In this document: positions 1-60,501 of the stretch, one piece after another
Position numbering within the stretch: position 1 is the stretch's first letter
Layout: every line of letters starts with the position of its first letter
Source: a virus
Lineage: Duplodnaviria > Caudoviricetes
IMG/VR virus record: IMGVR_UViG_3300027996_000034
Coordinates: 1-60,501 of that record
Reading direction: 5' to 3' (one strand)
Length of the DNA: 60,501 nt
The notes under the pieces: generated by a model
What the model saw: the letters and a program-made list of their open reading frames with translations, nothing else
Told to the model about the DNA's origin: nothing
Databases searched by the model: none
Program-made: the position numbers and the translations under genes

Positions 1-662
1 ATTTCTTGTTGGTTTATTTCGAATATTTGAGGTTCATCTGTAACATCGTTTGCTATCCAGATTTCTGCAGCTTCTGGCATTTCACCATACACATCATAAT
101 ATGCAACTGCATAAGCAGCACCTTGCATTTTATAGTTGTCTATCCATTTTTCTGGTTTAGGTTTTCTGCTAGATTTGTAATCAACAATCTTTAATTTTCC
201 ATCGATTTTAGCAGCTTTATCAAGAGTTCCTGCGTAACCTCCACCACGTCCAGACCATACTGCTTCTTCTTGTAAAAGTAATTTTTCAACTCGATCAAAA
301 GATCCGGTATTTAAGAATTTCATGAAAAGATTTTTTCCATTTTCTTTGTTTTCTGGTTCAATCTCTGCCATTTCTGGTTTGGCTAAGACATCTTCGAAGG
401 TTTTCTTTAATATACCATTAGTGGATTTTTCATTCATTAAAAGGTACATATACCGTTCATTGAGTTCATGCATAAATGTACCACGTTTAGCAGCATTATG
501 AGATATTTTATTGGCTTCTTCTTCGCCAACTCGTTTTTTCCATTTTTCAATTCCAGACTTATCGGTCATTTCACCTAAGATTGTTGTTACACTAGGGAGT
601 TGAATGTGTTTGTTTACGACATAGTATCTACCATGTCCGTGAGGTCCTGTTGTTCTTTTCAT
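1..662 (-). CDS. PD-(D/E)XK (Cas4-like) phage exonuclease, 3' end runs off the window
   Basis: Not in the ORF track. Translated by hand from the ATG at 662, which overlaps the upstream stop (TAATG): MKRTTGPHGHGRYY..LPSVTTIL..RGTFMHE..GYAGTLDKAAKIDGKLKIVDYKSS..YKMQGAAYA, typical motifs of this family. Confidence 0.85.
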   Translation of the reverse strand, partial: MKRTTGPHGHGRYYVVNKHIQLPSVTTILGEMTDKSGIEKWKKRVGEEEANKISHNAAKRGTFMHELNERYMYLLMNEKSTNGILKKTFEDVLAKPEMAEIEPENKENGKNLFMKFLNTGSFDRVEKLLLQEEAVWSGRGGGYAGTLDKAAKIDGKLKIVDYKSSRKPKPEKWIDNYKMQGAAYAVAYYDVYGEMPEAAEIWIANDVTDEPQIFEINQQE

Positions 663-1189
663 TAATTAAATAGTTGAGAGATCCAACCAAATATACTATG
701 GCCGGATATGTTAGTAATAAATGCGTTGATAGCTAAAATTATAGTTGTCCATAAAAACATTTTAAATAGCCAAGTAAGACCTTTAATGATAGAATAACTT
801 TCTTTATCAGTTTCTAACGTTAATAGATATGCAAACGATTCTGGAATGTCAGTGATGATGTTATATTCTGGGTAAAGTATTTCACTTACACCTAGTTTAA
901 GTGTGGTAGCTTCAATTTTACGTAGTTCATCAATTAGAAAAGTTTCCCTTGCTTGTTCATGTTGTTTATCATATAATTCTGTTGGTATATTGATAACGGT
1001 ATATAGTCTATATTTTTTATCGAATCTAATTTCAGGTTTATGTTTCTTGAACATTGCTTGAACTCCAGATTCTTGACACATTTTTTTAATGATGTAATGA
1101 TTTTTAAAATCTTCACGTACATCGCTAGGCCAATCAAACGGCTTGAATAACCATTTAAATGCATCTACTAGCATATTATCCTTTTTCAT
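662..1189 (-). CDS. Hypothetical protein with C-terminal membrane anchor
   Basis: 175 aa ORF with a hydrophobic C-terminal segment, coupled to the next gene. Confidence 0.7.
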   Translation of the reverse strand: MKKDNMLVDAFKWLFKPFDWPSDVREDFKNHYIIKKMCQESGVQAMFKKHKPEIRFDKKYRLYTVINIPTELYDKQHEQARETFLIDELRKIEATTLKLGVSEILYPEYNIITDIPESFAYLLTLETDKESYSIIKGLTWLFKMFLWTTIILAINAFITNISGHSIFGWISQLFN

Positions 1190-1304
1190 ATTTATTGAGT
1201 TTATTTTGTTTTGCTATTAAATATCGTACATACAGATCAAGATTAAAATGATCCCAATGTTCTTTCCAATCTGCTATATTCGTTCCAAATATTGTTTGTT
1301 TCAT
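1176..1304 (-). CDS. Small hypothetical protein (42 aa)
   Basis: Hand-translated MKQTIFGTNIADWKEHWDHFNLDLYVRYLIAKQNKLNKYEKG; fills the gap between the sigma gene and the 175 aa gene. Confidence 0.45.
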   Translation of the reverse strand: MKQTIFGTNIADWKEHWDHFNLDLYVRYLIAKQNKLNKYEKG

Positions 1305-1317
1305 TATATTTATTTGA

Positions 1318-1929
1318 TTAGTTTTGTAATTCCTTTAGGTGAGATTGAAGAGTTCGTTTACCACGAGCAATTCGATTTTTGATTGTGTGTAAAGGTAATT
1401 TATGTTTCTTAGAAATATCACCATATTTCATTTCTCGAACTAATCGATCTTTTACTATTTCTTTGTATAATGGATCGAGCATTTCGATGGTATCTAATAT
1501 AACTTGATGTTTCGCTTGCATCTCATATTCACGTTCTTGGAGTGTTTGAAAATCTTCCTCTGATGGTTCATTTTCAATAGTATTGTACATTATTTTATCG
1601 GTCATACGATCATTATCGTAATAAGAATCGAAAACAGAAAAATTGGTAGTTGCCGCACGTTTTTTTCTTCTTAAAAACATGATTGCTTCATGGTAACCTA
1701 TTCGATATATCCATGTTGATATATGATATTCAGGATTGAACTGATGTATTTTATTGTAAACGATCGCCATAGTCATTGAGAATAAATCCTCAGCAGCATC
1801 ACGATCTCGTGTTATTTTATTGATGTAATTGAGTAGTCCAGGTTTGATTCGATTATAAAGTTCGTTAAATGATTTTTCTGATTTTGTGGAAGAAAAATCT
1901 TCGCCTAAGGTTTTCAATGAATTTGCCAT
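1318..1929 (-). CDS. ECF-type sigma-70 family RNA polymerase sigma factor
   Basis: Region 2 (FNELYNR..DRDAAEDL..KIHQFNPEYHISTWIYRI) and region 4 HTH (MKYGDISKKHKLPLHTIKNRIARGK). Confidence 0.9.
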   Translation of the reverse strand: MANSLKTLGEDFSSTKSEKSFNELYNRIKPGLLNYINKITRDRDAAEDLFSMTMAIVYNKIHQFNPEYHISTWIYRIGYHEAIMFLRRKKRAATTNFSVFDSYYDNDRMTDKIMYNTIENEPSEEDFQTLQEREYEMQAKHQVILDTIEMLDPLYKEIVKDRLVREMKYGDISKKHKLPLHTIKNRIARGKRTLQSHLKELQN

Positions 1930-1973
1930 AATTTGCTTTTTTGTCTTTTGATGTTATTATTAATTAATTATAT

Positions 1974-2033
1974 TTAAATATAATACTTTTTTGTGGTAAA
2001 TAAAAATTTTTTATGTTAACAAATTGTTAACTT
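1974..2033 (-). promoter_or_regulatory. Putative early promoter with GTTAAC-N5-GTTAAC element (copy 1)
   Basis: 53/60 nt identical to 22704..22763; directly upstream of the ECF sigma gene. Confidence 0.7.
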
Positions 2034-2547
2034 ATTCGGTTTTTTCGTGTATTAGTTCATTTACTTCTTTAAGTGATTTTAGTGATACTGGCCCGAGTGA
2101 CCATAAATCGCAATTAACATTGAACCGCAATTCGTTATGTAATTCTGCTTTATATTCTTTATCACATCCATGTATAAGCATAGTTCCTTTATCTTTTCCT
2201 GGCCAATTCACCATAGGGTAATGTGATAAGACTACATTATGTCCAGTTAACTCAAAATAACCTTTATGTGTTGGTATTCCGTGGATATGAAATACATCTT
2301 TTTGACACTCATCAGTAGGTGCCATGATGATATTAATGATTCCATTTAATTTAATTAAAACCGATTCTGTTGATAACGCATCCCAACCAAAACCTCCAAG
2401 ATGCCATACAATATCATCCGGTTTTATAATTGAATTCCAATTATCTATTAATTGCTGGTTATATTTTTCTGGTTCTATTAATCGTTTCTTTGCCGATGTA
2501 AATCTACCAAAATATGTATCTGAAATTAAGTATATCATCTTTTCCAT
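2032..2547 (-). CDS. Calcineurin-like metallophosphoesterase homolog with degenerate metal ligands
   Basis: LISDTYFG..LIDNWNSIIKPDDIVWHLGGF..LNG..LSHYPMVNW..IHG scaffold; the DxH, GD, GNHD and GHxH motifs are altered. Confidence 0.75.
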   Translation of the reverse strand: MEKMIYLISDTYFGRFTSAKKRLIEPEKYNQQLIDNWNSIIKPDDIVWHLGGFGWDALSTESVLIKLNGIINIIMAPTDECQKDVFHIHGIPTHKGYFELTGHNVVLSHYPMVNWPGKDKGTMLIHGCDKEYKAELHNELRFNVNCDLWSLGPVSLKSLKEVNELIHEKTE

Positions 2548-2840
2548 CGTTGTCCCTTTTTATATTCTGCTGGATGTAATCTACATGAATCTGCATGAAA
2601 ACATCGTGTAGTTCCATCGTTAGTTATTAAAGTGCATGTTCGTTGTGGATATCCTGGAGTACCAGGTTCGTGGATTTGTTTAAGATAGAATTTTTTAGTT
2701 ACCTTAAATCCAGCAACCATAACTCGTTTTCCCACATGAATATCAGATAACAAAGAAGATTCTTTGATATTATCATATTCATAATAAGTAAAACCACTTT
2801 GTGATTTCACTTCAACTGTTGTAAAATGTTCCTTCGCCAT
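2535..2840 (-). CDS. Hypothetical protein
   Basis: 101 aa ORF directly downstream of a TGAAAC-N16-CATATAAT motif. Confidence 0.7.
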   Translation of the reverse strand: MAKEHFTTVEVKSQSGFTYYEYDNIKESSLLSDIHVGKRVMVAGFKVTKKFYLKQIHEPGTPGYPQRTCTLITNDGTTRCFHADSCRLHPAEYKKGQRWKR

Positions 2841-2872
2841 TAAATAGACCTTAACTTATTAATTAATTATTT

Positions 2873-2902
2873 ATTATATGCTTTTTGTTATAAAAAGTTT
2901 CA
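2873..2902 (-). promoter_or_regulatory. Putative middle promoter TGAAAC-N16-CATATAAT
   Basis: One of 8 sites with identical spacing. Confidence 0.75.
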
Positions 2903-2914
2903 ATAAATAATATT

Positions 2915-5900
2915 TTAAATTCCTCCTCCTTGTACTCTAACTGTCAATACAGTATTTTGCAATGCTTGTGTAATTTTTTTCGCCATATCTCCTCCGGCAG
3001 GAGCTGCAGCAGCTGGAGCAACACCAGCAGCAGCAGGTTTAGCACCAGGTTTAGCTGCAGCGGTTGGATCTTGGCCTGGTAATCCGGCTGGTGATTCGCC
3101 ACCACCAGCACCTTGCTCTAATAACTCTGCTAAATATTCGGCTAATAATTCAAAACCTTCTTTCATTCCTTCACCAATAGATTCACCTAATTTATCTAGG
3201 CCGACATCTGTACTTCCTAATGTTGCAAGTGCACACATTAATGAATTCAATATTTTAAGTCTTTCAATATCTATGCCGTTAATTTGTTCTTTTAATCGTA
3301 CTGTACTCGTTGATATTGATTTAGCGCCTTTCCATGCATTAGGTTTTGACATTGAATCAACTAACCATCTAGCTTGATTAGCTTTCTTTCCATTAATTTT
3401 GTTTATACTAGCAACCCATTTAGTAGATGCAAAGGCCATTTGTTCAAATCCTTTACCTGCTCGAACAAGGCCATCTGCATTTTGAGCAATAACTTTCATA
3501 TTTTGAGTGAACATATTGAAATACATTGCAGAGCTTGAAGCGTTTGGTGCATTCTCTGGAGAAAATATGTTATAAACTCCGGTAAAAATCGTGTTCATTT
3601 TAGCAACATAATCGGTTGCAACTTCCATAGTAATCTTTTCCATTTTCTTAATAGCTCCTTGGACTTTACTAACAACATCGGTTACAATAGTATTAGCTTC
3701 AACCGCATACTCTAATGCCCATATTTTGCCTGAAAAGTCTTTACCAAACCAGTAAACCTCCCAACCCATTAATGATATAACCTCGCCTAATGCTGTTGCA
3801 GCTGCTTTAAGTTCAGTTTTACCTAGTCTAACACTCGGTCCAATAGCAACGATATTTCCATCTTTATCTGGGCCCATTGGTGTGAATGATGCGGTTGCAA
3901 AACCTAGAACTGCATCTGCAATTGCTCCAATATTTAATCCAACATTACCTAATGCTTCCTTTCCTGCAGTTACATATCCATCAGAAAACCACCCAGATGA
4001 TTCTTTATCTGCTTTACCGACTGCTGCAACCGCTTCAACAACAATTCCTAATACAAGCTTCAATGAATTAGCTGCAGCTTCTAGATCGGCATTCGTTAAT
4101 TTTATTGGTTTTCCTGGTACTAACTTAGCATCTTTGGTTCCTGCATTAATAAGTTCCATTGGAAATATTGTTAAATCCGCATATCCTTTAACCGTATCGG
4201 CAATTGCTTTAATATTATCTCCAACTCCGGCTAGTGCTTGAGCACCTTTAGAGACAAATCCACCAGAAAACCATCCAGAAGAATTAGCTTCAGTTCTACC
4301 AACCTCTGCAAGAGCTTCCGCTACTACTCCTATAACTAAAGATATATTGTCACTTGCAAGTTGAATATCAGTTGTGGTCATTGTCTTCCGTTCAATAACC
4401 TCGAGTTTAGTGTTTTCATTTCCTTGTTCATCAGTACTTGTAACAAGACCATAAACAGGAATAGTAAGATTTGCAAATGATTGTACACCTTCAGCTAATC
4501 CAACGATAGTATCTCCAGCATTTCTTAGTGCACTAACACCTTTAGATACAAAGTTTCCTGCAAATATAGCATCTAATATTGGATTTCCTGAGCTTGCACC
4601 CTTTTCTAATTTACCAACCGCTGCGAGAGGTTCAGCGATTGCTCCGATAACAGTGGCCATTCCATATGCAGCTTTATCAAAGTCTGAATTCGACATTTGT
4701 CGTTTTTCAACAATTTGTAGAGAACCACCAGAACCATCTTCAGCATCGACCCAACCATAGATAGGTACAGTTAAATTTGCAAATGCTTGGATTCCTTCAG
4801 CTAAACTTGCCATAGTTGATCCAGCATCTTTTAGCGCCCATATACCCATCATTAACATAAATGGATTTGTGTATATACCTAATTCTTTTTGTCTTGCATA
4901 ATCTCCAGGCAATGAGAACGCACTTATTATCGCTGCCATTACTCCTTCCATATTAACAGAATCTGCAGGTGTCCACTTAGCCTCCTTGAACATTTTTAAA
5001 GATTTTGCGATTGGAATTAATGCAAGTCCTGCAAGTATAAATGGTGGTACTGTAATAAACATTAAAACTGCTCTTGCTGCAGCTTTTGCTGCAAATTTGA
5101 TCATCGCAAATATACCTCCAGGCATTCGTCCTCCTAAGAATCCAGCAACAACCGAATCTAATGCACCTTCAAGTGCTGAGCCATCTTCAGATTTCCAACC
5201 AATTGTTTTGAAAACCGCTAATGAACCAGTAATAAGAATTAATGGTATAGCAGCAAATGCCATAGCTGCAGCTCCAGCAAATATAAATGGAGATGCAAAC
5301 CCAAGAAGTGCCATTTCAACACCAATCATTGCAACCGTTGCACCTAATATTCCAACATCCTCCCATCCAACTTTTGAGCTCATCCATACAAACATTGCTG
5401 CAGCAATTAACAATATCGCAGCTCCTGCAACTATCATAGCTGCGGCTCCAGCCATAATGAATCCAGGTATAGGACCTAATCCAGCAAGTAAACCGATAAG
5501 TCCAACAACTACAACCGTTGCTGCAAGTTTTGCAATATCTTCCCAGTCTGGATTAGCCGATTTCCACATCATCATAGATATAGCGATTAGTAATATTGGG
5601 ACCGCTGCGATAATCATAGCTATGGAACCTTTTTCAATATTAACAGCTTGTTTACCAACTATCCACATTATTAAACCTAGGCCAGCAAGTGTTACTGCTA
5701 CTTTAAGTAATGCTTCCCAAGTAACCATTTTATCAAAGAATGATATAACTAATGCGAATATTAAAATAGCTAATCCTAGTATAACAAGACTCATAACACC
5801 CCTTCTAGCCTTTTTAGATGAAATTAATCTAAGTCCTAAGTTAATGATAACTAAAGTTAATGCAAATATTAATGCACCAAGTAAAAGAACCGGAAATAAT

Positions 5901-6646
5901 AACACTACCACTATCATTGCAAGAGCAAACAATAATATACCTTTTGCTAAATCTAATATAGATCCGATACCTTTGGCCGTTTCTTTAGCATTTTTACCAG
6001 ATGCACCCATAACCCATAATAACAATCTTATAGTTAGTCCAAATAATATGGCTCCGATGATTACAATCGGTGCAACTAGTACGTAAAGAATCATTGCCAG
6101 TGCAAATAATAAAATACCTTTTCCTAATCCTAATATTGCTTCTAATCCTTTTGTACTTTCTTTATCAGCTTTTCCTGCAGAACCCATTGCCCATAACAAT
6201 ACTCGTATAGTTAGTCCAAATAAGGCAGCCCCTATTGGCGCTAACAATAAAAATGGTATAGCTATAACCATTTGTATAGCAAATGATAACGTATATTTTC
6301 CTAAAGCCTGTAGTAACAATGCAAAACTAGTGACTTGCTTTTCATCAGTTTTTTCAAAAAATTGTGCTATCGTTTCTCCGATCTTACCTATGAATTTACC
6401 GAACCTTTCACCAGTTTTAGCACTGACTTTGTCCATAGCCTTAACCATAGTAGTTAAACCTTTGGCCATTTCACCGAAGAATTTTGCAAAGGATTCATAT
6501 TCCTTTTCGCTTACAACTCCAGTTTTTGCCATACCTTCTAAATTGGTATTAAGCTTTTGTGCTGATTTTTCCGATGCATCTAACTTCGCGTCAATAGACT
6601 CTAAGACATTTAATATAGCATTATTAATATTCTTTGGCTGAGCCAT
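2915..6646 (-). CDS. Tape-measure-like protein
   Basis: 1243 aa, Ala/Gly-rich and helical, with internal repeats (LFGLTIR.LLW.MG x2; LAEG.Q.FANLT.P.YG x2; SSGWFS x2) and long hydrophobic stretches; lies downstream of tube and chaperone-like genes. Confidence 0.75.
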   Translation of the reverse strand: MAQPKNINNAILNVLESIDAKLDASEKSAQKLNTNLEGMAKTGVVSEKEYESFAKFFGEMAKGLTTMVKAMDKVSAKTGERFGKFIGKIGETIAQFFEKTDEKQVTSFALLLQALGKYTLSFAIQMVIAIPFLLLAPIGAALFGLTIRVLLWAMGSAGKADKESTKGLEAILGLGKGILLFALAMILYVLVAPIVIIGAILFGLTIRLLLWVMGASGKNAKETAKGIGSILDLAKGILLFALAMIVVVLLFPVLLLGALIFALTLVIINLGLRLISSKKARRGVMSLVILGLAILIFALVISFFDKMVTWEALLKVAVTLAGLGLIMWIVGKQAVNIEKGSIAMIIAAVPILLIAISMMMWKSANPDWEDIAKLAATVVVVGLIGLLAGLGPIPGFIMAGAAAMIVAGAAILLIAAAMFVWMSSKVGWEDVGILGATVAMIGVEMALLGFASPFIFAGAAAMAFAAIPLILITGSLAVFKTIGWKSEDGSALEGALDSVVAGFLGGRMPGGIFAMIKFAAKAAARAVLMFITVPPFILAGLALIPIAKSLKMFKEAKWTPADSVNMEGVMAAIISAFSLPGDYARQKELGIYTNPFMLMMGIWALKDAGSTMASLAEGIQAFANLTVPIYGWVDAEDGSGGSLQIVEKRQMSNSDFDKAAYGMATVIGAIAEPLAAVGKLEKGASSGNPILDAIFAGNFVSKGVSALRNAGDTIVGLAEGVQSFANLTIPVYGLVTSTDEQGNENTKLEVIERKTMTTTDIQLASDNISLVIGVVAEALAEVGRTEANSSGWFSGGFVSKGAQALAGVGDNIKAIADTVKGYADLTIFPMELINAGTKDAKLVPGKPIKLTNADLEAAANSLKLVLGIVVEAVAAVGKADKESSGWFSDGYVTAGKEALGNVGLNIGAIADAVLGFATASFTPMGPDKDGNIVAIGPSVRLGKTELKAAATALGEVISLMGWEVYWFGKDFSGKIWALEYAVEANTIVTDVVSKVQGAIKKMEKITMEVATDYVAKMNTIFTGVYNIFSPENAPNASSSAMYFNMFTQNMKVIAQNADGLVRAGKGFEQMAFASTKWVASINKINGKKANQARWLVDSMSKPNAWKGAKSISTSTVRLKEQINGIDIERLKILNSLMCALATLGSTDVGLDKLGESIGEGMKEGFELLAEYLAELLEQGAGGGESPAGLPGQDPTAAAKPGAKPAAAGVAPAAAAPAGGDMAKKITQALQNTVLTVRVQGGGI

Positions 6647-6654
6647 TCATTATT

Positions 6655-6960
6655 CTATATTTTTAACCCAGAAGGCATTGAAGGAAAACTCGGCATTGAT
6701 CCGCCGCTATAACCACCCATATTAGGCATTTTAGGCATCATTCCTTTAGCTTTAGACATCGCTCCAGCTTGTTGTTCTTTAGCGGATTCTCCGTCACCCT
6801 CTTCAGCTTCTTTCTTTTTCTCTAATATATCTATTAGATTCTCTAGTATATATTCAAACTCATAGTATGGCATTTCCATCACTTCACTCGGTTGCAAACG
6901 CAAGTGGTATAAAAGTTGAGTTTGTACCTTAAAGAAGTTCTTCAGAGAGATCTGAAACAA
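6655..6960 (-). CDS. gp51-like baseplate hub/tail assembly chaperone; start uncertain (TTG near 6960 or frameshift from the upstream gene)
   Basis: SLKNFFKVQTQLLYHLRLQPSEVMEMPYYEFEYILENL resembles gp51-type proteins; no ATG precedes the conserved part. Confidence 0.6.
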   Translation of the reverse strand: MFQISLKNFFKVQTQLLYHLRLQPSEVMEMPYYEFEYILENLIDILEKKKEAEEGDGESAKEQQAGAMSKAKGMMPKMPNMGGYSGGSMPSFPSMPSGLKI

Positions 6961-7948
6961 CGAAAAGAGATTTGACTCCTCCGGGAAACATAATGGCGCT
7001 GTGTACCTCCCCACCACAGCTTGTACATGTATCGTGACATTCTGCGTCAACACCTACTCTAATCATATCAACTACATTAAAAAATGTAGAATATTTTGTA
7101 GCGTCCCAACTCATAAAATCTACTTGTATATCTTTTATTTTATCCTTTTTAAATCCTCTCCAATCATCAGTAATAAATGGCAAACATTTTACAAAACCTT
7201 TATCTATCCGTTTTCGTTGACCTTCAGTTTGTGTATTGTCTTTTATCCAATCTGTTATAATTCTCATTACCCCGATAGTCGGTGGTTTTAAACGTAATGT
7301 TCCTGAACTTTTTGTTTTTACATTGAATACCTTTTCATCATAGTCAAAATATTTCATTATATCATCTTTGACTTTTGCTGGTCTTAAATTATTATTAGTG
7401 AAAGCCATTTTTCCTTCATGGCCACAATCATCACATTCATAAGGAATTTCCATTTTATTTTCACCTTCTTTGAACGTTAATTCTCTAACAGCTAATACAA
7501 CGAATATTCTATCCTCTTCTAAAATATCTTTAAAGTTCGATATCTTTCCTTTGATATTTACATTGACACATGAGCTCATTATATGATTCATTCCTTCATC
7601 TATTGAAAATGGATCATCATCACTTACAACTGAAAATTGTCTAATTTCTTTTACGGTTGCAGCACGGATTTGCACCTTCACATCTTCTGGATAAAATATC
7701 CCACCTGACGGGAAGTTTGATACAGGAAGATTATGCCATCCCATTTTAAATTCAGCACCAGAATCTTGGTTTTTATTTTGCCAATCTGAACTTTTACCAA
7801 GTGATTTATGTACTACTTCTTTACTTAAATCTTCATCTTGTTTAGCTCTATCAGCTGCGGTTTTATCAAATAAACCTGATTCATTTTCCCTTTTTTCTAG
7901 ATCACGCTTTGCAGCGTCTTCAAAATTTTGTTCGTCGTTGTTGCTCAT
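6929..7948 (-). CDS. gp26-like baseplate hub assembly protein / tail chaperone
   Basis: FPSGGIFYP..IRAATVKE motif, two CxxC pairs, position between tube and tape measure. Confidence 0.7.
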   Translation of the reverse strand: MSNNDEQNFEDAAKRDLEKRENESGLFDKTAADRAKQDEDLSKEVVHKSLGKSSDWQNKNQDSGAEFKMGWHNLPVSNFPSGGIFYPEDVKVQIRAATVKEIRQFSVVSDDDPFSIDEGMNHIMSSCVNVNIKGKISNFKDILEEDRIFVVLAVRELTFKEGENKMEIPYECDDCGHEGKMAFTNNNLRPAKVKDDIMKYFDYDEKVFNVKTKSSGTLRLKPPTIGVMRIITDWIKDNTQTEGQRKRIDKGFVKCLPFITDDWRGFKKDKIKDIQVDFMSWDATKYSTFFNVVDMIRVGVDAECHDTCTSCGGEVHSAIMFPGGVKSLFVVSDLSEELL

Positions 7949-8190
7949 GTTATTATATTTTTTGAGTTAGTCATTTTTTTATGTTCTTCTAAAATCTTTT
8001 GTACTTGTTTGTTTACAAAAGAAGTTTGTATTCCTTCATATTGAGTGATGTGGTGTAAAATTAAATCTCGTACATAACTAGATGTTGCAATCAACTTTCC
8101 TTCATGCATAGATACCGAGGTTATTATTCTATTTAATTTTAATTCATCATCACTATCAAGAAGAACTTGAATCTTCCTGTCTTTTGCCAT
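7945..8190 (-). CDS. Small putative ribbon-helix-helix DNA-binding protein
   Basis: N-terminal alternating strand RKIQVLL followed by helices with SSYVRDLI. Confidence 0.5.
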   Translation of the reverse strand: MAKDRKIQVLLDSDDELKLNRIITSVSMHEGKLIATSSYVRDLILHHITQYEGIQTSFVNKQVQKILEEHKKMTNSKNIIT

Positions 8191-8264
8191 AGTGTTGTTT
8201 TTTTTTGATTATCATATTACTTGATTATTATAATATATATCATCATTGTCAAGGCTTTTTTCTA

Positions 8265-8323
8265 TGTATTATATATGATTCAAAGGTATCCTATTTTTGA
8301 CTTAATGAATCATATATAATACA
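8265..8323. repeat. Perfect 18-bp inverted repeat with 23-nt spacer
   Basis: TGTATTATATATGATTCA (8265-8282) / TGAATCATATATAATACA (8306-8323). Confidence 0.9.
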
Positions 8324-8388
8324 CACCAAAGATATTTAAGTTCACTAGCCACCAACTCTTAAATCAAAAAATGTCATTCTATACAAAC

Positions 8389-8420
8389 AACAAATGATAC
8401 CCATAAGGATATCATTCGTT
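8389..8420 (-). terminator. Putative intrinsic terminator after the tail tube gene
   Basis: Minus-strand hairpin AACGAATGATATCC-TTAT-GGGTATCATTTGTT followed by U-rich sequence. Confidence 0.55.
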
Positions 8421-8470
8421 CTGAATATTAAGAGGAAAAAGTATTCATTAAGCGGATAAGCAAAATAAGC

Positions 8471-9028
8471 TTATACCATATCTTCGCTCCACCAATCTGA
8501 TCGCCATACCATTGACAATTCAGCTGGATCGCCGCTTTCGTAAGCAAGTTCAGCTGCAGCAGCCAGTTCAGCGCCATTAGGTATACAACCATAAAAGGTT
8601 CTTTGCCAAAAGATATCGCCAGCTCTATTATAGTTTGAAACAACTATTGTTCCAACGTAATCCTTTTTCAATCCTTGTTCTCCAGTTAAAGGATTCCAGA
8701 TTAATCTGTTCCAATCTCTTAAAGTTTTGTAAATATATAATTCATTCGCATCGTTAAGATTCAATGTAAAATCAATTGTTAAATCTACTACTGTAGAATC
8801 TGGCATTGATTTTGCAAAAGATCTCGTTGCAAATTTATATTTTTGTTCAACGATACCTTCCATCTTTTCGTTATTTAGTCCACCGATCTTCTTAACGTGC
8901 TCTAGTAGCATTTCGCCACCAGCGATAGTAGAAGGAGGTAAAATACTAACCTCGAACAAGTTTGCATAAAACGGTTCGTAATACTTAGTGGAGGCTATTG
9001 AATTTGTAAAGTGTGGTAATCCAGCCAT
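8471..9028 (-). CDS. gp19: Tail tube protein
   Basis: 185 aa, follows the sheath; LRDWNRLIWNPLTGEQGLKKDY..YNRAGD..FYGCIP pattern of T4-like tubes. Confidence 0.85.
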   Translation of the reverse strand: MAGLPHFTNSIASTKYYEPFYANLFEVSILPPSTIAGGEMLLEHVKKIGGLNNEKMEGIVEQKYKFATRSFAKSMPDSTVVDLTIDFTLNLNDANELYIYKTLRDWNRLIWNPLTGEQGLKKDYVGTIVVSNYNRAGDIFWQRTFYGCIPNGAELAAAAELAYESGDPAELSMVWRSDWWSEDMV

Positions 9029-9051
9029 AATGTTCTCTTTTTTTGTTTATT

Positions 9052-9060
9052 TTATATATC
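9052..9060 (-). promoter_or_regulatory. Putative late promoter GATATATAA
   Basis: Same or near-identical motif precedes many virion genes (12541, 17832, 27425, 31018, 32650, 35793, 39816, 57343, 59545). Confidence 0.7.
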
Positions 9061-9071
9061 CATTTGCTTAA

Positions 9072-9097
9072 GGACTCTCTGGAGAACCAGAGAGTCT
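9072..9097 (-). terminator. Stem-loop between sheath and tube genes
   Basis: GACTCTCTGG-TTCT-CCAGAGAGTC 10-bp stem with weak U tract; may be a terminator or a processing/stability hairpin. Confidence 0.5.
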
Positions 9098-9107
9098 TTT
9101 AGTTTTA

Positions 9108-12100
9108 TTAGAAATTTCCAGCTTGAATAGATCCTGTAGCAAGAATTGTTACTCGGTTAACCAAGATACCCATTCCTCTTACTGGTTCTACGTATGTATC
9201 AATAATTCCAATGTTATTATCGATAACTTCTGATGTGTTGTTTGTTGAATCCATTACATTATCGAAGTCGTAAAGACCACCATCGTTTAAGATTTGAGAC
9301 ATAAAGGTATCAGCCAATGTTTTGATCTCTAATCTGTTTTGAGCAGTGTTAAACTCCCAACGATAATTTTTAAGAATTTCAGCGATTCCATCTTCAATAT
9401 AGATAAGTAATTCTCTAGTACTGATTTGTGATAGCGCACTTTTAACAGTTTGCTGTGCTGTTTGATTAGCATTAATTACTAATCCAAATCCTCGTTTGTT
9501 TATAATGGCATTTAAACCAAATGGTTCAATTGAATCAAGTGCTCTTCTGTCAAATTCATATTCAACTCCAGCAACTCCCGTTCCACTAACAACGCCTCTC
9601 CTAGGTCCAGCAATAATAGACCATGGTTGCGCTAAATTATATTTGTCAATGTATAAGTTAGATATTGATGCAGCTGGTGGAACAAATTTTGTTGCACCTC
9701 TTTCAACAACTCTCAAGTTTGGAGTATAGAATCCACAATAATTAGCTCCATCTGCAATACTTGGTAAAGTATATACATTCGTTGGATTCAGTGCTAAATT
9801 ACCACCAGTTCCAATATATGTAGGATTAAATGTAGATGTAGAATCAAATTTAAACATTGGATTTGTCGAAGCTTTGAATTCCTTCACTGAAGGAGCATTA
9901 AGAATCGCAAATGCATTTTGTCTGTTAAAAGCAATCTTAGACCATCTAGATTTTGATGATGGTTCAATACCGTTATTAAATGTATCTACTAAATATCTGA
10001 ATGTAATAGCGTCTCTATCAGCAAGTGATTCTGCGATATTAGTGTTATACATTACATCTAGTATGTCATTCATTTTTGTGTTTGAACCATCTGGTTTAGC
10101 GCTTTCTGGTATTGTATATCCAGTAAGTGCACTAACTGTATAGTAGTCTACGAAATCATCGATAGATGTATATCGTTCAACTGCGGTAGCATCTCCACTT
10201 AAATCAGGATTCAAGAACATTGCATCATAAGTTTCTATAATAAAGAATCCGTATGTTGCAGAACCTAAAGTTCCATCGTAAGATGCAGCTTTAACTCTTG
10301 TTAATCTCGAAGTTCCAGTTCGTGGATCGACGTTATCATCATAATCACCGCTTCCAGCAACAGATTCAAAACCTCTCACCATAAATTGTCCAACTTGTAT
10401 TTGGCCGATAAAGGCCTCTCCAGCAGTTGTTCCAATAGTTCCTAAAGTAACTTTATTAGGAGCAAGAACGTTTGAATTAATTATTGGGAATACCTCATTG
10501 ATATCTCCTTCAAGTGTACTAATATAAACTGATTCATTGTATGTTGCACCAGTTGCACCGTTTTGTGGGATTGCAATGAATTGATCCCAAAATCCATTAA
10601 CGGATGGTAAAATACCGATTTCCGCAGCAAATGAATCATCTTCATATGCAGTAACTCTGGCATTTACTATATTATGTGAAAGAACTAAATTTGTTTCTGA
10701 AGCACCTACACCTAATGAACTTGAAACGGTACTGTTAGAAAATGTAAAAATGTCATTTTCAGTAACGGTTTCAACTCGAATTGGGTTTAATGGTCCAGCA
10801 GTCGTTCCTTGAATATTATCACCAGTTGTAATGATTCCACCGATTGCATCTTGTCCTAATTGAGATGCAGGTCCACCATACATAATTGAATAAGTTGGTG
10901 CAATTCCAGCTGGATTGACTGTGTAATTAATAGATGGCATAATTTCTAGGTCTCCTAATGGACTTCCACCACCAGTTGATCCGGCAGCATATCCTAAAGA
11001 AAACACTGTACCAATTCCAGTAGTAGTTCCAACTGCTGGAGCTACAAGACCAGCTTCATCAGTATATTCGATTCTAACTGTAAGTCTATCAATACCTAAA
11101 CTAGAATCATTGCTTTTAGATACTTCTGCAACTCTAGCATAATTATATAATTCTCCTGTGTATCCAGTAGCACTAGATCCAGTATATCCACAAGATACAA
11201 ATGATCCAGTGTTTAAAGAATTACCGAATGCTAAGAATTCACTTTGTTGGGTTGTGTTCCAAATAGAACTAACAGTTCCTCCAACAATTGCAGGATTTAA
11301 AGGTCCATAAATATTTATTTCATCATATCCAGCAGTCATACCTAATGCAGCATATTCAGCAGATTGATCCACCGTGTAATTTGGAGTTACTCCCGTTCCA
11401 TCAAAAATATATGTAGATATAGAAGATGTAGCACCACCATGGTTATAATCTAATTGTAAGTAAGGTTGTAATGCATTTAAAGAACCATAGTATGAAAGAA
11501 AATCTAAAGTAGAAATTCCATTAGTATTAAGTTCTAATCCATGCCCGATAAGATCTATTTGAAGTCCATCAACCATTGCATTTAATGTTGGATTATCATA
11601 ATACCAATCTCCGTTAATTGCACAAACTAAACCGGTTTTAGAAGTTTCGTTGTTAACAATATCTTCTATAAATAAGTTAGTTCCATCTTTATCGATGAAT
11701 TCAGGTATTAAAGAACCTGTGTATTCCGCAAGAGTAGTAACCTCAGGTAGTTGTAGTAATTTATCTAAACCGCTTGCAGAATTACCAAACGCATCGGTAA
11801 CATTAGCTTTAAGTCCTTTAGTATCAAATAAGTCTCCATATATAGGATCTATTGATAAAGCTTGGTAATCACTAAAGTCACCATCTAATACAATAACTCT
11901 TACTAAGAAATCGCTTATCCAACTTGATCTATCTAAGAATGGTGGTACATTTCCACTTCCGTACCATTCCTCTGCACTAATATCAAATCCATTAACGGAT
12001 GATTTAGTAACAAATACTGATACTGTTTTTTTACCTGCATTCGCTAGGTTAAATAATGTAGATCCTTGTCCATCATGTTGATTAATTGCAGATATAACAG

Positions 12101-12515
12101 AATCATCTTCTATAAACCAGAATTTATCTTGGTTAAAGAATTCTGATACTGGTGCAGCACCTTCTACATGATTTGTTGAATCTGATGCAGAGCTTAATGC
12201 TCTAAATTCAGCGGTAACTGAATCATCAAGTTTTAGTAAATTTAAGACGATAATCGGTCCTCTATCTAAAGCGGTTAAGCAAGATCTATGAAAGTAAGAT
12301 CCTTTTAACTCAAGTCCATTATCAATATCTCCGAATACATCTTTGAAGAATTGTACATCTGGTACAAAAATTGGTGTATTGAAAGGACCTTTATTAGAGT
12401 ACCCAATAACTAGTCGGATGGTTTCGGTTGGAATATTAATAAGTTGAGACTTATCGAATTCTAAACGATACACACCAGAACTTTTAAATTGTTGAATATT
12501 TGCTGGTAAAGCCAT
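9108..12515 (-). CDS. gp18: Contractile tail sheath protein with large central insertion
   Basis: N-terminal SSGVYRLEFDKS..GYSNKGPFNTP; C-terminal PWSIIAGPRRG..SALSQISTRELLIYIE..WEFNT..DSTNNTSEVIDNN. Confidence 0.92.
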   Translation of the reverse strand: MALPANIQQFKSSGVYRLEFDKSQLINIPTETIRLVIGYSNKGPFNTPIFVPDVQFFKDVFGDIDNGLELKGSYFHRSCLTALDRGPIIVLNLLKLDDSVTAEFRALSSASDSTNHVEGAAPVSEFFNQDKFWFIEDDSVISAINQHDGQGSTLFNLANAGKKTVSVFVTKSSVNGFDISAEEWYGSGNVPPFLDRSSWISDFLVRVIVLDGDFSDYQALSIDPIYGDLFDTKGLKANVTDAFGNSASGLDKLLQLPEVTTLAEYTGSLIPEFIDKDGTNLFIEDIVNNETSKTGLVCAINGDWYYDNPTLNAMVDGLQIDLIGHGLELNTNGISTLDFLSYYGSLNALQPYLQLDYNHGGATSSISTYIFDGTGVTPNYTVDQSAEYAALGMTAGYDEINIYGPLNPAIVGGTVSSIWNTTQQSEFLAFGNSLNTGSFVSCGYTGSSATGYTGELYNYARVAEVSKSNDSSLGIDRLTVRIEYTDEAGLVAPAVGTTTGIGTVFSLGYAAGSTGGGSPLGDLEIMPSINYTVNPAGIAPTYSIMYGGPASQLGQDAIGGIITTGDNIQGTTAGPLNPIRVETVTENDIFTFSNSTVSSSLGVGASETNLVLSHNIVNARVTAYEDDSFAAEIGILPSVNGFWDQFIAIPQNGATGATYNESVYISTLEGDINEVFPIINSNVLAPNKVTLGTIGTTAGEAFIGQIQVGQFMVRGFESVAGSGDYDDNVDPRTGTSRLTRVKAASYDGTLGSATYGFFIIETYDAMFLNPDLSGDATAVERYTSIDDFVDYYTVSALTGYTIPESAKPDGSNTKMNDILDVMYNTNIAESLADRDAITFRYLVDTFNNGIEPSSKSRWSKIAFNRQNAFAILNAPSVKEFKASTNPMFKFDSTSTFNPTYIGTGGNLALNPTNVYTLPSIADGANYCGFYTPNLRVVERGATKFVPPAASISNLYIDKYNLAQPWSIIAGPRRGVVSGTGVAGVEYEFDRRALDSIEPFGLNAIINKRGFGLVINANQTAQQTVKSALSQISTRELLIYIEDGIAEILKNYRWEFNTAQNRLEIKTLADTFMSQILNDGGLYDFDNVMDSTNNTSEVIDNNIGIIDTYVEPVRGMGILVNRVTILATGSIQAGNF

Positions 12516-12540
12516 TTTCGTAAAGTTTTTTTTATTTTAA

Positions 12541-12549
12541 TTATATATC
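12541..12549 (-). promoter_or_regulatory. Putative late promoter GATATATAA upstream of sheath
   Basis: Exact match to the recurring motif. Confidence 0.7.
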
Positions 12550-12570
12550 CCTTAGCTTCTATGTTTTATG

Positions 12571-14379
12571 TTAATCAAGTATATCATAAATATTGAATGA
12601 ATCTCCTGATAGATTTCCACTAAGTTCTAATGTTTTTTCTATTTCTGTTTTATATATTTCATCTATGTAATCGAATAGCTCTTCTACCGTTTCTGAATAA
12701 TCAACTGTATCAAAAAAACTACACGCATTAACCACAGTCATCATACAGTCATCATTACCTGTTTGTGCGCTATATGTACCGTTTTCATTCCTAGAAAACA
12801 TAGATGCTTCACTAACAGTATTTATATCTTTTACTATCATTCTATTATTACGTATGTAGTTCTTGACTTTAGTTGTTAATATTCGTTTGTTATCTCTATT
12901 TATTTTGATACCTGGTTTTTTAATCTTAGATCCTACTCGGTGTGCATATTTTACTAGGATTTCTTCATCAAAATCATTTCTAGTTGGATATAACGCAATT
13001 AAGTTATTTATTATTTCTTGTCCAAATGCATTATATTCAATTATACATCTTAAGTTTTCTTGATTAAATATGTTTACACAAAGCTCGTATAAAATCATAC
13101 TAAAATCTTTTAATGAATGAACATTTGATCTAAATATACCGATTTGTTCGAGCTTAAAAAAGTCTGTTATATCGCTTGGAGAAACTAGTTCTCTATGATA
13201 TTTAAGTTCAGTAGGCAGTACTTTAAATATATTACATACCGTATGATCCTTTCCTACACCTTCTGCTAAATCAACCGAGAACAAATAAAAATCTTGATTT
13301 CCCTCTAACATATCTACATCGATATCTGGATCCCATTTCATACATGAATAATCTATACCAAGGTCATCTAATGGATCGAATTCTCTAAATACAAATTCCT
13401 TTTCAGAACCTTTTAGTTTTTTCATCTCCACTGAGTTCAATAATAAAGAAGATGCAGATAGAAATTGGTTATTATATTGTTGATTGAATGCTTCTATTGT
13501 ACCTAGATTTGCAATTTCTTGAGCCTTCCATGCCTCATCTCTTCCAGGCACTTGCCACCAATCTACTCGAAATGGTGCATATTCATTATTACCTTCTACC
13601 GCATTTTGATATATGTCATGAAACTTATTATAACCATTTGGTGTAGAAGTTATGATAACTCTGGATATCTTAGATGATGATAATGTTGGATATACATTCT
13701 CGTAAAAAGGATTTATGATACTTGGCATAATATGAGCAAATTCATCTAAGTATAGCAAATGGATTGTAAAAGATATACCACCAGTCTTTGTTGTATTCTG
13801 ACCAATAACTCGACATCCATTATCAAACCTCATCTCCATTACATCCTTTTTCATAACGCCAGGTTTTAAAAAGAATGGAAGGTTTTCATATATGTGTTTA
13901 GTTTTCATAAGAATCTCTTTGGTCGTAGCTCCTTTATTAGCCATTACCATTGCATTTTTATCGAAATTGAATAATGAATACCATGCTATGAATATACCTG
14001 AACAAATAGTTTTACCAATTTGTCTAGATGCTAAACATACGTTCCAACGGTTTTGTTGATATTGCCTTAACATATCTTCTTGATATGGACGTAATGTTAT
14101 TTTACGTACCCCTTCATCTGTCATTGCATGGCAATATGTATTTGCAAAATAAACAATATCCCTTGCACATCTTTTTATTTCATCAACCTCAGTCTCAGAA
14201 TAATCAAACACGGTATTTCCTTTTCGATAATTGATATCGCCTTCATAAAATGGTGCATTTGGTACTTGGTATCCAAGTTCCATAGATTCAATAGCCTTCT
14301 GAACCTTATTAGTAGTCCATACTATTCTATTATCATCATTATTAGGCTCTTCAAACCTTTTTACTGTTAATTCACTCAT
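12571..14379 (-). CDS. gp17: Terminase large subunit
   Basis: LRPYQ, Walker A ASRQIGKT, Walker B LYLDEFAH, ITSTPNG, nuclease VDLAEGVGKD and DDCMM. Confidence 0.96.
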   Translation of the reverse strand: MSELTVKRFEEPNNDDNRIVWTTNKVQKAIESMELGYQVPNAPFYEGDINYRKGNTVFDYSETEVDEIKRCARDIVYFANTYCHAMTDEGVRKITLRPYQEDMLRQYQQNRWNVCLASRQIGKTICSGIFIAWYSLFNFDKNAMVMANKGATTKEILMKTKHIYENLPFFLKPGVMKKDVMEMRFDNGCRVIGQNTTKTGGISFTIHLLYLDEFAHIMPSIINPFYENVYPTLSSSKISRVIITSTPNGYNKFHDIYQNAVEGNNEYAPFRVDWWQVPGRDEAWKAQEIANLGTIEAFNQQYNNQFLSASSLLLNSVEMKKLKGSEKEFVFREFDPLDDLGIDYSCMKWDPDIDVDMLEGNQDFYLFSVDLAEGVGKDHTVCNIFKVLPTELKYHRELVSPSDITDFFKLEQIGIFRSNVHSLKDFSMILYELCVNIFNQENLRCIIEYNAFGQEIINNLIALYPTRNDFDEEILVKYAHRVGSKIKKPGIKINRDNKRILTTKVKNYIRNNRMIVKDINTVSEASMFSRNENGTYSAQTGNDDCMMTVVNACSFFDTVDYSETVEELFDYIDEIYKTEIEKTLELSGNLSGDSFNIYDILD

Positions 14380-14980
14380 TCGGATCCTCCTCTTCGTTAA
14401 ATTCTACATCTTGCATTTCTTCTTGAATGCCTTTCATAAAATCTCGATTTCCTCTGGCAGTTATTTTTTCCTCATCTTTAGATTTTATAACGGTTGTTTG
14501 GTCACTATATATGTCTATATCATGTTTCAATTTTTTCATACCTTCTTCAGATGCCATAATATGTAATGTTGCATGTTTGTTTATTTCTAACATAGTTTTC
14601 TGAAGACCTGCTAAAACCTCAAACATTCTAGGAGTTAATTCACCAGATTCAATAGTTCTCATTAACATTTCTATTGAATGTTCCATTTGATGCATTTGAT
14701 TGATTAAAGTTGCTAGTTGCATCTCTTCAATCTTTTGTTTCATTTGAACATATTCATTTTGTTCAATTACTTCTGCACTAAGATACAACTTCATAACAGA
14801 TTGCATCATCTTCTTAGCGGCAGCTACAGATTTACCTTTAGATTCTGTATATGTGTATTTTTCAACATTATGAAATGATGGTAAATCTCCTTTTGCGACA
14901 ATAGGTAGTTTTGTACCTTCGTCTAATAGTGATTTTAAACTATCTCTTGCTTCATCTTTTTGTTCGTCGTTTAATGCCAT
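14372..14980 (-). CDS. Probable terminase small subunit
   Basis: Helical 202 aa protein overlapping the large-subunit start; PRMFEVLA motif resembles T4-like gp16. Confidence 0.65.
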   Translation of the reverse strand: MALNDEQKDEARDSLKSLLDEGTKLPIVAKGDLPSFHNVEKYTYTESKGKSVAAAKKMMQSVMKLYLSAEVIEQNEYVQMKQKIEEMQLATLINQMHQMEHSIEMLMRTIESGELTPRMFEVLAGLQKTMLEINKHATLHIMASEEGMKKLKHDIDIYSDQTTVIKSKDEEKITARGNRDFMKGIQEEMQDVEFNEEEDPNE

Positions 14981-14998
14981 ATTATTGGTTTTTGAAAG

Positions 14999-16915
14999 TT
15001 ATCTAACTGGTTCTCGAGTCATTTGTAATGGTGGTAATGCATTATCAATCATTTTTGCATATTGATTATCTCGTACCGTGTATCGATTTAACATCAATGG
15101 TTGGTTTTCTTCGTTTATCAATTCAGTTAAAAGTCTTATATTAGTTAATTGTATAGGTGCACCTTTAAGTTCGTAAAAAACTTTAGGCTGTATTGCTTGT
15201 TTTGTAAATTCTTTAGTTTCTCCAAATATCAACCTTAATTGTGTTGTTTGTTGTACATACGCAGGTTTATTTGCATCAAATTCCATTTCCCATACATTCA
15301 AATTCATTGTTTGATATTCATTAGATACATTTAATACCACTGCATACCACTTACGAGAATCGACTAATAGATTCTGATCATATTGGTTTGCATCAATTAA
15401 TAAATTAGGAAATTGTTGGTCAGGCCATGGTTTTAAATAATTCTCGTTAAAGTCATATGATGTTCCATTTACTTTAACTTCAAATCCTTTTGTTACATAT
15501 TTTTTATTTCCATTAGTATCATTATATTGTAAGTTAATTTGGATTCCGTTTCCTTGATCATCCATACCATCGATAATCGTGTCATATAACATACCGTTAG
15601 GATCTATATTAACTACAGTTGGTCCAATCTCAGTATTTTCAAAAACTGTTCTATTTGATCTAAACCAAAATGTATAAACTCTATCATCATCTTCAGATAT
15701 ATCGACTTCAGTTTTGTATTTAACTGCTAAATCATTATAATCGACTGAATTCAAATCATATGCATATTTTGCAACAATAGTAAAATAGTTGTTAATATCA
15801 TGTTTTGCTATATCTAATGTTTCATTAATACTGCTTCTAATAAAATCATATTTGCCTACATTAATAGTATTGTATTGTAATGGTTTAGTTATTTGTGTAA
15901 ATTCCTTTTCCTTTTCATCATTAAAGATATCAAAGTTTTGTGCTATTGGATCTATAATCGTTGCAGCCTCAGCTCCAGTTGCACCAATATTTAACATATT
16001 AGAACTATCTTGCCACTTAACTAAATTAACTTTGTAATAGACACCATCTCTCATGAAGTCTTTATACAGATACGGTGATTCCACTCGATATATCCTATTC
16101 TCTAAAGGAAAGTACAAATAATCTCGTTCTTCTGGACGAGTACAATAACCGAATGCTCTTTCAAAATCTTCTTTTACAATATGCACTTCAAATGGTGATT
16201 CGAAATCCATATCGAACGGAGTAAACATTATTTTATTATCTGGAAATTGATTATCAGGGACCACCACGCGTATATTCTTAATATCTGATACATTGTAAAG
16301 TGAATATTCTTTAAGTATAACATCTTTAGTTCTGCCATCTACTGCAGTCTTAAAATAACATACTTGGTGTCCGAACATTTCACTTACAGTAAGTGCTAAT
16401 TCTCGGTTAAGTTCAATTGCAGGAGCCATTAAATCATATACTCTAAATAATGTACCATCTTCACAATCAACTCGAATGCCTTTATAATAATCTCCAGATG
16501 GACATATACTTGCAGGAGGTGGATTGAATGGTGATTCGGTTGAGGTCAAATCAAAGTCAAATGTAACCGAATTTATTGAAAGTAATGTTGGTGTTGGTGG
16601 TTCTGGAGCAGAGACCCGTATAAATTTAAGTTCTAAATATACGTTTGCACTACTTTCAAAATCTATTGATGGAAAATTCTTTGTACCATCAGGATTCCTT
16701 GAAACCAATATCCATGGTGACCAAGTTTGAAAATCTTTAGACCACCTAATATTTGTAATCAGATAATCGTTATCTGTCTGATTTGGTGTTGTTATTTCAG
16801 AATACGCAGTGAATGTATCTATACCTACAAAAGGACCATCGAATGATACGATGAGAGAATCGCCATTTCGATAAGTTATGTTATTAGATGCAAATTCTAT
16901 ATTGACACTAGCCAT
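14999..16915 (-). CDS. Neck/head-closure protein (gp14-like core) with extra N- and C-terminal beta domains
   Basis: MFGHQVCYF..DVILKEYS..RPEERDYLYFPLENRIYRVE core; 638 aa total. Confidence 0.65.
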   Translation of the reverse strand: MASVNIEFASNNITYRNGDSLIVSFDGPFVGIDTFTAYSEITTPNQTDNDYLITNIRWSKDFQTWSPWILVSRNPDGTKNFPSIDFESSANVYLELKFIRVSAPEPPTPTLLSINSVTFDFDLTSTESPFNPPPASICPSGDYYKGIRVDCEDGTLFRVYDLMAPAIELNRELALTVSEMFGHQVCYFKTAVDGRTKDVILKEYSLYNVSDIKNIRVVVPDNQFPDNKIMFTPFDMDFESPFEVHIVKEDFERAFGYCTRPEERDYLYFPLENRIYRVESPYLYKDFMRDGVYYKVNLVKWQDSSNMLNIGATGAEAATIIDPIAQNFDIFNDEKEKEFTQITKPLQYNTINVGKYDFIRSSINETLDIAKHDINNYFTIVAKYAYDLNSVDYNDLAVKYKTEVDISEDDDRVYTFWFRSNRTVFENTEIGPTVVNIDPNGMLYDTIIDGMDDQGNGIQINLQYNDTNGNKKYVTKGFEVKVNGTSYDFNENYLKPWPDQQFPNLLIDANQYDQNLLVDSRKWYAVVLNVSNEYQTMNLNVWEMEFDANKPAYVQQTTQLRLIFGETKEFTKQAIQPKVFYELKGAPIQLTNIRLLTELINEENQPLMLNRYTVRDNQYAKMIDNALPPLQMTREPVR

Positions 16916-16950
16916 TAATTAAATTGTTGTTTTAATATATATTCAACAAA

Positions 16951-17187
16951 TTATTTTGGCTGTGAGGAATTTTTTGAAAATGCTTTTAATGTTGAAACTC
17001 CTAACATAGTTGCTGAAAATACAAGCATAGAATTAAATAGAGTTTCGTTAACAGTGAACCAATGGAAACCATCGCCTATAAATGCAATACATACAAGAAC
17101 TCCAGTAAGTATTCCCATTGTTTTTTTTGAAGAATATTTACCATCGTTTAAATCTTCTTTTAAAATATCTGATGTAAATTTGCTCAT
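16951..17187 (-). CDS. Small two-TM membrane protein (holin-like)
   Basis: 78 aa, two hydrophobic helices, basic C-terminus. Confidence 0.5.
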   Translation of the reverse strand: MSKFTSDILKEDLNDGKYSSKKTMGILTGVLVCIAFIGDGFHWFTVNETLFNSMLVFSATMLGVSTLKAFSKNSSQPK

Positions 17188-17195
17188 AATAGTAG

Positions 17196-17813
17196 TTATT
17201 TTTTTACTCCTTCAAGATAGCCTGGGAGTTGTGTCGCTAGTGATTTTAACAATACATTATCATTATCACTTAATTTAGTTTTTCTTTTTACAAAGTCAAC
17301 ACATAAAACAGCTATTGCATTATCATGTAAATCTATTATTGGATATTGATATGTGGATTTTACACCATCATTTAATAAATGATGCTTGAATAAACCTTCT
17401 GGATATGTTTTAGTATCAATGCAAAAAAATTCACCGTTTTCCATTAATGGTTGTAACGTCGTTATACATGCGGATACTGGTAAATTTTGTCGGTCTATCA
17501 TTGTATTAGAAATTCCTGCATCACACTCTTCATATGAAGCTGACATTTTCTGCATAGATTTTCCTGAATAAAAGGTACCACCATTATGAAATGACATTAT
17601 CGATATACGATCCGCATTTATTTCACTTAGAACACTTCTTAATTTTTCTATTACCAAAATGTCTTCTGAAACACATGCACCAATTGGACATTCATGATCA
17701 GCTTCAGAATCGATACGCCTTTGTGTTAGTTTATGTTTATACCTGATTGCTACTAATGTTGCAGCTGCACCAATAAATGTCGTTATAATAGGGACCCAGA
17801 CTTCAATCGCCAT
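17196..17813 (-). CDS. N-terminal TM + GAF-domain protein (T4 holin T-like architecture)
   Basis: TM at residues ~3-23; ADRISIMSFHNG..GVKSTYQYPIIDLHDNAIAVLCVDF GAF-like pattern. Confidence 0.6.
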   Translation of the reverse strand: MAIEVWVPIITTFIGAAATLVAIRYKHKLTQRRIDSEADHECPIGACVSEDILVIEKLRSVLSEINADRISIMSFHNGGTFYSGKSMQKMSASYEECDAGISNTMIDRQNLPVSACITTLQPLMENGEFFCIDTKTYPEGLFKHHLLNDGVKSTYQYPIIDLHDNAIAVLCVDFVKRKTKLSDNDNVLLKSLATQLPGYLEGVKK

Positions 17814-17856
17814 TTGCTATTGTTATTTTTTCTATATATCTTTATATAGATTATCT

Positions 17857-18504
17857 TTATGCCATTACTGTTAAATGAACCACAGTATCGTCAGACTCTA
17901 GCTTAGAATCTATTAAATTTAGTAGAAGTTCGATGGCTAAATTATGAGTTTCCATGAAATTACTCCTTCCTTCATGATAATTAATTTGATAGATTAAATC
18001 TCGTGATGAAATTTCTATAAAGGTTTGAGGGCTAAATATATTATCTGTCCAAAACTTAATATCAATCAATAAATTTTGAATAGATTCTAACTCAGATATA
18101 CTTATTAATGATGGTAAATCTATTTTTGCATGAAGGATTTTGTAATCAAATGATACAGTATCACCAACTCTCCTTGTATAATTTTTAGATGGAGAAACAT
18201 TAAACTTTATATATTTTAAATTTTTAAAAGTTAGCATAACCGAATCTAAAAAATAAGCAGACGTAATATCTTCAACTAATTTAGTCTCATTTAAACTGTT
18301 TTGATGATCTAAATCATCTTGGAAATTATCAGATAATATTTCTTGAATATCATTACACGAAACAAAAAAATGATTGTTAGAATTGTTTATTTTAGATAAC
18401 TTTGCATTTCTTTTGACCAGACTTAATAGTCGATTATCACCAAGATTATGTTTATACATGGTAACTTCAACTATTAATGGATATTTTGCATTAGTCTCTA
18501 ACAT
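17857..18504 (-). CDS. Hypothetical protein
   Basis: 215 aa ORF in operon context. Confidence 0.7.
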   Translation of the reverse strand: MLETNAKYPLIVEVTMYKHNLGDNRLLSLVKRNAKLSKINNSNNHFFVSCNDIQEILSDNFQDDLDHQNSLNETKLVEDITSAYFLDSVMLTFKNLKYIKFNVSPSKNYTRRVGDTVSFDYKILHAKIDLPSLISISELESIQNLLIDIKFWTDNIFSPQTFIEISSRDLIYQINYHEGRSNFMETHNLAIELLLNLIDSKLESDDTVVHLTVMA

Positions 18505-18910
18505 AGGTTTCGTACTGTAATTTCATTTTTTTGAAATACTCTTGCATTACCTGTGGATGTAATTTTGTTAATAAATCAAAATCTCTCCTAGATATTTCGT
18601 TGACTTTTAGATATATTTCAACTAATTCTTCAGAATACTTAAATTCAAGTGATTCTTGTGCTTTAGTTTTCTTAGTCTTAGTATATATCCATCCAGGAAC
18701 TCGTTTGAATCGAGATGTTATAAATTGCCATGTATCTATGACACCAATTCCATTAATACCATTACGATTCATTTTTTGAGATTCAGATGGCCAGTTGATA
18801 GCCATAAACCTTTGAATCATAAAATGATTTTTAGCTTTATCTGAATTTTTAAGTTCTTCGTACCGCTTCGGGTTCGTAAACATCACTCTTACGAGGTCAA
18901 ATAACTGCAT
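18491..18910 (-). CDS. Possible clamp-loader small subunit (gp62-like)
   Basis: FMIQRFMA..QKMN pattern, size, proximity to gp44 and RNase H. Confidence 0.45.
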   Translation of the reverse strand: MQLFDLVRVMFTNPKRYEELKNSDKAKNHFMIQRFMAINWPSESQKMNRNGINGIGVIDTWQFITSRFKRVPGWIYTKTKKTKAQESLEFKYSEELVEIYLKVNEISRRDFDLLTKLHPQVMQEYFKKMKLQYETYVRD

Positions 18911-18912
18911 AC

Positions 18913-19074
18913 TTATTTAGGTTGGGTTGTTGGTTTAGTTCTAAGTTCTCGTTCCTTTAATGCATTTTGCTTTTCAAGAGCAGCTGCTAAACGGTTATTA
19001 GATTCTATTAATTTAGGTAAGTCATAATTGTAATATTTCTGACCCATTTTAGTTTGAAAAAAGTCTAGTGCCAT
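18913..19074 (-). CDS. Small hypothetical protein (53 aa)
   Basis: Hand-translated MALDFFQTKMGQKYYNYDLPKLIESNNRLAAALEKQN..; fills the gap with 2-nt spacing on both sides. Confidence 0.65.
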   Translation of the reverse strand: MALDFFQTKMGQKYYNYDLPKLIESNNRLAAALEKQNALKERELRTKPTTQPK

Positions 19075-19076
19075 AA

Positions 19077-20270
19077 TTAATCTAATTTTAATCCTTTGAA
19101 GAATGAAGATTCCTGAGTTTGATCAAGGTTCTTTTCATCATTCAACATAGGTTTTGTTATATTCTGTTTATTTATTTCTGATAAATTACGAATTGTAGAG
19201 TGATTTGCCGATTCAATTGATTCGAGCATTACATTCATAATAGAAGGTGGTAATGCACTGTTATGCAAATACATTAAATTTCTATTAGTTTCATATTTAT
19301 CAATTAATTGATCTAAATTACGATCATGTATTTTTAAGTTGACTTTAGCTATTTGACAAATATTACTTATTGCCTCTCGGCTAAAAAATGTCGATTCATT
19401 TATTGTACCATAATCTTCTTCATAATCATTAAGAATTTTAGTTGCTTTATTGTCTGTTATATTAAAAACTCTAACTTTACCATCCTTAGAGGTCTTTTTG
19501 AATTGATAAAGTGGTGATACATTATCTCCAGCATCTCCAGTAAGTATTTTCTTAAATACAAATTCTGATGTGTTCATTTCTTTTATTGTGACTCCTCGTA
19601 AGACACTCTGTAATGCATTTTTGGTATTACTAGTAAGATCCAATGGTTGATCAAATATATCTACACTTTTGATATCGGAAGTTGATATCCAATTCTCAAA
19701 GTTTTCGAATGTATACATTGTTTTAGCAAATTTATTATAGTACAATGTGTTTGTACCATTTGCTTCACTATTACATACTAATTGTATTAAGTCATTATCA
19801 CCTGAAAATATAAGTCCATTTTTAGAATTCATATTTAGATAAGATGACCATGCAAATATTAGATCATCCGCTTCAGCTCCATCAACTCTAGATATTGTAA
19901 CACCTAAAGTCTTTAATGATTCCGCGAATTTGTCATGTAAATCATAAACTGCTTTCCAATTTATTTTATTATCTTTTGTTCGAGTTCCTTTATATTCACC
20001 AGATTTTGCAGTATCTAATGCATTAGTTGTTGGATAAAAATCTTTTCGCCAAGAATGTGAATCTATGCAATAAACAACACCATCAAGAATAGGAGCAAAT
20101 CGCCTAACTTCATATGCAAAATCAGTTGCTAATTTAGATGCTAATAAATCTGAATCCTTTTCAGGATCATCTATAAAATTTAAGGTACCATCTCGTTTAA
20201 TTTTTCCAGATATGAAAAAAGTCTTATGAAGGAAAAAGTTTCCATCGACTATTAATGTATATTTGTTCAT
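19077..20270 (-). CDS. rnh: 5'-3' exonuclease / T4-type RNase H (FEN family)
   Basis: LIVDGN, SWRKDFYP..YKGTR, EADDLI, SGDNDLIQL, KILTGDAGDNV. Confidence 0.9.
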   Translation of the reverse strand: MNKYTLIVDGNFFLHKTFFISGKIKRDGTLNFIDDPEKDSDLLASKLATDFAYEVRRFAPILDGVVYCIDSHSWRKDFYPTTNALDTAKSGEYKGTRTKDNKINWKAVYDLHDKFAESLKTLGVTISRVDGAEADDLIFAWSSYLNMNSKNGLIFSGDNDLIQLVCNSEANGTNTLYYNKFAKTMYTFENFENWISTSDIKSVDIFDQPLDLTSNTKNALQSVLRGVTIKEMNTSEFVFKKILTGDAGDNVSPLYQFKKTSKDGKVRVFNITDNKATKILNDYEEDYGTINESTFFSREAISNICQIAKVNLKIHDRNLDQLIDKYETNRNLMYLHNSALPPSIMNVMLESIESANHSTIRNLSEINKQNITKPMLNDEKNLDQTQESSFFKGLKLD

Positions 20271-20285
20271 AATGTATGTTTAAAT

Positions 20286-20315
20286 ATTATATGATGATTT
20301 ATGTATTTAGATTCA
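20286..20315 (-). promoter_or_regulatory. Putative middle promoter TGAATC-N16-CATATAAT
   Basis: Upstream of RNase H gene. Confidence 0.7.
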
Positions 20316-21263
20316 TTTTATTATCTTTTGTATTTTGAACACAAGTGATAACATGGTAACTACTGGATCAATAACAAATCTAGATTCATATGAATGTTTG
20401 TTGACTTCATAACAAATTTCACCTAAGTTTTTAATTGAATCAGGTCGTTCCGTTTGAATATATTCTACAAAATCGCTTCCTAATGCTTTAATAACATCAT
20501 CTACTCGATGTCCATAGTTTGATACTAAAAATTTATAGTTCACTGCTGGGGTTGCGGTTTCGGAATAAATATGATCGAATAAATCTTTGAATACTCCATG
20601 GAATGTTGTTACATCCGTTTCTGTTATTGTAGTAAGGCCTTGAGCATAATATCCTTGAAGTATATTAATTGTATTTCGTAAATCAGGAAATTTTCTTTTG
20701 ACTAATTCAAGTAGTGCAGGTTTTTCAATTTCCATACCTTCAATTTTACATATTTCATATATTCTACGAAGATACATTTTAAGAATTTCAGTTTCTTCTG
20801 CATCAGTAAAGTCAAAATTAATACATTCAAATCTTGATTGAATATTATCAGGAATCTTATTGAAATAATTACAAGTTGCTATGAATCTTGCGCTCATATG
20901 GAATTGTTCAATAGTTCCACGTAAGGCCTTCATGTATTGGTCTGAGACTCCATCAAACTCATCTAATATAACTACTTTAAGTTTTCGTTCGCCATCCAGT
21001 AAGGACAACGTAGAACAAAACTCGGATATCTTACCTTTAACTGTATCGACTCCAGTTTCAACGGAACAATTAATATACATATATGGATGATCTTTTGCAA
21101 GTATTTTTGCAGAGGAAGTTTTGCCGCTCCCAGGACCACCATAAAAAAGTAAGTTTTGATAGACACCTTTGTCTAATTTTTTTGATATTCTCTCAGGTAC
21201 AATAAGATCTTTTAATTCGTGTGGACGATATTTCTCAGTCCACAAAAGTTTTTCTGCGTGCAT
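20313..21263 (-). CDS. gp44: Clamp loader large subunit (RFC-like AAA+)
   Basis: LWTEKYRP, GGPGSGKTS, VILDEFD, FIATCNY, IQSRF. Confidence 0.95.
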   Translation of the reverse strand: MHAEKLLWTEKYRPHELKDLIVPERISKKLDKGVYQNLLFYGGPGSGKTSSAKILAKDHPYMYINCSVETGVDTVKGKISEFCSTLSLLDGERKLKVVILDEFDGVSDQYMKALRGTIEQFHMSARFIATCNYFNKIPDNIQSRFECINFDFTDAEETEILKMYLRRIYEICKIEGMEIEKPALLELVKRKFPDLRNTINILQGYYAQGLTTITETDVTTFHGVFKDLFDHIYSETATPAVNYKFLVSNYGHRVDDVIKALGSDFVEYIQTERPDSIKNLGEICYEVNKHSYESRFVIDPVVTMLSLVFKIQKIIK

Positions 21264-21280
21264 ATATATTTTGTTTAGTT

Positions 21281-21310
21281 ATTATATGCTATGTTTTGTC
21301 TTTGGTTTCA
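21281..21310 (-). promoter_or_regulatory. Putative middle promoter TGAAAC-N16-CATATAAT
   Basis: Upstream of clamp loader gene. Confidence 0.7.
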
Positions 21311-21492
21311 CTAGAGTTATCTCGTGCTCTTCCATATACATTAAGCAATAACACAAAAAGCATTGCGGTTGCAGTTGGCTTTAAATAATTGATTGGCATT
21401 GCATACATGGCTAAGTGGCATAAATACCATAATACACCAAGGATTGAAAGTAATGTTGCTATCGCGAGGGTTCTACTTATTAGTTTTTTCAT
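21289..21492 (-). CDS. Small two-TM membrane protein
   Basis: 67 aa, two hydrophobic segments. Confidence 0.6.
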   Translation of the reverse strand: MKKLISRTLAIATLLSILGVLWYLCHLAMYAMPINYLKPTATAMLFVLLLNVYGRARDNSSETKDKT

Positions 21493-21710
21493 CTTCTTTG
21501 TTTTGGTTTAATTACATTTTCGGATAGTGCTCTATTAAACTTGTCTTCACTCATCACGAATTCATCCCTTGATAATTTCCAATTAGGATTTATGATTGAC
21601 ATCACTCCTTCATTGGGGAACTTATGAATCTTAACAGTATATTTGTTACCTGTCTTATGTGTTAGTTCTAGTACACAACCTGTTTCTACTTCTTCAAATA
21701 CTTTACTCAT
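21489..21710 (-). CDS. Small hypothetical protein
   Basis: 73 aa, ATGA overlap with the next gene. Confidence 0.65.
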   Translation of the reverse strand: MSKVFEEVETGCVLELTHKTGNKYTVKIHKFPNEGVMSIINPNWKLSRDEFVMSEDKFNRALSENVIKPKQRR

Positions 21711-21730
21711 CTTCTTTGTTTTGGTTTAAT
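21489..21730 (-). repeat. 24-nt exact direct repeat at gene junctions (21489-21512 and 21707-21730)
   Basis: Minus strand ATTAAACCAAAACAAAGAAGATGA twice; variant at 22001-22020. Confidence 0.85.
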
Positions 21731-22007
21731 AAGCTAATTCTAAAGTAAACTTTAGAAAGTAAAAGCTAAAGCATCTGTATTCTACATGTAGGTTAAATGT
21801 TGGTATAAAATACCAATCATCTTTTGACCACCATACTATATTAATTTCTTTAGCTTTTTTCATCTTTTTTGGTTTTGTGTAGTTTTTCATCTTCTTTGGT
21901 TTTGTGTAGTTTTTGCATTTACTACATTTATATAATCGTTTTGTATCAATAGCTGCAACTAAAATTAATTCTTCATTGCAACAAGGACTTATTAATTCAC
22001 TCATCAT
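21726..22007 (-). CDS. Small hypothetical protein with Cys cluster and tandem KNYTKPKKM duplication
   Basis: 93 aa; CC..CxxC; 27-nt tandem duplication. Confidence 0.55.
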   Translation of the reverse strand: MMSELISPCCNEELILVAAIDTKRLYKCSKCKNYTKPKKMKNYTKPKKMKKAKEINIVWWSKDDWYFIPTFNLHVEYRCFSFYFLKFTLELAY

Positions 22008-22018
22008 CTTTGTTTTGG

Positions 22019-22336
22019 TTATTTAGTATTTAAGTTTGTATTTGATGATTTAACTAGCCAATCTAATTCTCTACCAGAAATATTTACTCTAACTTCTTGA
22101 TGTAACTCGGCTTCAGTTGATGAAATTATTCCGAACTCCATTTGGTCATGGTAGGTTCCATCATCTTGTATACCATCAAAAATAATTATTTTAGATACGT
22201 TTGGTTCGATAGCATTAATGCCAGAATGAATTGTTTCAATATCATCTTGATGTTTTCCGAAAAACTCGAATAAAACGTTGTTAGATGATTTGTAAAAGAT
22301 TCGCATAGATAGTTTTGATCGTGGTGTTTTTTTCAT
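22019..22336 (-). CDS. Hypothetical protein
   Basis: 105 aa ORF. Confidence 0.65.
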   Translation of the reverse strand: MKKTPRSKLSMRIFYKSSNNVLFEFFGKHQDDIETIHSGINAIEPNVSKIIIFDGIQDDGTYHDQMEFGIISSTEAELHQEVRVNISGRELDWLVKSSNTNLNTK

Positions 22337-22348
22337 GATTGTTTGTTT

Positions 22349-22675
22349 TTATTTGTTTCGGTTATTTGTATAGTTTTTCCAAGATCTCATTGAGATACCG
22401 CTTGAATGGTATCGTTTTTGAAAATACATCTTGAACTCGATCTCGAGTGTGAATGGAAAAAGTTTATTTCGTAATTTTCTAAAGTGTCTTTTTGGAATTC
22501 CACTAAAGATAAGCGTTATTCCAAGTATTGTTGAAAGTAAACAAAACGCAATTTCATTTGGAATTCCATTAAATTGAATGTATTTTTGAATGGTTCCTCG
22601 CATTGTTAGAAATGCGATAGTTAAGGAAGATATTCCGGTTAAAAGAAAGAGGATGTTTTTTTGGTACGATTTCAT
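22349..22675 (-). CDS. Hypothetical two-TM membrane protein (start re-assigned to ATG 22675)
   Basis: The track's start at 22729 lies inside the repeated promoter element; MKSYQK start lies downstream of it. Confidence 0.6.
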   Translation of the reverse strand: MKSYQKNILFLLTGISSLTIAFLTMRGTIQKYIQFNGIPNEIAFCLLSTILGITLIFSGIPKRHFRKLRNKLFPFTLEIEFKMYFQKRYHSSGISMRSWKNYTNNRNK

Positions 22676-22703
22676 AAAGGTATATTTTATTAATTTGTTA
22701 TAA

Positions 22704-22763
22704 TTAAATATAATACTTTTATGTGGCAAATAAAAACTTTTGATGTTAACTTAATGTTAACTT
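22704..22763 (-). promoter_or_regulatory. Putative early promoter with GTTAAC-N5-GTTAAC element (copy 2)
   Basis: 53/60 nt identical to 1974..2033; heads a cluster of small ORFs. Confidence 0.7.
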
Positions 22764-22879
22764 TTATCTTTTTTAATTAATTTTCCATTTTGCATCTTAA
22801 ATTTGCTTGGATCTATTAAAGGATTGTGAAGATTCGATTTTTTCTTCTTGGGTTTGTGTTTTTTGTTAACTAAAGCCAC
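22757..22879 (-). CDS. Small very basic protein (40 aa, GTG start)
   Basis: Hand-translated MALVNKKHKPKKKKSNLHNPLIDPSKFKMQNGKLIKKDKS, directly downstream of the promoter motif at 22904-22933. Confidence 0.45.
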   Translation of the reverse strand: MALVNKKHKPKKKKSNLHNPLIDPSKFKMQNGKLIKKDKS

Positions 22880-22903
22880 TTTACTACGATTATTAATTTA
22901 TTG

Positions 22904-22933
22904 ATTATATGATGAAAATATTATTTGGATTCA
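22904..22933 (-). promoter_or_regulatory. Putative middle promoter TGAATC-N16-CATATAAT
   Basis: Matches the motif class. Confidence 0.6.
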
Positions 22934-24381
22934 AATTTAATTCCACCATGTTTGTTTCCAATCGTATCATCTACTAAGAAATGTCCGTCAAAGTTTGTTA
23001 GTTTAAACGCCTTTGATGGACTAACTATAATTCCTAAACGATCCATGAACTTTCTATTAGCTAAAGCTGGAGTTGATTTAGCGGTTCTATCTATAATTGA
23101 TATATCTACTTTAGGAACTAATTTTCCTGCAAATATTACATCTCGGTGTATAATAGGACGTTCATGTGTGTTACCATCCGTTCCAATCGCATTAGAAGTT
23201 CCAATTATTTTATCTTTAAATTGCTTACCATTTACTTCCCATTCTAAGTATTTTCCATTAACTTCGAATTTATCTCCATGTATAGTCATTGAAGATGCAC
23301 CATTTCCAGTGTCCATTTTAATAACATAATCTCCAATACCTGGAATATTTATGCATTCTCTGAATCCACAATACATTGTTGGGTATGTCCAATTTTCTTT
23401 ATTTAGAATATAGTCTAAAACTATACTAACCACCGGTTTCCCAGTAGCTTCAGTAATACCTTTAGTTCCTGGTGATGCATTGACTTCTAATATATACGGT
23501 TTTTTGGTTTTTTTGTCGATGATCAAATCAACTGCACACCATGTACAATCCAACACTTTTGCAGCATCTTTAGATATTTGAATCATCTCATCTGTTAAAT
23601 TTACTTTTTGTATTCCTCCACCGATAGAATAATTAGTCCTAAAATCCTTTTTAGCAGAGGTTCTTTTCATTGCTGCAATAACTTCAGATTCTTCATCATT
23701 AGGATTATAAAACTTTTTAGAAAGAACATGAATCCTTAAATCACCATCAGCTGGTATCATTTCTTGTAGTAATATCTCACTTTTTCCACTAGACTTCCAA
23801 AGTGTTTGTAACACAGATTTTAACGATGCATATGAATCTACTTGCGAAACTCCAATACCTTGAGAGCCAGAAAGAAGCTTTATAATAACCGGAAATTGGC
23901 CTCCAATATTTTTTAATGCTTTATCAATACCTTCAACATCCGTAAGAATAGAATTTTTTGGGGTAGGTAATCCAGCAGCCTCTAATATTCTATTGGTTGT
24001 ATTTTTATTTTCACAGTTCATTGTAGAATCTAACGTATTTACACAAAAGAAATTAAATGATTCTAGATCTTCTAATAATTGTTGAGTATACGTACTAGAC
24101 ACAATGCCTCGTCTTGACATTATAACAGTATTTGATCGATTGATAGCAATGGGTTTTGTATCAGCATCTCCTATTTTAATATCATTTCTTTTATTAACAA
24201 ATTCTTTTATAAATGCGGTATTAACATCTAATGCATAACATGGAACATTTCGTTTTTCACAATCTGCTTTTATTGAATCAACTGTAGATGATTTTGAATC
24301 AAGATTTGATAATATAATTACTTGAACTTTATTAAAAGATAAAGCTTCAGTTATTAGTTCGTAGTTTCCAAAATGTTTCAT
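22921..24381 (-). CDS. RimK-family ATP-grasp ligase fused to a C-terminal retropepsin-like (RimB-type) protease domain
   Basis: FPVIIKLLSGSQGIGV, LLQEMI, DFRTNYSIGG, AVDLI, ILEVNASPG; C-terminal KMDTG..ERPII..IDRT..LANRKFM. Confidence 0.88.
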   Translation of the reverse strand: MKHFGNYELITEALSFNKVQVIILSNLDSKSSTVDSIKADCEKRNVPCYALDVNTAFIKEFVNKRNDIKIGDADTKPIAINRSNTVIMSRRGIVSSTYTQQLLEDLESFNFFCVNTLDSTMNCENKNTTNRILEAAGLPTPKNSILTDVEGIDKALKNIGGQFPVIIKLLSGSQGIGVSQVDSYASLKSVLQTLWKSSGKSEILLQEMIPADGDLRIHVLSKKFYNPNDEESEVIAAMKRTSAKKDFRTNYSIGGGIQKVNLTDEMIQISKDAAKVLDCTWCAVDLIIDKKTKKPYILEVNASPGTKGITEATGKPVVSIVLDYILNKENWTYPTMYCGFRECINIPGIGDYVIKMDTGNGASSMTIHGDKFEVNGKYLEWEVNGKQFKDKIIGTSNAIGTDGNTHERPIIHRDVIFAGKLVPKVDISIIDRTAKSTPALANRKFMDRLGIIVSPSKAFKLTNFDGHFLVDDTIGNKHGGIKFESK

Positions 24382-24854
24382 TTATTCTTTATATATTTAA
24401 GAAATGTTTTTCTATCTCTATTTATCAAACGTTTGCAATGGTCTGTGAATGCAACTGAATTATTAAGTACTAATTCGCTGACCTTTTTTCCATCATCAGT
24501 ATAAGCATCATAACAAGAATCACAACAAAAATTTGATATTTTAAAATCTTCCATACGTGATTTAATATCGGTTTTGCAATAAGAACATAACCATGGTATT
24601 ATTCTAATCTCATCTAAAAGTTTACGTTTATCTTTTATTTCACCATCAGTTGGATCAATGAAAAATTTGCTTTTATTTTTTTCATAGTTTTCTTTATCTA
24701 TTAACATAAATAAAGCTTTAACGAAAGTATCATCTTCATAATGCTTCTTTATAAGCGGATATCTTACTAATACTTCTACATGCTGTGGCTTCAATCCTTT
24801 TATTTTAATTCCACATCTAGTTAGACTACTAGGTTTGCCTCTATGAATTTCCAT
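24378..24854 (-). CDS. Hypothetical zinc-finger protein
   Basis: CSYC..FCCDSC. Confidence 0.65.
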   Translation of the reverse strand: MEIHRGKPSSLTRCGIKIKGLKPQHVEVLVRYPLIKKHYEDDTFVKALFMLIDKENYEKNKSKFFIDPTDGEIKDKRKLLDEIRIIPWLCSYCKTDIKSRMEDFKISNFCCDSCYDAYTDDGKKVSELVLNNSVAFTDHCKRLINRDRKTFLKYIKNK

Positions 24855-27402
24855 TTACTGCATTTATCCATTTATCCCTAAATGACATTGACTCTTCTAC
24901 CTTTTTATCCTTTTTATCCTTAATTTCTTTAAAGAAGTTTTTAGTTACATTAATAGTAGGATACATAGGATCTTTAGGTTTATCTAAAGTTATTTGATAA
25001 ACTTCTTCTTCGCCTTCTCGTCTAGGCATATCTCCTTCTGGCTCTCTTTCATTTTCTAAAAATGAATGCGTGATTTTTCCAGTAGCATTATTTAAGTGGC
25101 CAAGATCTTTATCCGACATGTTGCGTAATGATACTTTTTTATTCATAAGTGGATTATCTTTATTCTCATCCTCGCTTTTGTCCATTAACTCTTTAGCAAT
25201 GGTATCCTCATCTTTTGGAATATCAGCATCGTCATCAGATGGACATTCATCTTTACCATCGGCTTCTTCATCACCTTTGGCCTTTTCTTTATCCTCTTCA
25301 GAAACAAGTTCTTTTCGTTTATTAGATTCAACTAATACTGATCGATATTCAATTGATACTGATTCTCCGATTGTAGCAAGTTTTTCTTTTGCATCCTCTA
25401 ATTTTTTCTTTTCAGTCTCTAATTTATTCTTAGCTTCTTCCTTTTTAGGACCTTCTTCCGCGTTTTCAAAATCAGTTGTTGCCTTTTCAACCGATTTTTG
25501 CTGTAACTCAATCAATGCCTGTTGAGCCTCTTTTTTAGCTTCAAGGTCCTTTTTTGCAGCTTCAGTATCTTCAACGTTTTGAGCGGCTAATTTATCGGTA
25601 ACTCCAGTTTTCGCTTTTTCTTTTTCGGCATCCGTTGCATCTACTGCAGCTATTGCTGCAGCATGATTTTTATCTGCAGTTTTTCCAGCACCTTCAATTT
25701 TAGGAGTAATTGCCTTAGCTTTCTTTTCTTTTGCTGCAGCATTTTTAGCCAATCCTTTATCAACTTGTTGTTTATCGATCGCGGCTTTAGTCATTAATGC
25801 ATCTCGCTCTGCTTCTAATTCTTCTTTTTTATTAGCGCCTTTTATTTTTGCAGCATAACCGGCTTTTAATCCCATCGCCTTTCCTCCTAAAGAGGTGGCC
25901 TTACCATCTTTATCTATACCGCTAACTCGTTGAGCATCCTGTTCAGCAGCCTCTTGTTCTTTATCTAACTGTTCAATCTCTTTATCTAGATCAGCCTTTA
26001 TCTGTTTTCTTTTCTCTGAAGCTTTAGGATCCGGTACTGTTTTTGCTTCCTCTTCTTTAATATCCGTTCGAAGTGCTTCGATTTGATCATCAAATTCCTT
26101 AGCCTTAGCTTCAATAGCTTCAGGCGTAGTCAATTCAGCTCGCTCCTTTTTAAGTTCACGTGCCTCATCCTCCTTCTTTTCAATATCCTTTTTTATCTTT
26201 TCAACATCCTCTTTAGCTTTTTGAAGTTTTTTAGTTCCTTCATCATTCAATTGAGCCTTTTTATCAGTAAGTTTTTTCTTTTCTTTAGTCCAAGCTTCTT
26301 TCTTTTTTGGGTCTGTTTCTTTAGCATTTTTGTCAACACCTGCTTGGATTTGTTTATCTATAGCTTCAAGTTCTTTTTTTAATGCTTCTTCCTCTTCCTC
26401 TTGCTTAGTTTTTACTTTATCTTGTGCAACTTGCAAGTCACCTTCTTCTCCACCTTCTTCTCCACCTTCTTCTCCACCTTCTTCTCCAGCTGGTGGATCT
26501 GGTTCTGCTGGTGGATCGCCTCCTTCAGGTGTATCCGTTTCTCCATCTGCTGGTGGATCTGGTTCTCCACCTTCTCCGGCCTCTTTTACAGACTCTTCTG
26601 GTGGATCTGGTTCTGCTGGTGGATCGCCTCCTTCAGGTGTATCCGTTTCTCCATCTGCTGGTGGATCGCCTCCTTTAGGTGTATCCGTTTCTTCTTCTGG
26701 TGTTTCTTCAGGCTCTTTTGGTAATGGATGATTTTTTGGATCTAAATCATGTAATGTCTTTTTTAAATCGTATATTTCTTTATCCATATCTGCCATTGCA
26801 TTAGGACCAGTGGCCTTTTTCTTATCATCTTCAAGCTTTGCTATTTCAGCTTCCTTATCCTTTTTGAATTCCTCATATTCCTCTTTAGTGATTGTAGGAT
26901 TGAGATCGTTTTCTTCTTTATATGATTGAACATCCGCTTCAGTCTTGGCCAATTTAATATCTTTTACCGCCTCCCACGCTTTTCGAATTTTTTTCTTCTT
27001 AAATAAAAATGCAATATATGCACCAATTCCGACAGCTGCAATCCCTACACCAGCTGCAGTTGATTTAATTGCGGTAGATCCCATTTGACCAATATCATCA
27101 TCCCATCCTTCAGTAATAGATTCAAAGACTTCAAATCTTTCATGTATAATTAAATCAATATCAAGAGTTTCAAACCGATTTTCTTCAATTAAATCAGATT
27201 CAATTAATAAATGTTTAATAGTATCTAAAGATTCAAATAATCCTCCAGATCCATCACCAACCGATTGAAGTAATAAAAATTTAATGATATTTGCAAATTC
27301 ATCTTCATCTAATTGTTTCAAATCTTCTTTAGTAGCAAGCCGTCTAAGACCTATTACCGCCTCGTTTATCTTAGTAAAATCTTCTAGCGAAATTATGTTC
27401 AT
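24841..27402 (-). CDS. Large acidic coiled-coil protein with one TM segment and P/G/E repeats; putative internal head/ejection protein
   Basis: 853 aa; N-terminal ISLEDFTKINEA leader; late motif at 27425; adjacent to the MCP gene. Confidence 0.6.
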   Translation of the reverse strand: MNIISLEDFTKINEAVIGLRRLATKEDLKQLDEDEFANIIKFLLLQSVGDGSGGLFESLDTIKHLLIESDLIEENRFETLDIDLIIHERFEVFESITEGWDDDIGQMGSTAIKSTAAGVGIAAVGIGAYIAFLFKKKKIRKAWEAVKDIKLAKTEADVQSYKEENDLNPTITKEEYEEFKKDKEAEIAKLEDDKKKATGPNAMADMDKEIYDLKKTLHDLDPKNHPLPKEPEETPEEETDTPKGGDPPADGETDTPEGGDPPAEPDPPEESVKEAGEGGEPDPPADGETDTPEGGDPPAEPDPPAGEEGGEEGGEEGGEEGDLQVAQDKVKTKQEEEEEALKKELEAIDKQIQAGVDKNAKETDPKKKEAWTKEKKKLTDKKAQLNDEGTKKLQKAKEDVEKIKKDIEKKEDEARELKKERAELTTPEAIEAKAKEFDDQIEALRTDIKEEEAKTVPDPKASEKRKQIKADLDKEIEQLDKEQEAAEQDAQRVSGIDKDGKATSLGGKAMGLKAGYAAKIKGANKKEELEAERDALMTKAAIDKQQVDKGLAKNAAAKEKKAKAITPKIEGAGKTADKNHAAAIAAVDATDAEKEKAKTGVTDKLAAQNVEDTEAAKKDLEAKKEAQQALIELQQKSVEKATTDFENAEEGPKKEEAKNKLETEKKKLEDAKEKLATIGESVSIEYRSVLVESNKRKELVSEEDKEKAKGDEEADGKDECPSDDDADIPKDEDTIAKELMDKSEDENKDNPLMNKKVSLRNMSDKDLGHLNNATGKITHSFLENEREPEGDMPRREGEEEVYQITLDKPKDPMYPTINVTKNFFKEIKDKKDKKVEESMSFRDKWINAVNGNS
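26441..26667. repeat. Coding repeats: 12-nt x4 (GGEE) and 70-nt direct repeat (26490-26559 / 26598-26667)
   Basis: Read directly from the sequence; encodes DPPADGETDTPEGGDPPAEPDPP twice. Confidence 0.9.
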
Positions 27403-27445
27403 GTGGTATAATTTTATTTATATTCTATATATCCTTACCATAAAG

Positions 27446-27473
27446 CAAAAGGCTCTCCGAAGAGAGCCTTTTG
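27446..27473 (-). terminator. Intrinsic terminator after the major capsid gene
   Basis: CAAAAGGCTCTC-TTCG-GAGAGCCTTTTG, 12-bp stem with UUCG loop. Confidence 0.85.
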
Positions 27474-27494
27474 AATATGTATGATTAATTAGTA

Positions 27495-29201
27495 TTAAGC
27501 TAATTGACCAGCATCGTTTTGAACACCGAACGACATGTACATAGTTTGTGGATGGAATCCAGCCTCAACTAAAGCATATCTAGATTTAACAGCGATTTTT
27601 GGCGCCATTGTACCTTCAGCAATAGTTTGAACAGATTCAGCCATTAGATATGGCATAAACACTAGTCCAGGAGAGTTTCCGTCACCTTTTCTACCTACAG
27701 TGATTCGAGTATCACTCCAGCTCATATATGGATCAACATAAACAACCAATCCAGCTAAAGTACCGATAGGGTACAATGAACCAGTTTGTTGGTTTAATGT
27801 ATTCATCATTGGAGCAGGAACGAATCCAGCACAATCTTGTAGTCCAGAACCAACTTGTCCGTTTGTTACTACAAATGTAGCAGGTCCACGTCTTCCTCGG
27901 ATAGCAATCAAGTTTCCAACCGCAAGGATCTTAGACATGATTTTTCTCTGACGAGTATGTAAGTTCTCTGCAGCTGAGTTAGTCTCAGAAGAATTAACTT
28001 GTGGATTTTGATCAAATAGACCAGGTAAAGCATCCATTGGGAATACTGAATTTCCACCAGTTACCCAATCAGATCCTCTAGAATCTAGAGTTGTTAATTG
28101 TGTTTGAGTAGAATAAAGACCACCAGTGGTAGTTCCAAGTAACAAGTTAAATTGAACGTTTTGCGTTGCAACAACTTGACCATGGTTAGTATAACCTAGT
28201 TTTCTAATTCTTGAAAGAATGTTCTTATTAATAGATTGAGTTAACTCGTTAATAAGTACTGACTCAACTTGAGCAACAGCATCTATACCGAATTGTTTCA
28301 AATCTTGAACTTGTTCTCTAGTAACTGCTGCAGCAACTTGGAAAGTTTGTGCCTCAATTGACTTATTGAATAAGCTTAAGTTCATTACATTCTCTTGATT
28401 AGATTCACCTTCTAGTCTTGACATCGGTTCGTTAGTATCATAACGATTTGATGAGAATCCTTGAACGTGATCTTCTAGAGCTTTTACTAAAACTGGTAAA
28501 CCAGCTAAAGTTACAATACCAGTACCACCACTTGCCCAAGTAAATGTTGTTCCTGCAGTTAAACCAGCAGCAACAGTTTGAGTAGCGTTAGCCATAGTAT
28601 CAACTCTAATAATATCGAATGCATCGATTCTAGATTCACCAACGTACATACCAGTAATACCTGTAGAAGTAACAACTACTTCTCCAGCAGATGGTGCAGT
28701 TGTTATGGCCCCTCCTGCAGGATCTGGTGTAATAGTACCATTAGATTTGATTAATAGTGGCATGTCCGGAGAAGCACCTCTATTTTGTGGAACTGGAAGA
28801 GCTCCGGTTTGTCCGATTGAAGGAACAAGTCCTCCACCGTAAACGAAGTCTAAGTATGTCAACACACCCATCGGTCCGTTCATTGGTACTACAGGTACTA
28901 GATCTAAACCAACAGTCTGTGCAGCAACTTGCATAGCAAGCGGAAGAAGAGTGTAAGGTTTATCACCGGAACCAGTAGTTTGAGTACCAAATCCAGATTG
29001 CAATCCAGGATCACCTGGGAATCTAGTAGCACCCATACCATTAACAGAACCAACTGTTGCAAAAGCATTATTCTCATACAACTCGTGGTTATGACAGTAT
29101 TTAGACATCCATTCTAATTTTCCTTTGTCCTCAATACCAGTAGTGGACTCGATAATTGGAGACCATTTTCCGTATATTTCGGATTCATTAATTAAATTCA
29201 T
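27495..29201 (-). CDS. gp23: Major capsid protein
   Basis: KWSPIIE, DLVPVVPMNGPMG, QDLKQFGIDA..LINELTQSINK, RRGPATFVV, GLVFMPY, KSRYAL. Confidence 0.95.
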   Translation of the reverse strand: MNLINESEIYGKWSPIIESTTGIEDKGKLEWMSKYCHNHELYENNAFATVGSVNGMGATRFPGDPGLQSGFGTQTTGSGDKPYTLLPLAMQVAAQTVGLDLVPVVPMNGPMGVLTYLDFVYGGGLVPSIGQTGALPVPQNRGASPDMPLLIKSNGTITPDPAGGAITTAPSAGEVVVTSTGITGMYVGESRIDAFDIIRVDTMANATQTVAAGLTAGTTFTWASGGTGIVTLAGLPVLVKALEDHVQGFSSNRYDTNEPMSRLEGESNQENVMNLSLFNKSIEAQTFQVAAAVTREQVQDLKQFGIDAVAQVESVLINELTQSINKNILSRIRKLGYTNHGQVVATQNVQFNLLLGTTTGGLYSTQTQLTTLDSRGSDWVTGGNSVFPMDALPGLFDQNPQVNSSETNSAAENLHTRQRKIMSKILAVGNLIAIRGRRGPATFVVTNGQVGSGLQDCAGFVPAPMMNTLNQQTGSLYPIGTLAGLVVYVDPYMSWSDTRITVGRKGDGNSPGLVFMPYLMAESVQTIAEGTMAPKIAVKSRYALVEAGFHPQTMYMSFGVQNDAGQLA

Positions 29202-29230
29202 GTTTGTCGAATTTTTTTTGTTTGGTTTGG

Positions 29231-30991
29231 TTATTTATTAAAGCGTCTTTTAAGTTCTTCCGTAACTGTGTCCATGTAAGCAGATGAAGTTTCGTAGTTA
29301 GAAGAATCATCAGATTCTTTTACTACTACTGTTTCGTTTATTTGCTCAGACGGATTATAAGCCCTTAGCTCACGGGTTGACCAGAAATGATCGATCTTGT
29401 ACTGTGTATCAAGAGTTCTCACCGATGCTTGAGCAGTAATAGAAGATTTTTGTGATTCGTTTATAGAATCCCAAGAACTTTTATATTTGCTCGGCATATT
29501 TTTTAGCCAATCGATTTTTGCTTCAGGCTCAACAAATACTGATTCCCATATTGCAGATGCATCAGTTGAACCGAACCACTCATTATTCTCAAATGTTCTA
29601 ATAACTTTCGCCTTAGTCTCATCATCAAATGATTTGTATTCAGTTCTCCTATCTTCATTTACAAAATGTAAGAAGTGAGTATTTGCAGAAGTTTCGTCCA
29701 CCTTTTGCTTCTTAGCGGATTCAACCAACGCTGAAATTTTCTCGTTTAATTCATTTTTGAATGTATTAGTTTCTATAATTAATTCATCAGCAGTTTCTTT
29801 AACTGTTTCTGATTCATTAATTGTTTCTCCAACATTTTTGGATTTGAAATTTTCATTCATTGTTTTAGAAACATAATCTTGGTATTTACCTAGATTTTCT
29901 ACATTATCTTTAACATACTCGGTATAATTAGCAACGGCATCAACACCTTCCATAACGTAATTAGAATATTCAATTACTTTATCTGTTTGTTCGTTTACAT
30001 AATCTTGATATCCGAAACGAGTATTTACATTTTCAGATATATGTTTAGAGTACTCAATGTTTTGATCGGTTTTAAGACCTACATATTCTGCATAATCTTT
30101 TACCTTTCCTAAATTTTCTATAATATAATCATTATGTGAAATAAGGCTATCAACATTTTCTGATAGATTCTCTACATAATTTCCGATTTGATTTACTCGT
30201 TTTGCAATAGCTTCTGAGTATTTAACTAAATCTGTATTTGCGGAAGCTTCATTTACCTTTTCAACTTCAGATTTTAATGAGTCAAAATTCTCTTTAACGA
30301 TTTTTGAATATTCGTTAAAATCTTCGACTGAAATAAAATTGCTGTTAGAATTAGACTCAGCTTCATTTATTGTTTCTTTTGGTGTAGTATTATCCATTGC
30401 TATTAATTCTTTTTGAATATCTGTATTAGTTTCTTCTATATATCCATTGATCTCGAAAATTCCTAGATTATCATCATCAACAAATCCATACTGTTCATTA
30501 ACTCGGTTGAGTTCTGCGTTTTCAAAACCAGGATCTGCAACTAAATCGTATGTAAATAATTTTTTAATTTTAACGTGGCCATTTTCTTGAACCACACCAG
30601 CAGCTCTACTAGAAATGTGTATTGGAATGCCACCATCAACAAGTGCTTGAGCTTGTTTTCCTGCGGTAGTATCTAATAACCGGATTTTTCCTCTAACAAC
30701 CTTGTTAGCTTTGTCATATGTTATTTCCTCAATAACATGAGATACATTTTGTAGAGAAATGTCAAATTGTTTTGGGTGATCTAATTCACCAAGAAGCTTA
30801 CCGCTTTTGAGTTTTTCTTGAAGACCTTCAATATGAGGCATCAACTCTTTCTCATCGTATATACGATTGTTCTTATTTTTTTTACCTATCTCAGAAAATA
30901 TTCCTTCTAATACATACTTGTCAGCGCCGGTTCCATTGGCTTCAAGTATACTAGTGGATCTTTCTAAGACTAATAATTTTGCGTCATTCAT
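29231..30991 (-). CDS. gp21: Prohead protease fused to scaffold/core (gp21-gp22-like)
   Basis: LEGIF..KNKNNRIY, LGELDHP, ISSRAAG, TYDLVADPGF, then ~400 aa acidic coiled coil. Confidence 0.9.
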   Translation of the reverse strand: MNDAKLLVLERSTSILEANGTGADKYVLEGIFSEIGKKNKNNRIYDEKELMPHIEGLQEKLKSGKLLGELDHPKQFDISLQNVSHVIEEITYDKANKVVRGKIRLLDTTAGKQAQALVDGGIPIHISSRAAGVVQENGHVKIKKLFTYDLVADPGFENAELNRVNEQYGFVDDDNLGIFEINGYIEETNTDIQKELIAMDNTTPKETINEAESNSNSNFISVEDFNEYSKIVKENFDSLKSEVEKVNEASANTDLVKYSEAIAKRVNQIGNYVENLSENVDSLISHNDYIIENLGKVKDYAEYVGLKTDQNIEYSKHISENVNTRFGYQDYVNEQTDKVIEYSNYVMEGVDAVANYTEYVKDNVENLGKYQDYVSKTMNENFKSKNVGETINESETVKETADELIIETNTFKNELNEKISALVESAKKQKVDETSANTHFLHFVNEDRRTEYKSFDDETKAKVIRTFENNEWFGSTDASAIWESVFVEPEAKIDWLKNMPSKYKSSWDSINESQKSSITAQASVRTLDTQYKIDHFWSTRELRAYNPSEQINETVVVKESDDSSNYETSSAYMDTVTEELKRRFNK

Positions 30992-31047
30992 GCGGAAAGA
31001 TTATTTTATCATTTTAATTATATATCTTCATCAATATATTGAAATTA

Positions 31048-32628
31048 TTATTCTTCTTCTGATGCCATATCATCGAGTTTCTTTTGTTCACGTTCCTTGA
31101 GCGTTTGATTTGATTTTATATCAGCCTCACTTAAGTCCATGAATCGTCGAATTAACCATTCAGAAGAGAAATATTTGATTTCGTTACCTTCAGGATCGAA
31201 GTCTACAAGACCATCTTTCATTGCGGTTACAAAGTCTATTCGTTTTTGAAGAAGTTCCATTTCTTTCATTTCTTCAAATATATTGTATTTGTTAAATTTA
31301 ACCCCAATCTGTGCTTTAAATGAATCATCATTCATTAAGTCAGGATAATCTAGAGTCATTTGGATCCATAGAGGTTTTACGATTATTTCTTGGAATGTTG
31401 ATCTTAATCTATTTATAAATCTACCAAATTTGATTTCATCTCGAGTCATTCCTTCAGCATTGATTTCCCATGATGGTGGGTTTTCAACATCAAAACGATT
31501 CATTGGAATTTTAGATACTCGTCTAAGATTTTCTTTAAAGTAATTTAAAGAACTTGTATCAGAAAGATCAGGACCATCACCACCGATTGTTTCGATTTGT
31601 GGAGAACCTGCGTCACCTTCAGGTAACCAATACTCTTTATTGAAAGGCATCATCGGACGACCATTTGTTTTCAATTCACCGCTATCATAATCAAAATCTA
31701 CTTGTTCTCGATAGTTTTGCATTAAAACACCAAGTGATTGTTTTGCTCTAGTTTTTGATTTACCACCAATTGGTATAATAAATTTAGTTTTGAATGATGA
31801 ATTAACAACCGCCCATATAATTCTAGAATGTTCCATAATTCTAAGAAGGTTAAATGATCTTATAAGTCTTTCAACATAAGAAATTCTAGTTGGAGAATTC
31901 ATATTTGCATATGATATGTAAATAATTTGAGAATCATAAAGAGATCTTGCTTTTGCAGGTATATCTTTAAATTGTTTCCAAACTCGTTTACCTTGATCGT
32001 CTAATCCAGGTTCTAATGTAATTGGATCTAGCTCTTTAAACCCTATTACATTTCGTTGTTCATTATCATATATTATCTCAAATGCGAGATATCCATCAAC
32101 TAGCCATTTTCTAAAATATGACCATGCCGTTATATCATTATTAAAACCAAAATATTGGTAAATTCGTTTATAATTGATTGATATAGCTCCTCTGATTTCT
32201 TCGACCTTTTCTTCTGCTAAAAGATCATCATCAAAAAGTATAGGATCTGCGAAATAGTTTTTATCATCATATACAATAACTTCATCACAAAGAGTGTCTA
32301 ATATTTCTTCAATTTCATCTTGTACTGCAAATCTTCGAAGTTCCTCTCGTTTCTTTGGATATGATTTATCAAATACTGATATAGATTTCTTTAATGCTAT
32401 ATCTGATAAAGCTAAGTTAGCAAATAATGCATAATCATCGTAATCTCCTCCAACTAAACCTCTTGGGTCATAAGTCCATCCGAACTGATCTTCAACAATA
32501 CCGACTGCTTGTGAATTACGAAGAACCATATCATCGTATTTCATACCAAATGAACTTAATTGTTTAAGTGCATTTGAGGCAACGAAACCTCTTCCTGAAG
32601 TATCATTCCTTTCTACAAATCCTGCCAT
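31048..32628 (-). CDS. gp20: Portal protein
   Basis: FRKWLVDGYLAFEI, FNLLRIMEHSRIIW, KEYWLPE, VSKIPMNRF, TRDEIKFGRFINRLR. Confidence 0.95.
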   Translation of the reverse strand: MAGFVERNDTSGRGFVASNALKQLSSFGMKYDDMVLRNSQAVGIVEDQFGWTYDPRGLVGGDYDDYALFANLALSDIALKKSISVFDKSYPKKREELRRFAVQDEIEEILDTLCDEVIVYDDKNYFADPILFDDDLLAEEKVEEIRGAISINYKRIYQYFGFNNDITAWSYFRKWLVDGYLAFEIIYDNEQRNVIGFKELDPITLEPGLDDQGKRVWKQFKDIPAKARSLYDSQIIYISYANMNSPTRISYVERLIRSFNLLRIMEHSRIIWAVVNSSFKTKFIIPIGGKSKTRAKQSLGVLMQNYREQVDFDYDSGELKTNGRPMMPFNKEYWLPEGDAGSPQIETIGGDGPDLSDTSSLNYFKENLRRVSKIPMNRFDVENPPSWEINAEGMTRDEIKFGRFINRLRSTFQEIIVKPLWIQMTLDYPDLMNDDSFKAQIGVKFNKYNIFEEMKEMELLQKRIDFVTAMKDGLVDFDPEGNEIKYFSSEWLIRRFMDLSEADIKSNQTLKEREQKKLDDMASEEE

Positions 32629-32664
32629 TTTTTATTTGTTTTTATTAGTTTATATATTCGTTTA

Positions 32665-33339
32665 CTATTTTGACCTTGCTCGGACTAAATAATCTTGGTA
32701 TAGTTTTATAAGTTGACTTTCATCAATTTGATCATAATCATCCCAATTAGCCATTACCATACGTATCCATTCTTCATAACAAACAACCGATAATTCGTAC
32801 ATTTGTCCCATATAATATTGTCGTAATGCAAAATCTAAACCCCATGCTTTTAAGTTCTTGGCTAAAAGATCATAAGTTATTGGTACTTGTTTTTGTTCAT
32901 ATGCTCGCCTCCATTTGTCACCAGCGGCAGATGATATAATATCTTGTTCGTAATATCTAAATATCTCACCAACCATCCAATATTTTACTTCTTTTGGTAA
33001 GAAATTTAAGTTTATACCAAGTTCTAAACCACTTGGACTTTTACCTAATGAAATTACTAATGGTGATCTATCCCAATATGCTAATCTATCCTTTGTTTTT
33101 GGATCATACCGAAATTTAAACATTTTTCCTTGGGTTAATTCTCCATCAGAAAATGTTTCTATATATGTGCTATCTTTATCATTTAAAGTTTCTTCATACC
33201 AATCCATAACATAAGCACTAGCCTGGTTAGCTCCGCCATATTTCTTTTCCCATAATTCTACATAGGCTTTAAAATCTCGATTTACTTGATCTAGTTCTGG
33301 TAAATCTGCAAATGCTTCACCTCTAATATTATCTCCCAT
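32665..33339 (-). CDS. gp2: DNA end protector protein
   Basis: GKMFKFRYDPKTKDRLAYWDRSPLV..GINLNFLP. Confidence 0.85.
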   Translation of the reverse strand: MGDNIRGEAFADLPELDQVNRDFKAYVELWEKKYGGANQASAYVMDWYEETLNDKDSTYIETFSDGELTQGKMFKFRYDPKTKDRLAYWDRSPLVISLGKSPSGLELGINLNFLPKEVKYWMVGEIFRYYEQDIISSAAGDKWRRAYEQKQVPITYDLLAKNLKAWGLDFALRQYYMGQMYELSVVCYEEWIRMVMANWDDYDQIDESQLIKLYQDYLVRARSK

Positions 33340-33813
33340 TTACTTAATTGTTTTGAAAAAATCTTCGGTTATTATTTTGAACTCCCATCCTTTTTTATTA
33401 CAGAATGCTTCAGCAAATTGAATTTTGCACATATTAGTAACATACATCTCGTATGCATATTTATAATTCTTAACAGACTTAACAGTCTTTCTTTTAGGTT
33501 TTTTAGGTTCTTTTAATTGAGCAGATGGCTTTATTTCGATTAGGTATTTTTTACCGCTAGACAGTTCTATAAAATAATCTGGAAAGTATTTATGTTCCTT
33601 TCCATCTAAACTATTTATATATGGGACTGTAACTGGTTCAGAAACCCATTTAACAACATCTAAAGTAGATTCACAGTACTTACAAAACTTATATTCCCAC
33701 GATGATCTATAAATTATAGGACCCTTTCCTATGTATTTTTTGCATTCGTTTATTGGGAAATAACCTTGCTTAAACTTTGATTTCCTCTTTGGCTTATTGT
33801 TTTTTATATTCAT
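33340..33813 (-). CDS. gp4: Head completion nuclease (TnsA-like)
   Basis: IIYRSSWE, WVSEP..PY, YFPDYF, LIEIKP, WEFKIITE. Confidence 0.92.
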   Translation of the reverse strand: MNIKNNKPKRKSKFKQGYFPINECKKYIGKGPIIYRSSWEYKFCKYCESTLDVVKWVSEPVTVPYINSLDGKEHKYFPDYFIELSSGKKYLIEIKPSAQLKEPKKPKRKTVKSVKNYKYAYEMYVTNMCKIQFAEAFCNKKGWEFKIITEDFFKTIK

Positions 33814-34175
33814 TATATTGAATAGATGCCTGCACCTTCTTCACCACCACCATTAATTCTGATAGTACCGCTATATTTTTTTGGATGTAATTTGTTCCAA
33901 CCTTTAGCATACCCCTTCTTTGCAATTTGAGTATAATATGCAAATGCATTTGTTGATTTTTCTGGATTGAATCGATCCCAATATTTGAATAAGTCCATCT
34001 GTGCGAAAGCAAGACAATCGCGTTTATCTTCAGGGTCTTTGTATTGTAATTTTCTTATTGCTCGTTCTGATAATAGAATAAGCATATCGATTGCATCTTT
34101 TGTTAGTTTTCCTTCTTCCTTCGATTTAATTATTTCAGGAACTAGGTTTTTATTTGTTACGTAGTGTACTGCCAT
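33813..34175 (-). CDS. gp55: Late-transcription sigma factor
   Basis: HYVTNK, FNPEKSTNAFAYYTQI. Confidence 0.88.
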   Translation of the reverse strand: MAVHYVTNKNLVPEIIKSKEEGKLTKDAIDMLILLSERAIRKLQYKDPEDKRDCLAFAQMDLFKYWDRFNPEKSTNAFAYYTQIAKKGYAKGWNKLHPKKYSGTIRINGGGEEGAGIYSI

Positions 34176-34212
34176 GTCAAGTCCTATAAGTATATTAATA
34201 ATTGGTTTAGTT

Positions 34213-34242
34213 ATTATATGACGTAAATTTGATAAAGTTTCA
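34213..34242 (-). promoter_or_regulatory. Putative middle promoter TGAAAC-N16-CATATAAT upstream of gp55
   Basis: Exact motif class. Confidence 0.75.
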
Positions 34243-34246
34243 AACT

Positions 34247-34273
34247 AAAAAAGGAGCCCAAAAAGGACTCCTT
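34247..34273 (-). terminator. Intrinsic terminator
   Basis: AAGGAGTCC-TTTTT-GGGCTCC-TTTTTT on the minus strand. Confidence 0.7.
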
Positions 34274-34293
34274 CCAAACGAGGGATAGTTTGA

Positions 34294-35763
34294 TTATATT
34301 GTTACGTCTAGATATTTCTTCTGAACTTCAATTATTTCGTTTGTAGGTAAAATAATAGATATCATATCTTTTCCACCAGATTCAGTATATTGTCCTGCAT
34401 TAACTTGGACTTTAGTTCCTGGACGAAATCCATTCGTTTTCATTTTTAATTCTCCTGGAACATAATCAGCATCACTAGCTTCATGTACTGTTACATTTTT
34501 AGATTTGAACATTTTATTTAATCTACCTTGTTGTGCTTCTAATGCATCGTTTAAAACTTTCTTAGCTTCTTTAATAGCATCCATATCATCCATATTTAAC
34601 TCAGAAAGTTTATTGATCTCATCTTTGATGTAATCAATTCTTTCATAAATATCATGTTCTGCTTTTGCTTTATCTGCATTTATTTTAGCTTCACCTTCTA
34701 GTAAATCTTGTACACTATTAGTGATATCATAATCAACGAATTCTTGTACTAAATTAACAGCATCAGAAGCCGTTTCAGTTTTAATTAATGTATTTTCATT
34801 CATTGATGGATTGATCTTATTGATATAAAGATTATTTCCAGATTTCATGACGTTAACTTCAACACCTTCATAAACATTTGACTTAATCGTTTCAACGAAA
34901 TCTAATTCATAAATACTATCGATTTTGTTTAATGCATGTTCTAATACTTTAATCGTATCATATTGGCCATATCTAAATTTTCCATTAGACATTAATTTTG
35001 CAGCTAATTGAGATTCTTTAACTAATTCACCATCTACATAAATTTCAGTACCTTTATCATCTTCATTAATAACTAAGTCAATATTGCAATTGTTTTCAGA
35101 TAGTCTAAGACCTTCTGCAGTTGGAGTAAAGTTTTTTGCTAATTGAACAAGCTTAGCGAAACTTTCATCTATTTCATCTCGGTGTGCTAAACGAATTTCT
35201 TCGCTCTCATCCATTGCATAAACTCTATCAGAAACACAAAAAATAGTTTCACCATTTACATTTTCTAAAACTGGAGATACCGGTCTAGTACTAGTGAAAC
35301 GGTTATCTGTTGTTTTATTTGTACCTGAAATGTTTTCGCTTAATGCAACTAATTCTTTAATTCCTGGTACCCATGAATGTTTTTTGAGTGTAGAAATAAC
35401 AGCATTTTTTAGTTGAGATTCACTAAGATCTTTAATTTCTTCTAATGCATTTATTGCAGCGGAGAATGATTTTTGATCTTTTGATGTTCTAATAGCTTCT
35501 AATGTGTTTAGAACGGCAAATGATAATTCATTATCTTTTGCAAATTTATAAGCTTCATTGATAAACGATTCAACTGGAGCTAACCAATCGAATGCTTTCA
35601 TTTCATTGCAAACATCTCGGAGAATATGATAATCAGATTTAAGTCCAATTTCTCTCATATATTTCTCTAAAATTAATCTACTAGAACCATTATTATCTGT
35701 TAATGATTCGTATAGAGATTCTAATCTAGTTCGCAAATCAAGAGTTTCTAATACTTTTGACAT
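34294..35763 (-). CDS. Hypothetical protein, probably virion/prohead associated
   Basis: 489 aa, late motif at 35793, several (L/I/V)xE motifs. Confidence 0.65.
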   Translation of the reverse strand: MSKVLETLDLRTRLESLYESLTDNNGSSRLILEKYMREIGLKSDYHILRDVCNEMKAFDWLAPVESFINEAYKFAKDNELSFAVLNTLEAIRTSKDQKSFSAAINALEEIKDLSESQLKNAVISTLKKHSWVPGIKELVALSENISGTNKTTDNRFTSTRPVSPVLENVNGETIFCVSDRVYAMDESEEIRLAHRDEIDESFAKLVQLAKNFTPTAEGLRLSENNCNIDLVINEDDKGTEIYVDGELVKESQLAAKLMSNGKFRYGQYDTIKVLEHALNKIDSIYELDFVETIKSNVYEGVEVNVMKSGNNLYINKINPSMNENTLIKTETASDAVNLVQEFVDYDITNSVQDLLEGEAKINADKAKAEHDIYERIDYIKDEINKLSELNMDDMDAIKEAKKVLNDALEAQQGRLNKMFKSKNVTVHEASDADYVPGELKMKTNGFRPGTKVQVNAGQYTESGGKDMISIILPTNEIIEVQKKYLDVTI

Positions 35764-35792
35764 TTTTGTATAGTTTTTTTAGTTATTATTGT

Positions 35793-36578
35793 TTATATAT
35801 CTTTGATTTTCTTTTGAATAATATATTCGTTGTTGATATCACCAGCTCCACCGTTAGAAAATGCTTTAGCTTCGTTCTTAATTGTTCCGATAACATTATA
35901 ATTTTCGAACAAACCATCGTCAAGCATTCCATCAACTGCTTTTTTAACACCAGGCGATTCTTTATGATCCATATAATCGTCGAATATTATTAGGCCACCA
36001 GGATTAACTGTTGCTTCATAGTTTTTAAAGTCTCGCTCAACCATATGTTTTGCATGTGATCCATCTATAAAGAATACATCAGCACCACCTGCCTTTTCAA
36101 TTGCAGCACAAGATTCTTTAATGATTTTAGGGTTATCTGATAGTCCAACAAATTTTTCTAAGGTTTGACCTTCGCTGATATATTTTGCTGTGTTATTATC
36201 GAACATTTTTTCTTGACCGGATTTAGCTTTGAATGGATCGATAGAAATATGAGATTTACCTTTTTTATTTTGAAGCATTAAGCACATAGATCCTCCACAA
36301 AAACTTCCAATTTCAGCAAATGTTTTATAGTCTTCTCCGAGCATTTCTGATAATGGATATGTTATATGAAAGTGATGGTGAAACGTATTTCCTTCCATAT
36401 CTTCACTTATTGATTGAACCATTTCAGAAGATTTCTTATATGATGGATGTTTAAGAATATCAGATTCTGTAAACATTTTAGTAGAAGATTTACCTTCATT
36501 CAATCCCCATTGTTCTACATCAGGGAATTGTTTATCATGCATTTCATTAAGAAAGTCTTTAAATGATAGTAATTTCAT
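35793..36578 (-). CDS. Class I SAM-dependent methyltransferase (Methyltransf_24-like) with capsid-targeting-like leader
   Basis: FAEIGSFCGGS, ISIDPF, VFFIDGSH, VNPGGLIIFDDY; leader MKLLSFKDFLNE. Confidence 0.85.
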   Translation of the reverse strand: MKLLSFKDFLNEMHDKQFPDVEQWGLNEGKSSTKMFTESDILKHPSYKKSSEMVQSISEDMEGNTFHHHFHITYPLSEMLGEDYKTFAEIGSFCGGSMCLMLQNKKGKSHISIDPFKAKSGQEKMFDNNTAKYISEGQTLEKFVGLSDNPKIIKESCAAIEKAGGADVFFIDGSHAKHMVERDFKNYEATVNPGGLIIFDDYMDHKESPGVKKAVDGMLDDGLFENYNVIGTIKNEAKAFSNGGAGDINNEYIIQKKIKDI

Positions 36579-36587
36579 ATTTGTATA

Positions 36588-38864
36588 TTATTTGTTAAAT
36601 CTATATTTAAGACCTTCAGTTACTGCATCCATATACGCATTTGATGTTGATTCTTCTTGTGGCTCTTCTACTTGAATTTCATCACCAGTTTTTGTATCTG
36701 TAATATTTTCAGTATCTTCAACCTCTTCACCATCATCGTCGATTGTAACCTCTTTAGTTTCTTTAACTGATTCGTTTTTCATATCCGAATAAAATTCTTT
36801 GAACATCTTTTCAAGTCCATCAAATTTTGCTCCTTGATCTTTAACGAAATCTTTTGCTTTTGCAATAAAATCCTTTTCATCTTTGGCCTCTTTAGCAAGT
36901 AAATGAAGTTCACTCATTGCACCATCATTAACCATTCTAGTAAGATCTTCGTTAGTTGTTGATTCGTCTAGTAAAATTTTCTTTAATTTTGCAAGTTTCT
37001 TAGAATCCTTTTCTAGTTCTTTAGTTGCAGCTGCAATTTTGGAAGAAGCATCATCACCACCTTCAGTAGCATCTTCAGGAGATTCACCATCTTTTATTTT
37101 AGATTCTGGAGAATCTTCACCGTCTGGTGCTGAATCATCAGGTCCTTGAGTTTCATCCTCATCACCATCTGCAAGATCATCGATCATATCATCAATATCT
37201 TCTCCATCACCTTCTTCAACTTGTAAAGTTTTTTTGTTAAGTTTTTCATTAACACGTTTAGCATCTAAATAAAATTCATTATTCTCAAATGTACCAGTTC
37301 TTAAATACTTACTTAAATCTGTAAAGTAACCTAATTCCTCTGGTGTCAATTTAGATTTGATATATTTTGCAATTTCCGCCATTTCTTTTGTACGTAATTT
37401 AGAGGCTGCTCGATTTTTTGCATTTGAAGTTCCCATATACGGTGTTAATTCCGCATACATTTTTTTCAGAACATCATCATTTTCAAATTTCTTAACGATT
37501 GGTTCTAATATTGCTTTTTTATCAGCTAATTTATCAGCAGCTCTTTTAGCAGCTTTTTTAGCATCGGCCTTTTCGGCAGCATTTACTATTGCCTTTCCAG
37601 CAACGATTGCAGCAACCTGAGCACCGTTGACTAATGCAATAACACCGACAACACCTAATACAATTCCACCAGCTATTGTTAAAACACCAACGGCTTCATC
37701 AATATTTTCATCATCATTAACCACATCACTACCTTGTAGTCCTAAAAGAAATGCAGCAGTAGCATCTTCAAATGTTTTCTTTTTTGCTTCATTAACTGAT
37801 TCTCTAATTCCAAACTTAGCTAGAATTCGAATAGCAGGAACCGCATTATCTTGATCACCATCACCCATGATTACTAATTTACCATTAAGTGTTCCAAATT
37901 CGATCTTATTTATCGTTAGCTCCTTATATAACTTTTTATTTACCGGGTCTTTTATTTCGAATTCCCAATCATAATTATTTCCTTTATCTAGTTTTTTAAC
38001 TTCGAAACCTTCATTAACTTCATCGTCTTCGTTAATATCTTTTAGAAACTTAGTTGCATTTTCTTCAAATGTAAGTTTTGCTTTTTTAGCTTCATAAACT
38101 GCAGCTCCATCAGGATCATAAGAAAATACCGCAGTACCACCTCTTCCATCTAATGCGATTGCATCTTCATTTGGATCTAATTCTTCAGCAGCACCAGAAT
38201 CATCATATTCCGCTAGATCTTTAACTTTACCTATTGCAATAACATTCCAAGTATCACCATTGTAATCAGTAGCTTTATCACCGATTTTAACTTTCTTAAA
38301 AGGTTTGATTTTTTTACCTTCATTAATTGATTCTTCAGATTCATTTAGGAAGTAATAAACTTCAATCCCATAATCATCAACTCTTAATACGTTTAATTTT
38401 TTACTGTAAGTTATATTACCAGCAACTTCAGCAGATAATTTAGGAAGTTTCTTATGAACCATTTCCCAATCCGATCCTTTTTTGTATTTTTCATACTCAT
38501 CACCAGATTCACTATCAGTTGCTTTAACATCTTTTATATTTTTAACTTTAAAGAATTTAGCAATTTCCTTTTTAACCGCAGTAGGAAAACTTGATTCTTC
38601 AGCATTGTACACATCTTCATTAACTGATTCGTTAACTTTCTTTTCTATGGTTATAGTTTCTGCCATTTCTTGCATAACTTTATCTATTCTCCAAGGAACA
38701 ACACCGATAGATGTTAAATAAGTTCGTATAATAGATTCATTCTTTCCTTCACCAACAAGTTTCTGTACTAGCGGTTTTAAAGAACCTGGTCCATAAAAGT
38801 TATATTCGCCTTTAGTAACGAGATTTTCATTTACAAAATCTTCAAAGCTTTTTAATTTACTCAT
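36588..38864 (-). CDS. Modular putative internal-head polyprotein with ESVNE repeats and scaffold-like C-terminus
   Basis: Leader MSKLKSFEDFVNE; ESVNED/ESINEG/DEVNEG/ESVNEA; C-terminus 15/19 identical to the scaffold C-terminus. Confidence 0.7.
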   Translation of the reverse strand: MSKLKSFEDFVNENLVTKGEYNFYGPGSLKPLVQKLVGEGKNESIIRTYLTSIGVVPWRIDKVMQEMAETITIEKKVNESVNEDVYNAEESSFPTAVKKEIAKFFKVKNIKDVKATDSESGDEYEKYKKGSDWEMVHKKLPKLSAEVAGNITYSKKLNVLRVDDYGIEVYYFLNESEESINEGKKIKPFKKVKIGDKATDYNGDTWNVIAIGKVKDLAEYDDSGAAEELDPNEDAIALDGRGGTAVFSYDPDGAAVYEAKKAKLTFEENATKFLKDINEDDEVNEGFEVKKLDKGNNYDWEFEIKDPVNKKLYKELTINKIEFGTLNGKLVIMGDGDQDNAVPAIRILAKFGIRESVNEAKKKTFEDATAAFLLGLQGSDVVNDDENIDEAVGVLTIAGGIVLGVVGVIALVNGAQVAAIVAGKAIVNAAEKADAKKAAKRAADKLADKKAILEPIVKKFENDDVLKKMYAELTPYMGTSNAKNRAASKLRTKEMAEIAKYIKSKLTPEELGYFTDLSKYLRTGTFENNEFYLDAKRVNEKLNKKTLQVEEGDGEDIDDMIDDLADGDEDETQGPDDSAPDGEDSPESKIKDGESPEDATEGGDDASSKIAAATKELEKDSKKLAKLKKILLDESTTNEDLTRMVNDGAMSELHLLAKEAKDEKDFIAKAKDFVKDQGAKFDGLEKMFKEFYSDMKNESVKETKEVTIDDDGEEVEDTENITDTKTGDEIQVEEPQEESTSNAYMDAVTEGLKYRFNK

Positions 38865-38897
38865 GTTTATGTAGTTATTTTATTTATATATTTATCT

Positions 38898-39797
38898 TCA
38901 TTCATTTTGTGGTTTATCGGGATCTGGTGGAGGTAATGGATTACTGTATCCTGATGGATCGATAGGCCATGCTGCATCTTGTGCTCCTCTAGATCCAACC
39001 CATAGGCCACTGGCATTAGGATTGAATGGATCAGTAACCGGAGTGAACCCGCCAGTTTGTGCAATATTTGTAGAGCTGCGGAATGCCTCCATAACCGTTC
39101 CAGCAAACATTTCAGTGTTATTGGGCCCTGAAAAACCGTTATCTTCATTTTTAAATATAGGCATAAATGTCTGTACCTCGATAGTATAATTTATTTTCCA
39201 TTCCTTTTTATCACCAAACGAAAATTCAATCGGTCTTTCTTTTGCAAAATCTTCAGGTAATTGAGCAACTGCTGGAATTCTAGTACCATCAATATCTATT
39301 TGGAAAACATTATTCTTATAAAATATCTCTATGGTTCTTTGAATTCCTTTAAATACATCTAAACTAGAATCAACATATAAATCAACCGTAAAACTTAATT
39401 TCAGTGGTACCATAAATACCTCAGAATTAAATGTTTGCAAAGTGCCATCATCTTGAACTCTTTGATAAAATGCTCTTACAAATTTATTTGTTAATGATCC
39501 AGCATCGATTGAGATACCATCTAATTGTAAAATTGCTCTAGGTAATTGATTGTATACCGATTCTGCACTAGTTGAATTAGTTCCACCAGCCGAGACGGTA
39601 TTCATAAACATATCCATCAAAAATCTTTCATCTCCAGTTGTACTGAAGTAAAATGGAACTTGTACTTTTTGTTTTTCGGTTGGACTTATTTGTTGGTACC
39701 ACCACATCCTATTGTTAAGGGTAGCTAGCACACCAACAATTATATTACGTAAAACAACGTCATCTTTATTAAATTCTAAATCGTAGAGTTGGGACAT
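38898..39797 (-). CDS. Tail terminator / sheath stabilizer (gp15-like)
   Basis: LRNIIVG..VQVPFYF..ERFL..LPRAIL..VPLKLSFTVDLY pattern; late motif at 39816. Confidence 0.7.
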   Translation of the reverse strand: MSQLYDLEFNKDDVVLRNIIVGVLATLNNRMWWYQQISPTEKQKVQVPFYFSTTGDERFLMDMFMNTVSAGGTNSTSAESVYNQLPRAILQLDGISIDAGSLTNKFVRAFYQRVQDDGTLQTFNSEVFMVPLKLSFTVDLYVDSSLDVFKGIQRTIEIFYKNNVFQIDIDGTRIPAVAQLPEDFAKERPIEFSFGDKKEWKINYTIEVQTFMPIFKNEDNGFSGPNNTEMFAGTVMEAFRSSTNIAQTGGFTPVTDPFNPNASGLWVGSRGAQDAAWPIDPSGYSNPLPPPDPDKPQNE

Positions 39798-39826
39798 CTA
39801 TAAAGTCTTATTTGTTTATATATCCT

Positions 39827-41494
39827 TTAAACAATTGACTCTAATGAAAGTTTAGAAAAGCCACCTTCTTTATATGCTTCGGCTTTGATATCGAAGAGAT
39901 TGACTGGTAATTCGGAATGATTAATAACCCATGTATTCAGGCCAGTTTCTTGTACAGTTTCTTTAAGGATTCCTATAATTTCATGAATACCTGCTCCATC
40001 GATTGATGAGAATATTTCATCTAAAAATAGCATATTAACGCTTGGATATCGGACCTTAAGAAGTTTTATCATTGCAATAATAATTATAAAGTCTGATTTC
40101 TTTCTTTCTCCAGTACTCATAGTATTTGGATTGATTTCTTCACCTAATGAAGTTATTTTGCAATTGAATTTTTCATCAAATTTAATTCGATGAGGTATAT
40201 GCATTTGCTTTACCATTGAATCAATAGAAGCATTTAGTGGAGGTAGGATAGTTTTTAATGCAAGGTTTTTAACTCCATCTTCTCCAAGTATATTTTCAAC
40301 AACTTCTAAAAATTTCTCATTAATTTCTCTTTTATATTTTAAATCATTTTTAGATTTAGTTGTTTCTGTATTTTCATTTATAAGTTGTTTAAGATATTGA
40401 AAGTCTTTATTTTCAGATTTGGATATAGTACTGTTTAATTCAAATTCATATTGTCCGATAAGGGTTTCTAATCGAGTTATTGAATCTTTAGAATCTTTCA
40501 CAAATTTAGTACATTTAGATAAATTATCCGTTGCAGTAGTTAGCTCCTCGCGTATAGTAATTAAATCTGTCTTTTTTTCTTTAGCTTGTTTATTGAAACT
40601 CTTTCTAGTATGATCGTAATCAGGTCCATGAAAATCATTTCCACATGTTGGACATTTATCACGTTCAAACAAATCAATGGATTTCTTAATAAAGGATAAA
40701 TCGTTGATTAAAGTTGATTCATCTCGTGATTTCTCTTGAACTATCTTTTCTAATACAATATATTTATTATTGAGTTTTTTCAATATTTTAAGTGTATTGG
40801 CATGTTTATCTGTGACTTTCACTAATTTATCTTCGTATTCTCCGATCAATTTAGTTTGATCAACTCGATTTTCTTTCTTTAATAATTCAATTTTTTGATT
40901 GATTGATGTTATTGATTCATCTAATATATTAAGTTCATCATAAAGAGTTTGTATATCTTGTTTGGCATCTCTACGCTTTTCTCGTATACTTTCCCTCATA
41001 TGATTGATGATAGTGAATCCAAATAATCGATCGACAATATTTCGTTTGTCACCACTTGACATTGTTAAAAACGATTTGAAATCATTAACTGAAAGGATAA
41101 TGATGTTCTTAAAAACTTGATATGGAATATCTAATATTTCAGTCTCTAAATAATCTTGTACGTTTTTGTTTCCGGCTTGATCGTATATAGTTCCATTTAT
41201 AAACAATTCAAAATAATTTGGCATTATTCCACGTCGGATAGTTATTTCTTTACCTTTAGCTGAAAGTTGTATTGTAACTTCCATACCTCTATTAATTCGA
41301 TTAGCTAAATCACCCAATCGTTTACCTTCAACTTTACCATATAGTCCATAAGTAATAGCTTCAGCAATAGAGCTTTTTCCGGATCCATTCTGACCAACAA
41401 GTAAATATAATTGGCCTTCTTTAGTGAAGTCTATTTTTTGTATAACGTTACCATATCCGTTAAAGTTCTTCCATTCAATGTTTCTTATTTTCAT
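39827..41494 (-). CDS. gp46: Recombination ATPase (Rad50/SbcC-like)
   Basis: GQNGSGKS, CPTCG hook, MSTGE signature, LFLDEIFSSID. Confidence 0.95.
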   Translation of the reverse strand: MKIRNIEWKNFNGYGNVIQKIDFTKEGQLYLLVGQNGSGKSSIAEAITYGLYGKVEGKRLGDLANRINRGMEVTIQLSAKGKEITIRRGIMPNYFELFINGTIYDQAGNKNVQDYLETEILDIPYQVFKNIIILSVNDFKSFLTMSSGDKRNIVDRLFGFTIINHMRESIREKRRDAKQDIQTLYDELNILDESITSINQKIELLKKENRVDQTKLIGEYEDKLVKVTDKHANTLKILKKLNNKYIVLEKIVQEKSRDESTLINDLSFIKKSIDLFERDKCPTCGNDFHGPDYDHTRKSFNKQAKEKKTDLITIREELTTATDNLSKCTKFVKDSKDSITRLETLIGQYEFELNSTISKSENKDFQYLKQLINENTETTKSKNDLKYKREINEKFLEVVENILGEDGVKNLALKTILPPLNASIDSMVKQMHIPHRIKFDEKFNCKITSLGEEINPNTMSTGERKKSDFIIIIAMIKLLKVRYPSVNMLFLDEIFSSIDGAGIHEIIGILKETVQETGLNTWVINHSELPVNLFDIKAEAYKEGGFSKLSLESIV

Positions 41495-42582
41495 TTTGAT
41501 GCTGTTTTATATACGTCTTTTAATAATGACAAAACTTCGGTTTTCATACCTTCATCTATAGACATTCCATCTACGTATTTCTCGCAAAGGTTATACGTAT
41601 CTAAGGTTTTGTCATAATCAATATCGTAATCATGTTGATGATCAGATTCGTCAATTTCAAAAGGTATCACATCTAATCTTTTAGATACCTTGCTTATTTC
41701 ATCTATTAATGGAGTCACTTGATATTTCATTAAATAATCATTTGGTACATATATGTCTACGAAGTTATTTGTAGCAACTTTAATTAATTCATCTAATGTT
41801 GACTCCAATGCTTTATTAATATAGATCTTTACGAATTTTGGAGAATATGTGTTTTCGTAAAACGTTTCTTCACCAGATTCAAAATCTAAACACCAAAATC
41901 CTTTTGTATTTTGTGCATCACTTCTAGTCATTTGATATGGATTGCCTACATATAAAATATTCTTATATTCTTGAGTGGTATGTATATGTCCAGTATAAAC
42001 CCTAGTAAAATCTTTACAATGATCTGAACTAACTCCATCTCCAGCATGTCTATATTTATCGAATCTTGCACCTTGGATTGTAGTATGACAAAATAAATAA
42101 GATGCAGGACTGCCTGCAATACAAGCTTCTTCATCGGCTGGAGATTTCCTCCAAGGCATTAAAAGCAATTCAGTTCCATTCTTAGTAGATAATGTAACCG
42201 GTTCTTTATATATGTTTACATTTGGTATATACTTGATGGTATCTAACGATGTTATATCATTTGTGTTTTTTCTCATGATATCATGATTTCCTGCAATAAC
42301 ATATATTCCATCTACAAAAATTTTACCCAACTCTTCAAAAAGCTGCATTGTTTGATGAAGAACCAACAAATTAACACTTTGTCGATTATCATACACATCT
42401 CCACAATGTATTAGAATATCACCTGGCCGATAATTTTTTTTGACTATTGGTATAAAGTAGTCATTAAAATATCCGATCATTCGATCAAGCCATTCTACGC
42501 TATTATTTCTAGCACCAAAATGAGTATCTGATATTATCCAAACTCTTTTTGCTGGGGTTTTGTGTGATTTATCTTCTGTCAT
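41491..42582 (-). CDS. gp47: Recombination nuclease (Mre11/SbcD-like)
   Basis: SDTHFG, GDVYDNR, GNHD, GHIH. Confidence 0.95.
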   Translation of the reverse strand: MTEDKSHKTPAKRVWIISDTHFGARNNSVEWLDRMIGYFNDYFIPIVKKNYRPGDILIHCGDVYDNRQSVNLLVLHQTMQLFEELGKIFVDGIYVIAGNHDIMRKNTNDITSLDTIKYIPNVNIYKEPVTLSTKNGTELLLMPWRKSPADEEACIAGSPASYLFCHTTIQGARFDKYRHAGDGVSSDHCKDFTRVYTGHIHTTQEYKNILYVGNPYQMTRSDAQNTKGFWCLDFESGEETFYENTYSPKFVKIYINKALESTLDELIKVATNNFVDIYVPNDYLMKYQVTPLIDEISKVSKRLDVIPFEIDESDHQHDYDIDYDKTLDTYNLCEKYVDGMSIDEGMKTEVLSLLKDVYKTASK

Positions 42583-42584
42583 AC

Positions 42585-43076
42585 TTAAAATAATGGTCCT
42601 CCAGTTTTCTCTCGTAAATTACCATCACTGCGTAATTCATCGATAAGTTCTTTTTTAAATGTATTTGAAAGTGAATCATAAAATTTATTTGAATTCACAT
42701 CAAAATAATCTTGTACAATTGAAAATATTTGAACTCTAGGAAAGTCTGGTAATTTAGCTAAAACATATGAGTATACCTCGTTGATTTGCATTTTATTTAA
42801 TTTTTTGTATTGGCCTTCAGAATCCGGTTTGTTATATTTTATGAATTTACTTTTTTCTAATACTGTTAGAACCACATCATAAGACATATCATATTCTAAC
42901 GAATCCATAAAATCTTTACCTTGATTGTATTGAGATGATAATGTAAAATTAGTATCCGGTCCTTGATACGCAGTTTGTTCATATTTATTATCAAATATTT
43001 TATCCTGTGGTAAATTAGTTGTTTCATCTAATTCATCTTTTATAGGCTCATCTTTTGGTTTTTTATCTGGGAACAT
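42585..43076 (-). CDS. Hypothetical protein, C-terminus loosely gp33-like (late co-activator)
   Basis: 163 aa; ..LSNTFKKELIDEL..GNL..PLF weakly recalls gp33; function not established. Confidence 0.35.
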   Translation of the reverse strand: MFPDKKPKDEPIKDELDETTNLPQDKIFDNKYEQTAYQGPDTNFTLSSQYNQGKDFMDSLEYDMSYDVVLTVLEKSKFIKYNKPDSEGQYKKLNKMQINEVYSYVLAKLPDFPRVQIFSIVQDYFDVNSNKFYDSLSNTFKKELIDELRSDGNLREKTGGPLF

Positions 43077-43085
43077 ATTTTTAAT

Positions 43086-44387
43086 TTAGGTTAGTGAATG
43101 AACGATTTCATCCGTTTCGTGGAGTCGCATATAATCGTATGCTATATTGTATTTACATTTGGTATTTTTACCAGTACCTTTTCTTACTTTAAGAATTTTT
43201 AGCCAGTATTCATTATCTAAATGCATTGAACTATCTTGTATAATACCGTACATAAAATCAGCAGTGTGGCCGAGTCCAGCTGATTCTGCGATATTTCCCA
43301 TGTTAATTTCTGATGCATCATAACCACTACGATTAATTTGAGTTGCCGTTATAATTATCCATGCATTTCGACTAGCCATAGCTCTAAGATCTTCTGCTAT
43401 TTGTTTAATCTTCATATATGTATTTTCAGTATTAGGATTTCGTTGATTTGCTAATATGTTTATGTAATCTACAATAACAACTTTTAATTTAATTCCTTTG
43501 GATTCTTCTAAGGTTCGTAAATATGCTTCAAGATCATTTACAGTTGCTTGAGACGTTGGATAGTCTTTTACATAAAGATTTCCAGGTGGAATTATAGATC
43601 CACTAAGAGAAGCGAGTTTCTTTTTTACTTTTGATTCATCTTTTGAAAACGTGATATATTTAGACATTGGGATGTTAAGCATATTAGCACCGATTCTTTG
43701 AACAACATCGCCTTCTGCCATTTCTGCACTAATGAATGCAACATCATAACCATCTTTGATATAATTGACTGCATCATTAGCTAACCATATAGATTTTCCT
43801 ATATTTTGTTCACCTGCATAACATATTAAATTTCCTACTGAATAACCACCATCAGTTCGTTGGTCTATCCATCGATGATTAGATGGTATTTTATTTTCAC
43901 TTGCAATCTTATGTGAAGATGCATCGAAAAAGTTAAGACCTAAAGATTCATCAAATACAATTGAATTACGTTCAACAAAAAGTTGTTTAACTTTAGAAAC
44001 CACTTCATTTATATTTTGTGGTGTAACTTTGACGGTTTTCATATACTCTAAACCATCGATAAAAGTCTTATCTAAATTCTTCCATAATATCCAAGCTTCT
44101 GTAGTTTCTTGAACCCATTCATCGTCATATGATTTTAGATTCTGACTGAATACTAAATCTATTAGTGATTCAGATAATCTATCTTTAAATTTATCTTGTT
44201 TGGTTAAAAGCTTTAATTGCTCTCTTGATGGGGATTCGTTGAATCTGGTATAAAAGGCTTCTGATACCTCAAACATTAACCCTAATTCATCGTTTTCAAA
44301 AAAGTGAGTCTTAATAGACTTAAAATATTTAGGTTTTTCTAATGTATGTAAATAGAATACCTTTTCAAATTCAACAATATCTAACAT
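43086..44387 (-). CDS. gp41: Replicative DnaB-like helicase
   Basis: GEQNIGKS, ISAEMAE, VKDYPT, IVDYINI, AEDLRAMA, TATQINR, IAES. Confidence 0.95.
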   Translation of the reverse strand: MLDIVEFEKVFYLHTLEKPKYFKSIKTHFFENDELGLMFEVSEAFYTRFNESPSREQLKLLTKQDKFKDRLSESLIDLVFSQNLKSYDDEWVQETTEAWILWKNLDKTFIDGLEYMKTVKVTPQNINEVVSKVKQLFVERNSIVFDESLGLNFFDASSHKIASENKIPSNHRWIDQRTDGGYSVGNLICYAGEQNIGKSIWLANDAVNYIKDGYDVAFISAEMAEGDVVQRIGANMLNIPMSKYITFSKDESKVKKKLASLSGSIIPPGNLYVKDYPTSQATVNDLEAYLRTLEESKGIKLKVVIVDYINILANQRNPNTENTYMKIKQIAEDLRAMASRNAWIIITATQINRSGYDASEINMGNIAESAGLGHTADFMYGIIQDSSMHLDNEYWLKILKVRKGTGKNTKCKYNIAYDYMRLHETDEIVHSLT

Positions 44388-44388
44388 T

Positions 44389-44697
44389 TTATCTTTTATT
44401 TATTTTATGATAGATTGTGTGTTTAGTTTCTTTTATAATTTCAACATCACCGCATTCAATCATTTCTGATAAAATATCATATGCTTTTTTAGGTAGGTTC
44501 TTTTCTTTAATGAGATTATTTGTAAATATAGTATCAGATTCCATAGGTAATCCTCGATTATCATGTATAAATGCCTTTCCTCCTTCTAAATGATACCATT
44601 CGTCTGCCATTGCAAATATATCCTCTTTAGTTGGATAATCTGGTTCATCTCGATATGTGCCGATGATGTATTTTATTTTAAGATTGTTCCTCTTCAT
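44389..44697 (-). CDS. Hypothetical protein
   Basis: 102 aa ORF packed between UvsX and helicase. Confidence 0.65.
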   Translation of the reverse strand: MKRNNLKIKYIIGTYRDEPDYPTKEDIFAMADEWYHLEGGKAFIHDNRGLPMESDTIFTNNLIKEKNLPKKAYDILSEMIECGDVEIIKETKHTIYHKINKR

Positions 44698-45892
44698 CTA
44701 TTTCCATTATTGTTTCTAATTCATCTACTAGATTTTCATTATTGACACCATAATTAAATGCCGGTTTAATAACCTTTTCATCTAATTCTCTCAATATATT
44801 TTCAGGGAATGTTGTTTTTGTAAATAATTCAGCAACATTTACCGAATCATCTAAATGTTTAACCACCCATTTCATAGCTTTTGGATTAGCCATAAATGCT
44901 AATTTTCTTCCATCCGCTGCAGTCCAAACCGTTTTTCTAATTTTGTTTTTTGCTTGTTCTGAAATTTTTTGTTTATCTATTGCAGCTTCCGTTATTATAT
45001 TTCCTTTTGCGATTCCACAAGATTCCCATGTTATATAATCATGAAGTCCCATAAATTCATTCATTCCTTTATCAAAATGTATAATGACTTTAACTGGAGT
45101 TGGTTTAGCAAAACGATTTTTGTTCGGAGTCGCTGTCATGATAATTCCAGATTTAACTGCATTTTCTTTTAGTTGGGCCTTTCTTAAAAACAAAATTATA
45201 GATGCAAAATACTCAGGACCGGTTCCACCACCAGCAGTAACGATTGGTATAAATGATTGACCGGAATATGTATGATTTGTAAATATAAACGGAATCTTAC
45301 ATTCCGCTAATTGAGTTCCTAGTATTCTGAATAACGATTTGATGGTTTTTGCTCTAGTCATATCGGCCTTTTCACTGCCTGATAATGCATCATCGATTTC
45401 TTTTTGTGAAGCAAGGTTCCCTAGAGAATCTAAGCTTACTAATATTTTTGGAACTTCGAGACCTTTACGTTTTTGGTCACTTATTATTTTAGTTAAGTTT
45501 GTTATTGATGTTCTAAATTCTTGAACCGTATTACACGGTTCGTATCTAAGTTTTTTTGGATCTATACCAAATCGTTTTATTAATTCTGTATCAACCGCGG
45601 TTTCTGAATCATAAAATATAATTTGATATCCCATTTCAGTAGCCTTTTTAATTGCATTTAATAACACAAATGTTTTTCCAGTACCAGATGGACCAGCAAA
45701 ACATACAGAACGATTGTTTGGAATTCCTCCAAATAATGATCCTGATATACATGCATTTAGTAAATAATTTCCGGTACCGATATATTCATCGATTTTAGAG
45801 AAAACACTTTTGTCCATAACTTCCCCGTGTAGAGATGTTTTTGATAATGATGCATTTAAATCATCAAATGTAAATTCTTTTTCTTTTGCCAT
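44678..45892 (-). CDS. uvsX: RecA-like recombinase (start re-assigned to ATG 45892)
   Basis: AGPSGTGKT, YDSETA, LDSLGNL, DMTRAK, FTNHTY, GGGTG. Confidence 0.93.
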   Translation of the reverse strand: MAKEKEFTFDDLNASLSKTSLHGEVMDKSVFSKIDEYIGTGNYLLNACISGSLFGGIPNNRSVCFAGPSGTGKTFVLLNAIKKATEMGYQIIFYDSETAVDTELIKRFGIDPKKLRYEPCNTVQEFRTSITNLTKIISDQKRKGLEVPKILVSLDSLGNLASQKEIDDALSGSEKADMTRAKTIKSLFRILGTQLAECKIPFIFTNHTYSGQSFIPIVTAGGGTGPEYFASIILFLRKAQLKENAVKSGIIMTATPNKNRFAKPTPVKVIIHFDKGMNEFMGLHDYITWESCGIAKGNIITEAAIDKQKISEQAKNKIRKTVWTAADGRKLAFMANPKAMKWVVKHLDDSVNVAELFTKTTFPENILRELDEKVIKPAFNYGVNNENLVDELETIMEIDEEEQS

Positions 45893-45893
45893 T

Positions 45894-46166
45894 TTATTTT
45901 TTATTTTTAAGTTCACAATCACAAATTGCGTTGCCTCTATTACACCAACATCCTTTGCTATAAACATACTCGATATTTTCTTCAGTTATGTATCCAGAAT
46001 CTGTTATAAGTTCTTGTTTGGTTACACAAACTGTCTCGAATTTTATTGAGAAGTCTTCAAATTCTTCTAATGCGAGAACCTTCAATTGAATAAAATCTTT
46101 TACAGATTCTGTTCCATTAGTTTGTATTATGATTAATTTCTTTTCTTCGTCTATTGTATATTTCAT
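45894..46166 (-). CDS. Hypothetical protein
   Basis: 90 aa, C-terminal CxC..CxC. Confidence 0.6.
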   Translation of the reverse strand: MKYTIDEEKKLIIIQTNGTESVKDFIQLKVLALEEFEDFSIKFETVCVTKQELITDSGYITEENIEYVYSKGCWCNRGNAICDCELKNKK

Positions 46167-46179
46167 GTCTTTATATTTT

Positions 46180-47310
46180 TTAGAATAACGATAATGTATA
46201 CGCTAAGCTTCGGTTTAATCTTGGCATTCCGGATGGAATAACAATTCTATTTAATGGTTCGAGTATAAACATTTCAAATTGTCGTTCAATATCTATTTTT
46301 GGTGCTAATTGATATGGATATTCTCCTGGCAAATAACCAAATACATCACAAAATTGATCATCTGCATAATACCAACGAATTTTATCGCTTGTTTTTACAA
46401 GGTCAAAATTATTTTTTTGTGGTGAATTATTGACTAAATAGTTATGATACGCACCAGCTCGAACATGTATTGGACATCCTTTAGCGAGTTCAAATTCGTT
46501 TGTATCATTTAATACAAATTTATTGTAATCTCCGATTCTTCGATTAGATGATATTTGTTCTATATCGGCTAATTTGAATTGAGTCTTAATATCTTTAAGT
46601 ACTTGAGTTAATTCAGCAACAACATCGTTATCTAATCTATCTTTTGAAAATAGAAATTTTACGATATCAGTTAGTTTATCTCGACAGAAAGCCGGGGTTG
46701 ATGATTGTATAATTTCTAAACCTTTAGTCGATATGTATGTAAGAGGATCATAAGTTTTACCATCCTTCCAAACAATATTTTGAACATATTTCTTTTTTGA
46801 AACCCATATTGCATTATTTGCTATCGTCTCAAGTTCAAAATCTAAGAAGTTTTCAGAATTATAAGAATTTGCATAATCAGAAAGTACTTTTTTAATATAG
46901 TCTGCTAATCGATGTTTGTTAATTTGTAAAATGAAGTCTGTTATTTCGCCATCCCATTTACAAGATTCCATAACCTCTTCGAATACGATATATCCTGAAT
47001 CCGTATCTGTATATTTCCATACATGTCGTTTGAGCGGCTTAACCTCACTTAATCCCATTGTTTTATGAAGTGCAAAATCTTTATGCCAAAATTCTTTGAA
47101 GTATTTTTCAACACAACGTTCAGTATATTTTATTGCATCTTGGCCTTGAAGAGTTACTGTTTCAGCGATTACTGTGCTTCTAAAATGGAACCAGTCATTT
47201 GCAAATGCTCCATAAATAGAATTAATGCACAACTTTATAGCTTCTTGTAAGTTGAAACATCTAAGGCTTTCCTTTTCTAGACTCTGTATTTTAAGTTCTT
47301 TTTCAGTCAT
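46180..47310 (-). CDS. gp43: Family B DNA polymerase, C-terminal subunit (fingers half, palm motif C, thumb)
   Basis: KLCINSIYG, TLQGQ, YTDTDS, KKKYV, KGLEIIQSSTP. Confidence 0.93.
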   Translation of the reverse strand: MTEKELKIQSLEKESLRCFNLQEAIKLCINSIYGAFANDWFHFRSTVIAETVTLQGQDAIKYTERCVEKYFKEFWHKDFALHKTMGLSEVKPLKRHVWKYTDTDSGYIVFEEVMESCKWDGEITDFILQINKHRLADYIKKVLSDYANSYNSENFLDFELETIANNAIWVSKKKYVQNIVWKDGKTYDPLTYISTKGLEIIQSSTPAFCRDKLTDIVKFLFSKDRLDNDVVAELTQVLKDIKTQFKLADIEQISSNRRIGDYNKFVLNDTNEFELAKGCPIHVRAGAYHNYLVNNSPQKNNFDLVKTSDKIRWYYADDQFCDVFGYLPGEYPYQLAPKIDIERQFEMFILEPLNRIVIPSGMPRLNRSLAYTLSLF

Positions 47311-47311
47311 A

Positions 47312-48052
47312 CTAAGCTTTGATTGCTAAATTTAATGCAATTTTAGTGCTTGAGTCAACTGAATCCATTACGAGTTTATTTTGACATACTGAAATTTCAT
47401 ATGATTCTTTATCAATTCTAGAAAAGAATGATTTGAAAAGGTTAATTTCTGGATGGTCTGATTCGCTAGAATCATCTACAACAATATCATATGTATCACC
47501 AGCAATATGAACACCTTTATTATCTGAATATATCTTGAACAATTCATTTTTATCTAATGTTATTAGATTATTTAGTTTTGTTAGTAATTCATTTGAAAGG
47601 TGGAAGTTAAAAACTTCACCATCGGTTCCGAATGCTGCATCTATTTGAACGTCAGACATTGTGGTAAACCCTAAAGAAACATCCGCACAATGCAAAGTTA
47701 TTTGTAATGATTGGTCATTAATAACCATTTTCTCTGCAAAAAACTCTCCGGCATCTTCATAATAATGTAGTTCTCCACATAATTGGTGAGGATCAAAATA
47801 CTTTAAGCAATCTATTAATTTCTGACCACCAAAAAATGATATTTTAATGTTAGGAATTTCCTTTTCATCGAATTCAAATACGGAGTCTGTTGGTATCTGA
47901 GTAACTTTCGCAACATCTTTAGATGGAATGAACGAGTTAGAATATAATCGATCTCCAGATAAGTTTAAATAAATAGCTGAATCCATTAACAGCAATTTCT
48001 TAACCATAGTTGATAATGGTCCTGGATGAATTTTTGAAATAGTTAAATGCAT
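47312..48052 (-). CDS. Probable sliding clamp (gp45-like)
   Basis: 246 aa acidic two-domain alpha/beta pattern, adjacent to the polymerase; no strong motif. Confidence 0.55.
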   Translation of the reverse strand: MHLTISKIHPGPLSTMVKKLLLMDSAIYLNLSGDRLYSNSFIPSKDVAKVTQIPTDSVFEFDEKEIPNIKISFFGGQKLIDCLKYFDPHQLCGELHYYEDAGEFFAEKMVINDQSLQITLHCADVSLGFTTMSDVQIDAAFGTDGEVFNFHLSNELLTKLNNLITLDKNELFKIYSDNKGVHIAGDTYDIVVDDSSESDHPEINLFKSFFSRIDKESYEISVCQNKLVMDSVDSSTKIALNLAIKA

Positions 48053-48064
48053 ATGTTTTTATTT

Positions 48065-48096
48065 ATTATATGCATTTATTCGAAAGAAGTTTCAAA
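48065..48096 (-). repeat. 32-nt direct repeat / middle promoter, copy downstream of the cassette
   Basis: ATTATATGCATTTATTCGAAAGAAGTTTCAAA, identical to 50226..50257. Confidence 0.9.
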
Positions 48097-48098
48097 AG

Positions 48099-49118
48099 TT
48101 ATTCACTCTGAATTTTCAACGATGCTTTATGGATTGACTCATACATTGATTCAACCAATTCTTCAGTTAAGCCATGTTCTTTACCTTGTGCTATTCGACT
48201 TGTAAGGATTTGATTCCATCGATTCATCTGTAAAGGTAAGATGTTGTTATCTGATTTGTATGTTCCAATTTGTTTAGCAACTTGCATTCTTTCTGAAAGT
48301 GTACTTATCAATAATGAATCTAACTCATCGACTTTTCTTCTGTAGGGTGCAAGACCATCATCTTCAACTTCATGTTTTCCAAATTTTAATCCATCAACAA
48401 GGAATCTATATTGAGTTGGTGTTATTTGTTGTTCAGCATCAGTTATTGCATCTTCTGGATTTGAATGAACCTCAACCATCATACCATCAGCACCGAAATT
48501 TATTCCGCGTTGCGTGACGTGTTGAATTAACATTGGATTTCCAGCAATATGTGAAGGATCAATTAACATAGGAATGTTAGGCATCTTTCTTTTGAATGCA
48601 ACTGGAACGTGCCATCCAGGCATATTTCTATATTTTGTTTTTTCGAATGTTGAGAAACCTCTGTGAATTGCACCGATGTTTTTAACGCCTTTTGCCTGTA
48701 ACCTTTCAATTGCACCAATCCAAAGTGATAAGTCAGGATTCATTGGGTTCTTTACATAAATTGGAATGTCAGTACCTTCAAGTTCTTCAGCTATAGCTTG
48801 CATACTAAATGGATTTCCACTTGTTCTAGCACCAATCCATAACATATCAACTCCATGTCCAATAGCTAATTTTATATGAGCTGGTTCTGCAACTTCACAA
48901 CAGATTTTGAATCCGAATTTTTCTTTGACATCTTGAAGCCATTTTAAAGCATCTTCACCATGTCCTTCGAATGCACCTGGATTAGTTCTCGGTTTCCATA
49001 CTCCTGCTCGGAAATAATCTATTTTGATATTTTGTTTCGATAACCCAAGAGCAACTTTCATAAGTTGCTCTTTAGATTCAGCTGAACAAGGTCCAGCAAT
49101 ATGTGTGAATTCTGTCAT
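48099..49118 (-). CDS. Bifunctional DAHP synthase (I-beta) / chorismate mutase (AroQ-type, C-terminal)
   Basis: IAGPCSAES, RAGVWKPRT, WIGART, VKNP, IHRGF, DPSHIAG, MVEVH, DAEQQ; C-terminal RRKVDELD..LSERM..IGTYK..IHKAS. Confidence 0.93.
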   Translation of the reverse strand: MTEFTHIAGPCSAESKEQLMKVALGLSKQNIKIDYFRAGVWKPRTNPGAFEGHGEDALKWLQDVKEKFGFKICCEVAEPAHIKLAIGHGVDMLWIGARTSGNPFSMQAIAEELEGTDIPIYVKNPMNPDLSLWIGAIERLQAKGVKNIGAIHRGFSTFEKTKYRNMPGWHVPVAFKRKMPNIPMLIDPSHIAGNPMLIQHVTQRGINFGADGMMVEVHSNPEDAITDAEQQITPTQYRFLVDGLKFGKHEVEDDGLAPYRRKVDELDSLLISTLSERMQVAKQIGTYKSDNNILPLQMNRWNQILTSRIAQGKEHGLTEELVESMYESIHKASLKIQSE

Positions 49119-50179
49119 TACGCTTTAGGTTTTAAGTAAGATTCTAATCTGTTTTCTAAGAATGCGTATTCAAAGTCAAGATCTTTCATTTCAGGATTTT
49201 CATATTCTTTAATAAAGTCAGTTCCATATCCAGCGATATCAATATCATATTTAGGATCCATGAAACTTGTTTTACCTTTTGCAACTCTAGCGATGTTTTT
49301 AACATCAGCCCATAGTTCAAGTAAATTACCTTCGAACTTTTGAGATAAGTAAGTTTCAACAATCCATAAGATGTAAGGTGTTGGATGTGTTCTTCCTGTT
49401 ACTTTGAATTTTTTGATTCCATGAACTTCATTATAGTAAGCCATAGATTGTGGAGCAATAAATCTTGAACGAGTCCATTCAACAGGATTTCCAATGTTTC
49501 TTATTTGTGTACAGATACCCATTGGATATCTTTTGAATTTAGAAGCATCTTTATCAGTTTTACATTGAGCATGTTCGTTGTAACATTGAACTCGATCAGC
49601 ACAATCAGTAATACAATATTCATTAGCAAGTAATTCAGTTTCGATTCCTAATGCATCGCCTTCTTTTTTCAAAAGAGCTAAGGATTCGAAGTTACGATTT
49701 AATGCAACATCCAAACAAACTTTATTGATGTTTGGGTTTCTTCGTTTTAATTCTCTTAATTGATAAGGAGTATTTGCACGATAAATTGTAGAGATCTCAA
49801 CTGGAATATCAGAATATTCAGCAATTATTTCCATTGACAAAGGATGTGCTACTGTTAATCTTCCAATTCCAATTCGTTTAAGATATGCTAGAGTTTCTTT
49901 GACATGTTCAATATCAATTTTAGCTTTATCAACGATTGGAGTATTGTCTGTGTAGTTAACGAGAATTCCTGCTTCATTGTAATCTTTTACTGATTGTTCG
50001 AAAGATTCTAGTGAAACATCTGGAACTCTAAAGTCAGGACGAGCAGATCCAAAGATTTTGATTTTTCTGATAGAGCCGTATACTTCATGTACTTGGACTT
50101 CAGAATATTTTTCGTTCAATTCCTTAAATTTTGAAGGAAGAACTGGATCATAGTTTGATCCGACCATTAGTTCGATCAT
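49118..50179 (-). CDS. Peptidase U32-family protein (putative Fe-S hydroxylase)
   Basis: TIM-barrel pattern LTVAHP..VEIST..LNRNF..ELLANEYCITDCADRVQC..C..FIAPQ..GIKKFKVTGR (cf. U32 KIEGR). Confidence 0.75.
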   Translation of the reverse strand: MIELMVGSNYDPVLPSKFKELNEKYSEVQVHEVYGSIRKIKIFGSARPDFRVPDVSLESFEQSVKDYNEAGILVNYTDNTPIVDKAKIDIEHVKETLAYLKRIGIGRLTVAHPLSMEIIAEYSDIPVEISTIYRANTPYQLRELKRRNPNINKVCLDVALNRNFESLALLKKEGDALGIETELLANEYCITDCADRVQCYNEHAQCKTDKDASKFKRYPMGICTQIRNIGNPVEWTRSRFIAPQSMAYYNEVHGIKKFKVTGRTHPTPYILWIVETYLSQKFEGNLLELWADVKNIARVAKGKTSFMDPKYDIDIAGYGTDFIKEYENPEMKDLDFEYAFLENRLESYLKPKA

Positions 50180-50225
50180 AGATATTATTTTAAGTGTTAA
50201 AGAGTTATTTTAAAAACTTATAATG

Positions 50226-50257
50226 ATTATATGCATTTATTCGAAAGAAGTTTCAAA
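50226..50257 (-). repeat. 32-nt direct repeat / middle promoter, copy upstream of the cassette
   Basis: Identical to 48065..48096; contains TGAAAC-N16-CATATAAT. Confidence 0.9.
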
Positions 50258-50260
50258 GTT

Positions 50261-52123
50261 TTAATTGATTTCGCATGCTCCTCCAGCACAAGCCAATTCT
50301 CCAGAAAGATTAGTATTATCATCGATTTCTACTATATCTTCAAGATCAACTTGCTTTAATGATTCCAACATATGTTCATAAACATCCTTAGTAATATCTT
50401 CAAACGGTGTTTGTTTATATTCAGCACCATCATATGGTAGAACTGATAAACCGTTATAATATTCTCGGTTATTCCACATCCATTCTCCAATTTCTGGCCA
50501 TTCTTCCCATTTTAATGAAATTGTTGCAGAGACATTATGTGTATTAGAACCTTTTCTATGTCCAGATTTTACCCATTCTTTTGATATCTTTTTAACTCGT
50601 TCTAATAAGTCTATTGGCTTTTCTGTTCTAAGAATAGAACCTGCAGGTGCTTTTTGTGGAACTTCTATTACCGCGGTATCCAATGGTCTATAATAATCAT
50701 CTTCTACTAATGTCGGATGTTGATTTGCAAGGTAATGATATATTGATTCATTTTTACCAACACGCAGTCGTCTAATATAATAATCGTTATGCCATGCATG
50801 TATTCCAGAAGATGTTCCTAAAGTTAAAGATGTTGTTCCGGCCGGTTTCACGGTTGTGCACCTTGCTGCGGAATTAATTCCAATAAGTTTAGCCACTCTA
50901 GCATTTTCTCTTTTTACTTTATCTGCAGCTTGTTTAAGATCATATTTTAAAACAACCCCACTACCAATACCGGTCATAGATACACCTATTAATGCTTCCC
51001 TTTCTGTGGTATCGTTCCATATTTCTCGAAGATAATGAAAGTCAGTATAACCTGCTTGAAGCGTTCCTATAAATGCGGCTGCTTTTACTCGTTCATTTAA
51101 ATCTTCCTGCGATTCAATATCACTTGCATTAACTTCGCAAAGATTGCAAAATTGATAAGGTCTTAGAGCGATTTCACAGCATGGGTTGGTTCCCCAATCT
51201 TTGTCGTTATTGAAATAAATTCCAGGCTCACCGGATCCGCTATATTGTACACGTTCCCATAATTCCATAAAGAATTCTTTTGTGATTTTATGTCTCATTA
51301 AACATGCAGAATTGTTTGCTCTTGCTCGTTGGCCGTTTAATTCCCACCAGTCACCAGCTTTACATTGGATCATTTGTAAATCATCCGCGCTAAATAAACT
51401 AATAAGTGCAGCCCTTCGAATTCCACCAGCTAAAACCGCATCAGCAATATGACAAACAATATCGTGAGTTTCGATTGTTGTAAGTTGATCTCCATCAATT
51501 TTAGATTCAAGTAATCCTTTAATTTTAACTAAACATTCTTTTAACGGTTGTGGGCCAGGAGCTTTGCCGCCTGAAGTTACAAGTTGTGCACCTTTAGGTC
51601 TAATATCTGAATAATCAAAACTAATTCTAGATGATCGTCTATCACCTAAATATGATTTCATTAAAACTTTTATTGCATCAGCCCATCCTTCAATAGAATC
51701 GCCGATTAAAAACCTCCGTTGTCTTTTAGAATATGGTTTGTTTATTTGTGGTAATTTTATTACATGATGTTTCTGAACAGAATATCCAACACCAGTTCCA
51801 CCTAATAATAAGAACATTGTCTCGCTAAACGAATCAACACTATCTATTGGTAGATAAGCACAGTTATAAACTCGATTCGGTGATATTTCAATAGGTTTGC
51901 CACCGAATTGAAGACTTCTCATTGATGGCAAAACTTTTTTATCATATACAAATTTATAGTTCTCTTCTATCTGTTCAGTTAAATCCGGATACCGCTTTAT
52001 ATGCATTTTTTTATTTCTAGTAACTAATTCTTCCCACGTTTCACGTCGATTAAGTTCTGTCAAATATTTTGCATATTTCATATGTACCGTGATGTCTGAT
52101 AAAATCTGATTAGATATCTCCAT
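50261..52123 (-). CDS. nrdJ: Class II (adenosylcobalamin-dependent) ribonucleotide reductase
   Basis: LPSMRSL, NCAY, GGIRRAALI, TNPCCEI, CNL, VKPAGT, C-terminal CAGGAC; no beta subunit gene nearby. Confidence 0.88.
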   Translation of the reverse strand: MEISNQILSDITVHMKYAKYLTELNRRETWEELVTRNKKMHIKRYPDLTEQIEENYKFVYDKKVLPSMRSLQFGGKPIEISPNRVYNCAYLPIDSVDSFSETMFLLLGGTGVGYSVQKHHVIKLPQINKPYSKRQRRFLIGDSIEGWADAIKVLMKSYLGDRRSSRISFDYSDIRPKGAQLVTSGGKAPGPQPLKECLVKIKGLLESKIDGDQLTTIETHDIVCHIADAVLAGGIRRAALISLFSADDLQMIQCKAGDWWELNGQRARANNSACLMRHKITKEFFMELWERVQYSGSGEPGIYFNNDKDWGTNPCCEIALRPYQFCNLCEVNASDIESQEDLNERVKAAAFIGTLQAGYTDFHYLREIWNDTTEREALIGVSMTGIGSGVVLKYDLKQAADKVKRENARVAKLIGINSAARCTTVKPAGTTSLTLGTSSGIHAWHNDYYIRRLRVGKNESIYHYLANQHPTLVEDDYYRPLDTAVIEVPQKAPAGSILRTEKPIDLLERVKKISKEWVKSGHRKGSNTHNVSATISLKWEEWPEIGEWMWNNREYYNGLSVLPYDGAEYKQTPFEDITKDVYEHMLESLKQVDLEDIVEIDDNTNLSGELACAGGACEIN

Positions 52124-52126
52124 AGT

Positions 52127-53509
52127 CTATAATTCTTTTTTTAATTTTTGGATCTCAATTTCAAGATCTAAATGTTTGCGTTTATGTTTTTTCCGTTCTG
52201 TATATAATTCTGTTAAGATTGATTTCATAGCACTTGGTTTTTTATCAAATACTGCTCCAGTAACTGCTACTATTTTAGTTGGGTCTTTTCTATATATTTC
52301 TAATTTTTCTTGGCTATGTTCTTTCTTTATGAAGGATTCAGGAGATATATTTATTTGTCTCATTATTGATGGGTATAGAGAAGCAAAATCAAAACACGCA
52401 GCGCCTTTAAAGAATCCAGTTTCTGGTTCTTTAACATATGCACCTTCATATCCTTGTCTTTCTCCAGGTCTAATAAATTCATCGGCTACGACACAATCTC
52501 TTTCATAATATTTTTTCCAAAGAAATGCTTCAGTAATATTAACTGCAGATGTACATTTGTACATTGATATGTTGCACAATACTGATACTGATAACACCGC
52601 ATTTATTGTTGCAATTTTTTCATGGATTTCTGTTACCAACGCTGAATCAATCGCATTATAGAACACGTATTTGTCATAATCATTCTCGTAGAGTTCCTGT
52701 AAGGTACCATTGTATTTAATCTTATTAATACCTAATACTTGTTTTGCAACGAAATCTAGTGTATTATTTTCTTTAACTGCAACAGTTCTATCAAATTGTC
52801 GATAAATTTGGAGATAGTCCATCATTGCAATATGTAATGGAATCATATCTCGATTAACTTTATTTGATACACTGGCTTTTGCACAATCAATACCAAGTTT
52901 TCTACATCGATTATAAATGTATTTCCAGTCAAATCCTATGAAATTCCATCCAGTTACAAATGCCATGTGTGGTAGCATTTTAGTAATGAATGTGTATAGC
53001 ATATTATATTCATCATCAAAGCAAACATATTTAAAATCCCAATCACCATAATCTTTCATATGGTTTCGAACATCATCAAATATTTTTTTTTGTTCTTCTG
53101 GTGATATTGGCTTCCATCCTAATACAGCAACTTGTTTATTTTGCATTGCAATTGACATACATGTGATTCGTTCTCTAGCAACCTCCGGGTTTGGAAAACC
53201 ATCTATTACCTCAGTCTCAATATCAACCGAATATATTTTTGGAAAGTTTAATGCAGATAATTGTTCAATATCAGAATTGTTATGAATAAACTCATAGATA
53301 GACCATTTGTTTAAATACTTTGCTCGAACTTTTTTAACAGGCTTACCATCCCAATTTCTATATTTAGGATCTTTATCTTTATCTGTTTCCGAACATATCG
53401 CCCAATTCTTTACATCTTCAATTTTATAATCATTTACTTTTACATCACCATTTTCATCGAAGTATGATATTCTTAAATCATTAAATCTACTTTCTATATC
53501 TAATATCAT
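52127..53509 (-). CDS. gp43: Family B DNA polymerase, N-terminal subunit (3'-5' exonuclease + motif A)
   Basis: DIETE, TGWNFIGFD, YNAID, YEGAYV, FDFASLYPSIM. Confidence 0.93.
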   Translation of the reverse strand: MILDIESRFNDLRISYFDENGDVKVNDYKIEDVKNWAICSETDKDKDPKYRNWDGKPVKKVRAKYLNKWSIYEFIHNNSDIEQLSALNFPKIYSVDIETEVIDGFPNPEVARERITCMSIAMQNKQVAVLGWKPISPEEQKKIFDDVRNHMKDYGDWDFKYVCFDDEYNMLYTFITKMLPHMAFVTGWNFIGFDWKYIYNRCRKLGIDCAKASVSNKVNRDMIPLHIAMMDYLQIYRQFDRTVAVKENNTLDFVAKQVLGINKIKYNGTLQELYENDYDKYVFYNAIDSALVTEIHEKIATINAVLSVSVLCNISMYKCTSAVNITEAFLWKKYYERDCVVADEFIRPGERQGYEGAYVKEPETGFFKGAACFDFASLYPSIMRQINISPESFIKKEHSQEKLEIYRKDPTKIVAVTGAVFDKKPSAMKSILTELYTERKKHKRKHLDLEIEIQKLKKEL

Positions 53510-53733
53510 ATGTTTTTTGGTTTAAATATTTCATTAACATTACCACAATCTGCACAACGCATAACCGGTATAGGAATAATTTTATCTTTAACTGCACCGG
53601 TTAATAGTTTTGAAGCTTTTCTAATAATGTACGCTTCAACGAAATATTCAGATTCACACTCTTCATTTTCACATTTTACTTCGGTAGTTGTAGCAATATC
53701 TATTTTAGGCCCACCATTCATTGTATTTTTCAT
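53506..53733 (-). CDS. Small zinc-ribbon protein
   Basis: CENEEC..CADCG. Confidence 0.7.
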   Translation of the reverse strand: MKNTMNGGPKIDIATTTEVKCENEECESEYFVEAYIIRKASKLLTGAVKDKIIPIPVMRCADCGNVNEIFKPKNI

Positions 53734-53738
53734 ATATT

Positions 53739-54182
53739 TTATTTTTCTCCAGTACTTCCAAATCCACCATCACCTCTTTCAGTTTCTTCACCATTCCACA
53801 TATCATCTTCATCTGTAGCTAATTCTACTACATCATAATTTATCGGCATTAATAAGCATTGAACTATTTTATCACCACCTTCGATGGTACACGGATGTGT
53901 TCCAACATTTGTTAGATGTATATGAACTTCGCCTTGATAGTCTTCGTCTATTACACATGCACCAACCTGTAAGTTCTTTTTTAATGCAATTCCGCTTTTG
54001 TTCATTGCAATTAAAACATTATTTTTAGGTACATTTATCTTAAGACCAGAAGGAATAAACACTGATACTTGTGGATCAATTTCGGTTAGAGGATAGTCAT
54101 TTGGTATATAAAGATCTATACCGGCTGATTGGCTGGTACCTCTAGTAGGTGTCTTTACATCTTTAATTTTTAGGAATTTCAT
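53739..54182 (-). CDS. dut: Trimeric dUTPase
   Basis: SAGIDL, KSG, VIDEDYQGE, KIVQ, RGDGGFGSTG. Confidence 0.95.
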   Translation of the reverse strand: MKFLKIKDVKTPTRGTSQSAGIDLYIPNDYPLTEIDPQVSVFIPSGLKINVPKNNVLIAMNKSGIALKKNLQVGACVIDEDYQGEVHIHLTNVGTHPCTIEGGDKIVQCLLMPINYDVVELATDEDDMWNGEETERGDGGFGSTGEK

Positions 54183-54202
54183 TGTACAATATAAGTTTAA
54201 TT

Positions 54203-54232
54203 ATTATATGTACAACTAGACTAGTAGTTTCA
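54203..54232 (-). promoter_or_regulatory. Putative middle promoter TGAAAC-N16-CATATAAT
   Basis: Heads the dut-pol-nrdJ operon. Confidence 0.75.
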
Positions 54233-54246
54233 GTTTAGGTTATACT

Positions 54247-56742
54247 TTATTCTCCCAATGCTTCGATATCCCATTGAATTCTTTCTAATGGATCTTCATC
54301 ATTTGTTCTGTTCTTCTTCACCCAATCAACAAGACCTCTTTCCATAGTAGCATTTTGTGCCATATCATATGAATGTTTCCATCCATCGCCGGAAGCCATA
54401 TCTTCAATCCATTGATCATATTTCTTTTGATTCCATTTTACTGGCTTTATCTTCTTAGCATGGGGTCCATTACCTAAAGTTGATTTGATTGCATTGTAAT
54501 GATTCGGGACAAATACATCCACTGCCCAATCTTCGTCTCTTTTATTACCATTCCAATACTTAATCTTCTTTCTGAATCTTTTTAATTCGTAATCAGCATT
54601 TTCAATCTTTTCTTTTCTAGTAATGCCACCTCGTTTATATCCAAATGATAACTTCATATCATCTAATATATCTGGATCTGTTTCGAAATGAAGGTCTTTA
54701 ATATCAACATTATCATATTGGCCTTCATTAACTGATTCTTCATTAACATTAACTCCCTTTCTTTTAGCATACTTTTCAACATCTCTTAAAAGACCTAGTA
54801 GTTTATTTTTATCTAAATCTTCTTCATCGTTATTCAGTTCTTTTTGAAGATTATTCATTAAACTCTTCATGTATTTTTTTACACCGGAATCTAAATCACC
54901 CTTATCTATGTTGGTTTGTATAAGGTTAACAAGTTCTAAAACATCTTCCTTTTTTAGATTTTTAGCAGCTTGTTTATCCTTGAACTTCTTTTTATAGTGT
55001 CGAACTACGTCTCCCCAACTATCTCCAGGAAAGAACGCTCCTGGACTGACAATCATGCCGGGACCCATCACAGCAAATATTACACCTGCCATTAACCCAA
55101 CTCCTCCAGCTAAAGCTAATAAAGGTTGCCACCATTCAAAACCTTCATTAACTGAGTCATGAGCTTGTATTGAAGTTTCGATTGCTTCTTTAGCCTTTTT
55201 AATATCACCATTAAAGTATGCTTTTGCTAATTGATACAAAACTATATCTGATGGTATTTTACCAGATTTTCCAATTTTAGAAATTTCATCATCACCTTTA
55301 CCTTCATTAACTGATTCTGTTATAGAGTTACCAGTCTTTTTTACTTGATGTCCATCCATTGCATAGAATCGCATATCTTGGAAGTCAACTAAATATTGCT
55401 CATCCGATTCATAGCTTATTAATAGTCCTTTTTCACCTTTCTTAATAGTCATTTTAGTTCCAAAATAATCGAAGGTTTTTGTTGGTGCAATCCACTCAAC
55501 CTCTTCGTATTTTTTACCTTCATTAACTGATTCTTTCAAATCTGTTAATTTTATTACACGTTTCTTACCATCGAAAGAAACAAAATAAGATTTATCATCT
55601 GCTGCCGTTAAGTGATATCCGAATGATTTACCCCATACCTCTTTTGCCTTTTTAAGATCTGAGCCATAAAAATATTTTTCAAGACCCGATGTACTTTTTA
55701 TTGTTTTAGGAACTTTTACCTTGCCTTCATTTAAAGATTCTCCTACAAATGCATTGAACTTCAAAAAATTGTAAATATTTTTTGCTTGTTTTTCATTTTC
55801 CTCTTCATCATCAGTTAATTCGCTTGATGCTGCTAAATCACCAGAACCAGTTTCCTGAGTTGAAAATTCTGCTTGAGTTCCAGGATTTCCAGGCAATGAA
55901 ACATTACCCATTCCATTAACACTTCCTGGAGTTGCCATTGCATTATTTTCTTCAATCGCATATCTCATAGCTTCTGCATATGCAATTGCTTCTTCAAGAT
56001 GTTTATTTGATGATTCTTTTACCGCCATACCACCATTCTTTTTCATATATTTCTTAACGGTGGATCTCCATTTTGTATCAACATTTGTAACTGTAACTCG
56101 ATTACCAACTTGATCGCCTATACCAATTGCAGAATTTTCAATATCTAAATCAAATTGACGTGCACTTTCTTCATCAGGGAATTCAAATATTACACTTAAA
56201 CCTTCATCGACCGATTCATCAAACAATGTTTTTGCACGTGGAAATGTTAAAGATTTACCAAGTTCTCTATCATGATCCTTTTTCATCTCTAGATAATTCC
56301 AAGGAGATATCCAACCAGTTTCTTGCGCTAATTGAACTGCAAGATCAAAGGGTTTCATAGGCTTTGATAAAGTAACATTGAATCTAGGTGAAGAGTATCT
56401 ACCTTCCATATCACCTTCCACTATTTTATATTTTCCTTTTGGGATAACTTTAATTCGTTCGAAAGGTTTTCCAATTCCAACTATACTTACCGTTTTATGA
56501 TCTTTGTATCTTTTTTCTGCGTTCTTTTTTATTGGATCATCATATGCTGCTTCATCTACCGAATCTTCTAATTTATTTGGTAGCGTTTCTTCTGGAGTTT
56601 CTGCGTAATCTTTCAAATCGGCTTCTTTCTTTTTGGATAAATCTCTTATTTTCTGATCAACCGTGGATGCATCAACTTCACCTCGCTTAACTGCTAAGGC
56701 TAGTCCGAATAATTTCCGTTGAGCTTTTGATACTGCTGGCAT
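54247..56742 (-). CDS. Modular putative internal-head polyprotein: DUF3008-like N-terminus, ESVNEG repeats, embedded copy of the MCP N-arm
   Basis: MPAVSKAQRKLFGLALAVKRGE start; seven (E/D)S(V/L)(N/D)E(G/A) motifs; residues 265-302 are 26/38 identical to MCP residues 43-80. Confidence 0.7.
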   Translation of the reverse strand: MPAVSKAQRKLFGLALAVKRGEVDASTVDQKIRDLSKKKEADLKDYAETPEETLPNKLEDSVDEAAYDDPIKKNAEKRYKDHKTVSIVGIGKPFERIKVIPKGKYKIVEGDMEGRYSSPRFNVTLSKPMKPFDLAVQLAQETGWISPWNYLEMKKDHDRELGKSLTFPRAKTLFDESVDEGLSVIFEFPDEESARQFDLDIENSAIGIGDQVGNRVTVTNVDTKWRSTVKKYMKKNGGMAVKESSNKHLEEAIAYAEAMRYAIEENNAMATPGSVNGMGNVSLPGNPGTQAEFSTQETGSGDLAASSELTDDEEENEKQAKNIYNFLKFNAFVGESLNEGKVKVPKTIKSTSGLEKYFYGSDLKKAKEVWGKSFGYHLTAADDKSYFVSFDGKKRVIKLTDLKESVNEGKKYEEVEWIAPTKTFDYFGTKMTIKKGEKGLLISYESDEQYLVDFQDMRFYAMDGHQVKKTGNSITESVNEGKGDDEISKIGKSGKIPSDIVLYQLAKAYFNGDIKKAKEAIETSIQAHDSVNEGFEWWQPLLALAGGVGLMAGVIFAVMGPGMIVSPGAFFPGDSWGDVVRHYKKKFKDKQAAKNLKKEDVLELVNLIQTNIDKGDLDSGVKKYMKSLMNNLQKELNNDEEDLDKNKLLGLLRDVEKYAKRKGVNVNEESVNEGQYDNVDIKDLHFETDPDILDDMKLSFGYKRGGITRKEKIENADYELKRFRKKIKYWNGNKRDEDWAVDVFVPNHYNAIKSTLGNGPHAKKIKPVKWNQKKYDQWIEDMASGDGWKHSYDMAQNATMERGLVDWVKKNRTNDEDPLERIQWDIEALGE
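54722..55533 (-). repeat. Dispersed 17-nt in-frame repeat GAATCAGTTAATGAAGG
   Basis: Exact at 54722, 55301, 55517; one mismatch at 55142; one-mismatch copies also at 37786, 38317, 38614. Confidence 0.9.
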
Positions 56743-56744
56743 GG

Positions 56745-57323
56745 TTATTTCATATTTTTTAAGTAATCTTTTGCTAATTGAGACAATACTGATAATGTAG
56801 CTTTCATATCATCCATATGGTCATATTCACCAGCTTTATATACTTGCTCTAAATAATCTTCCATATCTTCCATTACCGTATCGGAATTCTTCCAAGTTTT
56901 TTGGATATTAGATTTACCTTCATTAATCTCAGATTCATCCATTGCAATTGATTCAGATAAAGATGGTATATTTCTATATTTTGATTCATTAACTTCAGCC
57001 GGTAAAGAATCTCGTTTGTTTATCATTTCAAATACTCTTTGGCCATATTTTGAAAGACTATAATATGTAGTTCCTTTCTTTTCAAATGTTGTGAAAAACT
57101 TTTGATTTCTTTTAAACCATTTCGCTTTATTAACTTTTGCACCTCCACGGTCCTCTTCAAGTCTAATTAAATGATTATGTAAATCTTCTTCAGTTACATA
57201 ATTTTTTCCAACGTATTTAATAATAGTATCTCTAACATTTGCACCGTTTTCATTTATACGTATTCTATTATAATCACCGTACTTTCTTTTTACTTGGTGA
57301 CGTCCTTCATTAAGTTCTTCCAT
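56745..57323 (-). CDS. Hypothetical late protein with LNEG/VNES/INEG motifs
   Basis: 192 aa; late motif at 57343. Confidence 0.7.
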   Translation of the reverse strand: MEELNEGRHQVKRKYGDYNRIRINENGANVRDTIIKYVGKNYVTEEDLHNHLIRLEEDRGGAKVNKAKWFKRNQKFFTTFEKKGTTYYSLSKYGQRVFEMINKRDSLPAEVNESKYRNIPSLSESIAMDESEINEGKSNIQKTWKNSDTVMEDMEDYLEQVYKAGEYDHMDDMKATLSVLSQLAKDYLKNMK

Positions 57324-57351
57324 TTTGGTTTGTTTATTTTAATTATATATC

Positions 57352-59046
57352 TTACTGACTGTGACTTAATTCATTTTTTAATTGGTCATAAAATTTATGT
57401 TCAGCAGTTGGTGTTAATTTTTTAAATTCTTTTTCATTATCAGCGATCAAAGCATCTCTTACTTGAGTTGCACTTATGTTATTAGAATTTCTTTTAATTT
57501 CTGATGTTTGAAATTCTGGTAATACATTAGCTTCCTTACCATACAACTTAATCATACGATTATAATCTGATATTCTATCACTTCCAGTGCCCCATAGTAC
57601 AGGTTCATATTCTGGGCGTAATGCATTTAAAATTTGATCTAAAAACCCAGTTTGAGATTCCTTAACGGCATCAATAAATTTATATTGTTTTGCTATATCC
57701 ATCCAAATTTTTAAAATAGTCTCATTTTCAAATGGTGTTTTTTTACCACTTTTAGATCTAACTTGGATAACAACCACTGGTAAATTATTCTTAGCATGTA
57801 ATTGTCGAAGAACTTTAATATGTCCAAGTGTTGGTGGTTGGAATCGACCAACTAATATATTAACCGATTGTTTACCAGGTTCTGAATGTTCTAAACTTAA
57901 TTTACCTTCATATAAATTAGATTCTAATAATGCTCGTTTTTGATATTTGCCATAGTAATAATCTTCAAATGTCGGGATCGATTCCTTAGGTTTTGGTTTA
58001 TCAATGGTTCGATCAGATATCATGGCGATGATTTTGTTTATTTCGAATTTGGTATTGTTATCTATTAATATAGAAGTTTTCTTACGTTTTTTAGTAAATG
58101 TCCCTAAGAATAATTTGAATATTTCTTTATTGATTTGAGATTCTTTAATCCATTTAACGGCATTTTCATCAGTAACATTTTTTAAATTTATTCCGAAGTC
58201 TGGAATATCTTTTGCAAAATCAGGTCCATCTAAATCTTCCATACCATCATATTTAGATGCATTTTTAGACATATATTTAGCATAAAGTGCACTAATTAAA
58301 TTCAATATCCTATGGGCCTTATCTTCACCCTTAGGTTTGAATTTATCAAAATTTACCGTGTTCATAAAGGCTAGAACATCTTGTAATGCTATAGAATAAG
58401 TATCTGATGCATTCTGATCTTTAGCTTTAGTAGCTTTAATCATCGGATTTAGTATTTTAGTACTAACCGTTTCGTGTAATCGATCTAGGAATTTCATAGT
58501 TAAACTCTCTGATATGTTTTTGTTCGCTTTAAGTATATCATATATATCATTATTGCCTTTATCTAATGATTCGAGAATATCATCTATTTGATTCAATTTT
58601 AATCTCCCGAAATATATAACTGATATGCCATCTAAGTTTAAATCACTAGCCCATCTTTCTAATACAACATCATCTTCAATAAATCGTATTTTAGAAGATG
58701 ATTCGATAACTCGAATTTCCTCTAATAAAATTTTGTTAGTTTTTGGAGAATATCTAAAAGCAAATCTATAACTTTCTGGTATTAAACCAATTTTATACAT
58801 ATCTAAAATTTGATGTATTGTTCTATCTATCGGATTTTCATATATGCTTTGCAAAGATCTATCTATAATTGATATTTCTTTATTACTCGTTCCCTTAAAA
58901 TATTTTAAGTTACCTTCAACTATTTGTGCATGTAAAGATGTATCCGAAGATTTCTCTTTAACGACGATAAACTTCTTCAAAAGGCCATGAATATAATCAC
59001 GGCCTTTTGAATTGTATATGGTTAGTAAGTCGTTTATTTGTCTCAT
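57352..59046 (-). CDS. Protein with C-terminal HIGH-family nucleotidyltransferase (cytidylyltransferase/NMNAT-like) domain
   Basis: GRFQPPTLGH, GSDR, ISATQVR; N-terminal ~370 aa unassigned. Confidence 0.8.
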   Translation of the reverse strand: MRQINDLLTIYNSKGRDYIHGLLKKFIVVKEKSSDTSLHAQIVEGNLKYFKGTSNKEISIIDRSLQSIYENPIDRTIHQILDMYKIGLIPESYRFAFRYSPKTNKILLEEIRVIESSSKIRFIEDDVVLERWASDLNLDGISVIYFGRLKLNQIDDILESLDKGNNDIYDILKANKNISESLTMKFLDRLHETVSTKILNPMIKATKAKDQNASDTYSIALQDVLAFMNTVNFDKFKPKGEDKAHRILNLISALYAKYMSKNASKYDGMEDLDGPDFAKDIPDFGINLKNVTDENAVKWIKESQINKEIFKLFLGTFTKKRKKTSILIDNNTKFEINKIIAMISDRTIDKPKPKESIPTFEDYYYGKYQKRALLESNLYEGKLSLEHSEPGKQSVNILVGRFQPPTLGHIKVLRQLHAKNNLPVVVIQVRSKSGKKTPFENETILKIWMDIAKQYKFIDAVKESQTGFLDQILNALRPEYEPVLWGTGSDRISDYNRMIKLYGKEANVLPEFQTSEIKRNSNNISATQVRDALIADNEKEFKKLTPTAEHKFYDQLKNELSHSQ

Positions 59047-59047
59047 T

Positions 59048-59521
59048 TTATGAGGTCATCGTAGTAAACCAAGACTCATCTGCTGAAGCTGAAAAATTCT
59101 TTTTGATATATTTTTCCATATCTTTGTATCCTTCAGGATCTTTCTTTTGCATAATATCTAATACCTTTCCTAATCCCATTTGCATGACTTTATCGTCAAA
59201 TTCTTCATGGTCTTCGTTTTTAGCAGCCTCTTCAATTTCAATTTCGATTTCTTCTTCACCTTCAGATGAATCTTTCATTTTTTTAGCAAGCGTAGCGGTT
59301 TTCTTTTTCTTTGCTTTATTTTCAGCTTCTTTCTTTCCATCTTCAGCTTCTGCATCTAATTCTTCTGGTGGTGTAGTTGGGCCTTTTGAAGCATCAGCCA
59401 TATCATCAGCTAATTGTTCTTCGTCATCTTTAGGTGCACCCATTTTGTTGATAGTTTTTTCAATTTCTTTAGCAGTTTTTGATTCTGTTAAGAATTGATC
59501 ATACGACTTAATGTGTTTCAT
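59048..59521 (-). CDS. Acidic/basic low-complexity protein with capsid-targeting-like leader
   Basis: MKHIKSYDQFLTES; late-type motif at 59545. Confidence 0.7.
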   Translation of the reverse strand: MKHIKSYDQFLTESKTAKEIEKTINKMGAPKDDEEQLADDMADASKGPTTPPEELDAEAEDGKKEAENKAKKKKTATLAKKMKDSSEGEEEIEIEIEEAAKNEDHEEFDDKVMQMGLGKVLDIMQKKDPEGYKDMEKYIKKNFSASADESWFTTMTS

Positions 59522-59572
59522 TTTAGTTAGTTTTTTTAGTTTTATTATATATTCGATTCAATTTTAAAGGTT

Positions 59573-60501
59573 TTATGTACATGTACAATCATTGTATGAT
59601 AGACCTGAATATGTTTTTGGGAAAGTTAACGAAAGTGTATCATCTATCACATATTGTTTACCGGCAAATACTGGAGTAACACTTACTAATTGATAACACG
59701 ATGCACCTACTTTGAAATATTTAGAATAGTTTCTGCTTTTCAAATCTCCTCTAATTGCAATTAATGCACCATCCAAACATCTAGAGATATTAGTAAACAT
59801 TTCCACTTGGCCTCCCTGTGGCACAATATTCATACCACCTTCACCGCCTTTAACTAATTCATGCATATCTGTTACTTCATCAGATGGAATATCTGATGCA
59901 TTCTTTAAAGATTCTTTTGCTGGAGCCGATATTATTTGTTTGTTAGGATCAGTTAATTCGTCTTTCATTAAAGCATTATCTTTTGCATCAGCTTTTGCCT
60001 TTTCTTCTTTCTGTTCCTCTTTTGCCTTTTCTTCTTTATGTTCCTCTTTTGCCTTTTCTTCCTTAGGATCGTCTTTTGGCTCTTCTTTTGGATCGTATTT
60101 TGGCTCTTCTGGCATATCAGGTATTTCTGCACCAATTTCTTCTAAATCTGACATAACATCTTCAAGATCGTTCACCAAATCATTATATATTGCATGTGCT
60201 TCGTAATCTTTTGGATCCATTCCTTTAGAGTATTCTCTTTGAAATACAGCCAATGCTTGATGTGCAGCGATATATTCATTTTGTAAAGCTTCAACATCTC
60301 CGACTGGAGGGCCTTTAGGCTCCTCTTTTGGATCTTCCTTAGGATCGCCTTTAGGCTCCTCTTTTGGATCTTCCTTAGGATCGTCTTTAGGCTCCTCTTT
60401 TGGATCTTCCTTAGGATCGTCTTTAGGCTCCTCTTTTGGATCTTCCTTAGGATCGTCTTTTGGCTCCTCTTTTGGATCTTCTTTGCTCTTTGAACGAGCT
60501 T
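59573..60501 (-). CDS. Hypothetical protein with PKEEPKDD repeats, 5' end outside the window
   Basis: The frame of track ORF 59573..60253 stays open to the window edge (..SKEDPKEEPKDDPKEDPK..). Confidence 0.75.
   Translation of the reverse strand, partial: ARSKSKEDPKEEPKDDPKEDPKEEPKDDPKEDPKEEPKDDPKEDPKEEPKGDPKEDPKEEPKGPPVGDVEALQNEYIAAHQALAVFQREYSKGMDPKDYEAHAIYNDLVNDLEDVMSDLEEIGAEIPDMPEEPKYDPKEEPKDDPKEEKAKEEHKEEKAKEEQKEEKAKADAKDNALMKDELTDPNKQIISAPAKESLKNASDIPSDEVTDMHELVKGGEGGMNIVPQGGQVEMFTNISRCLDGALIAIRGDLKSRNYSKYFKVGASCYQLVSVTPVFAGKQYVIDDTLSLTFPKTYSGLSYNDCTCT
60313..60481. repeat. 36-nt coding tandem repeat, ~4.7 copies
   Basis: Unit CTTTAGGCTCCTCTTTTGGATCTTCCTTAGGATCGT at 60313, 60349, 60385, 60421, 60457 (partial). 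Confidence 0.92.

Follow-up and report, generated by a model that had tools for sequence, protein, structure and literature searches.

The scaffold of phage P22 binds its capsid protein through a C-terminal peptide. Encapsulins load their cargo by means of short C-terminal peptides, which attach to the inner surface of their HK97-fold shell. In phage HK97, according to what Duda et al. are said to have reported in 2013 on the protease tail, the C-terminal end of the protease brings the enzyme into the prohead. In phage 80alpha, the 16 C-terminal residues of the scaffold, a helix followed by an RIIK hook, bind the N-arm of the capsid protein (PMC5644958). CpmB, encoded by SaPI1, has an end homologous to that of the 80alpha scaffold and competes for the same site on the capsid protein. 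It provides one solved case of a second protein bearing the scaffold's C-terminal capsid-binding motif (PMC5644958). The C-termini of all herpesvirus scaffolds, including that of the protease-scaffold fusion, also bind the capsid protein and are removed at the M site (PMC12474303). The herpesvirus protease and the S77 proteases belong to the same superfamily (PMC9026906).

In phage T4, a capsid targeting sequence is carried by IPII and IPIII (and propeptides by IPI and Alt) and is removed by gp21 after L/I-x-E (PMC9026906, PMC9958956). Among T4 head proteins, C-terminal processing is reported only for gp21 and Alt (PMC9026906). In phage SPN3US, the protease gp245 has a 64-residue C-terminal propeptide proposed to target it to the centre of the prohead (PMC7411985, PMC10052503). 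In SPN3US, a C-terminal propeptide is found on the protease only, the 8 other substrates having N-terminal ones (PMC10052503). The placement of proteins in the scaffolding core of T4-type phages is still described as 'mysterious' (PMC9958956).

The locus studied here belongs to a stretch of 60,501 bases (the window), which is a fragment of the genome of an uncultured marine T4-related large phage. The lineage of this phage is that of Lak and other 'huge' phages, Tenacibaculum pT24 and PAU. Two genes of the window, one for a protease-scaffold fusion and one for a 758-aa protein, encode the same short C-terminal tail. Both are on the minus strand, and the plus-strand frames at their coordinates are nonsense. 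The positions given in an earlier sequence-only reading are correct once the reverse complement is read.

The prohead protease-scaffold fusion (P0002, 586 aa) is encoded at 29231-30991 on the minus strand. Judged by profile and structure comparisons, its N-terminal domain is a member of the S77/gp21 family. Residues 26-137 correspond to PF03420 Peptidase_S77 (E 9e-11, 42.1 bits for a cut-off of 27), the fusion matches phrog_207 (E 2e-38) and the comparison with the T4 gp21 structure (PDB 5JBL) gives an E value of 0.0024. H72, S127 and S128, the candidate catalytic His and Ser residues, are invariant across 66 aligned homologues of the fusion. The AF2 model shows a protease domain (27-165, pLDDT above 90), long helices (222-383) and a helical domain (404-539). 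A disordered linker (555-568, pLDDT under 50) then leads to the tail, which forms a separate terminal helix from 570 to 584 (pLDDT about 76-81). In this model, the scaffold tail is a helix on a flexible tether. The fusion carries [LIV]NE sites at residue 166, the end of the protease domain, and at residue 553, 33 residues before the end. Of 142 scaffold representatives with at least 450 aa, 109 have an xNE motif within their last 60 residues, usually 13-38 residues before the C-terminus.

The tail of the fusion (residues 568-586, TSSAYMDTVTEELKRRFNK, 29234-29290, minus strand) is directly followed by the stop codon (29231-29233, minus strand). The 758-aa protein, a modular 'polyprotein' (P0001) encoded at 36588-38864 on the minus strand and proposed to be a prohead-internal or ejection protein, ends in TSNAYMDAVTEGLKYRFNK (residues 740-758, 36591-36647, minus strand), also with the stop codon directly after it (36588-36590, minus strand). 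Translation and gapless alignment of the two ends reproduce the 15 identical residues out of 19 that had been claimed from the sequence. BLASTP of the pair gives an E value of 3e-5 as a single comparison. Among the 54 minus-strand ORFs of at least 80 aa, which make 1431 pairs, the C-terminal 19-mers share 0 to 6 identities in 1430 pairs and 15 in this one. The claim that nothing else is shared by the two proteins is also borne out. The remaining segments give BLASTP E values of 0.04 or worse, and profile-profile comparison of the two families (hhalign) aligns the last 22 columns only (E 0.0014, probability 17.8%). When the entire 60,501 bases were scanned in six frames, with at most 9 substitutions tolerated per 19 residues, the tail turned up in these two places and nowhere else.

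At the DNA level, the two tails are identical at 40 of 57 nucleotides, and different codons are used for 8 of the 15 shared residues. The tail is thus not a recent DNA copy, and the two figures together argue for selection at the protein level. The same pattern of codon divergence is observed in four further contigs holding both genes (L060, L063, L075 and L076). No co-variation between cargo and scaffold tails was found across the 5 contigs that contain both. The tail region is identical in contigs from two other seawater DNA runs. The Y, V, L and F residues of the tail show an i, i+4 spacing. By its Eisenberg hydrophobic moment, the 16-mer does not exceed shuffled sequences, since 2764 of 5000 shuffles reach the value of the cargo tail and 514 of 5000 that of the scaffold tail, so that the term 'amphipathic helix' is taken here from the i, i+4 spacing alone. 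Read from these sequences, the tail is a discrete, selected module common to two otherwise unrelated proteins.

In related phages, 22 scaffold loci were collected, 4 of which are cut. The motif Y-M-x-x-V-x-x-x-L-[KR]-x-R-F is present in 18 of the 18 scaffold ORFs with a complete 3' end. Conservation of the scaffold tail motif reaches far beyond the close relatives of the window clade. A loose version of the pattern is matched by 24 of 150 distant scaffold representatives, and these 24, none of which comes from the window, were used to build a scaffold-tail HMM. Searched against 299 ORFs, this HMM matches both window tails (i-E 5.7e-10 for the scaffold and 8.9e-8 for the 758-aa protein), the next best match having an E value of 0.066. 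It also matches all 20 tail-bearing members of the family of the 758-aa protein (the cargo family), including those with as little as about 35% overall identity. In 18 aligned members of this family, Y744, A747, V748, E750, G751, L752, K753 and F756 are invariant, and they hold in members as low as 46% identical overall. The C-terminus of T4 gp21 (DDAYMALAEAMKKAL) resembles the tail by eye. Homology was rejected, the profile giving 1.3 bits and an E value of 6.4 in the search of 299 ORFs.

Not all members of the cargo family carry the tail. Eight of 28 end instead in a DUF3175 module, which matches positions 42-84 of the 86 positions of Pfam DUF3175 (PF11373), though the scaffolds of their phages keep the tail. 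The tail is therefore dispensable for the cargo family in some lineages. The idea that the DUF3175 end is a degenerate form of the tail was discarded, because the scaffold-tail profile matches none of the eight. The exchange is cassette-like, since the C-terminal cassette is swapped between cargo-family proteins whose first 75 residues are identical. This swap fits the view, put forward in the sequence-only reading, of a 'transplantable' tag. That view needs restricting, as the tail is confined to two families and is lacking from 8 of 28 members of one of them.

Searches for the tail beyond the window gave a consistent distribution. A DNA pattern scan of viral contigs returned 29 pattern matches, including 16 scaffold and 4 cargo genes. 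Of the 2914 ORFs in 689 kb of related loci, the tail profile picked out 41 that encode scaffolds and 19 that belong to the cargo family. In whole records of 144, 133 and 462 kb, the tail is found on the scaffold only. No third tail-bearing family was found with the DNA pattern in viral contigs, in the 689 kb of related loci, in four whole records or among shorter proteins. The tail is thus not a general address, being confined to the scaffold and one cargo family. The proposed search of the genome and its relatives therefore upholds the tail as a feature of two families and does not support a general cargo address.

Such cassette exchange may also be read in another way. The tail could have no role in assembly and be either a leftover of late-gene cassette shuffling or the means of a shared task after ejection, such as contact with the host or with a membrane. 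The ends of cargo-family proteins are demonstrably swapped as cassettes, and cassette-skipping contigs are seen in populations. The 758-aa protein also contains a hydrophobic stretch rich in Gly, Ala and Val (residues about 388-430, 37575-37703, minus strand), with the highest Kyte-Doolittle 19-mer window at residue 394. Hydrophobic stretches occur in some ejected proteins. Against this explanation, the tail has persisted under synonymous divergence and keeps the same 8 residues across distant family members, and the scaffold tail is conserved well outside the window clade. Moreover, the T4 scaffold is degraded in the head and not ejected (PMC9026906, PMC9958956). We consider an absence of assembly role very improbable.

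The 758-aa protein itself has no Pfam or PHROG match, and tblastn against named phages gave no match either. Look-up in the ESM Atlas gave no usable match, and the stored model has a mean pLDDT of 0.48. In the family alignment, the ends and the modules are conserved, cassettes are gained and lost and the middle is highly variable. A 326-aa member retains both ends with a much shorter middle. The hydrophobic cassette is unique to the window ortholog among 14 aligned members. Two contigs from RNA libraries overlap the gene (X14, 36627-36825, with 7 differences; X23, 38689-38866, with none); transcription is not proven thereby.

Several features make the 758-aa protein look like a prohead-internal protease substrate. 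It starts with a leader, MSKLKSFEDFVNE (38826-38864, minus strand), that ends in V-N-E and resembles the T4 capsid targeting sequence by eye. T4 ipII and ipIII begin with MKTYQEFIAE (record NC_000866), and comparing the two starts by eye suggests K-[ST]-[YF]-x-[ED]-F-[IV]-x-E as a common pattern. A leader like that of the 758-aa protein, short and ending in an L/I/V-x-E site, is found in 3 of the 54 minus-strand ORFs (758, 261 and 157 aa), where it ends in VNE, LNE and LTE, respectively. A start of the type MKNLxSFxEFVN is present on many small ORFs in relatives. The protein also contains 9 [LIVMF]NE sites, or 1.19 per 100 aa (11 sites if K is allowed at the first position). For comparison, the scaffold reaches 1.88 per 100 aa, and 50 of the 52 remaining ORFs stay between 0 and 0.8. 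The last protease-type site, SDMKNE|SV (E698, 36771-36773, minus strand), lies 60 residues before the end. The SDMKNESV segment is part of the majority consensus of the aligned family, and the protein may be cleaved there. The gene sits in the head gene block. A late-promoter-like box, TATAAATA (38881-38888, minus strand), is located 17 nt upstream of its ATG. This motif is the T4 late-promoter consensus. With 7 occurrences in the window against 14 expected, it shows no enrichment, so that only the position of the box is suggestive.

These same features could suit a different role. The 758-aa protein could be an auxiliary or competing scaffold which, like CpmB, would share the sites of the scaffold and shape the size or geometry of the capsid or the placement of core material. 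CpmB, which acts by competition, is a precedent (PMC5644958). The place of the gene in the head block fits this explanation, as does the resemblance of its upstream element to the one before the scaffold gene; so does the abundance of protease-type sites, in which the protein resembles the scaffold. The highly variable middle, the gains and losses of cassettes and the hydrophobic cassettes are, however, unlike a scaffold that sets geometry, and close relatives manage without the tail. In addition, the leader is also present on an enzyme-like ORF. The 261-aa ORF (35793-36578, minus strand), which starts 9 nt after the 758-aa ORF, contains a methyltransferase domain (PF13578, E 8.7e-15), and its leader, MKLLSFKDFLNE, is similar to that of the 758-aa protein. 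A leader common to these two proteins points to cargo. An auxiliary scaffold appears quite improbable to us.

We propose, with about even chances, that the 758-aa protein docks in the prohead through its tail, for which the most likely partner is the capsid protein, as in 80alpha/CpmB and the herpesvirus scaffolds. The position of the tail at the scaffold end supports it, because the 80alpha scaffold, CpmB and the herpesvirus scaffolds bind the capsid protein through this end. The partner would probably be the major capsid protein, a gp23-like protein of 568 aa (27495-29201, minus strand; PF07068 Gp23, E 3.2e-36) for which comparison with T4 gp23 structures gives an E value of 1.3e-5. Across 52 homologues, most of its N-terminal 45 residues do not vary. 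The copy of the capsid protein arm that had been noticed elsewhere in the window is real, with 62% identity over 42 aa in an 831-aa ORF (54247-56742).

The tail could nevertheless dock the 758-aa protein in the prohead through another partner, such as the helical body of the scaffold, the portal or the protease domain, which might recognise it as exosite or substrate, much as T4 gp21 and SPN3US gp245 process their own C-termini. T4 gp21 and Alt are processed C-terminally, and reviewers of the field suggest that propeptides might direct the enzyme to the core (PMC9026906); a similar targeting role is proposed for the propeptide of SPN3US gp245 (PMC7411985). The V-T-E found in both tails is also compatible with an L/I-x-E site. 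Not all related scaffold tails retain its E, however, as shown by L017 and L018, which end in YMEAVHAGLKKRF. Furthermore, the partner of the C-terminal end is known for the 80alpha scaffold and for the herpesvirus scaffolds and fusion, and in both systems it is the capsid protein. Docking through another partner seems unlikely.

If the capsid protein is the partner, the following course of events can be envisaged. During prohead assembly, the terminal helix of the scaffold would grip the inner face of the capsid protein. The 758-aa protein would be carried into the core by its leader, which resembles the T4 capsid targeting sequence, and with its copy of the scaffold tail it would fill the site at which the scaffold itself docks. 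The docked tail would anchor or load the protein in the prohead until cleavage frees it, the head protease cutting it into modules at many [LIV]-N-E sites. A fuller and more tentative version, which we regard as rather doubtful, is a two-end tether with the leader in the scaffold core and the tail on the scaffold site of the capsid protein. The 758-aa protein would then be a 'pseudo-scaffold' in fixed proportion to the scaffold, and its protease-cut modules, some of them membrane-active, would be ejected. As an address for the shell, the tail would be exchangeable, the DUF3175 end taking its place in sister phages.

So far, the N-terminal targeting sequence is the only defined address in a T4-type core. 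If our proposal is true, a second one would be provided by a head-internal polyprotein that mimics the scaffold through a copy of its tail at the C-terminus. With the two-end tether, T4-related phages would possess a second, C-terminal code for addressing cargo that can be read from sequence. In the literature searched, subscription papers excluded, we found no description of a scaffold-tail copy in T4-related or jumbo phages. As a 16-residue peptide, the tail is directly testable in a prohead co-expression system and, if the tag works, might offer a handle for loading proteins into large capsids.

Comparison with T4 shows that a short terminal peptide addresses unrelated proteins to the prohead core there too, and the leader of the 758-aa protein, which ends in V-N-E, is similar in this respect. 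The T4 targeting sequence is N-terminal, whereas the window tail is C-terminal and copies the end of the scaffold. In SPN3US, the C-terminal end of the head protease is likewise proposed to bring the protease into the prohead, but no second protein with a copy of that end is described in the SPN3US articles cited above. Encapsulin peptides have other sequences and operate with neither scaffold nor protease, so that they provide a working analogy only. The likeness to herpesvirus UL26/UL26.5 lies in the fusion of an N-terminal protease with a scaffold that has a short tail at its end. The sites at 166 and 553 of the window fusion mirror the R and M sites, their cleavage being predicted only. 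In herpesviruses, however, both tail-bearers are nested products of one gene, whereas the second one in the window is the product of an unrelated gene 5.6 kb away. As in 80alpha/CpmB, the motif comprises about 16 residues at the extreme C-terminus, a helix and then a basic-hydrophobic-x-basic end (R-F-N-K in the window phage), and its bearers are the scaffold and one further protein that takes part in the same assembly but is otherwise different. CpmB comes from a satellite and competes to shrink the capsid, whereas the window phage encodes both genes itself, and its second bearer is modular, 758 aa long and equipped with an N-terminal leader. For 80alpha and CpmB, the binding to the capsid protein has been solved; the window tail is likened to their motif by layout and not by sequence homology. 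If the proposal holds, T4-related giant phages would be linked to the logic of herpesviruses and of 80alpha/CpmB.

The genes of the window are encoded on the minus strand. The 758-aa protein (36588..38864, minus strand) ends in TSNAYMDAVTEGLKYRFNK-stop, and the 586-aa protease-scaffold fusion (29231..30991, minus strand; hereafter the scaffold) ends in TSSAYMDTVTEELKRRFNK-stop. Translation and alignment confirmed the match described in the sequence-only reading: 15 of 19 residues are identical, gap-free and in the same register relative to the stop codon. For comparison, the runner-up among the 1431 pairs of C-terminal 19-mers from the 54 minus-strand ORFs of at least 80 aa shares 6 residues. 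A six-frame scan of the whole window, allowing up to 9 substitutions, found no copy of this tail beyond these two. The claim that the two proteins have no other similarity was also borne out. Outside the tail, BLASTP returned only segments with E values of at least 0.04, and a profile-profile comparison of the two families aligned only the last 22 columns (E 0.0014).

The shared tail is not a recent DNA copy: nucleotide identity is just 40 of 57, and the two genes use different codons for 8 of the 15 shared residues. The same codon divergence is seen in 4 other contigs carrying both genes; no co-variation between cargo and scaffold tails is visible in contigs with both genes. The scaffold tail is old. 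Its pattern Y-M-x-x-V-x-x-x-L-[KR]-x-R-F is kept in every related scaffold ORF whose 3' end is intact (18, among 22 viral-contig loci), and the scaffold of the 462-kb phage LR756500.1 ends in MKRRFNK. Among the best 150 of 3924 scaffold homologues in a 50%-identity library, a loose form of the motif occurs in 24; a basic-hydrophobic pair falls within the last 9 residues in 95 of the 142 long ones. An HMM built from those 24 distant scaffold tails was searched against 299 ORFs from this window and the T4, syn9, pT24 and PAU loci. It found only the two tails of the window (i-E 5.7e-10 and 8.9e-8; next E 0.066). The same HMM matches 20 of 20 tail-bearing members of the cargo family, that is, the relatives of the 758-aa protein, down to about 35% overall identity. 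Y744, A747, V748, E750, G751, L752, K753 and F756 are the same in all 18 aligned members, whose overall identity falls to 46%. Within the tail, the conserved Y, V, L and F are spaced i, i+4, i+8 and i+12; a hydrophobic-moment test did not support strong amphipathicity. The end of T4 gp21 (...DDAYMALAEAMKKAL) resembles the motif by eye, and its homology to the tail was not supported by the profile.

In the 586-aa protein, a head-maturation protease and a scaffold are fused. Residues 26-137 match Pfam Peptidase_S77 (E 9e-11), residues 13-561 match phrog_207 (E 2e-38), and the only hit by sequence in the PDB is to the T4 gp21 protease (5JBL). The gene is flanked on one side by a T4-type portal gene (PF07230, E 2.2e-70) and on the other by the gene of the gp23-type major capsid protein (MCP; 27495..29201, minus strand; PF07068, E 3.2e-36), which also matched T4 gp23 structures. 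An AlphaFold2 model from 66 homologues (mean pLDDT 74.7) shows a confident protease domain (27-165), a disordered linker, long helices (222-383) and a confident helical domain (404-539). After a low-confidence stretch (555-568, pLDDT <50), the tail is modeled as a separate terminal helix (570-584, pLDDT ~76-81). Two [LIV]-N-E motifs lie at residue 166, directly after the protease domain, and at residue 553, 33 residues from the end. The closest named relatives are uncultured 'huge' phages, with LR756500.1 at 38% identity for the scaffold and 49.7% for the capsid protein; others are Lak phages, Tenacibaculum pT24, Sphingomonas PAU, and Chryseobacterium and Flavobacterium phages. DNA of the window was found again in seawater metagenomes. 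The block after the capsid genes also encodes a RimK-like ATP-grasp protein (22921..24381, minus strand; PF08443, E 7e-29), whose PHROG is named ribosomal protein S6 glutaminyl transferase.

Neither Pfam nor PHROG has a family for the 758-aa protein; it lacks a match among named phages, and its stored structure model is poor. Its 31 relatives come from metagenomic protein collections. Their alignment shows conserved modules, namely the first ~75 residues, a segment at ~190-260, an invariant acidic block (540-580) and the last ~16 residues, together with entire cassettes gained or missing between members. A 326-aa member retains the leader domain, the acidic block and the tail around a far shorter middle. 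A hydrophobic Gly/Ala/Val-rich cassette (residues 388-430; 37575..37703, minus strand) is present only in this ortholog among 14 aligned, and 4 other orthologs carry a different hydrophobic cassette elsewhere in the protein. Within the 758-aa gene, stretches of 509, 558 and 121 bases (37803..38313, 38069..38628 and 38753..38875) are absent from contigs of two further seawater DNA runs, which suggests cassette variants in natural populations.

The N-terminus of the protein, MSKLKSFEDFVNE, was compared by eye with MKTYQEFIAE, the start of ipII and ipIII in the T4 record; they have K-[ST]-[YF]-x-[ED]-F-[IV]-x-E in common. In the available text of PMC9026906, MKTYQEFIAE is the T4 capsid targeting sequence and gp21 cuts after L/I-x-E. 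Similar leaders begin a 261-aa ORF with a methyltransferase domain directly downstream (35793..36578, minus strand; MKLLSFKDFLNE) and a 157-aa ORF (59048..59521, minus strand; MKHIKSYDQFLTE); a looser one begins the 853-aa ORF after the capsid gene (24841..27402, minus strand; MNIISLEDFTKINE). From this resemblance, the three products are possibly packaged. Relatives carry a series of small ORFs starting with MKNLxSFxEFVN. Scaffold residues 220-227, ISVEDFNE, resemble SFEDFVNE of the 758-aa leader. In PAU (locus L059, 1054..2638), MKT[IL]..LYEA is common to gp152 (scaffolding), gp153 and gp154, and is followed by KLNEA in gp153 and gp154 (annotated internal capsid protein); it is another lineage-specific leader common to scaffold and other proteins.

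The 758-aa protein contains 9 [LIVMF]NE sites (1.19 per 100 aa), compared with 1.88 per 100 aa in the scaffold and 0 to 0.8 in 50 of the 52 other ORFs. Across 142 scaffold representatives, N-E is preceded by L, V or I 817 times (runner-up T, 67) and followed most often by S, N or K, which fits a T4-like cleavage motif. We infer that the 758-aa protein is a prohead-internal polyprotein cut up by the head protease. The MCP-arm copy reported earlier is real as well (62% identity over 42 aa, blastp E 3.6e-13 among the ORFs of the window). It lies inside an 831-aa ORF (54247..56742, minus strand) with 6 [LIVMF]NE sites, where residues ~283-324 match MCP residues 39-80, in the N-terminal region beginning at the likely maturation site. 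Upstream of the 758-aa ORF, a TATAAATA box lies 17 nt before the ATG and is not enriched in the window. An element TGAAGATA...TATA(A)AT is common to the regions upstream of the 758-aa gene (38865..38910, minus strand) and the scaffold gene (30992..31047, minus strand) and may be a common late promoter.

Scans of relatives did not bear out the tail as a general address; it was found only on the scaffold and one cargo family. A degenerate DNA pattern gave 29 matches in the viral-contig collection: 16 scaffolds, 4 cargo-family members, 7 copies of a 31-codon ORF and 2 internal chance matches. The 31-codon ORF encodes the same peptide (...YMMLVTEWLKSQF...) in 7 unrelated viral contigs (L028, L030, L034, L038, L047, L052 and L055) and looks like a small repeated element matching the pattern by chance. 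In 689 kb of related loci (2914 ORFs), the tail profile hit 41 scaffold ORFs, 19 cargo-family ORFs or fragments and no third family; among shorter proteins, only the same cargo family was returned. In whole records of relatives, the tail is on the scaffold only (144, 133 and 462 kb) or on both proteins (77 kb).

In 8 of 28 cargo-family members, a DUF3175 module (PF11373; Pfam E ~1e-8) replaces the tail. The tail profile did not recognise these ends as a tail in disguise. Members with identical first 75 residues carry different ends, tail or DUF3175 (P0024 and P0025 versus P0026, P0027 and P0029; loci L067, L068 and L071), and phages with the DUF3175-ending version keep the scaffold tail. The C-terminal end is therefore a cassette that can be exchanged, and the cargo family can do without the tail. 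In P0029, a degenerate tail-like stretch lies internally, ahead of extra modules. The docking-tag interpretation thus holds in part: the tail is conserved and the end exchangeable, against a reach limited to two families and a dispensable tail. The tail may also be a neutral or post-ejection feature.

We consider it fairly probable that the tail, copied from the scaffold, is a peptide docking to some prohead component; that this partner is the capsid protein is about an even call. The latter proposal comes from analogy with the scaffold ends of 80alpha and herpesviruses, whose partners are known and which have the anatomy predicted here: a protease-scaffold fusion whose last element is a flexibly tethered helix, preceded at a distance of a few dozen residues by a protease-type site. 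As described in the available part of PMC5644958, the last 16 residues of the 80alpha scaffold form an 11-residue helix and a 5-residue hook with RIIK on the capsid protein N-arm, and SaPI1 CpmB has a homologous end that competes for the same binding site. By analogy, the gp23-like capsid protein would receive the tail on its inner face or at its N-terminal region. The first 45 MCP residues are almost invariant in 52 homologues, and in the window acidic residues outnumber basic ones there by 8 to 4; basic residues make up four of the final six tail positions in the scaffold and three in the cargo. The 758-aa protein would occupy this site as well and, with its leader in the core, would stay anchored at both termini until cleavage by the protease. 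Alternatively, its role may be not that of cargo but that of an auxiliary scaffold or a competing one. The tail may also bind a different component of the core, or even the protease: C-terminal processing occurs in T4 gp21 and Alt and in SPN3US gp245, and the available portions of PMC9026906, PMC7411985 and PMC10052503 propose targeting roles for the ends concerned.

Docking on the capsid protein would give this phage an assembly logic in common with herpesviruses, where, in the accessible text of PMC12474303, both the protease-scaffold fusion and the scaffold contact the capsid protein with their C-termini, and the protease cuts these off at the M site. The [LIV]NE motifs at residues 166 and 553 mirror the herpesvirus R and M sites. 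In our literature search, we found no description of such a tail copy in a polyprotein of a T4-related giant phage; in SPN3US, as far as PMC10052503 was available, a C-terminal propeptide is described on the protease only. A scaffold/protease C-terminal docking peptide with its copy on a second protein is of an already known kind. The setting appears new: in a T4-related giant phage, the copy is carried by a polyprotein that has a leader and is rich in protease-type sites, and it is swappable with another end.

Follow-up and report, generated by a model that had tools for sequence, protein, structure and literature searches.

Within the window (the whole stretch of DNA analyzed, all 60,501 nucleotides of tailed-phage record IMGVR_UViG_3300027996_000034), bp 36588-38864 of the minus strand, on which the protease, methyltransferase, and sister polyprotein genes described below also lie, hold an ORF for a candidate capsid-targeted polyprotein precursor of 758 aa (84.1 kDa, pI 4.7). 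No Pfam or PHROG family matches this protein at E ≤ 0.01, and tblastn searches of 50,697 phage records with the whole 758-aa protein or with its aa 391-540 cassette (see below) gave no match. In LR756500, the closest named relative (capsid protein identity 50%), the syntenic position contains no ortholog. The domain matches found in 30 homologs are to DUF3175 (seven), UPF0227 (one), and, marginally, CH (one). The octamer TATAAATA (38881-38888), which we take to be the T4 late-promoter consensus, lies 17-24 nt upstream of the ATG, and a second copy is present 13 nt upstream of the leader-bearing ORF 24841-27402. The window contains seven copies against 14 expected, so the octamer is rarer than chance; the copy in front of the polyprotein ORF is a putative T4-like late promoter by consensus match only.

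Leader, modules, and linkers

The N-terminal leader (aa 1-13, 38826-38864) reads MSKLKSFEDFVNE/N, where the slash marks the candidate cleavage point. Its KSFEDFVNE segment, which the first-pass annotation had pointed out, is indeed present; K-S-F-E-D-F-V-N-E (aa 5-13) aligns residue for residue with K-T-Y-Q-E-F-I-A-E, aa 2-10 of the capsid targeting sequences (CTS) of T4 IPII and IPIII, as taken from the T4 record. T4 positions 4 and 7 are aromatic in it as well, and I/V-x-E stands at positions 8-10; in the T4 CTS, the part of PMC9026906 that deals with it states, aromatic positions 4 and 7 matter for targeting and positions 8-10 for processing, and an Asp at position 10 prevents processing while leaving targeting intact. 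The leader is kept in 27 of the 33 homologs, a regular expression finds it in 41 of 146 representative clusters, and a scan of 852 ORFs found it on 27 distinct ORFs (none in the reversed control), so that unrelated proteins begin with it. From this residue pattern we infer that it is the equivalent of the T4 capsid targeting sequence.

Module M1 (aa 14-83, 38616-38825), a helical island (pLDDT about 75-79) that ends in tandem sites VNE79 and SVNE83, always comes after the leader; leader and M1 together are carried by 29 of the 146 representative clusters. Module M2 (aa 84-182, 99 aa, 38319-38615) ends at LNE175 and SINE182. It is missing from all 33 near-length homologs and is found elsewhere in five of the 146 clusters, and its low pLDDT coincides with an alignment without depth, so that it reflects missing aligned sequences and does not demonstrate disorder. 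Module M3 (aa 183-258, 38091-38318), a small beta-rich domain (pLDDT 70-89) ending in a nearly invariant VYE258, occurs at varying positions in 31 of the 146 clusters. Next come linker 1 (aa 259-285, 38010-38090, AKKAKLTFEENATKFLKDINE/DDEVNE/), a recurring element with sites on both sides, then module M4 (aa 286-359, 37788-38009), an alpha/beta island (pLDDT 63-81) that ends in ESVNE359 and is present in seven of the 33 homologs, and linker 2 (aa 360-390, 37695-37787, AKKKTFEDATAAFL...NIDE/). The previously noticed duplication of a short linker spans aa 258-274 and aa 359-373, and 27 of the 33 homologs carry one or two copies of a TFE[ED]xAxxF linker. In a module-versus-module BLAST only linker matches linker (E 0.009), and the blocks are thus mutually dissimilar, as had been claimed.

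Linker 2 ends at IDE390, which is followed directly by a hydrophobic-helix cassette (aa 391-540, 37245-37694; 16.2 kDa, pI 9.5; ending in VNE540). This consists of a 31-aa uncharged Gly/Ala/Val/Ile-rich helix (Kyte-Doolittle 2.7), a Lys/Ala-rich helix, and a conserved helical domain. The cassette is missing from all 27 leader-bearing homologs but is present in relative P0002 and in other polyproteins, its family comprises 68 of the 146 representative clusters, and in distant relatives it forms a 276-aa leader-bearing gene of its own (L030 5275-6105, L036 5811-6641). A cleavage motif directly adjoins the hydrophobic helix in 54 of 61 clusters of the family; at these 54 junctions V, L, or I occupies P3 in 49 cases and N occupies P2 in 39, and the P1 Glu is at least 90% conserved (alignment A2). 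The family (aa 391-540) has no Pfam, PHROG, or fold match. Its AF2 model (pLDDT 74.5) had no Foldseek match at E ≤ 0.001, and the best VIA Z of 5.4 (rmsd 4.8, 82 aligned) is below the helical noise level, so that no fold can be named.

The acidic low-complexity stretch that comes next (aa 541-600, 37065-37244, pI 4.1) is the best-conserved part among close orthologs; aa 546-600 are 91-100% identical in P0002-P0010 and 67-83% in more distant homologs. Module M5e (aa 601-702, 36759-37064) is a helical island (pLDDT 80-92 over aa 648-698) ending in a nearly invariant ESVKE702, and the C-terminal tail (aa 741-758, 36591-36644, ..SNAYMDAVTEGLKYRFNK) is a copy of the C-terminal tail of the prohead protease.

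Structure searches, which the first-pass annotation had proposed to run per module, assigned no function to any module: Foldseek and VIA gave nothing above noise. There were two weak leads, both sub-threshold, in that M3 resembles small beta-barrels of the SH3/CarD/Tudor/YajC-like kind (Atlas, TM 0.5-0.58) and M1 resembles RecX-type three-helix units (Atlas, TM 0.64-0.70). The full-length AF2 model gave no Foldseek match at E ≤ 0.001 against PDB and BFVD; with a mean pLDDT of 51.5 it is unusable for naming folds.

Repeated sites and mosaic relatives

The E-S-[V/I]-N-E punctuation of this ORF lies where the first-pass annotation had located it, with ESVNED at aa 79-84 (38613-38630), ESINEG at aa 178-183 (38316-38333), DEVNEG at aa 281-286 (38007-38024), ESVNEA at aa 355-360 (37785-37802), and ESVKE at aa 698-702 (36759-36773), and the blocks between motifs have the reported 99, 103, and 74 aa. 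There are three S[VIL]NE in the ORF against a shuffle mean of 0.042 and nine [VIL]NE against 0.93 expected, and in neither case did any of 5000 shuffles reach the observed count. Only two 5-mers, ESVNE and the overlapping SVNEG, have at least four copies in the 53-ORF proteome of the window. ESVNE is found five times (0.025 expected), and among the window's ORFs it is confined to this one and to the sister polyprotein gene 54247-56742 (831 aa), in which S[VL]NEG occurs five times and which has a site-plus-hydrophobic-helix module of its own. Together, these two ORFs, the protease, and ORF 56745-57323 carry 28 [VIL]NE against 3.1 expected; the other 49 ORFs carry 22 against 15.8. The punctuation is thus far beyond chance, which is excluded by several counts. 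The AF2 model puts 13 of the 14 candidate sites into segments of pLDDT <50, and every strong candidate into a low-confidence linker between predicted folded islands (aa 28-71, 191-252, 297-354, 396-414, 431-526, and 648-698), and the motif fits, to judge from its residues, the hydrophobic-x-Glu specificity of T4 gp21-type prohead proteases.

At the DNA level, the core GAATCAGTTAATGAAG (two or fewer mismatches) has eight matches against 0.13 expected, and all eight fall in ORF 36588-38864 or ORF 54247-56742. All five ESVNE copies in the window are written with the same 15 nt (per-copy probability about 0.088 from window codon usage); this agrees with the earlier claim that the two polyproteins use one grammar, and the identical codons could mean a DNA-level role in place of a protein-level one. 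The relatives, on the other hand, use 12 different 15-mers at the 18 sites listed (23 distinct sites in all), and such varied synonymous codons argue for selection at the protein level.

Modular variation among orthologs, which had been named as a test, is strong; the leader and M1 are kept, and the other modules are gained, lost, or moved. Of 60 homology breakpoints, 26 are no more than 6 aa away from a site, where 17% of the sequence is that close and none of 10000 random placements did as well, with the reservation that breakpoints from related sequences are not independent events. Module content was assigned by reference-based mapping; single-linkage clustering of motif-cut pieces merged nearly all of them into one family. 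At least one module is covered by 137 of the 146 representative clusters, most of which cover one only, and single modules recur as stand-alone leader-bearing genes or within other polyproteins. The shared parts of relative P0003 are about 90% identical, yet its module content differs. Modules also cross between polyprotein genes, a point that the first-pass annotation had proposed to check: P0062 joins the DUF3008 N-terminus of the 54247-56742 protein to the aa 391-540 cassette, and in P0059, P0050, and P0152 M3 is fused to the N-module of ORF 56745-57323. In P0066, modules of ORF 36588-38864 are fused to the neighboring methyltransferase, with M5e joined to it directly. The methyltransferase gene of the window (35793-36578, 261 aa; PF13578 at 8.7e-15) adjoins the polyprotein ORF, has its own leader (MKLLSFKDFLNE/), and its product is 67.5% identical to the C-terminal part of P0066. 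Since the repeated site is the joint at which the cassettes of relatives differ, and is written in identical codons in this genome, the gene behaves as a swappable array with leader plus M1 as the constant handle. The sister polyprotein and P0030-type proteins lack an N-terminal leader and must therefore use a different entry route.

The prohead protease and the fate of the polyprotein

A gp21-family protease gene (29231-30991) sits in the same head module, 5.6 kb from the polyprotein ORF. Its 586-aa product has a gp21-like domain and a long C-terminal extension; it matches PF03420 (9e-11), PF20034, and phrog_207 (2e-38), is 30% identical to T4 gp21 (E 2e-9), and has a His and a Ser aligned to T4 H85 and S140, presumably the catalytic residues of gp21. 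The extension has no significant similarity to gp22 (best E 0.028), and the protease itself holds nine [VIL]NE sites. It is presumed to be the processing enzyme for the polyprotein. Parts of PMC5694885, PMC9026906, and PMC10052503 describe the T4, phiKZ, and SPN3US proteases as cutting C-terminal to Glu after a short motif, and the protease C-terminus as being removed and thought to target the enzyme to the prohead. The polyprotein tail and the protease C-terminus are identical at 15 of 19 residues (E 4.8e-4, in a small database). This protease tail hardly varies: all 18 complete protease ORFs of relatives keep it, as does LR756500, and the T4 gp21 C-terminus (..DDAYMALAEAMKKAL) resembles both it and the polyprotein tail. 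Many orthologs of the polyprotein, however, have a DUF3175-type C-terminus in place of the protease-like tail, which thus cannot be required in every case. When the major capsid protein was modeled with aa 709-758, the predicted complex had a score of 0.47 (best control 0.00), a mark reached by 51 of 78 solved complexes and two of 108 mismatched pairs, although scores of 0.60 or less were given by only five of the 78 solved complexes but by all four passing mismatches (of 180). Agreement between runs was at least 67% of contacts, with a partner pLDDT of at least 51; the modeling is thus a weak indication that the tail region may contact the major capsid protein.

It seems likely that ORF 36588-38864 encodes a capsid-targeted, protease-processed multi-cargo precursor of the phage head interior. 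The gene would be transcribed late, probably from the T4-like TATAAATA promoter, and the 84-kDa precursor would enter the assembling prohead by virtue of two signals, the leader and the tail copied from the protease. Once the shell is closed, the gp21-type serine protease would cleave behind the Glu of roughly twelve [V/I/L]-N-E sites, all in putatively disordered linkers, and the variants V-Y-E, I-D-E, and V-K-E may be cut too. This would yield about six domain-sized products (M1, 7.9 kDa; M2, 11.4 kDa; M3, 8.1 kDa; M4, 8.4 kDa; the cassette, 16.2 kDa; M5e, 11.4 kDa) and would also free short acidic linker peptides, the leader, and the tail. If they behave like the T4 internal proteins and Alt, the domain-sized products would remain packaged alongside the DNA and reach the host cell upon infection, whereas the small peptides would exit the head. 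A cut at IDE390 would make the 31-aa hydrophobic helix the new N-terminus of the cassette, which suggests that the cassette is a membrane-inserting product armed by cleavage. In a fuller version, which we put forward tentatively and think rather doubtful, the handle pulls a string of swappable effector cassettes into the head, where the protease releases equal numbers of each for injection into the host, the aa 391-540 cassette being a cleavage-armed membrane-insertion device that acts on the host cytoplasmic membrane at genome entry.

The protein might instead be a scaffold or core component like T4 gp22, gp67, and gp68, which builds the prohead and is then chopped and expelled with no delivery to the host. 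Its many protease-type sites, acidic stretches, and long helices would suit that role, its C-terminal tail is identical in type to that of the protease-scaffold fusion, and parts of PMC9958956 and PMC10052503 report that core proteins and long propeptides undergo multiple cuts by which the head is cleared. But the sites lie only between predicted compact 8-16 kDa domains and none within them, the different modules of the otherwise ~90% identical P0003 are hard to reconcile with a geometric scaffold, modules also have leader-bearing genes of their own, as T4 internal proteins do, and P0066 includes a methyltransferase enzyme in the same architecture; we consider a scaffold unlikely.

Two other readings seem less probable still. 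The motif could act as DNA, with GAATCAGTTAATGAAG a recombination microhomology, or could be a flexible-linker joint without proteolysis, the product remaining full-length as, for example, a membrane-anchored multidomain protein. The identical 15 nt of the five ESVNE copies, the gathering of homology breakpoints at the motif, and the transmembrane-like helix agree with this. It is made very improbable by the relatives, which keep the amino-acid motif with varied synonymous codons, by the invariance of precisely the Glu that gp21-type proteases need at P1, by the place of the motif as the processing half of the CTS-like leader, and by the [VIL]NE copies in the phage's own protease. The least probable reading makes the hydrophobic helix a tether of the assembling prohead core to the inner membrane, cleavage freeing the prohead, and the protein an assembly factor rather than cargo. 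The inner membrane is where T4 and SPN3US proheads are assembled, according to parts of PMC9958956 and PMC10052503, and SPN3US proheads need protease action for their release; three leader- or site-bearing head proteins in the window have such helices (36588-38864, 54247-56742, and 24841-27402). The conserved cut, however, is exactly at the N-terminal end of the helix and leaves it on the downstream domain, so that the anchor is not removed, and a cassette that none of the 27 leader-bearing orthologs has cannot be needed for assembly.

If the multi-cargo precursor reading is right, it shows phages diversifying their injected proteins with the assembly machinery unchanged, and leader, [V/I/L]-N-E joints, and protease tail form a grammar for finding injected proteins in uncultured phages. 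Such proteins would include a packaged methyltransferase and the unannotated hydrophobic cassette family of 68 representative clusters. It would also offer a design, already tried out by nature, for packing more than one protein into T4-type capsids, which, as part of PMC9026906 relates, already serve as a protein-delivery platform.

Comparison with known head and injected proteins

A literature search found no paper on a head-cargo polyprotein of this type; the closest were the multi-cut propeptides of SPN3US and phiKZ and the polyvalent proteins. In T4, where targeting by a CTS and processing by gp21 are textbook knowledge, one leader serves one cargo. Like ORF 36588-38864, T4 IPI, IPII, IPIII, and Alt have a 10-13 aa N-terminal leader with the same residue pattern, and there, as here, a gp21-type protease is encoded nearby and the leader is common to otherwise unrelated proteins. 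Alt loses both termini, by the account in part of PMC9026906, which parallels the leader and tail found here. The T4 cargo, however, is a single product with one N-terminal cut (two in Alt), whereas this ORF has about six unrelated domains and internal sites; it also ends in the protease's own tail, unlike the T4 cargo proteins, and is large and acidic (pI 4.7) where the T4 internal proteins are small and basic. As a protein of 758 aa with about six domains in place of a single small product, it is a variant of CTS cargo and not a plain member of that class. The gp22-like head core class also fits poorly, as module order varies among relatives.

In animal-virus entry proteins a maturation cut falls exactly before a Gly/Ala-rich hydrophobic helix, which becomes the new N-terminus; the aa 391-540 cassette, with its predicted cut, would resemble these entry peptides in design only, with no homology, and the phage is tailed and lacks an envelope. 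The inner-body or ejection proteins of phiKZ, 201phi2-1, and SPN3US are described in parts of PMC10052503, PMC5694885, and PMC9026906 as cut several times after Glu by a gp21-related protease. Those cuts fall in a long N-terminal propeptide, whose loss leaves one mature product, whereas here the sites lie between folded domains, and the motif is A/S/G-x-E in those phages versus [V/I/L]-N-E here. Polyvalent proteins (Iyer et al. 2017, PMC5512222), as treated in part of that paper, are similar to ORF 36588-38864 in having many unrelated domains, a place beside virion genes, and a mosaic make-up, and are predicted there to be packaged and delivered with the DNA. The same part gives them known effector domains and ascribes any processing to their own peptidase domains; ORF 36588-38864, in contrast, has no recognized effector, peptidase, or MuF-type domain, and is proposed to depend instead on an explicit cleavage grammar, repeated along the protein, and on the protease of head morphogenesis.

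Cleavage-type punctuation in a T4-like head gene region

The putative polyprotein open reading frame at 36588-38864 (minus strand, 758 aa) was described in the first-pass annotation as dissimilar blocks of 99, 103, 74 aa and longer delimited by five ESVNE-type motifs. Re-reading the ORF confirmed all five positions, and module-versus-module BLAST pairs only two short linkers (E 0.009). The ORF has 3 S[VIL]NE and 9 [VIL]NE sites, where shuffled versions average 0.042 and 0.93 (0 of 5000 shuffles equalled the observed number in either case). A de novo count of k-mers in the 53 window ORFs (19,073 aa) finds only two 5-mers with at least 4 copies: ESVNE (5 copies, with 0.025 expected) and SVNEG, which overlaps it. 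ESVNE is restricted to this ORF and its sister polyprotein at 54247-56742 (minus strand, 831 aa), and all 8 matches to a 16-nt DNA core (at most 2 mismatches; 0.13 expected) also lie inside these two, so the sister does share the punctuation as proposed. Because of the shuffle, k-mer and core counts, chance is excluded as its source. Jointly, the two polyproteins, the prohead protease (29231-30991) and ORF 56745-57323 have 28 [VIL]NE sites versus 3.1 expected from their own composition; the remaining 49 ORFs have 22 versus 15.8 expected.

Passages of PMC5694885, PMC9026906 and PMC10052503 describe the prohead proteases of T4, phiKZ, 201phi2-1 and SPN3US as cutting C-terminal to Glu after a short motif, with several sites possible per propeptide. 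[V/I/L]-N-E with G, A, S or D as the next residue fits the pattern of such cleavage motifs. All five window copies of ESVNE are encoded by GAATCAGTTAATGAA, which has a chance of ∼0.088 per copy under window codon usage. There are 23 distinct [ED]S[VIL]NE sites across the window and related loci, and the 18 of these that are listed comprise 12 different 15-mers with codon frequencies near background. These varied 15-mers argue that selection acts on the amino-acid motif across the lineage; the copies within one genome are either recent or homogenised, which is consistent with the motif doubling as microhomology for cassette exchange.

The window (32% G+C; almost every long ORF lies on the minus strand) carries head and tail genes of T4-like myovirus type, among them those for the major capsid protein (27495-29201, minus strand), portal (31048-32628), tail sheath, large terminase and a head completion protein. 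Also encoded are a gp2-like DNA end protector, a gp55-like late sigma factor, gp46/gp47-like nuclease subunits and, directly upstream of the polyprotein ORF, a gp15-like protein (38898-39797). The prohead protease (29231-30991, minus strand; PF03420 9e-11, PF20034 1.8e-5, phrog_207 2e-38) is 30% identical to T4 gp21 in its N-terminal domain (E 2e-9), a His and a Ser in it align with gp21 H85 and S140, which we take to be the catalytic residues, and its long C-terminal extension contains 9 [VIL]NE sites. The closest named relative, LR756500, is an uncultured phage of 462 kb whose capsid protein and protease are 49.7% and 38.1% identical; the other nearest are the Lak phages (capsid protein ∼34% identical), whose records list Prevotella as host. 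No cultured member of the lineage is present in the phage collection searched.

The capsid protein N-terminus, MNLINE/SEIYGKW.. (slashes here follow the P1 Glu), is conserved in LR756500 as MIKLINE/AEIMRTW.., and its maturation cut is likely at LYE42, which would remove a short propeptide of ∼42 aa. Residues 261-302 of the sister polyprotein (window 55837-55962) resemble aa 39-80 of the capsid ORF, a mimic of the capsid protein N-terminus within a putative cargo polyprotein.

The octamer TATAAATA, the T4 late-promoter consensus, lies 17-24 nt upstream of the ATG of 36588-38864 and by this match is a putative late promoter. It is rarer than expected in the window (7 copies versus ∼14), and another copy precedes the leader-bearing ORF 24841-27402 by 13 nt. 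No Shine-Dalgarno-like purine run is present before the polyprotein ATG in 38865-38897 (..aaataactacataaacATG).

Leader, tail and predicted structure

The polyprotein starts MSKLKSFEDFVNE/N, and T4 IPIII and IPII start MKTYQEFIAE/A in the T4 record. Its aa 5-13 match aa 2-10 of the T4 proteins at 3 identical and 5 conservative positions, with retention of the aromatics at T4 positions 4 and 7 and of [I/V]-x-E at positions 8-10; a passage of PMC9026906 assigns positions 4 and 7 to targeting and 8 and 10 to processing. Comparable leaders are present in the window on the adjacent methyltransferase (35793-36578) and ORFs 24841-27402 and 59048-59521, and a scan of the window and loci L001-L036 and L038 found 27 distinct leader-bearing ORFs among 852 (reversed-sequence control, 0). 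The sister polyprotein lacks a leader and would need another route into the head.

At the other end, the last 19 residues match the last 19 of the prohead protease at 15 positions. This tail is kept by all 18 of the relatives' complete protease ORFs and by LR756500, and T4 gp21 ends similarly (AYM..A.E.MKK). In passages of PMC5694885, PMC9026906 and PMC10052503, the protease C-terminus is removed and is thought to direct the protease to the prohead. In a complex prediction, the capsid protein paired with aa 709-758 scored 0.47 (best control 0.00), with at least 67% of contacts shared between runs and a partner pLDDT of at least 51. Of 78 solved complexes, 51 attain that mark, as do 2 of 108 mismatched pairs, and scores at or below 0.60 include only 5 of the 78 solved complexes versus all 4 passing mismatches (of 180); we regard the predicted contact as weak and do not lean on it. 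In many orthologs (P0018, P0026 and others; loci L016-L027) a DUF3175 (PF11373) C-terminus replaces the protease-like tail; it was found in 7 of 30 orthologs scanned (best E 1.4e-8) and may be further cargo or an alternative targeting module.

An AF2 model from a 30-sequence alignment (mean pLDDT 51.5) has folded islands at aa 28-71, 191-252, 297-354, 396-414, 431-526 and 648-698 and a terminal helix at aa 743-757. Thirteen of the 14 candidate P1 residues (13, 79, 83, 175, 182, 258, 279, 285, 359, 390, 540, 634, 702 and 750) fall in segments with pLDDT <50, which make up 419 of the 758 residues; the exception, 750, is within the tail helix. Low pLDDT over module M2 (aa 84-182) reflects a region that no aligned sequence covers.

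Exchange, fission and fusion of modules

A word-indexed search found 33 homologs, 27 of which bear the leader. Leader plus M1 (aa 14-83) occurs in 28 (the leader alone was matched in 27), M2 in none, M3 (aa 183-258) in 29, where its position ranges between residues ∼20 and ∼380, and M4 (aa 286-359) in 7. The hydrophobic cassette and helical domain (aa 393-545) is in none of the 27 leader-bearing homologs; its carriers are P0002 and four proteins with other N-termini (P0030, P0031, P0033 and P0034). Homolog P0003 is ∼90-95% identical across the shared N- and C-terminal parts, has another hydrophobic module in place of M2 and is missing the aa 391-540 cassette. Among 60 distinct internal ends of BLAST alignments, which derive from related sequences and are not independent events, 26 come no further than 6 aa from a candidate site; 17% of the protein is that close, and none of 10000 random placements matched this number. 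An additional cluster of ends at aa 524-541 adjoins VNE540, a site omitted from the pattern. Module content thus varies among orthologs, as had been anticipated, and breakpoints gather at sites.

An exhaustive search of 1.84 billion representatives (E≤0.001) yielded 146 clusters, 83 of them at ≤1e-10 and 14 at ≤1e-30; on local reclassification, 137 cover at least one module by at least 60%. The cassette is represented in 68, M3 in 31, leader plus M1 in 29, the acidic stretch (aa 541-600) in 13, M4 in 8, the tail in 7, M5e (aa 601-702) in 6 and M2 in 5. Single-module matches predominate (cassette only 56, M3 only 20, leader plus M1 only 19). By regex, 41 representatives have a T4-like leader, 26 have a second type ending [I/V]-[R/K]-E, and the remaining 79 have another N-terminus or are fragments.

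L030, L031 and L036 are relatives at a greater distance (protease 47-60% identical), in which six or seven separate small ORFs, each with its own leader, stand upstream of the head genes. There leader plus M1 is borne by a 255-256-aa ORF, stand-alone cassette homologs are 276-aa ORFs (L030 5275-6105, L036 5811-6641; E ∼1e-10), and a 74-aa leader-bearing ORF matches the C-terminal 64 aa of window ORF 34294-35763. Conversely, P0066 joins leader, M1, linker, acidic stretch and M5e to a methyltransferase sharing 67.5% identity with aa 22-258 of the separate one in the window; P0059, P0050 and P0152 unite M3 with the N-module of ORF 56745-57323; P0135 combines M3 with a leader and with the C-terminus of ORF 34294-35763; and P0062 carries the DUF3008 N-terminus of the sister polyprotein with the cassette of 36588-38864. 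P0062 and the other fusions give a positive answer to the check proposed earlier, whether modules of 36588-38864 turn up in orthologs of the sister.

The cassette begins with 31 uncharged residues directly after IDE390 (best 19-aa Kyte-Doolittle window 2.7). Among 61 representative clusters that carry it from its start, 54 have [V/L/I/M]-x-E within 6 aa of the hydrophobic run (52 within 1 aa), with P3 V in 21, L in 20 and I in 8 of the 54 and P2 N in 39. The start lies by residue 45 in 21 clusters and deeper, up to residue 600, in 40. The cassette alignment shows conservation of at least 90% in the P1 Glu column, and a conserved ..MLRTGD motif comes just before the end of stand-alone forms. 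The AF2 model of the cassette is all-helical (pLDDT 74.5, pTM 0.64), with no fold match above noise. The order site, hydrophobic helix, Lys-rich helix recurs in unrelated sequences in 54247-56742, 24841-27402 and the P0003 insert. Because the same design recurs in unrelated head-protein sequences, we read it as selection for a hydrophobic helix that would turn N-terminal upon cutting; by inference only, this helix might insert into the host membrane.

Neighboring genes and relation to known systems

The class I SAM methyltransferase at 35793-36578 (minus strand; PF13578 8.7e-15) has its own capsid-targeting-type leader and is probably packaged in the head. ORF 24841-27402 (minus strand, 853 aa), just downstream of the capsid gene, has the leader MNIISLEDFTKINE/, a hydrophobic helix ∼12 aa past site ITE98, and after it an extended low-complexity region that is rich in Lys, Glu and Pro and contains DPPA repeats; no family match to it was found. 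ORF 34294-35763 (minus strand, 489 aa) has 13 candidate sites of the hydrophobic-x-Glu type and is possibly a further core or cargo protein. ORF 57352-59046 (minus strand, 564 aa) has a C-terminal cytidylyltransferase/NMN adenylyltransferase-like domain (PF01467, phrog_3041) preceded by ..SNLYE/GK, a sequence similar to the probable maturation site of the capsid protein.

Elsewhere, a family B DNA polymerase is split between 46180-47310 and 52127-53509 (both minus strand, ∼4.8 kb apart): one part covers the exonuclease and polymerase positions 16-137, the other covers polymerase positions 136-356. The intervening genes are one of class II ribonucleotide reductase-like type, ORFs 47312-48052 and 49118-50179, and a DAHP synthase (1.6e-39)-type II chorismate mutase (1.2e-19) fusion (48099-49118, minus strand) with a possible auxiliary role in the synthesis of aromatic amino acids.

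The capsid targeting sequence, gp21-type Glu cleavage and removal of the protease C-terminus are already known, as are the multi-cut propeptides of SPN3US and phiKZ; mosaic "polyvalent" packaged proteins are described in passages of PMC5512222. The listings and passages returned by full-text literature searches contained no description of their combination. In that combination, one leader and a protease-type tail surround about six unrelated domains with explicit sites between them, and these cleavage-type sites serve as cassette joints.

Follow-up and report, generated by a model that had tools for sequence, protein, structure and literature searches.

A phage operon pairing a U32-family protein with a DAHP synthase-chorismate mutase fusion: a candidate route to oxygen-independent hydroxylation of DNA pyrimidines

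A coupled gene pair behind a duplicated promoter

The 60.5-kb window (the whole stretch of viral DNA analysed here, an estimated 17% of its phage genome) carries on its minus strand a U32-family gene (49118..50179, 353 aa; identified from the ORF list together with profile and structure matches) followed by a gene for a DAHP synthase-chorismate mutase (DAHPS-CM) fusion (48099..49118, minus strand, 339 aa; identified with Pfam). The U32 stop codon and the ATG of the fusion gene overlap by one base at 49118, where the sequence reads TAATG, so that the overlapping, coupled pair named in a preliminary description of this DNA agrees with both the ORF coordinates and the sequence. The two genes form one operon, translationally coupled and placed behind a phage promoter. 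Upstream, the cassette is flanked by a class II-type ribonucleotide reductase gene (50261..52123, minus strand; PF21995 and PF02867, weak; phrog_367, 3.8e-131), and the neighbourhood further holds a family-B DNA polymerase split in two halves (52127..53509 and 46180..47310; Pfam and PHROG) and a 246-aa ORF (47312..48052, minus strand) that is possibly a sliding clamp. This last ORF has no Pfam or PHROG match; language-model leads (score 0.93) place it with clusters in which 22% of members carry PCNA_N or 10% carry gp45-slide_C. Of the flanking genes named earlier, the reductase and the polymerase are thus borne out, and the clamp stands as a lead only.

An exact 32-nt direct repeat flanks the pair, as had been described, with one copy upstream of the U32 gene (50226..50257, minus strand) and the second upstream of the 246-aa ORF and the C-terminal half of the polymerase (48065..48096, minus strand). 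With up to three mismatches allowed, no third copy turns up in the window, none of 100 shuffles gave any match, and the similarity stretches to 40 nt at 93%. On the coding strand the repeat reads TTGAAAC, a 19-nt spacer and TATAAT, and it belongs to a promoter-like motif family with four copies in the window (0.95 expected), all intergenic and on the minus strand, which is the coding strand. The repeat was therefore rejected as a dedicated mobile-element terminus, and the earlier picture of a repeat-bounded cassette gives way to that of a duplicated promoter. A composite of the PeSL type was also rejected, no terminator-like stem-loop having been reported at either copy. The U32 gene is mobile and occurs in another setting: a sibling contig (L066) carries the same U32 allele, 98.4% identical in nucleotides from the 5' UTR through codon 63, and its homology with the window begins within the promoter repeat, at window position 50241. 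The surrounding context differs, the allele of the sibling contig lying downstream of an NTP-transferase/kinase gene of the gp52/53 family (E 6e-70).

The product of the second gene had been described as a DAHP synthase-chorismate mutase, and both domains are found in the same ORF. The DAHP synthase domain spans residues ~4-236 (PF00793 DAHP_synth_1, 1.6e-39, profile positions 18-253 of 270) and the chorismate mutase domain residues ~259-337 (PF01817 CM_2, 1.2e-19, profile positions 1-79 of 80), so that a type I-beta DAHP synthase and an AroQ chorismate mutase are both present at full length. The NCBIfam DAHPS/CM families match the fusion below their equivalog cut-offs (177 vs 267.75). Its nearest named homologs, 48-53% identical at 98-100% query coverage and 354 aa long, are all bifunctional DAHPS/CM enzymes of Bacteroidota.

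Further ORFs of the window were screened as missing partners. Those at 54247..56742, 56745..57323, 59048..59521 and 59573..60499 gave no informative matches, and the sole domain found in the ORF at 57352..59046 is nucleotidyltransferase-like. In the phage nearest by capsid, LR756500.1 (462 kb), neither U32 nor chorismate mutase was found, which makes that genome uninformative on the remainder of the phage genome to which the window belongs.

Family, fold and cysteines of the U32 protein

The preliminary description had suggested comparing the product of 49118..50179 with PF01136 and with known structures. The profile match to PF01136 Peptidase_U32 is marginal: the protein scan, at 22.6 bits (E 7e-5), just clears the cut-off of 22.4, and the six-frame scan, at 18.7 bits, falls under it. 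The 353-aa ORF also matches phrog_5757, 'peptidase', at 9e-62, and PF01136 is a precomputed match in 28 of the 39 homologs listed (P0002-P0040). The fold is clearer. In an AF2 model with a pLDDT of 94.5 the protein is predicted to adopt the U32 TIM barrel of Mk0906 (5d88), which Foldseek ranks at the top (E 4.3e-9) and VIA-align places first (Z 18.2, rmsd 3.2 A, 226 aligned of 247 residues; next row 13.4).

Among the three E. coli U32 paralogs compared (RlhA, TrhP and UbiU, of four in all), the nearest is RlhA, the rRNA cytidine-C5 hydroxylase: profile-to-profile alignment with hhalign gave E 3e-6 and a probability of 88% over 198 columns for RlhA, E 1.6e-3 for TrhP, and E 5.9e-3 with a probability of 6% for UbiU. 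The RlhA alignment stops at RlhA residue 260, PF01136 is the sole Pfam match of the 353-aa protein, and the C-terminal DUF3656 region of RlhA was not found in it.

The cysteines of the phage protein are arranged as C189-x3-C193-x5-C199-x23-C223. Three of them (C189, C193, C223) do not vary across 40 homologs, and the fourth, C199, is at least 90% conserved. The spacing Cx3Cx5C..C had been correctly noted as unlike that of characterized members: RlhA and TrhP share the canonical motif Cx6Cx15-16Cx3C (Cx6Cx15Cx3C in the form compared), and UbiU has C169, C176, C193 and C232. Alignment with RlhA pairs C189 with C169, C199 with C176 and C223 with C192; C169 and C176 are essential in RlhA (PMC5727448). 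The canonical fourth cysteine is absent from the phage protein, and the invariant C193 falls between the first two aligned positions.

A single-protein query found no close relatives among viral contigs, and a multiple-alignment query was required. Sequence comparison places the 353-aa protein, together with RB69 gp50, in a large clade of single-domain phage U32 proteins, and the family counts 639 representatives at E<=1e-30 among clusters at 50% identity. No fusion of U32 with chorismate mutase or with ThyA was found, the search for longer proteins returning one intein-bearing homolog, which is weak evidence.

Gene neighbourhoods of the phage relatives

The preliminary description had also suggested asking whether phage U32 homologs co-occur with chorismate mutase and with nucleotide genes, and in a survey of 59 viral loci from IMG/VR they do both. 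In 23 of the 59 loci a chorismate mutase gene is found within 10 kb of U32; it always shares the strand of U32 and is separated from it by at most 622 nt, and 4-nt overlaps occur in eight loci (CM-U32 in seven, DAHPS-U32 in L035). Five gene arrangements occur: U32-CM; U32-gp49-CM; DAHPS-CM/HAD/U32; CM/DAHPS/U32; and U32/DAHPS-CM. The last is that of the window and of L065, where both genes are present again, 67% and 63% identical, and none of the downstream ORFs has detectable similarity; DAHPS and CM also adjoin U32 in L027, L028, L035 and L042. When whole records are considered, PF01817 is present in 23 of 54 overall and in 14 of the 25 that are near-complete, so that chorismate mutase occurs nowhere in 11 of the near-complete records, and it is not nearby in 36 of the 59 loci. 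RB69 gp49 was considered as a divergent chorismate mutase and rejected; the CM profile does not pick it up at a threshold as loose as E 10, and it constitutes a family apart.

The nucleotide genes within 10 kb of U32 in the same loci include a TMK-like kinase (32 loci), an NTP-transferase/kinase of the gp52/53 type (29), a ThyA homolog (25) and MazG/dUTPase_2-like genes (20), and a glycosyltransferase of any kind is found in 44. The ThyA homolog is directly upstream of U32 or overlaps it in L029, L045 and L052/L058. Seven of the 24 U32 lineages (clusters at 60% identity) have no marker gene within 10 kb. ThyA (PF00303) is absent from 10 of the 25 near-complete U32 records, and in four of these (G024, G039, G041, G046) a ThyX match is absent too; G024, G041 and G046 instead show the block dUTPase_2-like / kinase / GT / U32 / DNA polymerase, and G039 shows U32 / GT1 / kinase / DNA polymerase fragment / kinase. 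As judged from these contexts, the U32 genes of the phage clade lie within clusters for 5-hydroxycytosine and glycosyl modification of DNA. In the window itself (~17% of the genome), profiles from 61 loci together with PF00303 detected no ThyA, ThyX, GT_A, GT1, NTP-transferase/kinase, TMK-like kinase or MazG-like gene, and no NDP-sugar gene either.

The two kinds of gene are also distributed differently among phages. U32 was found in 222 phage records, the ten most frequent names among them all being those of Enterobacterales phages, and the ThyA-type homolog in 374, including 57 from Acinetobacter and 20 from Rhizobium phages. Hosts of these two genera are obligate aerobes, and whole-genome checks of Acinetobacter phage fHyAci03 and Rhizobium phage RL38J1 did not find U32. 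The ThyA-type cluster is present without U32 in JS98, a phage of E. coli, so the aerobe/anaerobe pattern is not strict, and few independent clades stand behind it.

Proposed function, alternatives and known systems

The hosts of many phages with 5-hydroxycytosine in their DNA are anaerobically growing bacteria of gut or sediment. That this base and its glycosides take the place of cytosine was demonstrated only recently, for RB69-type phages and others, and the only synthase known needs O2: a ThyA homolog by itself, with flavin and O2, yields 5-hydroxy-dCMP, as established by 18O2 labelling (PMC13326640). In the U32 family, RlhA and TrhP carry out C5 hydroxylation of cytosine and uracil in RNA, and prephenate is the oxygen donor for UbiU/V and has been proposed as such for all U32 proteins, although hydroxylase activity in vitro has so far been seen for no U32 protein (PMC10990095). 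In the literature searched, no published phage or DNA example of the U32 route was found, nor any link between phage U32 proteins and prephenate.

Since the U32 relatives lie in phage DNA-modification clusters, the operon of the window probably serves O2-independent hydroxylation of DNA pyrimidines, and on the combined gene and profile evidence we consider it reasonably probable that its U32 protein is a pyrimidine C5-hydroxylase acting for phage DNA, independent of O2 and dependent on prephenate that the operon itself helps to supply. We infer that the U32 protein most likely contains a [4Fe-4S] cluster and takes oxygen from prephenate to hydroxylate C5 of a pyrimidine deoxynucleotide without O2, most likely converting dCMP to 5-hydroxy-dCMP; the product would then be phosphorylated and incorporated in phage DNA, and in phages that encode glycosyltransferases the modified base would be glycosylated, blocking restriction. 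The DAHPS-CM, presumably captured from a Bacteroidota-type host, would drive carbon through the committed entry step of the shikimate pathway and draw chorismate on to prephenate, and the extra prephenate would keep the hydroxylase from being held back by host supply during genome-wide modification. The original proposal of a self-supplied hydroxylation module acting on DNA pyrimidines, not a generic auxiliary metabolic gene (AMG) for aromatic amino acids, finds strong independent support, comparative and wholly in silico, in the chorismate mutase linkage, the modification clusters and the position of RlhA as nearest of the three paralogs. Its 5-hydroxy-pyrimidine product is likewise favoured in silico, but the enzyme already published as making 5-hydroxy-dCMP is another one, a ThyA homolog that the original proposal did not take into account, and because that homolog works alone, U32 is not required for that product (PMC13326640).

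U32 might instead have another role in making glycosyl-hydroxycytosine, as a sugar or heterocycle reductase or as a helper of the ThyA-type synthase, with chorismate mutase linked for another reason. 'Sugar or heterocycle reductase' is the label given to RB69p050 in Table 1 of PMC13326640, and the closeness of ThyA homologs in 25 of the 59 loci, up to direct overlap, would suit a helper; the label, however, comes from 5d88 fold matches alone, the repeated tight linkage to chorismate mutase suits a prephenate-dependent U32 protein and no reductase role, near-complete genomes without a ThyA or ThyX match have U32 with a kinase and a glycosyltransferase, and in the window and L035 U32 and DAHPS/CM occur with no sugar-pathway genes found nearby. 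We regard such a role as unlikely. Hydroxylation of host or phage RNA (tRNA U34 as by TrhP, or 23S C2501 as by RlhA), tuning translation during infection with prephenate from DAHPS-CM, is quite unlikely as well. It would be served equally by a supply of prephenate and is consistent with RlhA as the nearest paralog compared, and the known U32 enzymes with a nucleic-acid role act on RNA alone (PMC10990095, PMC5727448), but the phage protein ends at 353 aa, before any counterpart of the RlhA region with C580 and C611, and its relatives have genes for nucleotide kinases, dCTPase-like proteins, glycosyltransferases and DNA polymerase as neighbours instead of tRNA or translation genes.

Very improbable is a reading in which U32 is a mere neighbour of a DAHPS-CM serving general metabolism, either for aromatic amino acids or, as in phage S-B43, for a CmoA-type carboxy-SAM synthase. 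Phage CmoA does use prephenate as a co-substrate, for 5-carboxymethylcytosine (PMC12783734), and the window encodes a methyltransferase-fold protein (35793..36578, PF13578); this protein matches no NCBIfam family, CmoA included, and CmoA was rejected for the window. The shared base and promoter of the two genes, the recurrence of the pair in L065, the DAHPS and CM genes beside U32 in four further loci and the lack of a prephenate dehydratase or dehydrogenase among the window ORFs scanned all speak against it. Action on a substrate other than nucleic acid, such as a quinone precursor, or true peptidase activity is more improbable still: UbiU/V show that the family is not limited to nucleic acids (PMC10990095) and its name goes back to a collagenase activity (PMC5727448), but the similarity to UbiU is the weakest of the three, the 60.5-kb record has one PF01136 match and so no UbiU/UbiV-like second partner in this ~17% of the genome (one elsewhere being possible), and the relatives' contexts consist of nucleotide and DNA genes.

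The hydroxylase reading can be extended to a wider claim, to which we give an even chance. The phage U32 proteins would be the first prephenate-dependent, O2-independent DNA-precursor hydroxylases, the anaerobic counterpart of the ThyA-type synthase and the sole base-modifying enzyme in phages lacking ThyA and ThyX; the captured DAHPS-CM would rewire the shikimate pathway of a host, probably one of the Bacteroidota, purely to feed oxygen into DNA, and the unit would move by recombination at the shared promoter. If true, the 'organic oxygen donor' chemistry described for RNA and quinones (PMC10990095) would extend to DNA, DNA hypermodification of phages in anoxic habitats would be accounted for, and DAHP synthase/chorismate mutase would become an AMG for DNA modification, not for amino-acid supply. 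RB69 gp50, a conserved gene of 5-hydroxycytosine clusters, would gain a suggested role as a U32 enzyme taking oxygen from prephenate, and the family would offer a small, single-domain, highly expressed U32 protein with a simple mononucleotide substrate for assay in vitro.

Several known systems resemble parts of this locus. In the PeSL cassettes of T4-type phages, repeated promoters flank accessory genes and coincide with a breakpoint between related genomes (PMC2839356, PMC4122927), as they do here, although the window shows the promoter half alone, no terminator-like stem-loop having been found at either copy. The Bacteroidota bifunctional DAHPS/CM type II has the same domain order and a similar length (~354 aa, against 339 aa), but the enzyme of the window is phage-borne, stands in an operon with U32 and has no intermediate shikimate enzymes encoded beside it. 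RlhA (YdcP), which makes the 5-hydroxycytidine at C2501 of 23S rRNA, shares the U32 barrel and the stretches C..QCYxxHAQ and FKIxGR, and the predicted chemistry is alike, a prephenate- and Fe-S-dependent hydroxylation of cytosine at C5; RlhA, however, has 653 aa, with essential C580 and C611 in its C-terminal region (PMC5727448), whereas the phage protein of 353 aa is without that region, has its fourth cysteine moved (Cx3Cx5Cx23C) and lies among DNA precursor genes instead of genes for ribosome assembly.

RB69 gp50 and its Straboviridae orthologs belong to the same clade (~40% identity over 82-84% of the protein) and sit inside the arabinosyl-5-hydroxycytosine cluster, but, unlike the protein of the window, they have a Cys-rich C-terminal extension and a Cx10Cx5C loop, and they pair with a free chorismate mutase or none instead of a DAHPS-CM fusion. 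The ThyA-type 5-hydroxy-dCMP synthase (RB69 gp48, DLP3 gp80), often an immediate neighbour of U32, is alike in predicted product and purpose; its fold is unrelated, it binds flavin, its oxygen comes from O2 (PMC13326640), and it is absent from the window. In published accounts, TrhP/TrhO and UbiU-V/UbiH-F-I act on tRNA or ubiquinone precursors and not on DNA, but in both cases a U32 enzyme reaches without O2 the same product that a second route makes with O2, which is the logic proposed here for the phage U32 protein and the ThyA homolog.

A U32-type gene and a probably captured DAHPS-CM fusion in the replication module of a probable large phage

Around the cassette, every long open reading frame is encoded on the minus strand. 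The stop codon of the U32 gene (49118..50179, minus strand, 353 aa) and the start codon of the next gene (48099..49118, minus strand, 339 aa) overlap as TAATG, base 49118 being common to both, which confirms the coupling proposed in the preliminary description, as do the matches to PF00793 (1.6e-39) and PF01817 (1.2e-19) for the proposed identity of the second product. The latter clearly joins a type I DAHP synthase barrel to an AroQ chorismate mutase (DAHPS-CM), its catalytic residues having been judged against known motifs only. With the usual bifunctional enzyme of Bacteroidota it shares 48-53% identity, which suggests capture from a Bacteroidota-type host; the names among its best 120 matches are Prevotella, Prevotellaceae, Bacteroidaceae, Porphyromonadaceae, Marinifilaceae and several genera of Flavobacteriaceae.

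For the U32 gene, the proposed membership stands on fold, the Pfam score for Peptidase_U32 (PF01136) being only at threshold in the protein scan (22.6 bits, cut-off 22.4) and 18.7 bits in the six-frame scan. The product matches phrog_5757 (9e-62), and its AlphaFold2 model, built from an alignment of 40 homologs (mean pLDDT 94.5), has the solved U32 protein Mk0906 (5d88) as its top structural match (Foldseek E 4.3e-9; VIA-align Z 18.2, rmsd 3.2 Å over 226 residues), about 5 Z units above the next VIA-align matches, which are generic TIM barrels. The assignment thus holds on the modelled fold, weak as it is on the Pfam sequence score alone. The 40 homologs came from a word-indexed search; an exhaustive search of 50% identity representatives found 2335 at E<=1e-3 (1459 at 1e-10, 639 at 1e-30), nearly all of them single-domain proteins of ~340-400 aa. 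One homolog, the 699-aa P0041, contains an intein (PF14890); downstream of the intein, the C-terminal extein picks up at the motif's first conserved cysteine, and no alignment was obtained for residues equivalent to ~159-188 of the window protein.

The cysteine spacing had been taken as a possible sign of a distinct subfamily, and the family comparison agrees. In the 40-homolog alignment C189, C193 and C223 never vary and at least 90% of the sequences keep C199, whereas the motif is Cx6Cx15Cx3C in TrhP and RlhA of E. coli, and the UbiU cysteines are C169, C176, C193 and C232. Among the three of the four E. coli paralogs compared with the phage family profile (RlhA, TrhP and UbiU), RlhA scores best (E 3e-6, probability 88%, 198 columns), followed by TrhP (1.6e-3) and UbiU (5.9e-3). 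Phage C189, C199 and C223 align with C169, C176 and C192 of RlhA, of which C169 and C176 are reported as essential for ho5C2501 formation (PMC5727448), but the canonical fourth cysteine is gone, with C193 in the first loop instead. The RlhA C-terminal region, which holds the essential C580 and C611, is also absent, so the phage protein is not an RlhA ortholog; it would form a subfamily of its own, and the closest relative with a characterised function is an enzyme that hydroxylates cytidine at C5.

The place of the pair in the replication module, also claimed earlier, is upheld. A family-B DNA polymerase is encoded in two pieces, an N-terminal gene (52127-53509, minus strand, 460 aa, exonuclease and palm start) and a C-terminal gene (46180-47310, minus strand, 376 aa), the halves meeting at about PF00136 position 136/137. 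The ~4.8 kb between them holds four genes, the RNR gene and a 246-aa ORF flanking the cassette on either side; the RNR and polymerase neighbours were thus correctly named, and the 'clamp' label of the 246-aa ORF is a lead only. The window further encodes a T4-type portal, prohead protease, gp23-like capsid, clamp-loader subunit, UvsX/RecA homolog, dUTPase, DnaB-type helicase and Mre11/Rad50-like pair. The record, estimated as 17% complete, probably comes from the genome of a very large phage, whose host may belong to Bacteroidota: the capsid (27495-29201) is nearest to that of a 462-kb uncultured phage (49.7%), in which neither U32 nor chorismate mutase (CM) was found, and then to Prevotella Lak megaphages (34%). 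Searches of the 60.5 kb with Pfam and with the profiles built from neighbouring genes were negative for kinases, dCTPase-like proteins, glycosyltransferases, sugar-activation enzymes, ThyA and ThyX. Other products include a RimK-like ATP-grasp ligase (22921-24381), a TnsA-like endonuclease (33340-33813), a Methyltransf_24 protein (35793-36578) and a 564-aa protein (57352-59046) with a C-terminal nucleotidyltransferase (NMNAT/PPAT-like) domain and a 390-aa N-terminus without assignment.

Promoter-like repeats and operon mobility

The exact 32-nt direct repeat described as flanking the gene pair is present at 48065-48096 and 50226-50257; no further copy occurs in the window at up to 3 mismatches, and none in 100 shuffles. 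On the coding strand it reads TTGAAAC...CATATAAT, with the spacer fixed at 19 nt. The window contains four matches to a loosened pattern (TTGAAAC, 19-nt spacer, TATAAT), where 0.95 would be expected and 0 of 100 shuffles reached four, and all copies are on the minus strand and intergenic (2873-2903, 34213-34243, 48065-48095 and 50226-50256); a terminator-like hairpin was reported at neither 32-nt copy. We read the repeat as a predicted phage promoter, of which the upstream copy would drive the U32/DAHPS-CM operon and the other (48065-48096) the 246-aa ORF and the C-terminal half of the polymerase. The four-copy family may represent the phage's own early or middle promoter.

The spacer sequence is identical in the two cassette-flanking copies only, a sign that promoters were duplicated or recombined with each other. 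That the operon is mobile is supported by two metagenome contigs. L065 has the same gene pair with the same overlap (U32 67%, DAHPS-CM 63% identical), and none of its downstream ORFs has detectable similarity to the window, while the sibling contig L066 is 98.4% identical in DNA over a stretch that begins within the repeat, at 50241, and runs into the U32 gene; upstream of this break its genes are different ones, and its promoter, though of the same type, has a diverged spacer. The pattern resembles the shuffling of modules at promoters that is reported for T4-type phages (PMC2839356, PMC4122927). The window would carry a mobile, promoter-bounded operon of a phage-clade U32 enzyme with its own predicted prephenate supply.

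Neighbouring genes across viral loci

An alignment-based IMG/VR scan gave 59 U32 loci (up to 10 kb on each side), whose neighbours were clustered into profiles and scored at E<=1e-5 within the flanks. On the proposed check for co-occurrence with prephenate and nucleotide genes, CM is present at 23 loci and a TMK-like nucleotide kinase at 32, alongside any glycosyltransferase (44), a gp52/53-type NTP-transferase/kinase (29), a ThyA homolog (25), a MazG/dUTPase_2-like protein (20) and arabinose-5-P isomerase (18). When U32 proteins were collapsed at 60% identity into 24 lineages, 17 had at least one of six pooled DNA-modification families (either glycosyltransferase, NTP-transferase/kinase, ThyA homolog, TMK-like kinase, MazG-like protein), three had CM, the window lineage being a fourth, and seven were without any scored marker family. 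In one marine-type lineage (L004, 6648-7589, with the same cluster in L009), the glycosyltransferase/MazG-like/kinase/U32 block has a radical SAM/SPASM protein beside it, which may carry out an additional modification step under anaerobic conditions.

At all 23 CM-bearing loci, CM is on the same strand as U32 and at most 622 nt away, with a 4-nt overlap in eight (CM-U32 in seven, DAHPS-U32 in L035). The arrangements vary from lineage to lineage and comprise U32-CM, U32-gp49-CM, DAHPS-CM/HAD phosphatase/U32 (L027, L028, L042), three overlapping genes CM/DAHPS/U32 (L035, 1407-3380) and the U32/DAHPS-CM of the window and L065. It is difficult to account for linkage that recurs in such varied orders and fusion states unless the genes work together, and the known prephenate dependence of U32 proteins would supply the common function. 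The L035 set, an unfused version of the window cassette, is directly upstream of a DNA polymerase and preceded by MazG-like and kinase genes. In the 191-kb record behind L034, the sole CM match, at ~167 kb in a 364-aa open frame of about DAHPS-CM fusion length, is ~130 kb from U32, the single exception to adjacency among 23 CM-bearing records. By tblastn, which is insensitive for so short a domain, two CM queries each found 11 records among 50,697. The RB69 gp49-type protein (phrog_8601, 76-79 aa) directly follows U32 at L001 (8158-8397) and at L013, L022, L023 and L057 (~11143-11379); it lies between U32 and CM in several Straboviridae and could be a U32 partner.

Whole-record searches covered the records behind 54 of the 59 loci and found ThyA-family matches (PF00303) in 23, with RB69-type synthase homologs detected as positive controls. 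Ten of the 25 records at least 90% complete had no ThyA-family match; in six of these ThyX was matched at another genomic position, and PF00303 and ThyX searches were both negative in the remaining four (G024, G039, G041, G046). G024, G041 and G046 share a compact block of dUTPase_2/MazG-like protein, TMK-like kinase, glycosyltransferase, U32 and DNA polymerase; in G039 the order is U32, GT1, kinase, DNA polymerase fragment and second kinase. Such genes are what a pre-replicative base replacement of the T4 kind would call for, U32 taking the position of the enzyme that modifies the base. G013 (locus L010), of the same block group, has an extra GT47-like gene after U32 and a weak ThyX match, and so falls outside the four. 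In L066, a predicted gp52/53-family NTP-transferase/kinase (E 6e-70) upstream of the window's U32 allele links this allele directly to the kinase family.

Proposed hydroxylation chemistry and the distribution of two possible routes

Isolate phages carry a U32 gene of ~40% identity in 222 records, whose ten commonest name groups are all Enterobacterales phages; Shewanella phage Thanatos-1 also has one, and the Thanatos paper mentions TH1_065 merely among the ORFs it modelled. In Shigella phage Shf125875, the ortholog of RB69 ORF050c lies between 'phosphoheptose isomerase' (gp51) and 'thymidylate synthase' (gp48), and Proteus phage Pm5461 has a gene annotated as chorismate mutase two genes downstream of U32. 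The gp51-gp48 cluster is now known to make arabinosyl-5-hydroxycytosine, the ThyA homolog producing 5-hydroxy-dCMP with flavin and O2, according to PMC13326640, which lists RB69p050 only as 'sugar or heterocycle reductase'; prephenate, chorismate and U32 are all unmentioned in its main text.

We lean towards the phage U32 protein being an O2-independent pyrimidine C5-hydroxylase that feeds phage DNA hypermodification; the genes beside U32 in other phages suggest the substrate (dCMP, dUMP, a triphosphate or DNA). Within the reach of comparative sequence analysis, the proposal of a self-supplied hydroxylation module for pyrimidines is supported. It would be a case of prephenate-dependent U32 hydroxylation applied to DNA precursors and coupled to a captured DAHPS-CM. 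Within open full-text literature, no paper among the matches listed was found to tie phage U32 or CM to hydroxycytosine in DNA via prephenate, an idea that may be in print elsewhere; searches on prephenate and phage cytosine hydroxylation returned only the CmoA/CmoX paper and an RNA review. According to PMC10990095, hydroxylase activity has yet to be reconstituted with any U32 protein.

Among isolate records, 374 have the ThyA-type synthase homolog, 57 of them from Acinetobacter and 20 from Rhizobium phages, and neither host is among the ten commonest U32-bearing name groups, the smallest of which has 3 records. Whole-genome profile searches found U32 in Shf125875 and Pm5461 and not in Acinetobacter phage fHyAci03 or Rhizobium phage RL38J1; in the Acinetobacter phage a phosphatase gene directly adjoins the ThyA homolog, at the point occupied by U32 and gp49 in RB69-type phages. 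Both of these host genera are aerobic, and the hosts of U32-bearing phages are facultative anaerobes. The pattern is not strict, since U32 is missing from E. coli phage JS98 despite its ThyA-type cluster, and the clades are few. It is consistent with a model of two routes, one using O2 and the other O2-independent, and the distributions of U32 and the ThyA-type synthase would be compatible with a pairing of the kind known from TrhO/TrhP or UbiH/UbiU-V.

Follow-up and report, generated by a model that had tools for sequence, protein, structure and literature searches.

The internal head proteins of T4 (IPI, IPII, IPIII and Alt), which carry a targeting sequence and are cleaved by gp21, form the closest known system to the locus described here. 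Proteins packed in the head are normally found only through virion proteomics of cultured phages. Such proteins arrive with the DNA and act ahead of any phage gene expression, which places them foremost among the candidates for roles in counter-defence and host takeover. T4 gp21 cleaves after L/I-X-E, and the T4 core proteins gp22, gp67 and gp68 are cleaved to pieces that mostly leave the head (PMC9026906). An Asp in place of the residue at position 10 of the T4 leader prevents processing (PMC9026906). In the giant myoviruses SPN3US and phiKZ, the prohead protease was described to cut many head proteins after Glu, and proteins are ejected into the host; the SPN3US motif is A-X-E and, apart from the protease's own propeptide, all cuts identified remove N-terminal propeptides to leave one mature fragment each (PMC10052503). 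For SPN3US, gp245 and gp53 have been combined as purified proteins. Polyvalent proteins combine many unrelated, shuffled domains in one phage polypeptide, and their packaging and delivery with the DNA were proposed (Iyer et al. 2017, PMC5512222). The same account also describes that DdrB of phage P1 is processed before packaging (PMC5512222).

The window analyzed here is a stretch of 60,501 nt of viral DNA, belonging to a T4-like giant phage of marine origin. Its minus strand contains an open reading frame of 831 aa (54247..56742) with an array of hexapeptides of the pattern [ED]S[VLI][ND]E[GA], located at aa 60, 176, 335, 404, 476, 529 and 669. An earlier note had described seven (E/D)S(V/L)(N/D)E(G/A) sites which divide the protein into dissimilar blocks. 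All seven sites are present, and the coordinates given for them deviate from the scissile positions by no more than 1-2 nt. Cutting after the Glu of each site would yield pieces of 64, 116, 159, 69, 72, 53, 140 and 158 aa, the last seven of which (116 to 158 aa, in this order) are exactly the block sizes of the note. The blocks are indeed mutually dissimilar, each being matched by different relatives. From the composition of the protein 0.0026 sites would be expected by chance, compared to the 7 observed, and shuffled versions of the protein contained one site in 48 of 20,000 cases and two or more in none (0/20,000). A six-frame scan of the whole window with the strict pattern revealed 9 occurrences, all in minus-strand coding frames (7 in the 831-aa ORF and 2 in an ORF at 36588..38864); the three plus-strand frames of the whole window contained 0. 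A DNA-level repeat as the source of the linkers was rejected: the codons for S, V/L and G/A vary from site to site and the flanks are unrelated, hence the constraint acts on the peptide and not on a DNA repeat. An identical stretch of 21 nt is common to the sites at 55533 and 55317.

All parts of the protein are encoded on the minus strand. Module 1 (aa 3-57, 56572..56736) is a DUF3008 domain (Pfam PF11450, E 1.3e-5, 25.7 bits, above the cutoff of 24), which was found in 32 of 107 near-length relatives and starts at residue 1 in all 32. Linker 1 (DSVDEA, aa 60-65, 56548..56565) is followed by module 2 (aa 65-180, 56203..56550), which by its relatives and an AF2 model is predicted to be a compact alpha/beta domain; stand-alone relatives of this module are 130-147 aa long and end 2-4 residues past the domain. 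Linker 2 (ESVDEG, aa 176-181, 56200..56217) leads into module 3a (aa 181-264, 55951..56202), of which three relatives match aa 176-244, and further into a stretch resembling the major capsid protein (aa 261-302, 55837..55962, found by BLASTP). Directly before this stretch lies an additional, eighth junction (aa 264/265) that was not among the seven noted earlier. An internal stretch of the form aromatic-x-x-F-V-x-E (aa 329-335, 55738..55758) has the spacing of a T4 leader, as a pattern match only, and abuts linker 3 (ESLNEG, aa 335-340, 55723..55740). Module 4 (aa 340-408, 55519..55725), delimited by relatives and predicted cuts, is separated by linker 4 (ESVNEG, aa 404-409, 55516..55533) from module 5 (aa 409-480, 55303..55518), which is 99% identical to a part of another phage's methyltransferase-containing protein (P0089). 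Behind linker 5 (ESVNEG, aa 476-481, 55300..55317) follow module 6 (aa 481-533, 55144..55302), for which relatives are almost absent, and linker 6 (DSVNEG, aa 529-534, 55141..55158). Module 7 (aa 534-673, 54724..55143), with 8 near-length relatives, begins with a Gly-rich hydrophobic segment at about aa 540-571 (maximum Kyte-Doolittle value of a 19-residue window 2.34) and continues with a putative helical part. Here, aa 568-656 resemble H. pylori HP0242 (E 9.3e-8 to the tandem chimera 3mlg, PDB phmmer), and aa 572-643 match the HP0242 structure 2bo3 with E 0.002 (PDB phmmer), both being likenesses of sequence only. After linker 7 (ESVNEG, aa 669-674, 54721..54738), the chain ends with module 8 (aa 674-831, 54250..54723), an all-alpha domain according to its relatives and the AF2 model and the most widespread module, present in about 85 of the 107 near-length relatives.

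Confident folds are predicted for modules 2 and 8, neither of which matches a solved structure. The AF2 model of module 2 reached a pLDDT of 85.9 and a pTM of 0.78, its two linker ends falling below pLDDT 50, and that of module 8 a pLDDT of 88.5 and a pTM of 0.57. The idea that the modules fold as one structure is thus contradicted for modules 2 and 8 only, each of which was folded separately. Foldseek against the PDB revealed nothing for module 2 (best Z in VIA wide 2.7). For module 8, Foldseek against PDB and BFVD gave nothing at E<=0.001 (best Z in VIA wide 4.4), a PDB profile search gave no hit and the Atlas no usable match. Searches for a known effector domain among the modules (Pfam, Foldseek and other searches) returned no match, Pfam analysis of the 831-aa protein returned DUF3008 only, and a search of ten long relatives for effector, MuF, portal or peptidase domains revealed only DUF3008 and a sub-threshold Zeta_toxin match.

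Comparison with 227 metagenomic relatives gave 359 internal HSP ends. Of these, 181 lie no further than 6 aa from a predicted cut, where 10.8% would be expected at random, and 246 no further than 10 aa, where 16.8% would be expected; aa 262, near the eighth junction, is the end point of 16 of the 359. The nearest relative (P0001) matches up to aa 405 with one conservative change, located in the linker, and diverges straight after linker 4. Among the 107 near-length matches (72,258 aa), 119 strict sites were counted, at least one being present in 63 of 107 proteins, and the linker logo across relatives reads x-E-S-V-N-E-(A/G)-K. The word-based choice of candidate relatives may favor motif-bearing proteins; the E-values rest on whole modules. 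The linker peptide persists even where the modules of relatives share no more than 45-70% identity. For modules 2 and 8, the identity across many phages amounts to 50-90%. The whole 831-aa ORF as a query against viral contigs hit 4 loci only, and in 4 relatives the syntenic orthologs measure only 78-296 aa. When 1.84 billion representatives were searched with a profile that also spanned flanking modules, 53 proteins were obtained at E<=0.001, only about 15 of which matched at the positions of module 2. Judged from these alignments, the blocks are independently moving modules, shuffled exactly at the junctions. Invariant content in orthologs lacking the motif, which the earlier note had considered as the opposite outcome, was not seen; module content varies and the motif is present.

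The window encodes a T4-type head set, comprising a gp20 portal (Pfam Portal_T4, E 2.2e-70), an S77 prohead protease fused to a scaffold-like region (29231..30991, minus strand; Peptidase_S77, E 9e-11; PHROG head maturation protease, E 2e-38) and a gp23-type major capsid protein (27495..29201, minus strand; Gp23, E 3.2e-36). The capsid protein has a conserved L-I-N-E at aa 3-6, and its maturation is presumed to occur at L-Y-E|N (aa 42-45); among 81 N-termini of capsid proteins, the site presumed for maturation is L-Y-E|N, L-N-E|N/S or V-N-E|S. P3 is V, L or I at all seven sites of the 831-aa ORF, and these V/L-(N/D)-E sites, located at module borders, fit the T4 L/I(V)-X-E type; the same motif class also covers the presumed maturation site of the capsid protein. 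The tripeptide [VIL]NE accumulates in the protease-scaffold fusion (9 observed, 0.6 expected) and four other ORFs, namely the 758-aa ORF at 36588..38864 (9 and 0.8), the 831-aa ORF (6 and 0.8), a 192-aa ORF (4 and 0.2) and a methyltransferase (2 and 0.3). The remaining 48 ORFs pooled contain 21, with about 16 expected. Relative G001 counts against this link, since its scaffold has only 2 [VIL]NE with 0.8 expected; its linkers take variant forms, for example E-S-V-V-(N/T/S)-E. The strongly conserved E-S (P5-P4) and G/A (P1') of the linkers go beyond the T4 rule, and neither the nine sites of the scaffold nor the L-Y-E|N of the capsid protein have this context. Hence, the linker may be constrained by something besides the protease. 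The S77 enzyme is the only clear protease within the window. A PHROG "peptidase" at 49118..50179 was rejected as processing protease; it is a marginal Peptidase_U32 match adjoining a DAHP-synthase/chorismate-mutase gene, and we take this U32-type protein to be a hydroxylase-type enzyme.

The N-termini of T4 ipIII and ipII (NC_000866) served as a reference for capsid-targeting leaders. Stand-alone relatives of modules 2, 5, 7 and 8 carry leaders with the IPII/IPIII spacing aromatic/F/(V,I,L)/E, and module 8 in its stand-alone form starts immediately behind the leader or behind an L-N-E-G that comes next. Among 153 distinct N-termini, 29 fit a strict and 32 a loose leader pattern. A 246-kb relative has leader-bearing ORFs at 24 of 297 on the coding strand and 0 of 40 on the other strand; within the window there are 3 of 62. 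An N-terminal leader of this type (about 10 residues, ending L/I-X-E) was not found in the 831-aa protein, which starts with DUF3008.

The stretch at aa 261-302 is 62% identical to aa 39-80 of the capsid protein (BLASTP, E 4e-12), a copy of what is presumed to be the N-terminus of that protein after maturation; a Glu precedes the stretch. Among the 107 near-length relatives, 20 contain this module, and relatives also carry it in small ORFs at syntenic positions. A unit of DUF3008 and capsid-protein-like stretch is syntenic in 4/4 relatives examined, and in 13 of 23 related records the stretch was found once more in addition to its occurrence in the capsid protein. The stretch hints at a possible second route of head targeting. 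When the stretch was compared by eye with the capsid protein of the same genome, shared indels were seen in G001 only and strict co-variation was absent. Prediction of a complex of the stretch with aa 85-567 of the capsid protein gave "no answer" (score 0.00), which speaks neither for nor against an interaction.

All neighboring genes considered are encoded on the minus strand. The 192-aa ORF (56745..57323), which starts with the linker-like M-E-E-L-N-E-G, is located 2 nt upstream of the 831-aa ORF, and both are probably co-transcribed as a two-gene operon. A promoter-like word lies 20 nt upstream of the 192-aa ORF (57343..57351); the same word of 16 nt also precedes the protease and tail-sheath genes. 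In relative G003 the other promoter-like word is located directly upstream of the syntenic gene, which counts against the precursor proposed below. Further upstream, a 564-aa ORF (57352..59046; Pfam, PHROG) consists of an N-domain without assignment, an L-Y-E-G junction (57904..57915) and a cytidylyltransferase-like domain, and is followed by a 157-aa ORF with a T4-type targeting leader (59048..59521) and a promoter-like word upstream (59545..59553). The 758-aa ORF (36588..38864) is a second polyprotein-like ORF with a targeting leader, a hydrophobic Gly-rich segment and 19 C-terminal aa common to the protease-scaffold protein. Next to it, the methyltransferase (35793..36578) carries, besides its targeting leader, a second L-N-E-G site among the 30 N-terminal residues, and may be comparable to P1 DarB. 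A gp55-like late sigma factor is encoded at 33813..34175 (phrog_234, E 2e-10). The cytidylyltransferase and the methyltransferase of the junction system would be useful in the cytoplasm too, an observation that goes against a role in the head.

We consider it moderately likely, on the basis of these comparisons, that the 831-aa ORF encodes a late precursor which is cut by the S77 protease in the prohead and whose pieces are retained and then ejected with the DNA. The precursor would string together about nine small, independently folding modules, and most modules with known relatives belong to families that elsewhere are single genes with a T4-type capsid-targeting leader. Three elements are candidates for mediating entry into the prohead core: DUF3008, the stretch resembling the capsid protein and the leader-like pattern inside the chain at aa 329-335. 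The S77 protease (29231..30991) would then cleave every (V/L/I)-(N/D)-E|(G/A) junction behind its Glu, with a probable further cut after Glu264, and the released pieces of 6-19 kDa would remain in the head as internal proteins until they exit with the DNA at ejection. Head cargo was what the earlier note had proposed. The leaders, the [VIL]NE distribution, the presumed maturation site of the capsid protein, the capsid-like stretch and the promoter word partly support it, and the protein's own N-terminus, a DUF3008 domain, speaks against it. The architecture of unrelated modules with T4 L/I-X-E-type joints, the link to the S77 protease and the analogy to T4 internal proteins each gained independent support from comparative evidence. 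A broader proposal is more tentative: a clade of marine T4-like giant phages might use combinatorial cargo, with a leader or a linker on dozens of orphan domains, the linker serving as release site and as recombination joint by which modules move from one polyprotein gene to another, and the DUF3008 protein tying such arrays to the head through mimicry of the capsid protein, namely of its cleavage site and of the N-terminal arm it has when mature.

Resemblance of the linker to the leader end plus second site of stand-alone relatives (F-V-N-E-S-V/L-N-E-G) is also what would be seen if the protein stayed uncleaved and the hexapeptides were vestigial leader ends from gene fusion, persisting as flexible joints and recombination microhomology. 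The similarity to P0001, which breaks exactly at a linker, and the 21-nt word identical at two sites agree with this. We nevertheless consider it unlikely: a vestige should decay, yet the peptide is kept through synonymous changes and across relatives with strongly diverged modules, and the predicted disorder at the linker ends, together with the match to the scaffold and capsid site class, fits a protease substrate. Cleavage by the prohead protease would equally be expected of a core- or scaffold-like assembly component in which DUF3008 and the capsid-like core act in head assembly or in the timing of capsid cleavage and the pieces are expelled or inert. For this, the conserved synteny of the DUF3008 and capsid-protein-like unit, the recurring second capsid-like copy and the precedent of the T4 core proteins (PMC9026906) can be put forward. 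However, modules 2 and 8 are conserved, confidently folded in prediction and of T4 internal-protein size, thus too large to exit like scaffold peptides, and module content is free to vary between near-identical phages, which is unusual for an assembly factor; a role in assembly without cargo is therefore improbable in our view.

The 831-aa ORF is placed among replication and nucleotide-metabolism genes (dUTPase, DNA polymerase, ribonucleotide reductase), which goes against a function in the head and, together with the enzymes in the same junction system, would suit a cytoplasmic polyprotein cut by a host or other phage protease. Nevertheless, no other credible protease was found in the window, which covers 60.5 kb of a genome of probably 250 kb or more, the stand-alone relatives carry leaders like those that target T4 proteins to the capsid, and the promoter-like word is common to head and tail genes, all of which makes a polyprotein with no link to the head very improbable.

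No account of a comparable array turned up in the open-access main texts searched. With two short marks, the E-S-V-N-E-(G/A) junction and the T4-like leader, many fast-shuffled orphan domains of uncultured giant phages from the sea can be recognized, so that a defined candidate list becomes testable. If the combinatorial-cargo reading is true, injected proteins, including candidate anti-defence factors, could be read from sequence in uncultured phages. The finding would broaden the principle of T4 capsid targeting to include polyproteins.

Akin to T4, the phage encodes a T4-type portal, an S77 protease and a gp23 capsid protein; the leaders of stand-alone module relatives have IPII/IPIII spacing and the junctions fit L/I-X-E (PMC9026906). 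The predicted pieces of 6-19 kDa are close to the 8-20 kDa of IPI-III. In contrast to T4, which has one leader per gene, many cargo-like modules are joined here in one chain with internal sites. This chain opens with DUF3008 instead of a leader and carries a copy of the N-terminus presumed for the mature capsid protein, and the repertoire is far larger, as seen by the 24 leader-bearing ORFs of one 246-kb relative. With SPN3US and phiKZ the locus shares a giant phage and a head protease predicted to cut after Glu; in those phages P3 is small (A-X-E, S/A/G-X-E) and a single mature fragment results, whereas here P3 is V/L/I and several folded modules are predicted per chain. Polyvalent proteins likewise have unrelated domains in one chain and extensive shuffling. 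They are defined by recognizable effector, MuF, portal or peptidase domains, with an in-built metallopeptidase where processing is proposed (PMC5512222); none of these domains was found here, and the joints would suit a separate T4-type head protease. Similar to the Dar proteins of P1, enzymes and other proteins are proposed to be packaged in the head and to act on entry, although the sequences are unrelated, the targeting route is another one and the P1 Dar proteins are not polyproteins. As in RNA virus polyproteins, one translation product has repeated protease sites between functional units; the proteases and the biology are unrelated, and here the cutting is proposed to take place inside an assembling capsid.

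The 831-aa polyprotein encoded at 54247..56742 (-) carries seven [ED]S[VLI][ND]E[GA] sites (aa 60, 176, 335, 404, 476, 529 and 669), here called linkers 1 to 7. Cutting after each Glu would yield pieces of 64, 116, 159, 69, 72, 53, 140 and 158 aa. A pattern scan confirmed all seven motifs listed in the earlier note, whose block sizes equal the last seven of these pieces. The array is not explained by chance, with 0.0026 sites expected in this protein and two or more sites in 0 of 20,000 shuffles. In a six-frame scan of the window the motif occurred nine times, seven times in the polyprotein and twice in ORF 36588..38864. Codon choice varies from site to site and the flanking sequences are unrelated, so the constraint lies on the peptide. 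An identical 21-nt stretch encodes two linkers (55513..55533 and 55297..55317 (-)) and might act as microhomology when modules are exchanged. Relatives keep the motif (119 strict sites in 72,258 aa, at least one site in 63 of 107 near-length proteins), with the logo x-E-S-V-N-E-(A/G)-K; the linkers of one related genome, G001, are E-S-V-V-(N/T/S)-E variants.

Searches with the polyprotein returned 107 near-length proteins (457-1290 aa), each aligned over only 8-52% of the query, and 170 shorter relatives, 120 of which were listed. The alignment ranges form classes matching the blocks between motifs. Among the 107 near-length relatives, aa 1-62 were matched by 32, always from subject residue 1, aa 58-185 (module 2) by five, aa 176-244 (module 3a) by three, aa 262-342 (a capsid-protein-like stretch) by 20, aa 404-482 (module 5) by one methyltransferase-containing protein (P0089), aa 521-668 (module 7) by eight and aa 669-831 (module 8) by about 85. 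Of 359 internal alignment ends, 181 were no more than 6 aa away from a predicted cut (10.8% at random) and 246 no more than 10 aa away (16.8% at random). When the relatives were compared all-against-all, 13.8% of 5054 alignment ends fell within 5 aa of [VLI][ND]E[GA], versus 3.8% of random positions. The sharpest border is seen in the nearest relative, P0001, which matches up to aa 405 with one V-to-L change, within the linker, and loses all similarity directly after linker 4 (aa 404-409). Module 5 shares 99% identity with part of a 554-aa protein having a Methyltransf_24 domain, the ortholog in another phage of this window's methyltransferase. Stand-alone module 2 proteins stop 2-4 residues past the conserved domain, at the place where the linker comes in fused forms. 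Both the alignment classes and the alignment ends thus bear out the proposal that the motif separates dissimilar blocks: it marks the borders of real modules, whose content varies among relatives.

Modelled singly, modules 2 (pLDDT 85.9, pTM 0.78, both linker ends below pLDDT 50) and 8 (pLDDT 88.5, pTM 0.57) are confidently predicted to fold by themselves. For these two the prediction thus speaks against one integrated fold. Structure searches gave neither of them a match among solved or viral predicted structures. A recognisable function was found for none of the modules, and a Pfam search of the polyprotein yielded DUF3008 (module 1) only. Module 7 has a Gly-rich hydrophobic segment and a part weakly resembling HP0242.

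Stand-alone relatives of modules 2, 5, 7 and 8 open with M-K-x-x-(K/P)-(T/L)-(F/Y)-x-x-F-(V/I/L)-x-E. The T4 ipIII and ipII genes (read from NC_000866) start with a ten-residue leader ending F-I-A-E; the spacing in the stand-alone proteins is that of the T4 positions reported as important for targeting (4, 7) and processing (8, 10), and some share six residues in a row with the T4 leader. Among 153 distinct Met-start N-termini, 29 had a strict leader, 32 a loose leader, 19 DUF3008 and nine a capsid-protein-like start; many of the 64 unclassified ones are visibly variants. Of the window's 62 coding-strand ORFs, 3 bear a strict leader (ORF 36588..38864, the methyltransferase gene 35793..36578 and ORF 59048..59521). 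In the related genome G005 (246 kb, terminal repeats) it is found in 24 of 297 coding-strand ORFs versus 0 of 40 on the opposite strand, mostly small, clustered genes and including a cytidylyltransferase; linker-type sites number only three. These ORFs lie in five clusters, for example 48337..49684, 56030..57688, 91977..95669 and 237911..241267 (L123-L135). The internal-protein repertoire predicted for G005 is far larger than that of T4. Judging from the leader and linker counts, the same families occur in one phage as numerous separate genes with a leader and in another as polyproteins.

Residues 261-302 of the polyprotein resemble aa 39-80 of the gp23-type capsid protein (27495..29201 (-); 62% identity, E 4e-12), a segment that takes in the presumed cleavage site plus the 36 residues that would open the mature protein. 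This look-alike stretch was matched in 21 of 23 related records, 13 of which had two matches, the capsid protein and a second ORF 22-27 kb distant. Typically, the second ORF runs from DUF3008 through Glu plus look-alike and a Lys-rich run to an F-x-x-F-x-x-F-(V/I) tail. In all four relatives examined the locus order is leader-bearing small ORF, cytidylyltransferase ORF, an ORF of the type of the 192-aa ORF (56745..57323 (-)), DUF3008/look-alike gene, dUTPase and polymerase. The gene at the polyprotein's position is just 78-296 aa long in these four, so the polyprotein gene is an expanded form of a conserved small gene, with modules 2 and 3a inserted and modules 4-8 appended. Cyanophage S-SM2 has the same neighbourhood, a cytidylyltransferase with leader-like N-terminus followed by gp186 and a 157-aa DUF3008 protein that is without the look-alike stretch. 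One guess is that the look-alike docks to the shell or the protease.

T4 gp21 cleaves after the Glu of L/I-X-E, degrading the scaffold at many sites and removing short N-terminal capsid-targeting leaders from internal proteins (PMC9026906). Five ORFs of the window are enriched in [VIL]NE: the fusion of S77 prohead protease and scaffold-like region (29231..30991 (-); 9 observed, 0.6 expected), the 758-aa ORF 36588..38864 (-) (9, 0.8), the polyprotein (6, 0.8), the 192-aa ORF (4, 0.2) and the methyltransferase (2, 0.3; both within the first 30 aa), versus 21 observed and about 16 expected in the other 48 ORFs combined. An alignment of 81 capsid-protein N-termini puts the Glu nearest upstream of the conserved body in L-Y-E|N, L-N-E|N/S or V-N-E|S, so that the presumed maturation site and the linkers belong to one class. 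The capsid protein also starts M-x-L-I-N-E, with L-I-N-E (aa 3-6) kept in all 81, suggesting a second cut six residues in or a targeting role. The conserved E-S and G/A of the linkers are not required by the T4 rule and are absent from the scaffold and capsid-protein sites, and the G001 scaffold has two [VIL]NE sites only. On this sequence evidence the enzyme acting at the linkers is likely the head protease, and we lean towards reading the junctions as prohead-protease sites in a head-targeted precursor. That any released pieces act as injected effectors is less probable.

The 758-aa ORF lies in the head/neck gene block and has a T4-type targeting leader. Three of its nine [VIL]NE sites are of linker type, and it contains a Gly-rich hydrophobic segment and a long acidic region. 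Its C-terminal 19 aa match the C-terminus of the protease-scaffold protein (79% identity, E 3e-5). The product is probably another polyprotein of the head core, with a docking tail in common with the scaffold. The adjacent Methyltransf_24 methyltransferase (35793..36578 (-)) carries a targeting leader and a second L-N-E-G in its first 30 residues and may on that account be packaged in the head; its leader is shared by the 554-aa module 5 protein. A cytidylyltransferase-like enzyme (57352..59046 (-); weaker PHROGs match to nicotinamide-nucleotide adenylyltransferase, E 3.3e-5) is fused via an L-Y-E-G junction behind a 375-aa domain without assignment. In G005 and in cyanophage S-SM2 the enzyme directly carries the targeting-type leader (150639..151217 in G005; 1358..2584 in L122).

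Two classes of promoter-like words occur in the intergenic regions. RATATATAR was observed 19 times (10.2 expected), 17 of them on the coding strand, with about ten copies 15-35 nt before the starts of portal, protease, sheath, neck and other structural genes. An identical 16-nt form, present at 12541, 31018 and 57343, lies ahead of the sheath and protease genes and of the 192-aa ORF, which ends 2 nt before the polyprotein gene. The T4 late promoter is TATAAATA; given this and the gp55-like late sigma factor (33813..34175 (-)), RATATATAR may be read as a late promoter. The second word, CATATAATA (7 observed, 2.3 expected), stands upstream of replication and metabolism genes, among them dUTPase, clamp-loader and exonuclease, and of the sigma factor gene itself (34212). 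RATATATAR or a near variant also goes with the 192-aa-type and 157-aa-type orthologs in the related genomes G003 and G004; the G003 gene syntenic with the polyprotein, however, has CATATAATA directly upstream.

By its gene content the window, a 60.5-kb fragment of 31% G+C with essentially every gene on the minus strand, belongs to a T4-like phage genome. It further encodes a gp20-type portal (31048..32628), tail sheath, large terminase, baseplate protein, SbcCD, DnaB-like helicase, UvsX, a split family-B DNA polymerase, ribonucleotide reductase and dUTPase. Among deposited phages, the capsid protein has its closest relatives in an uncultured 462-kb phage (49.7% identity), the Lak phages, Tenacibaculum phage pT24 and Sphingomonas phage PAU; 550 IMG/VR contigs encode a relative, of which the best 80, up to 429 kb, were kept. 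The N- and C-terminal polymerase genes (52127..53509 and 46180..47310 (-)) lie about 5 kb apart, and a separate gene for the N-terminal part is also present in the four relatives examined. Between them are ribonucleotide reductase, a DAHP synthase/chorismate mutase fusion and, adjoining it, a protein that falls marginally within the Peptidase_U32 family (22.6 bits versus a cutoff of 22.4; PHROG 'peptidase' E 9e-62); the last two together span 48099..50179 (-). The U32 family includes prephenate-dependent RNA hydroxylases such as TrhP and RlhA, and these two genes may therefore act together in modifying a base of a nucleic acid. A RimK-like ATP-grasp protein (22921..24381 (-); Pfam RimK 7e-29) is encoded between tail and head genes.

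No description of an array of this kind was found in the open-access literature searched. The closest system is that of the T4 leader-tagged internal proteins; T-even internal-protein loci are reportedly variable, with the leader in common (Repoila et al. 1994). A review of T4 suggested that T4-like phages may load varied proteins into the head by this leader (PMC9026906). In SPN3US, where the cleavage motif is A-X-E, all identified cuts except that of the protease's own propeptide take off N-terminal propeptides (PMC10052503). What would be new here, if true, is that the head protease splits a single chain into several folded, shuffled modules. Polyvalent proteins share with this polyprotein the idea of many domains delivered jointly, but theirs are recognisable effector domains with in-built peptidases (PMC5512222).
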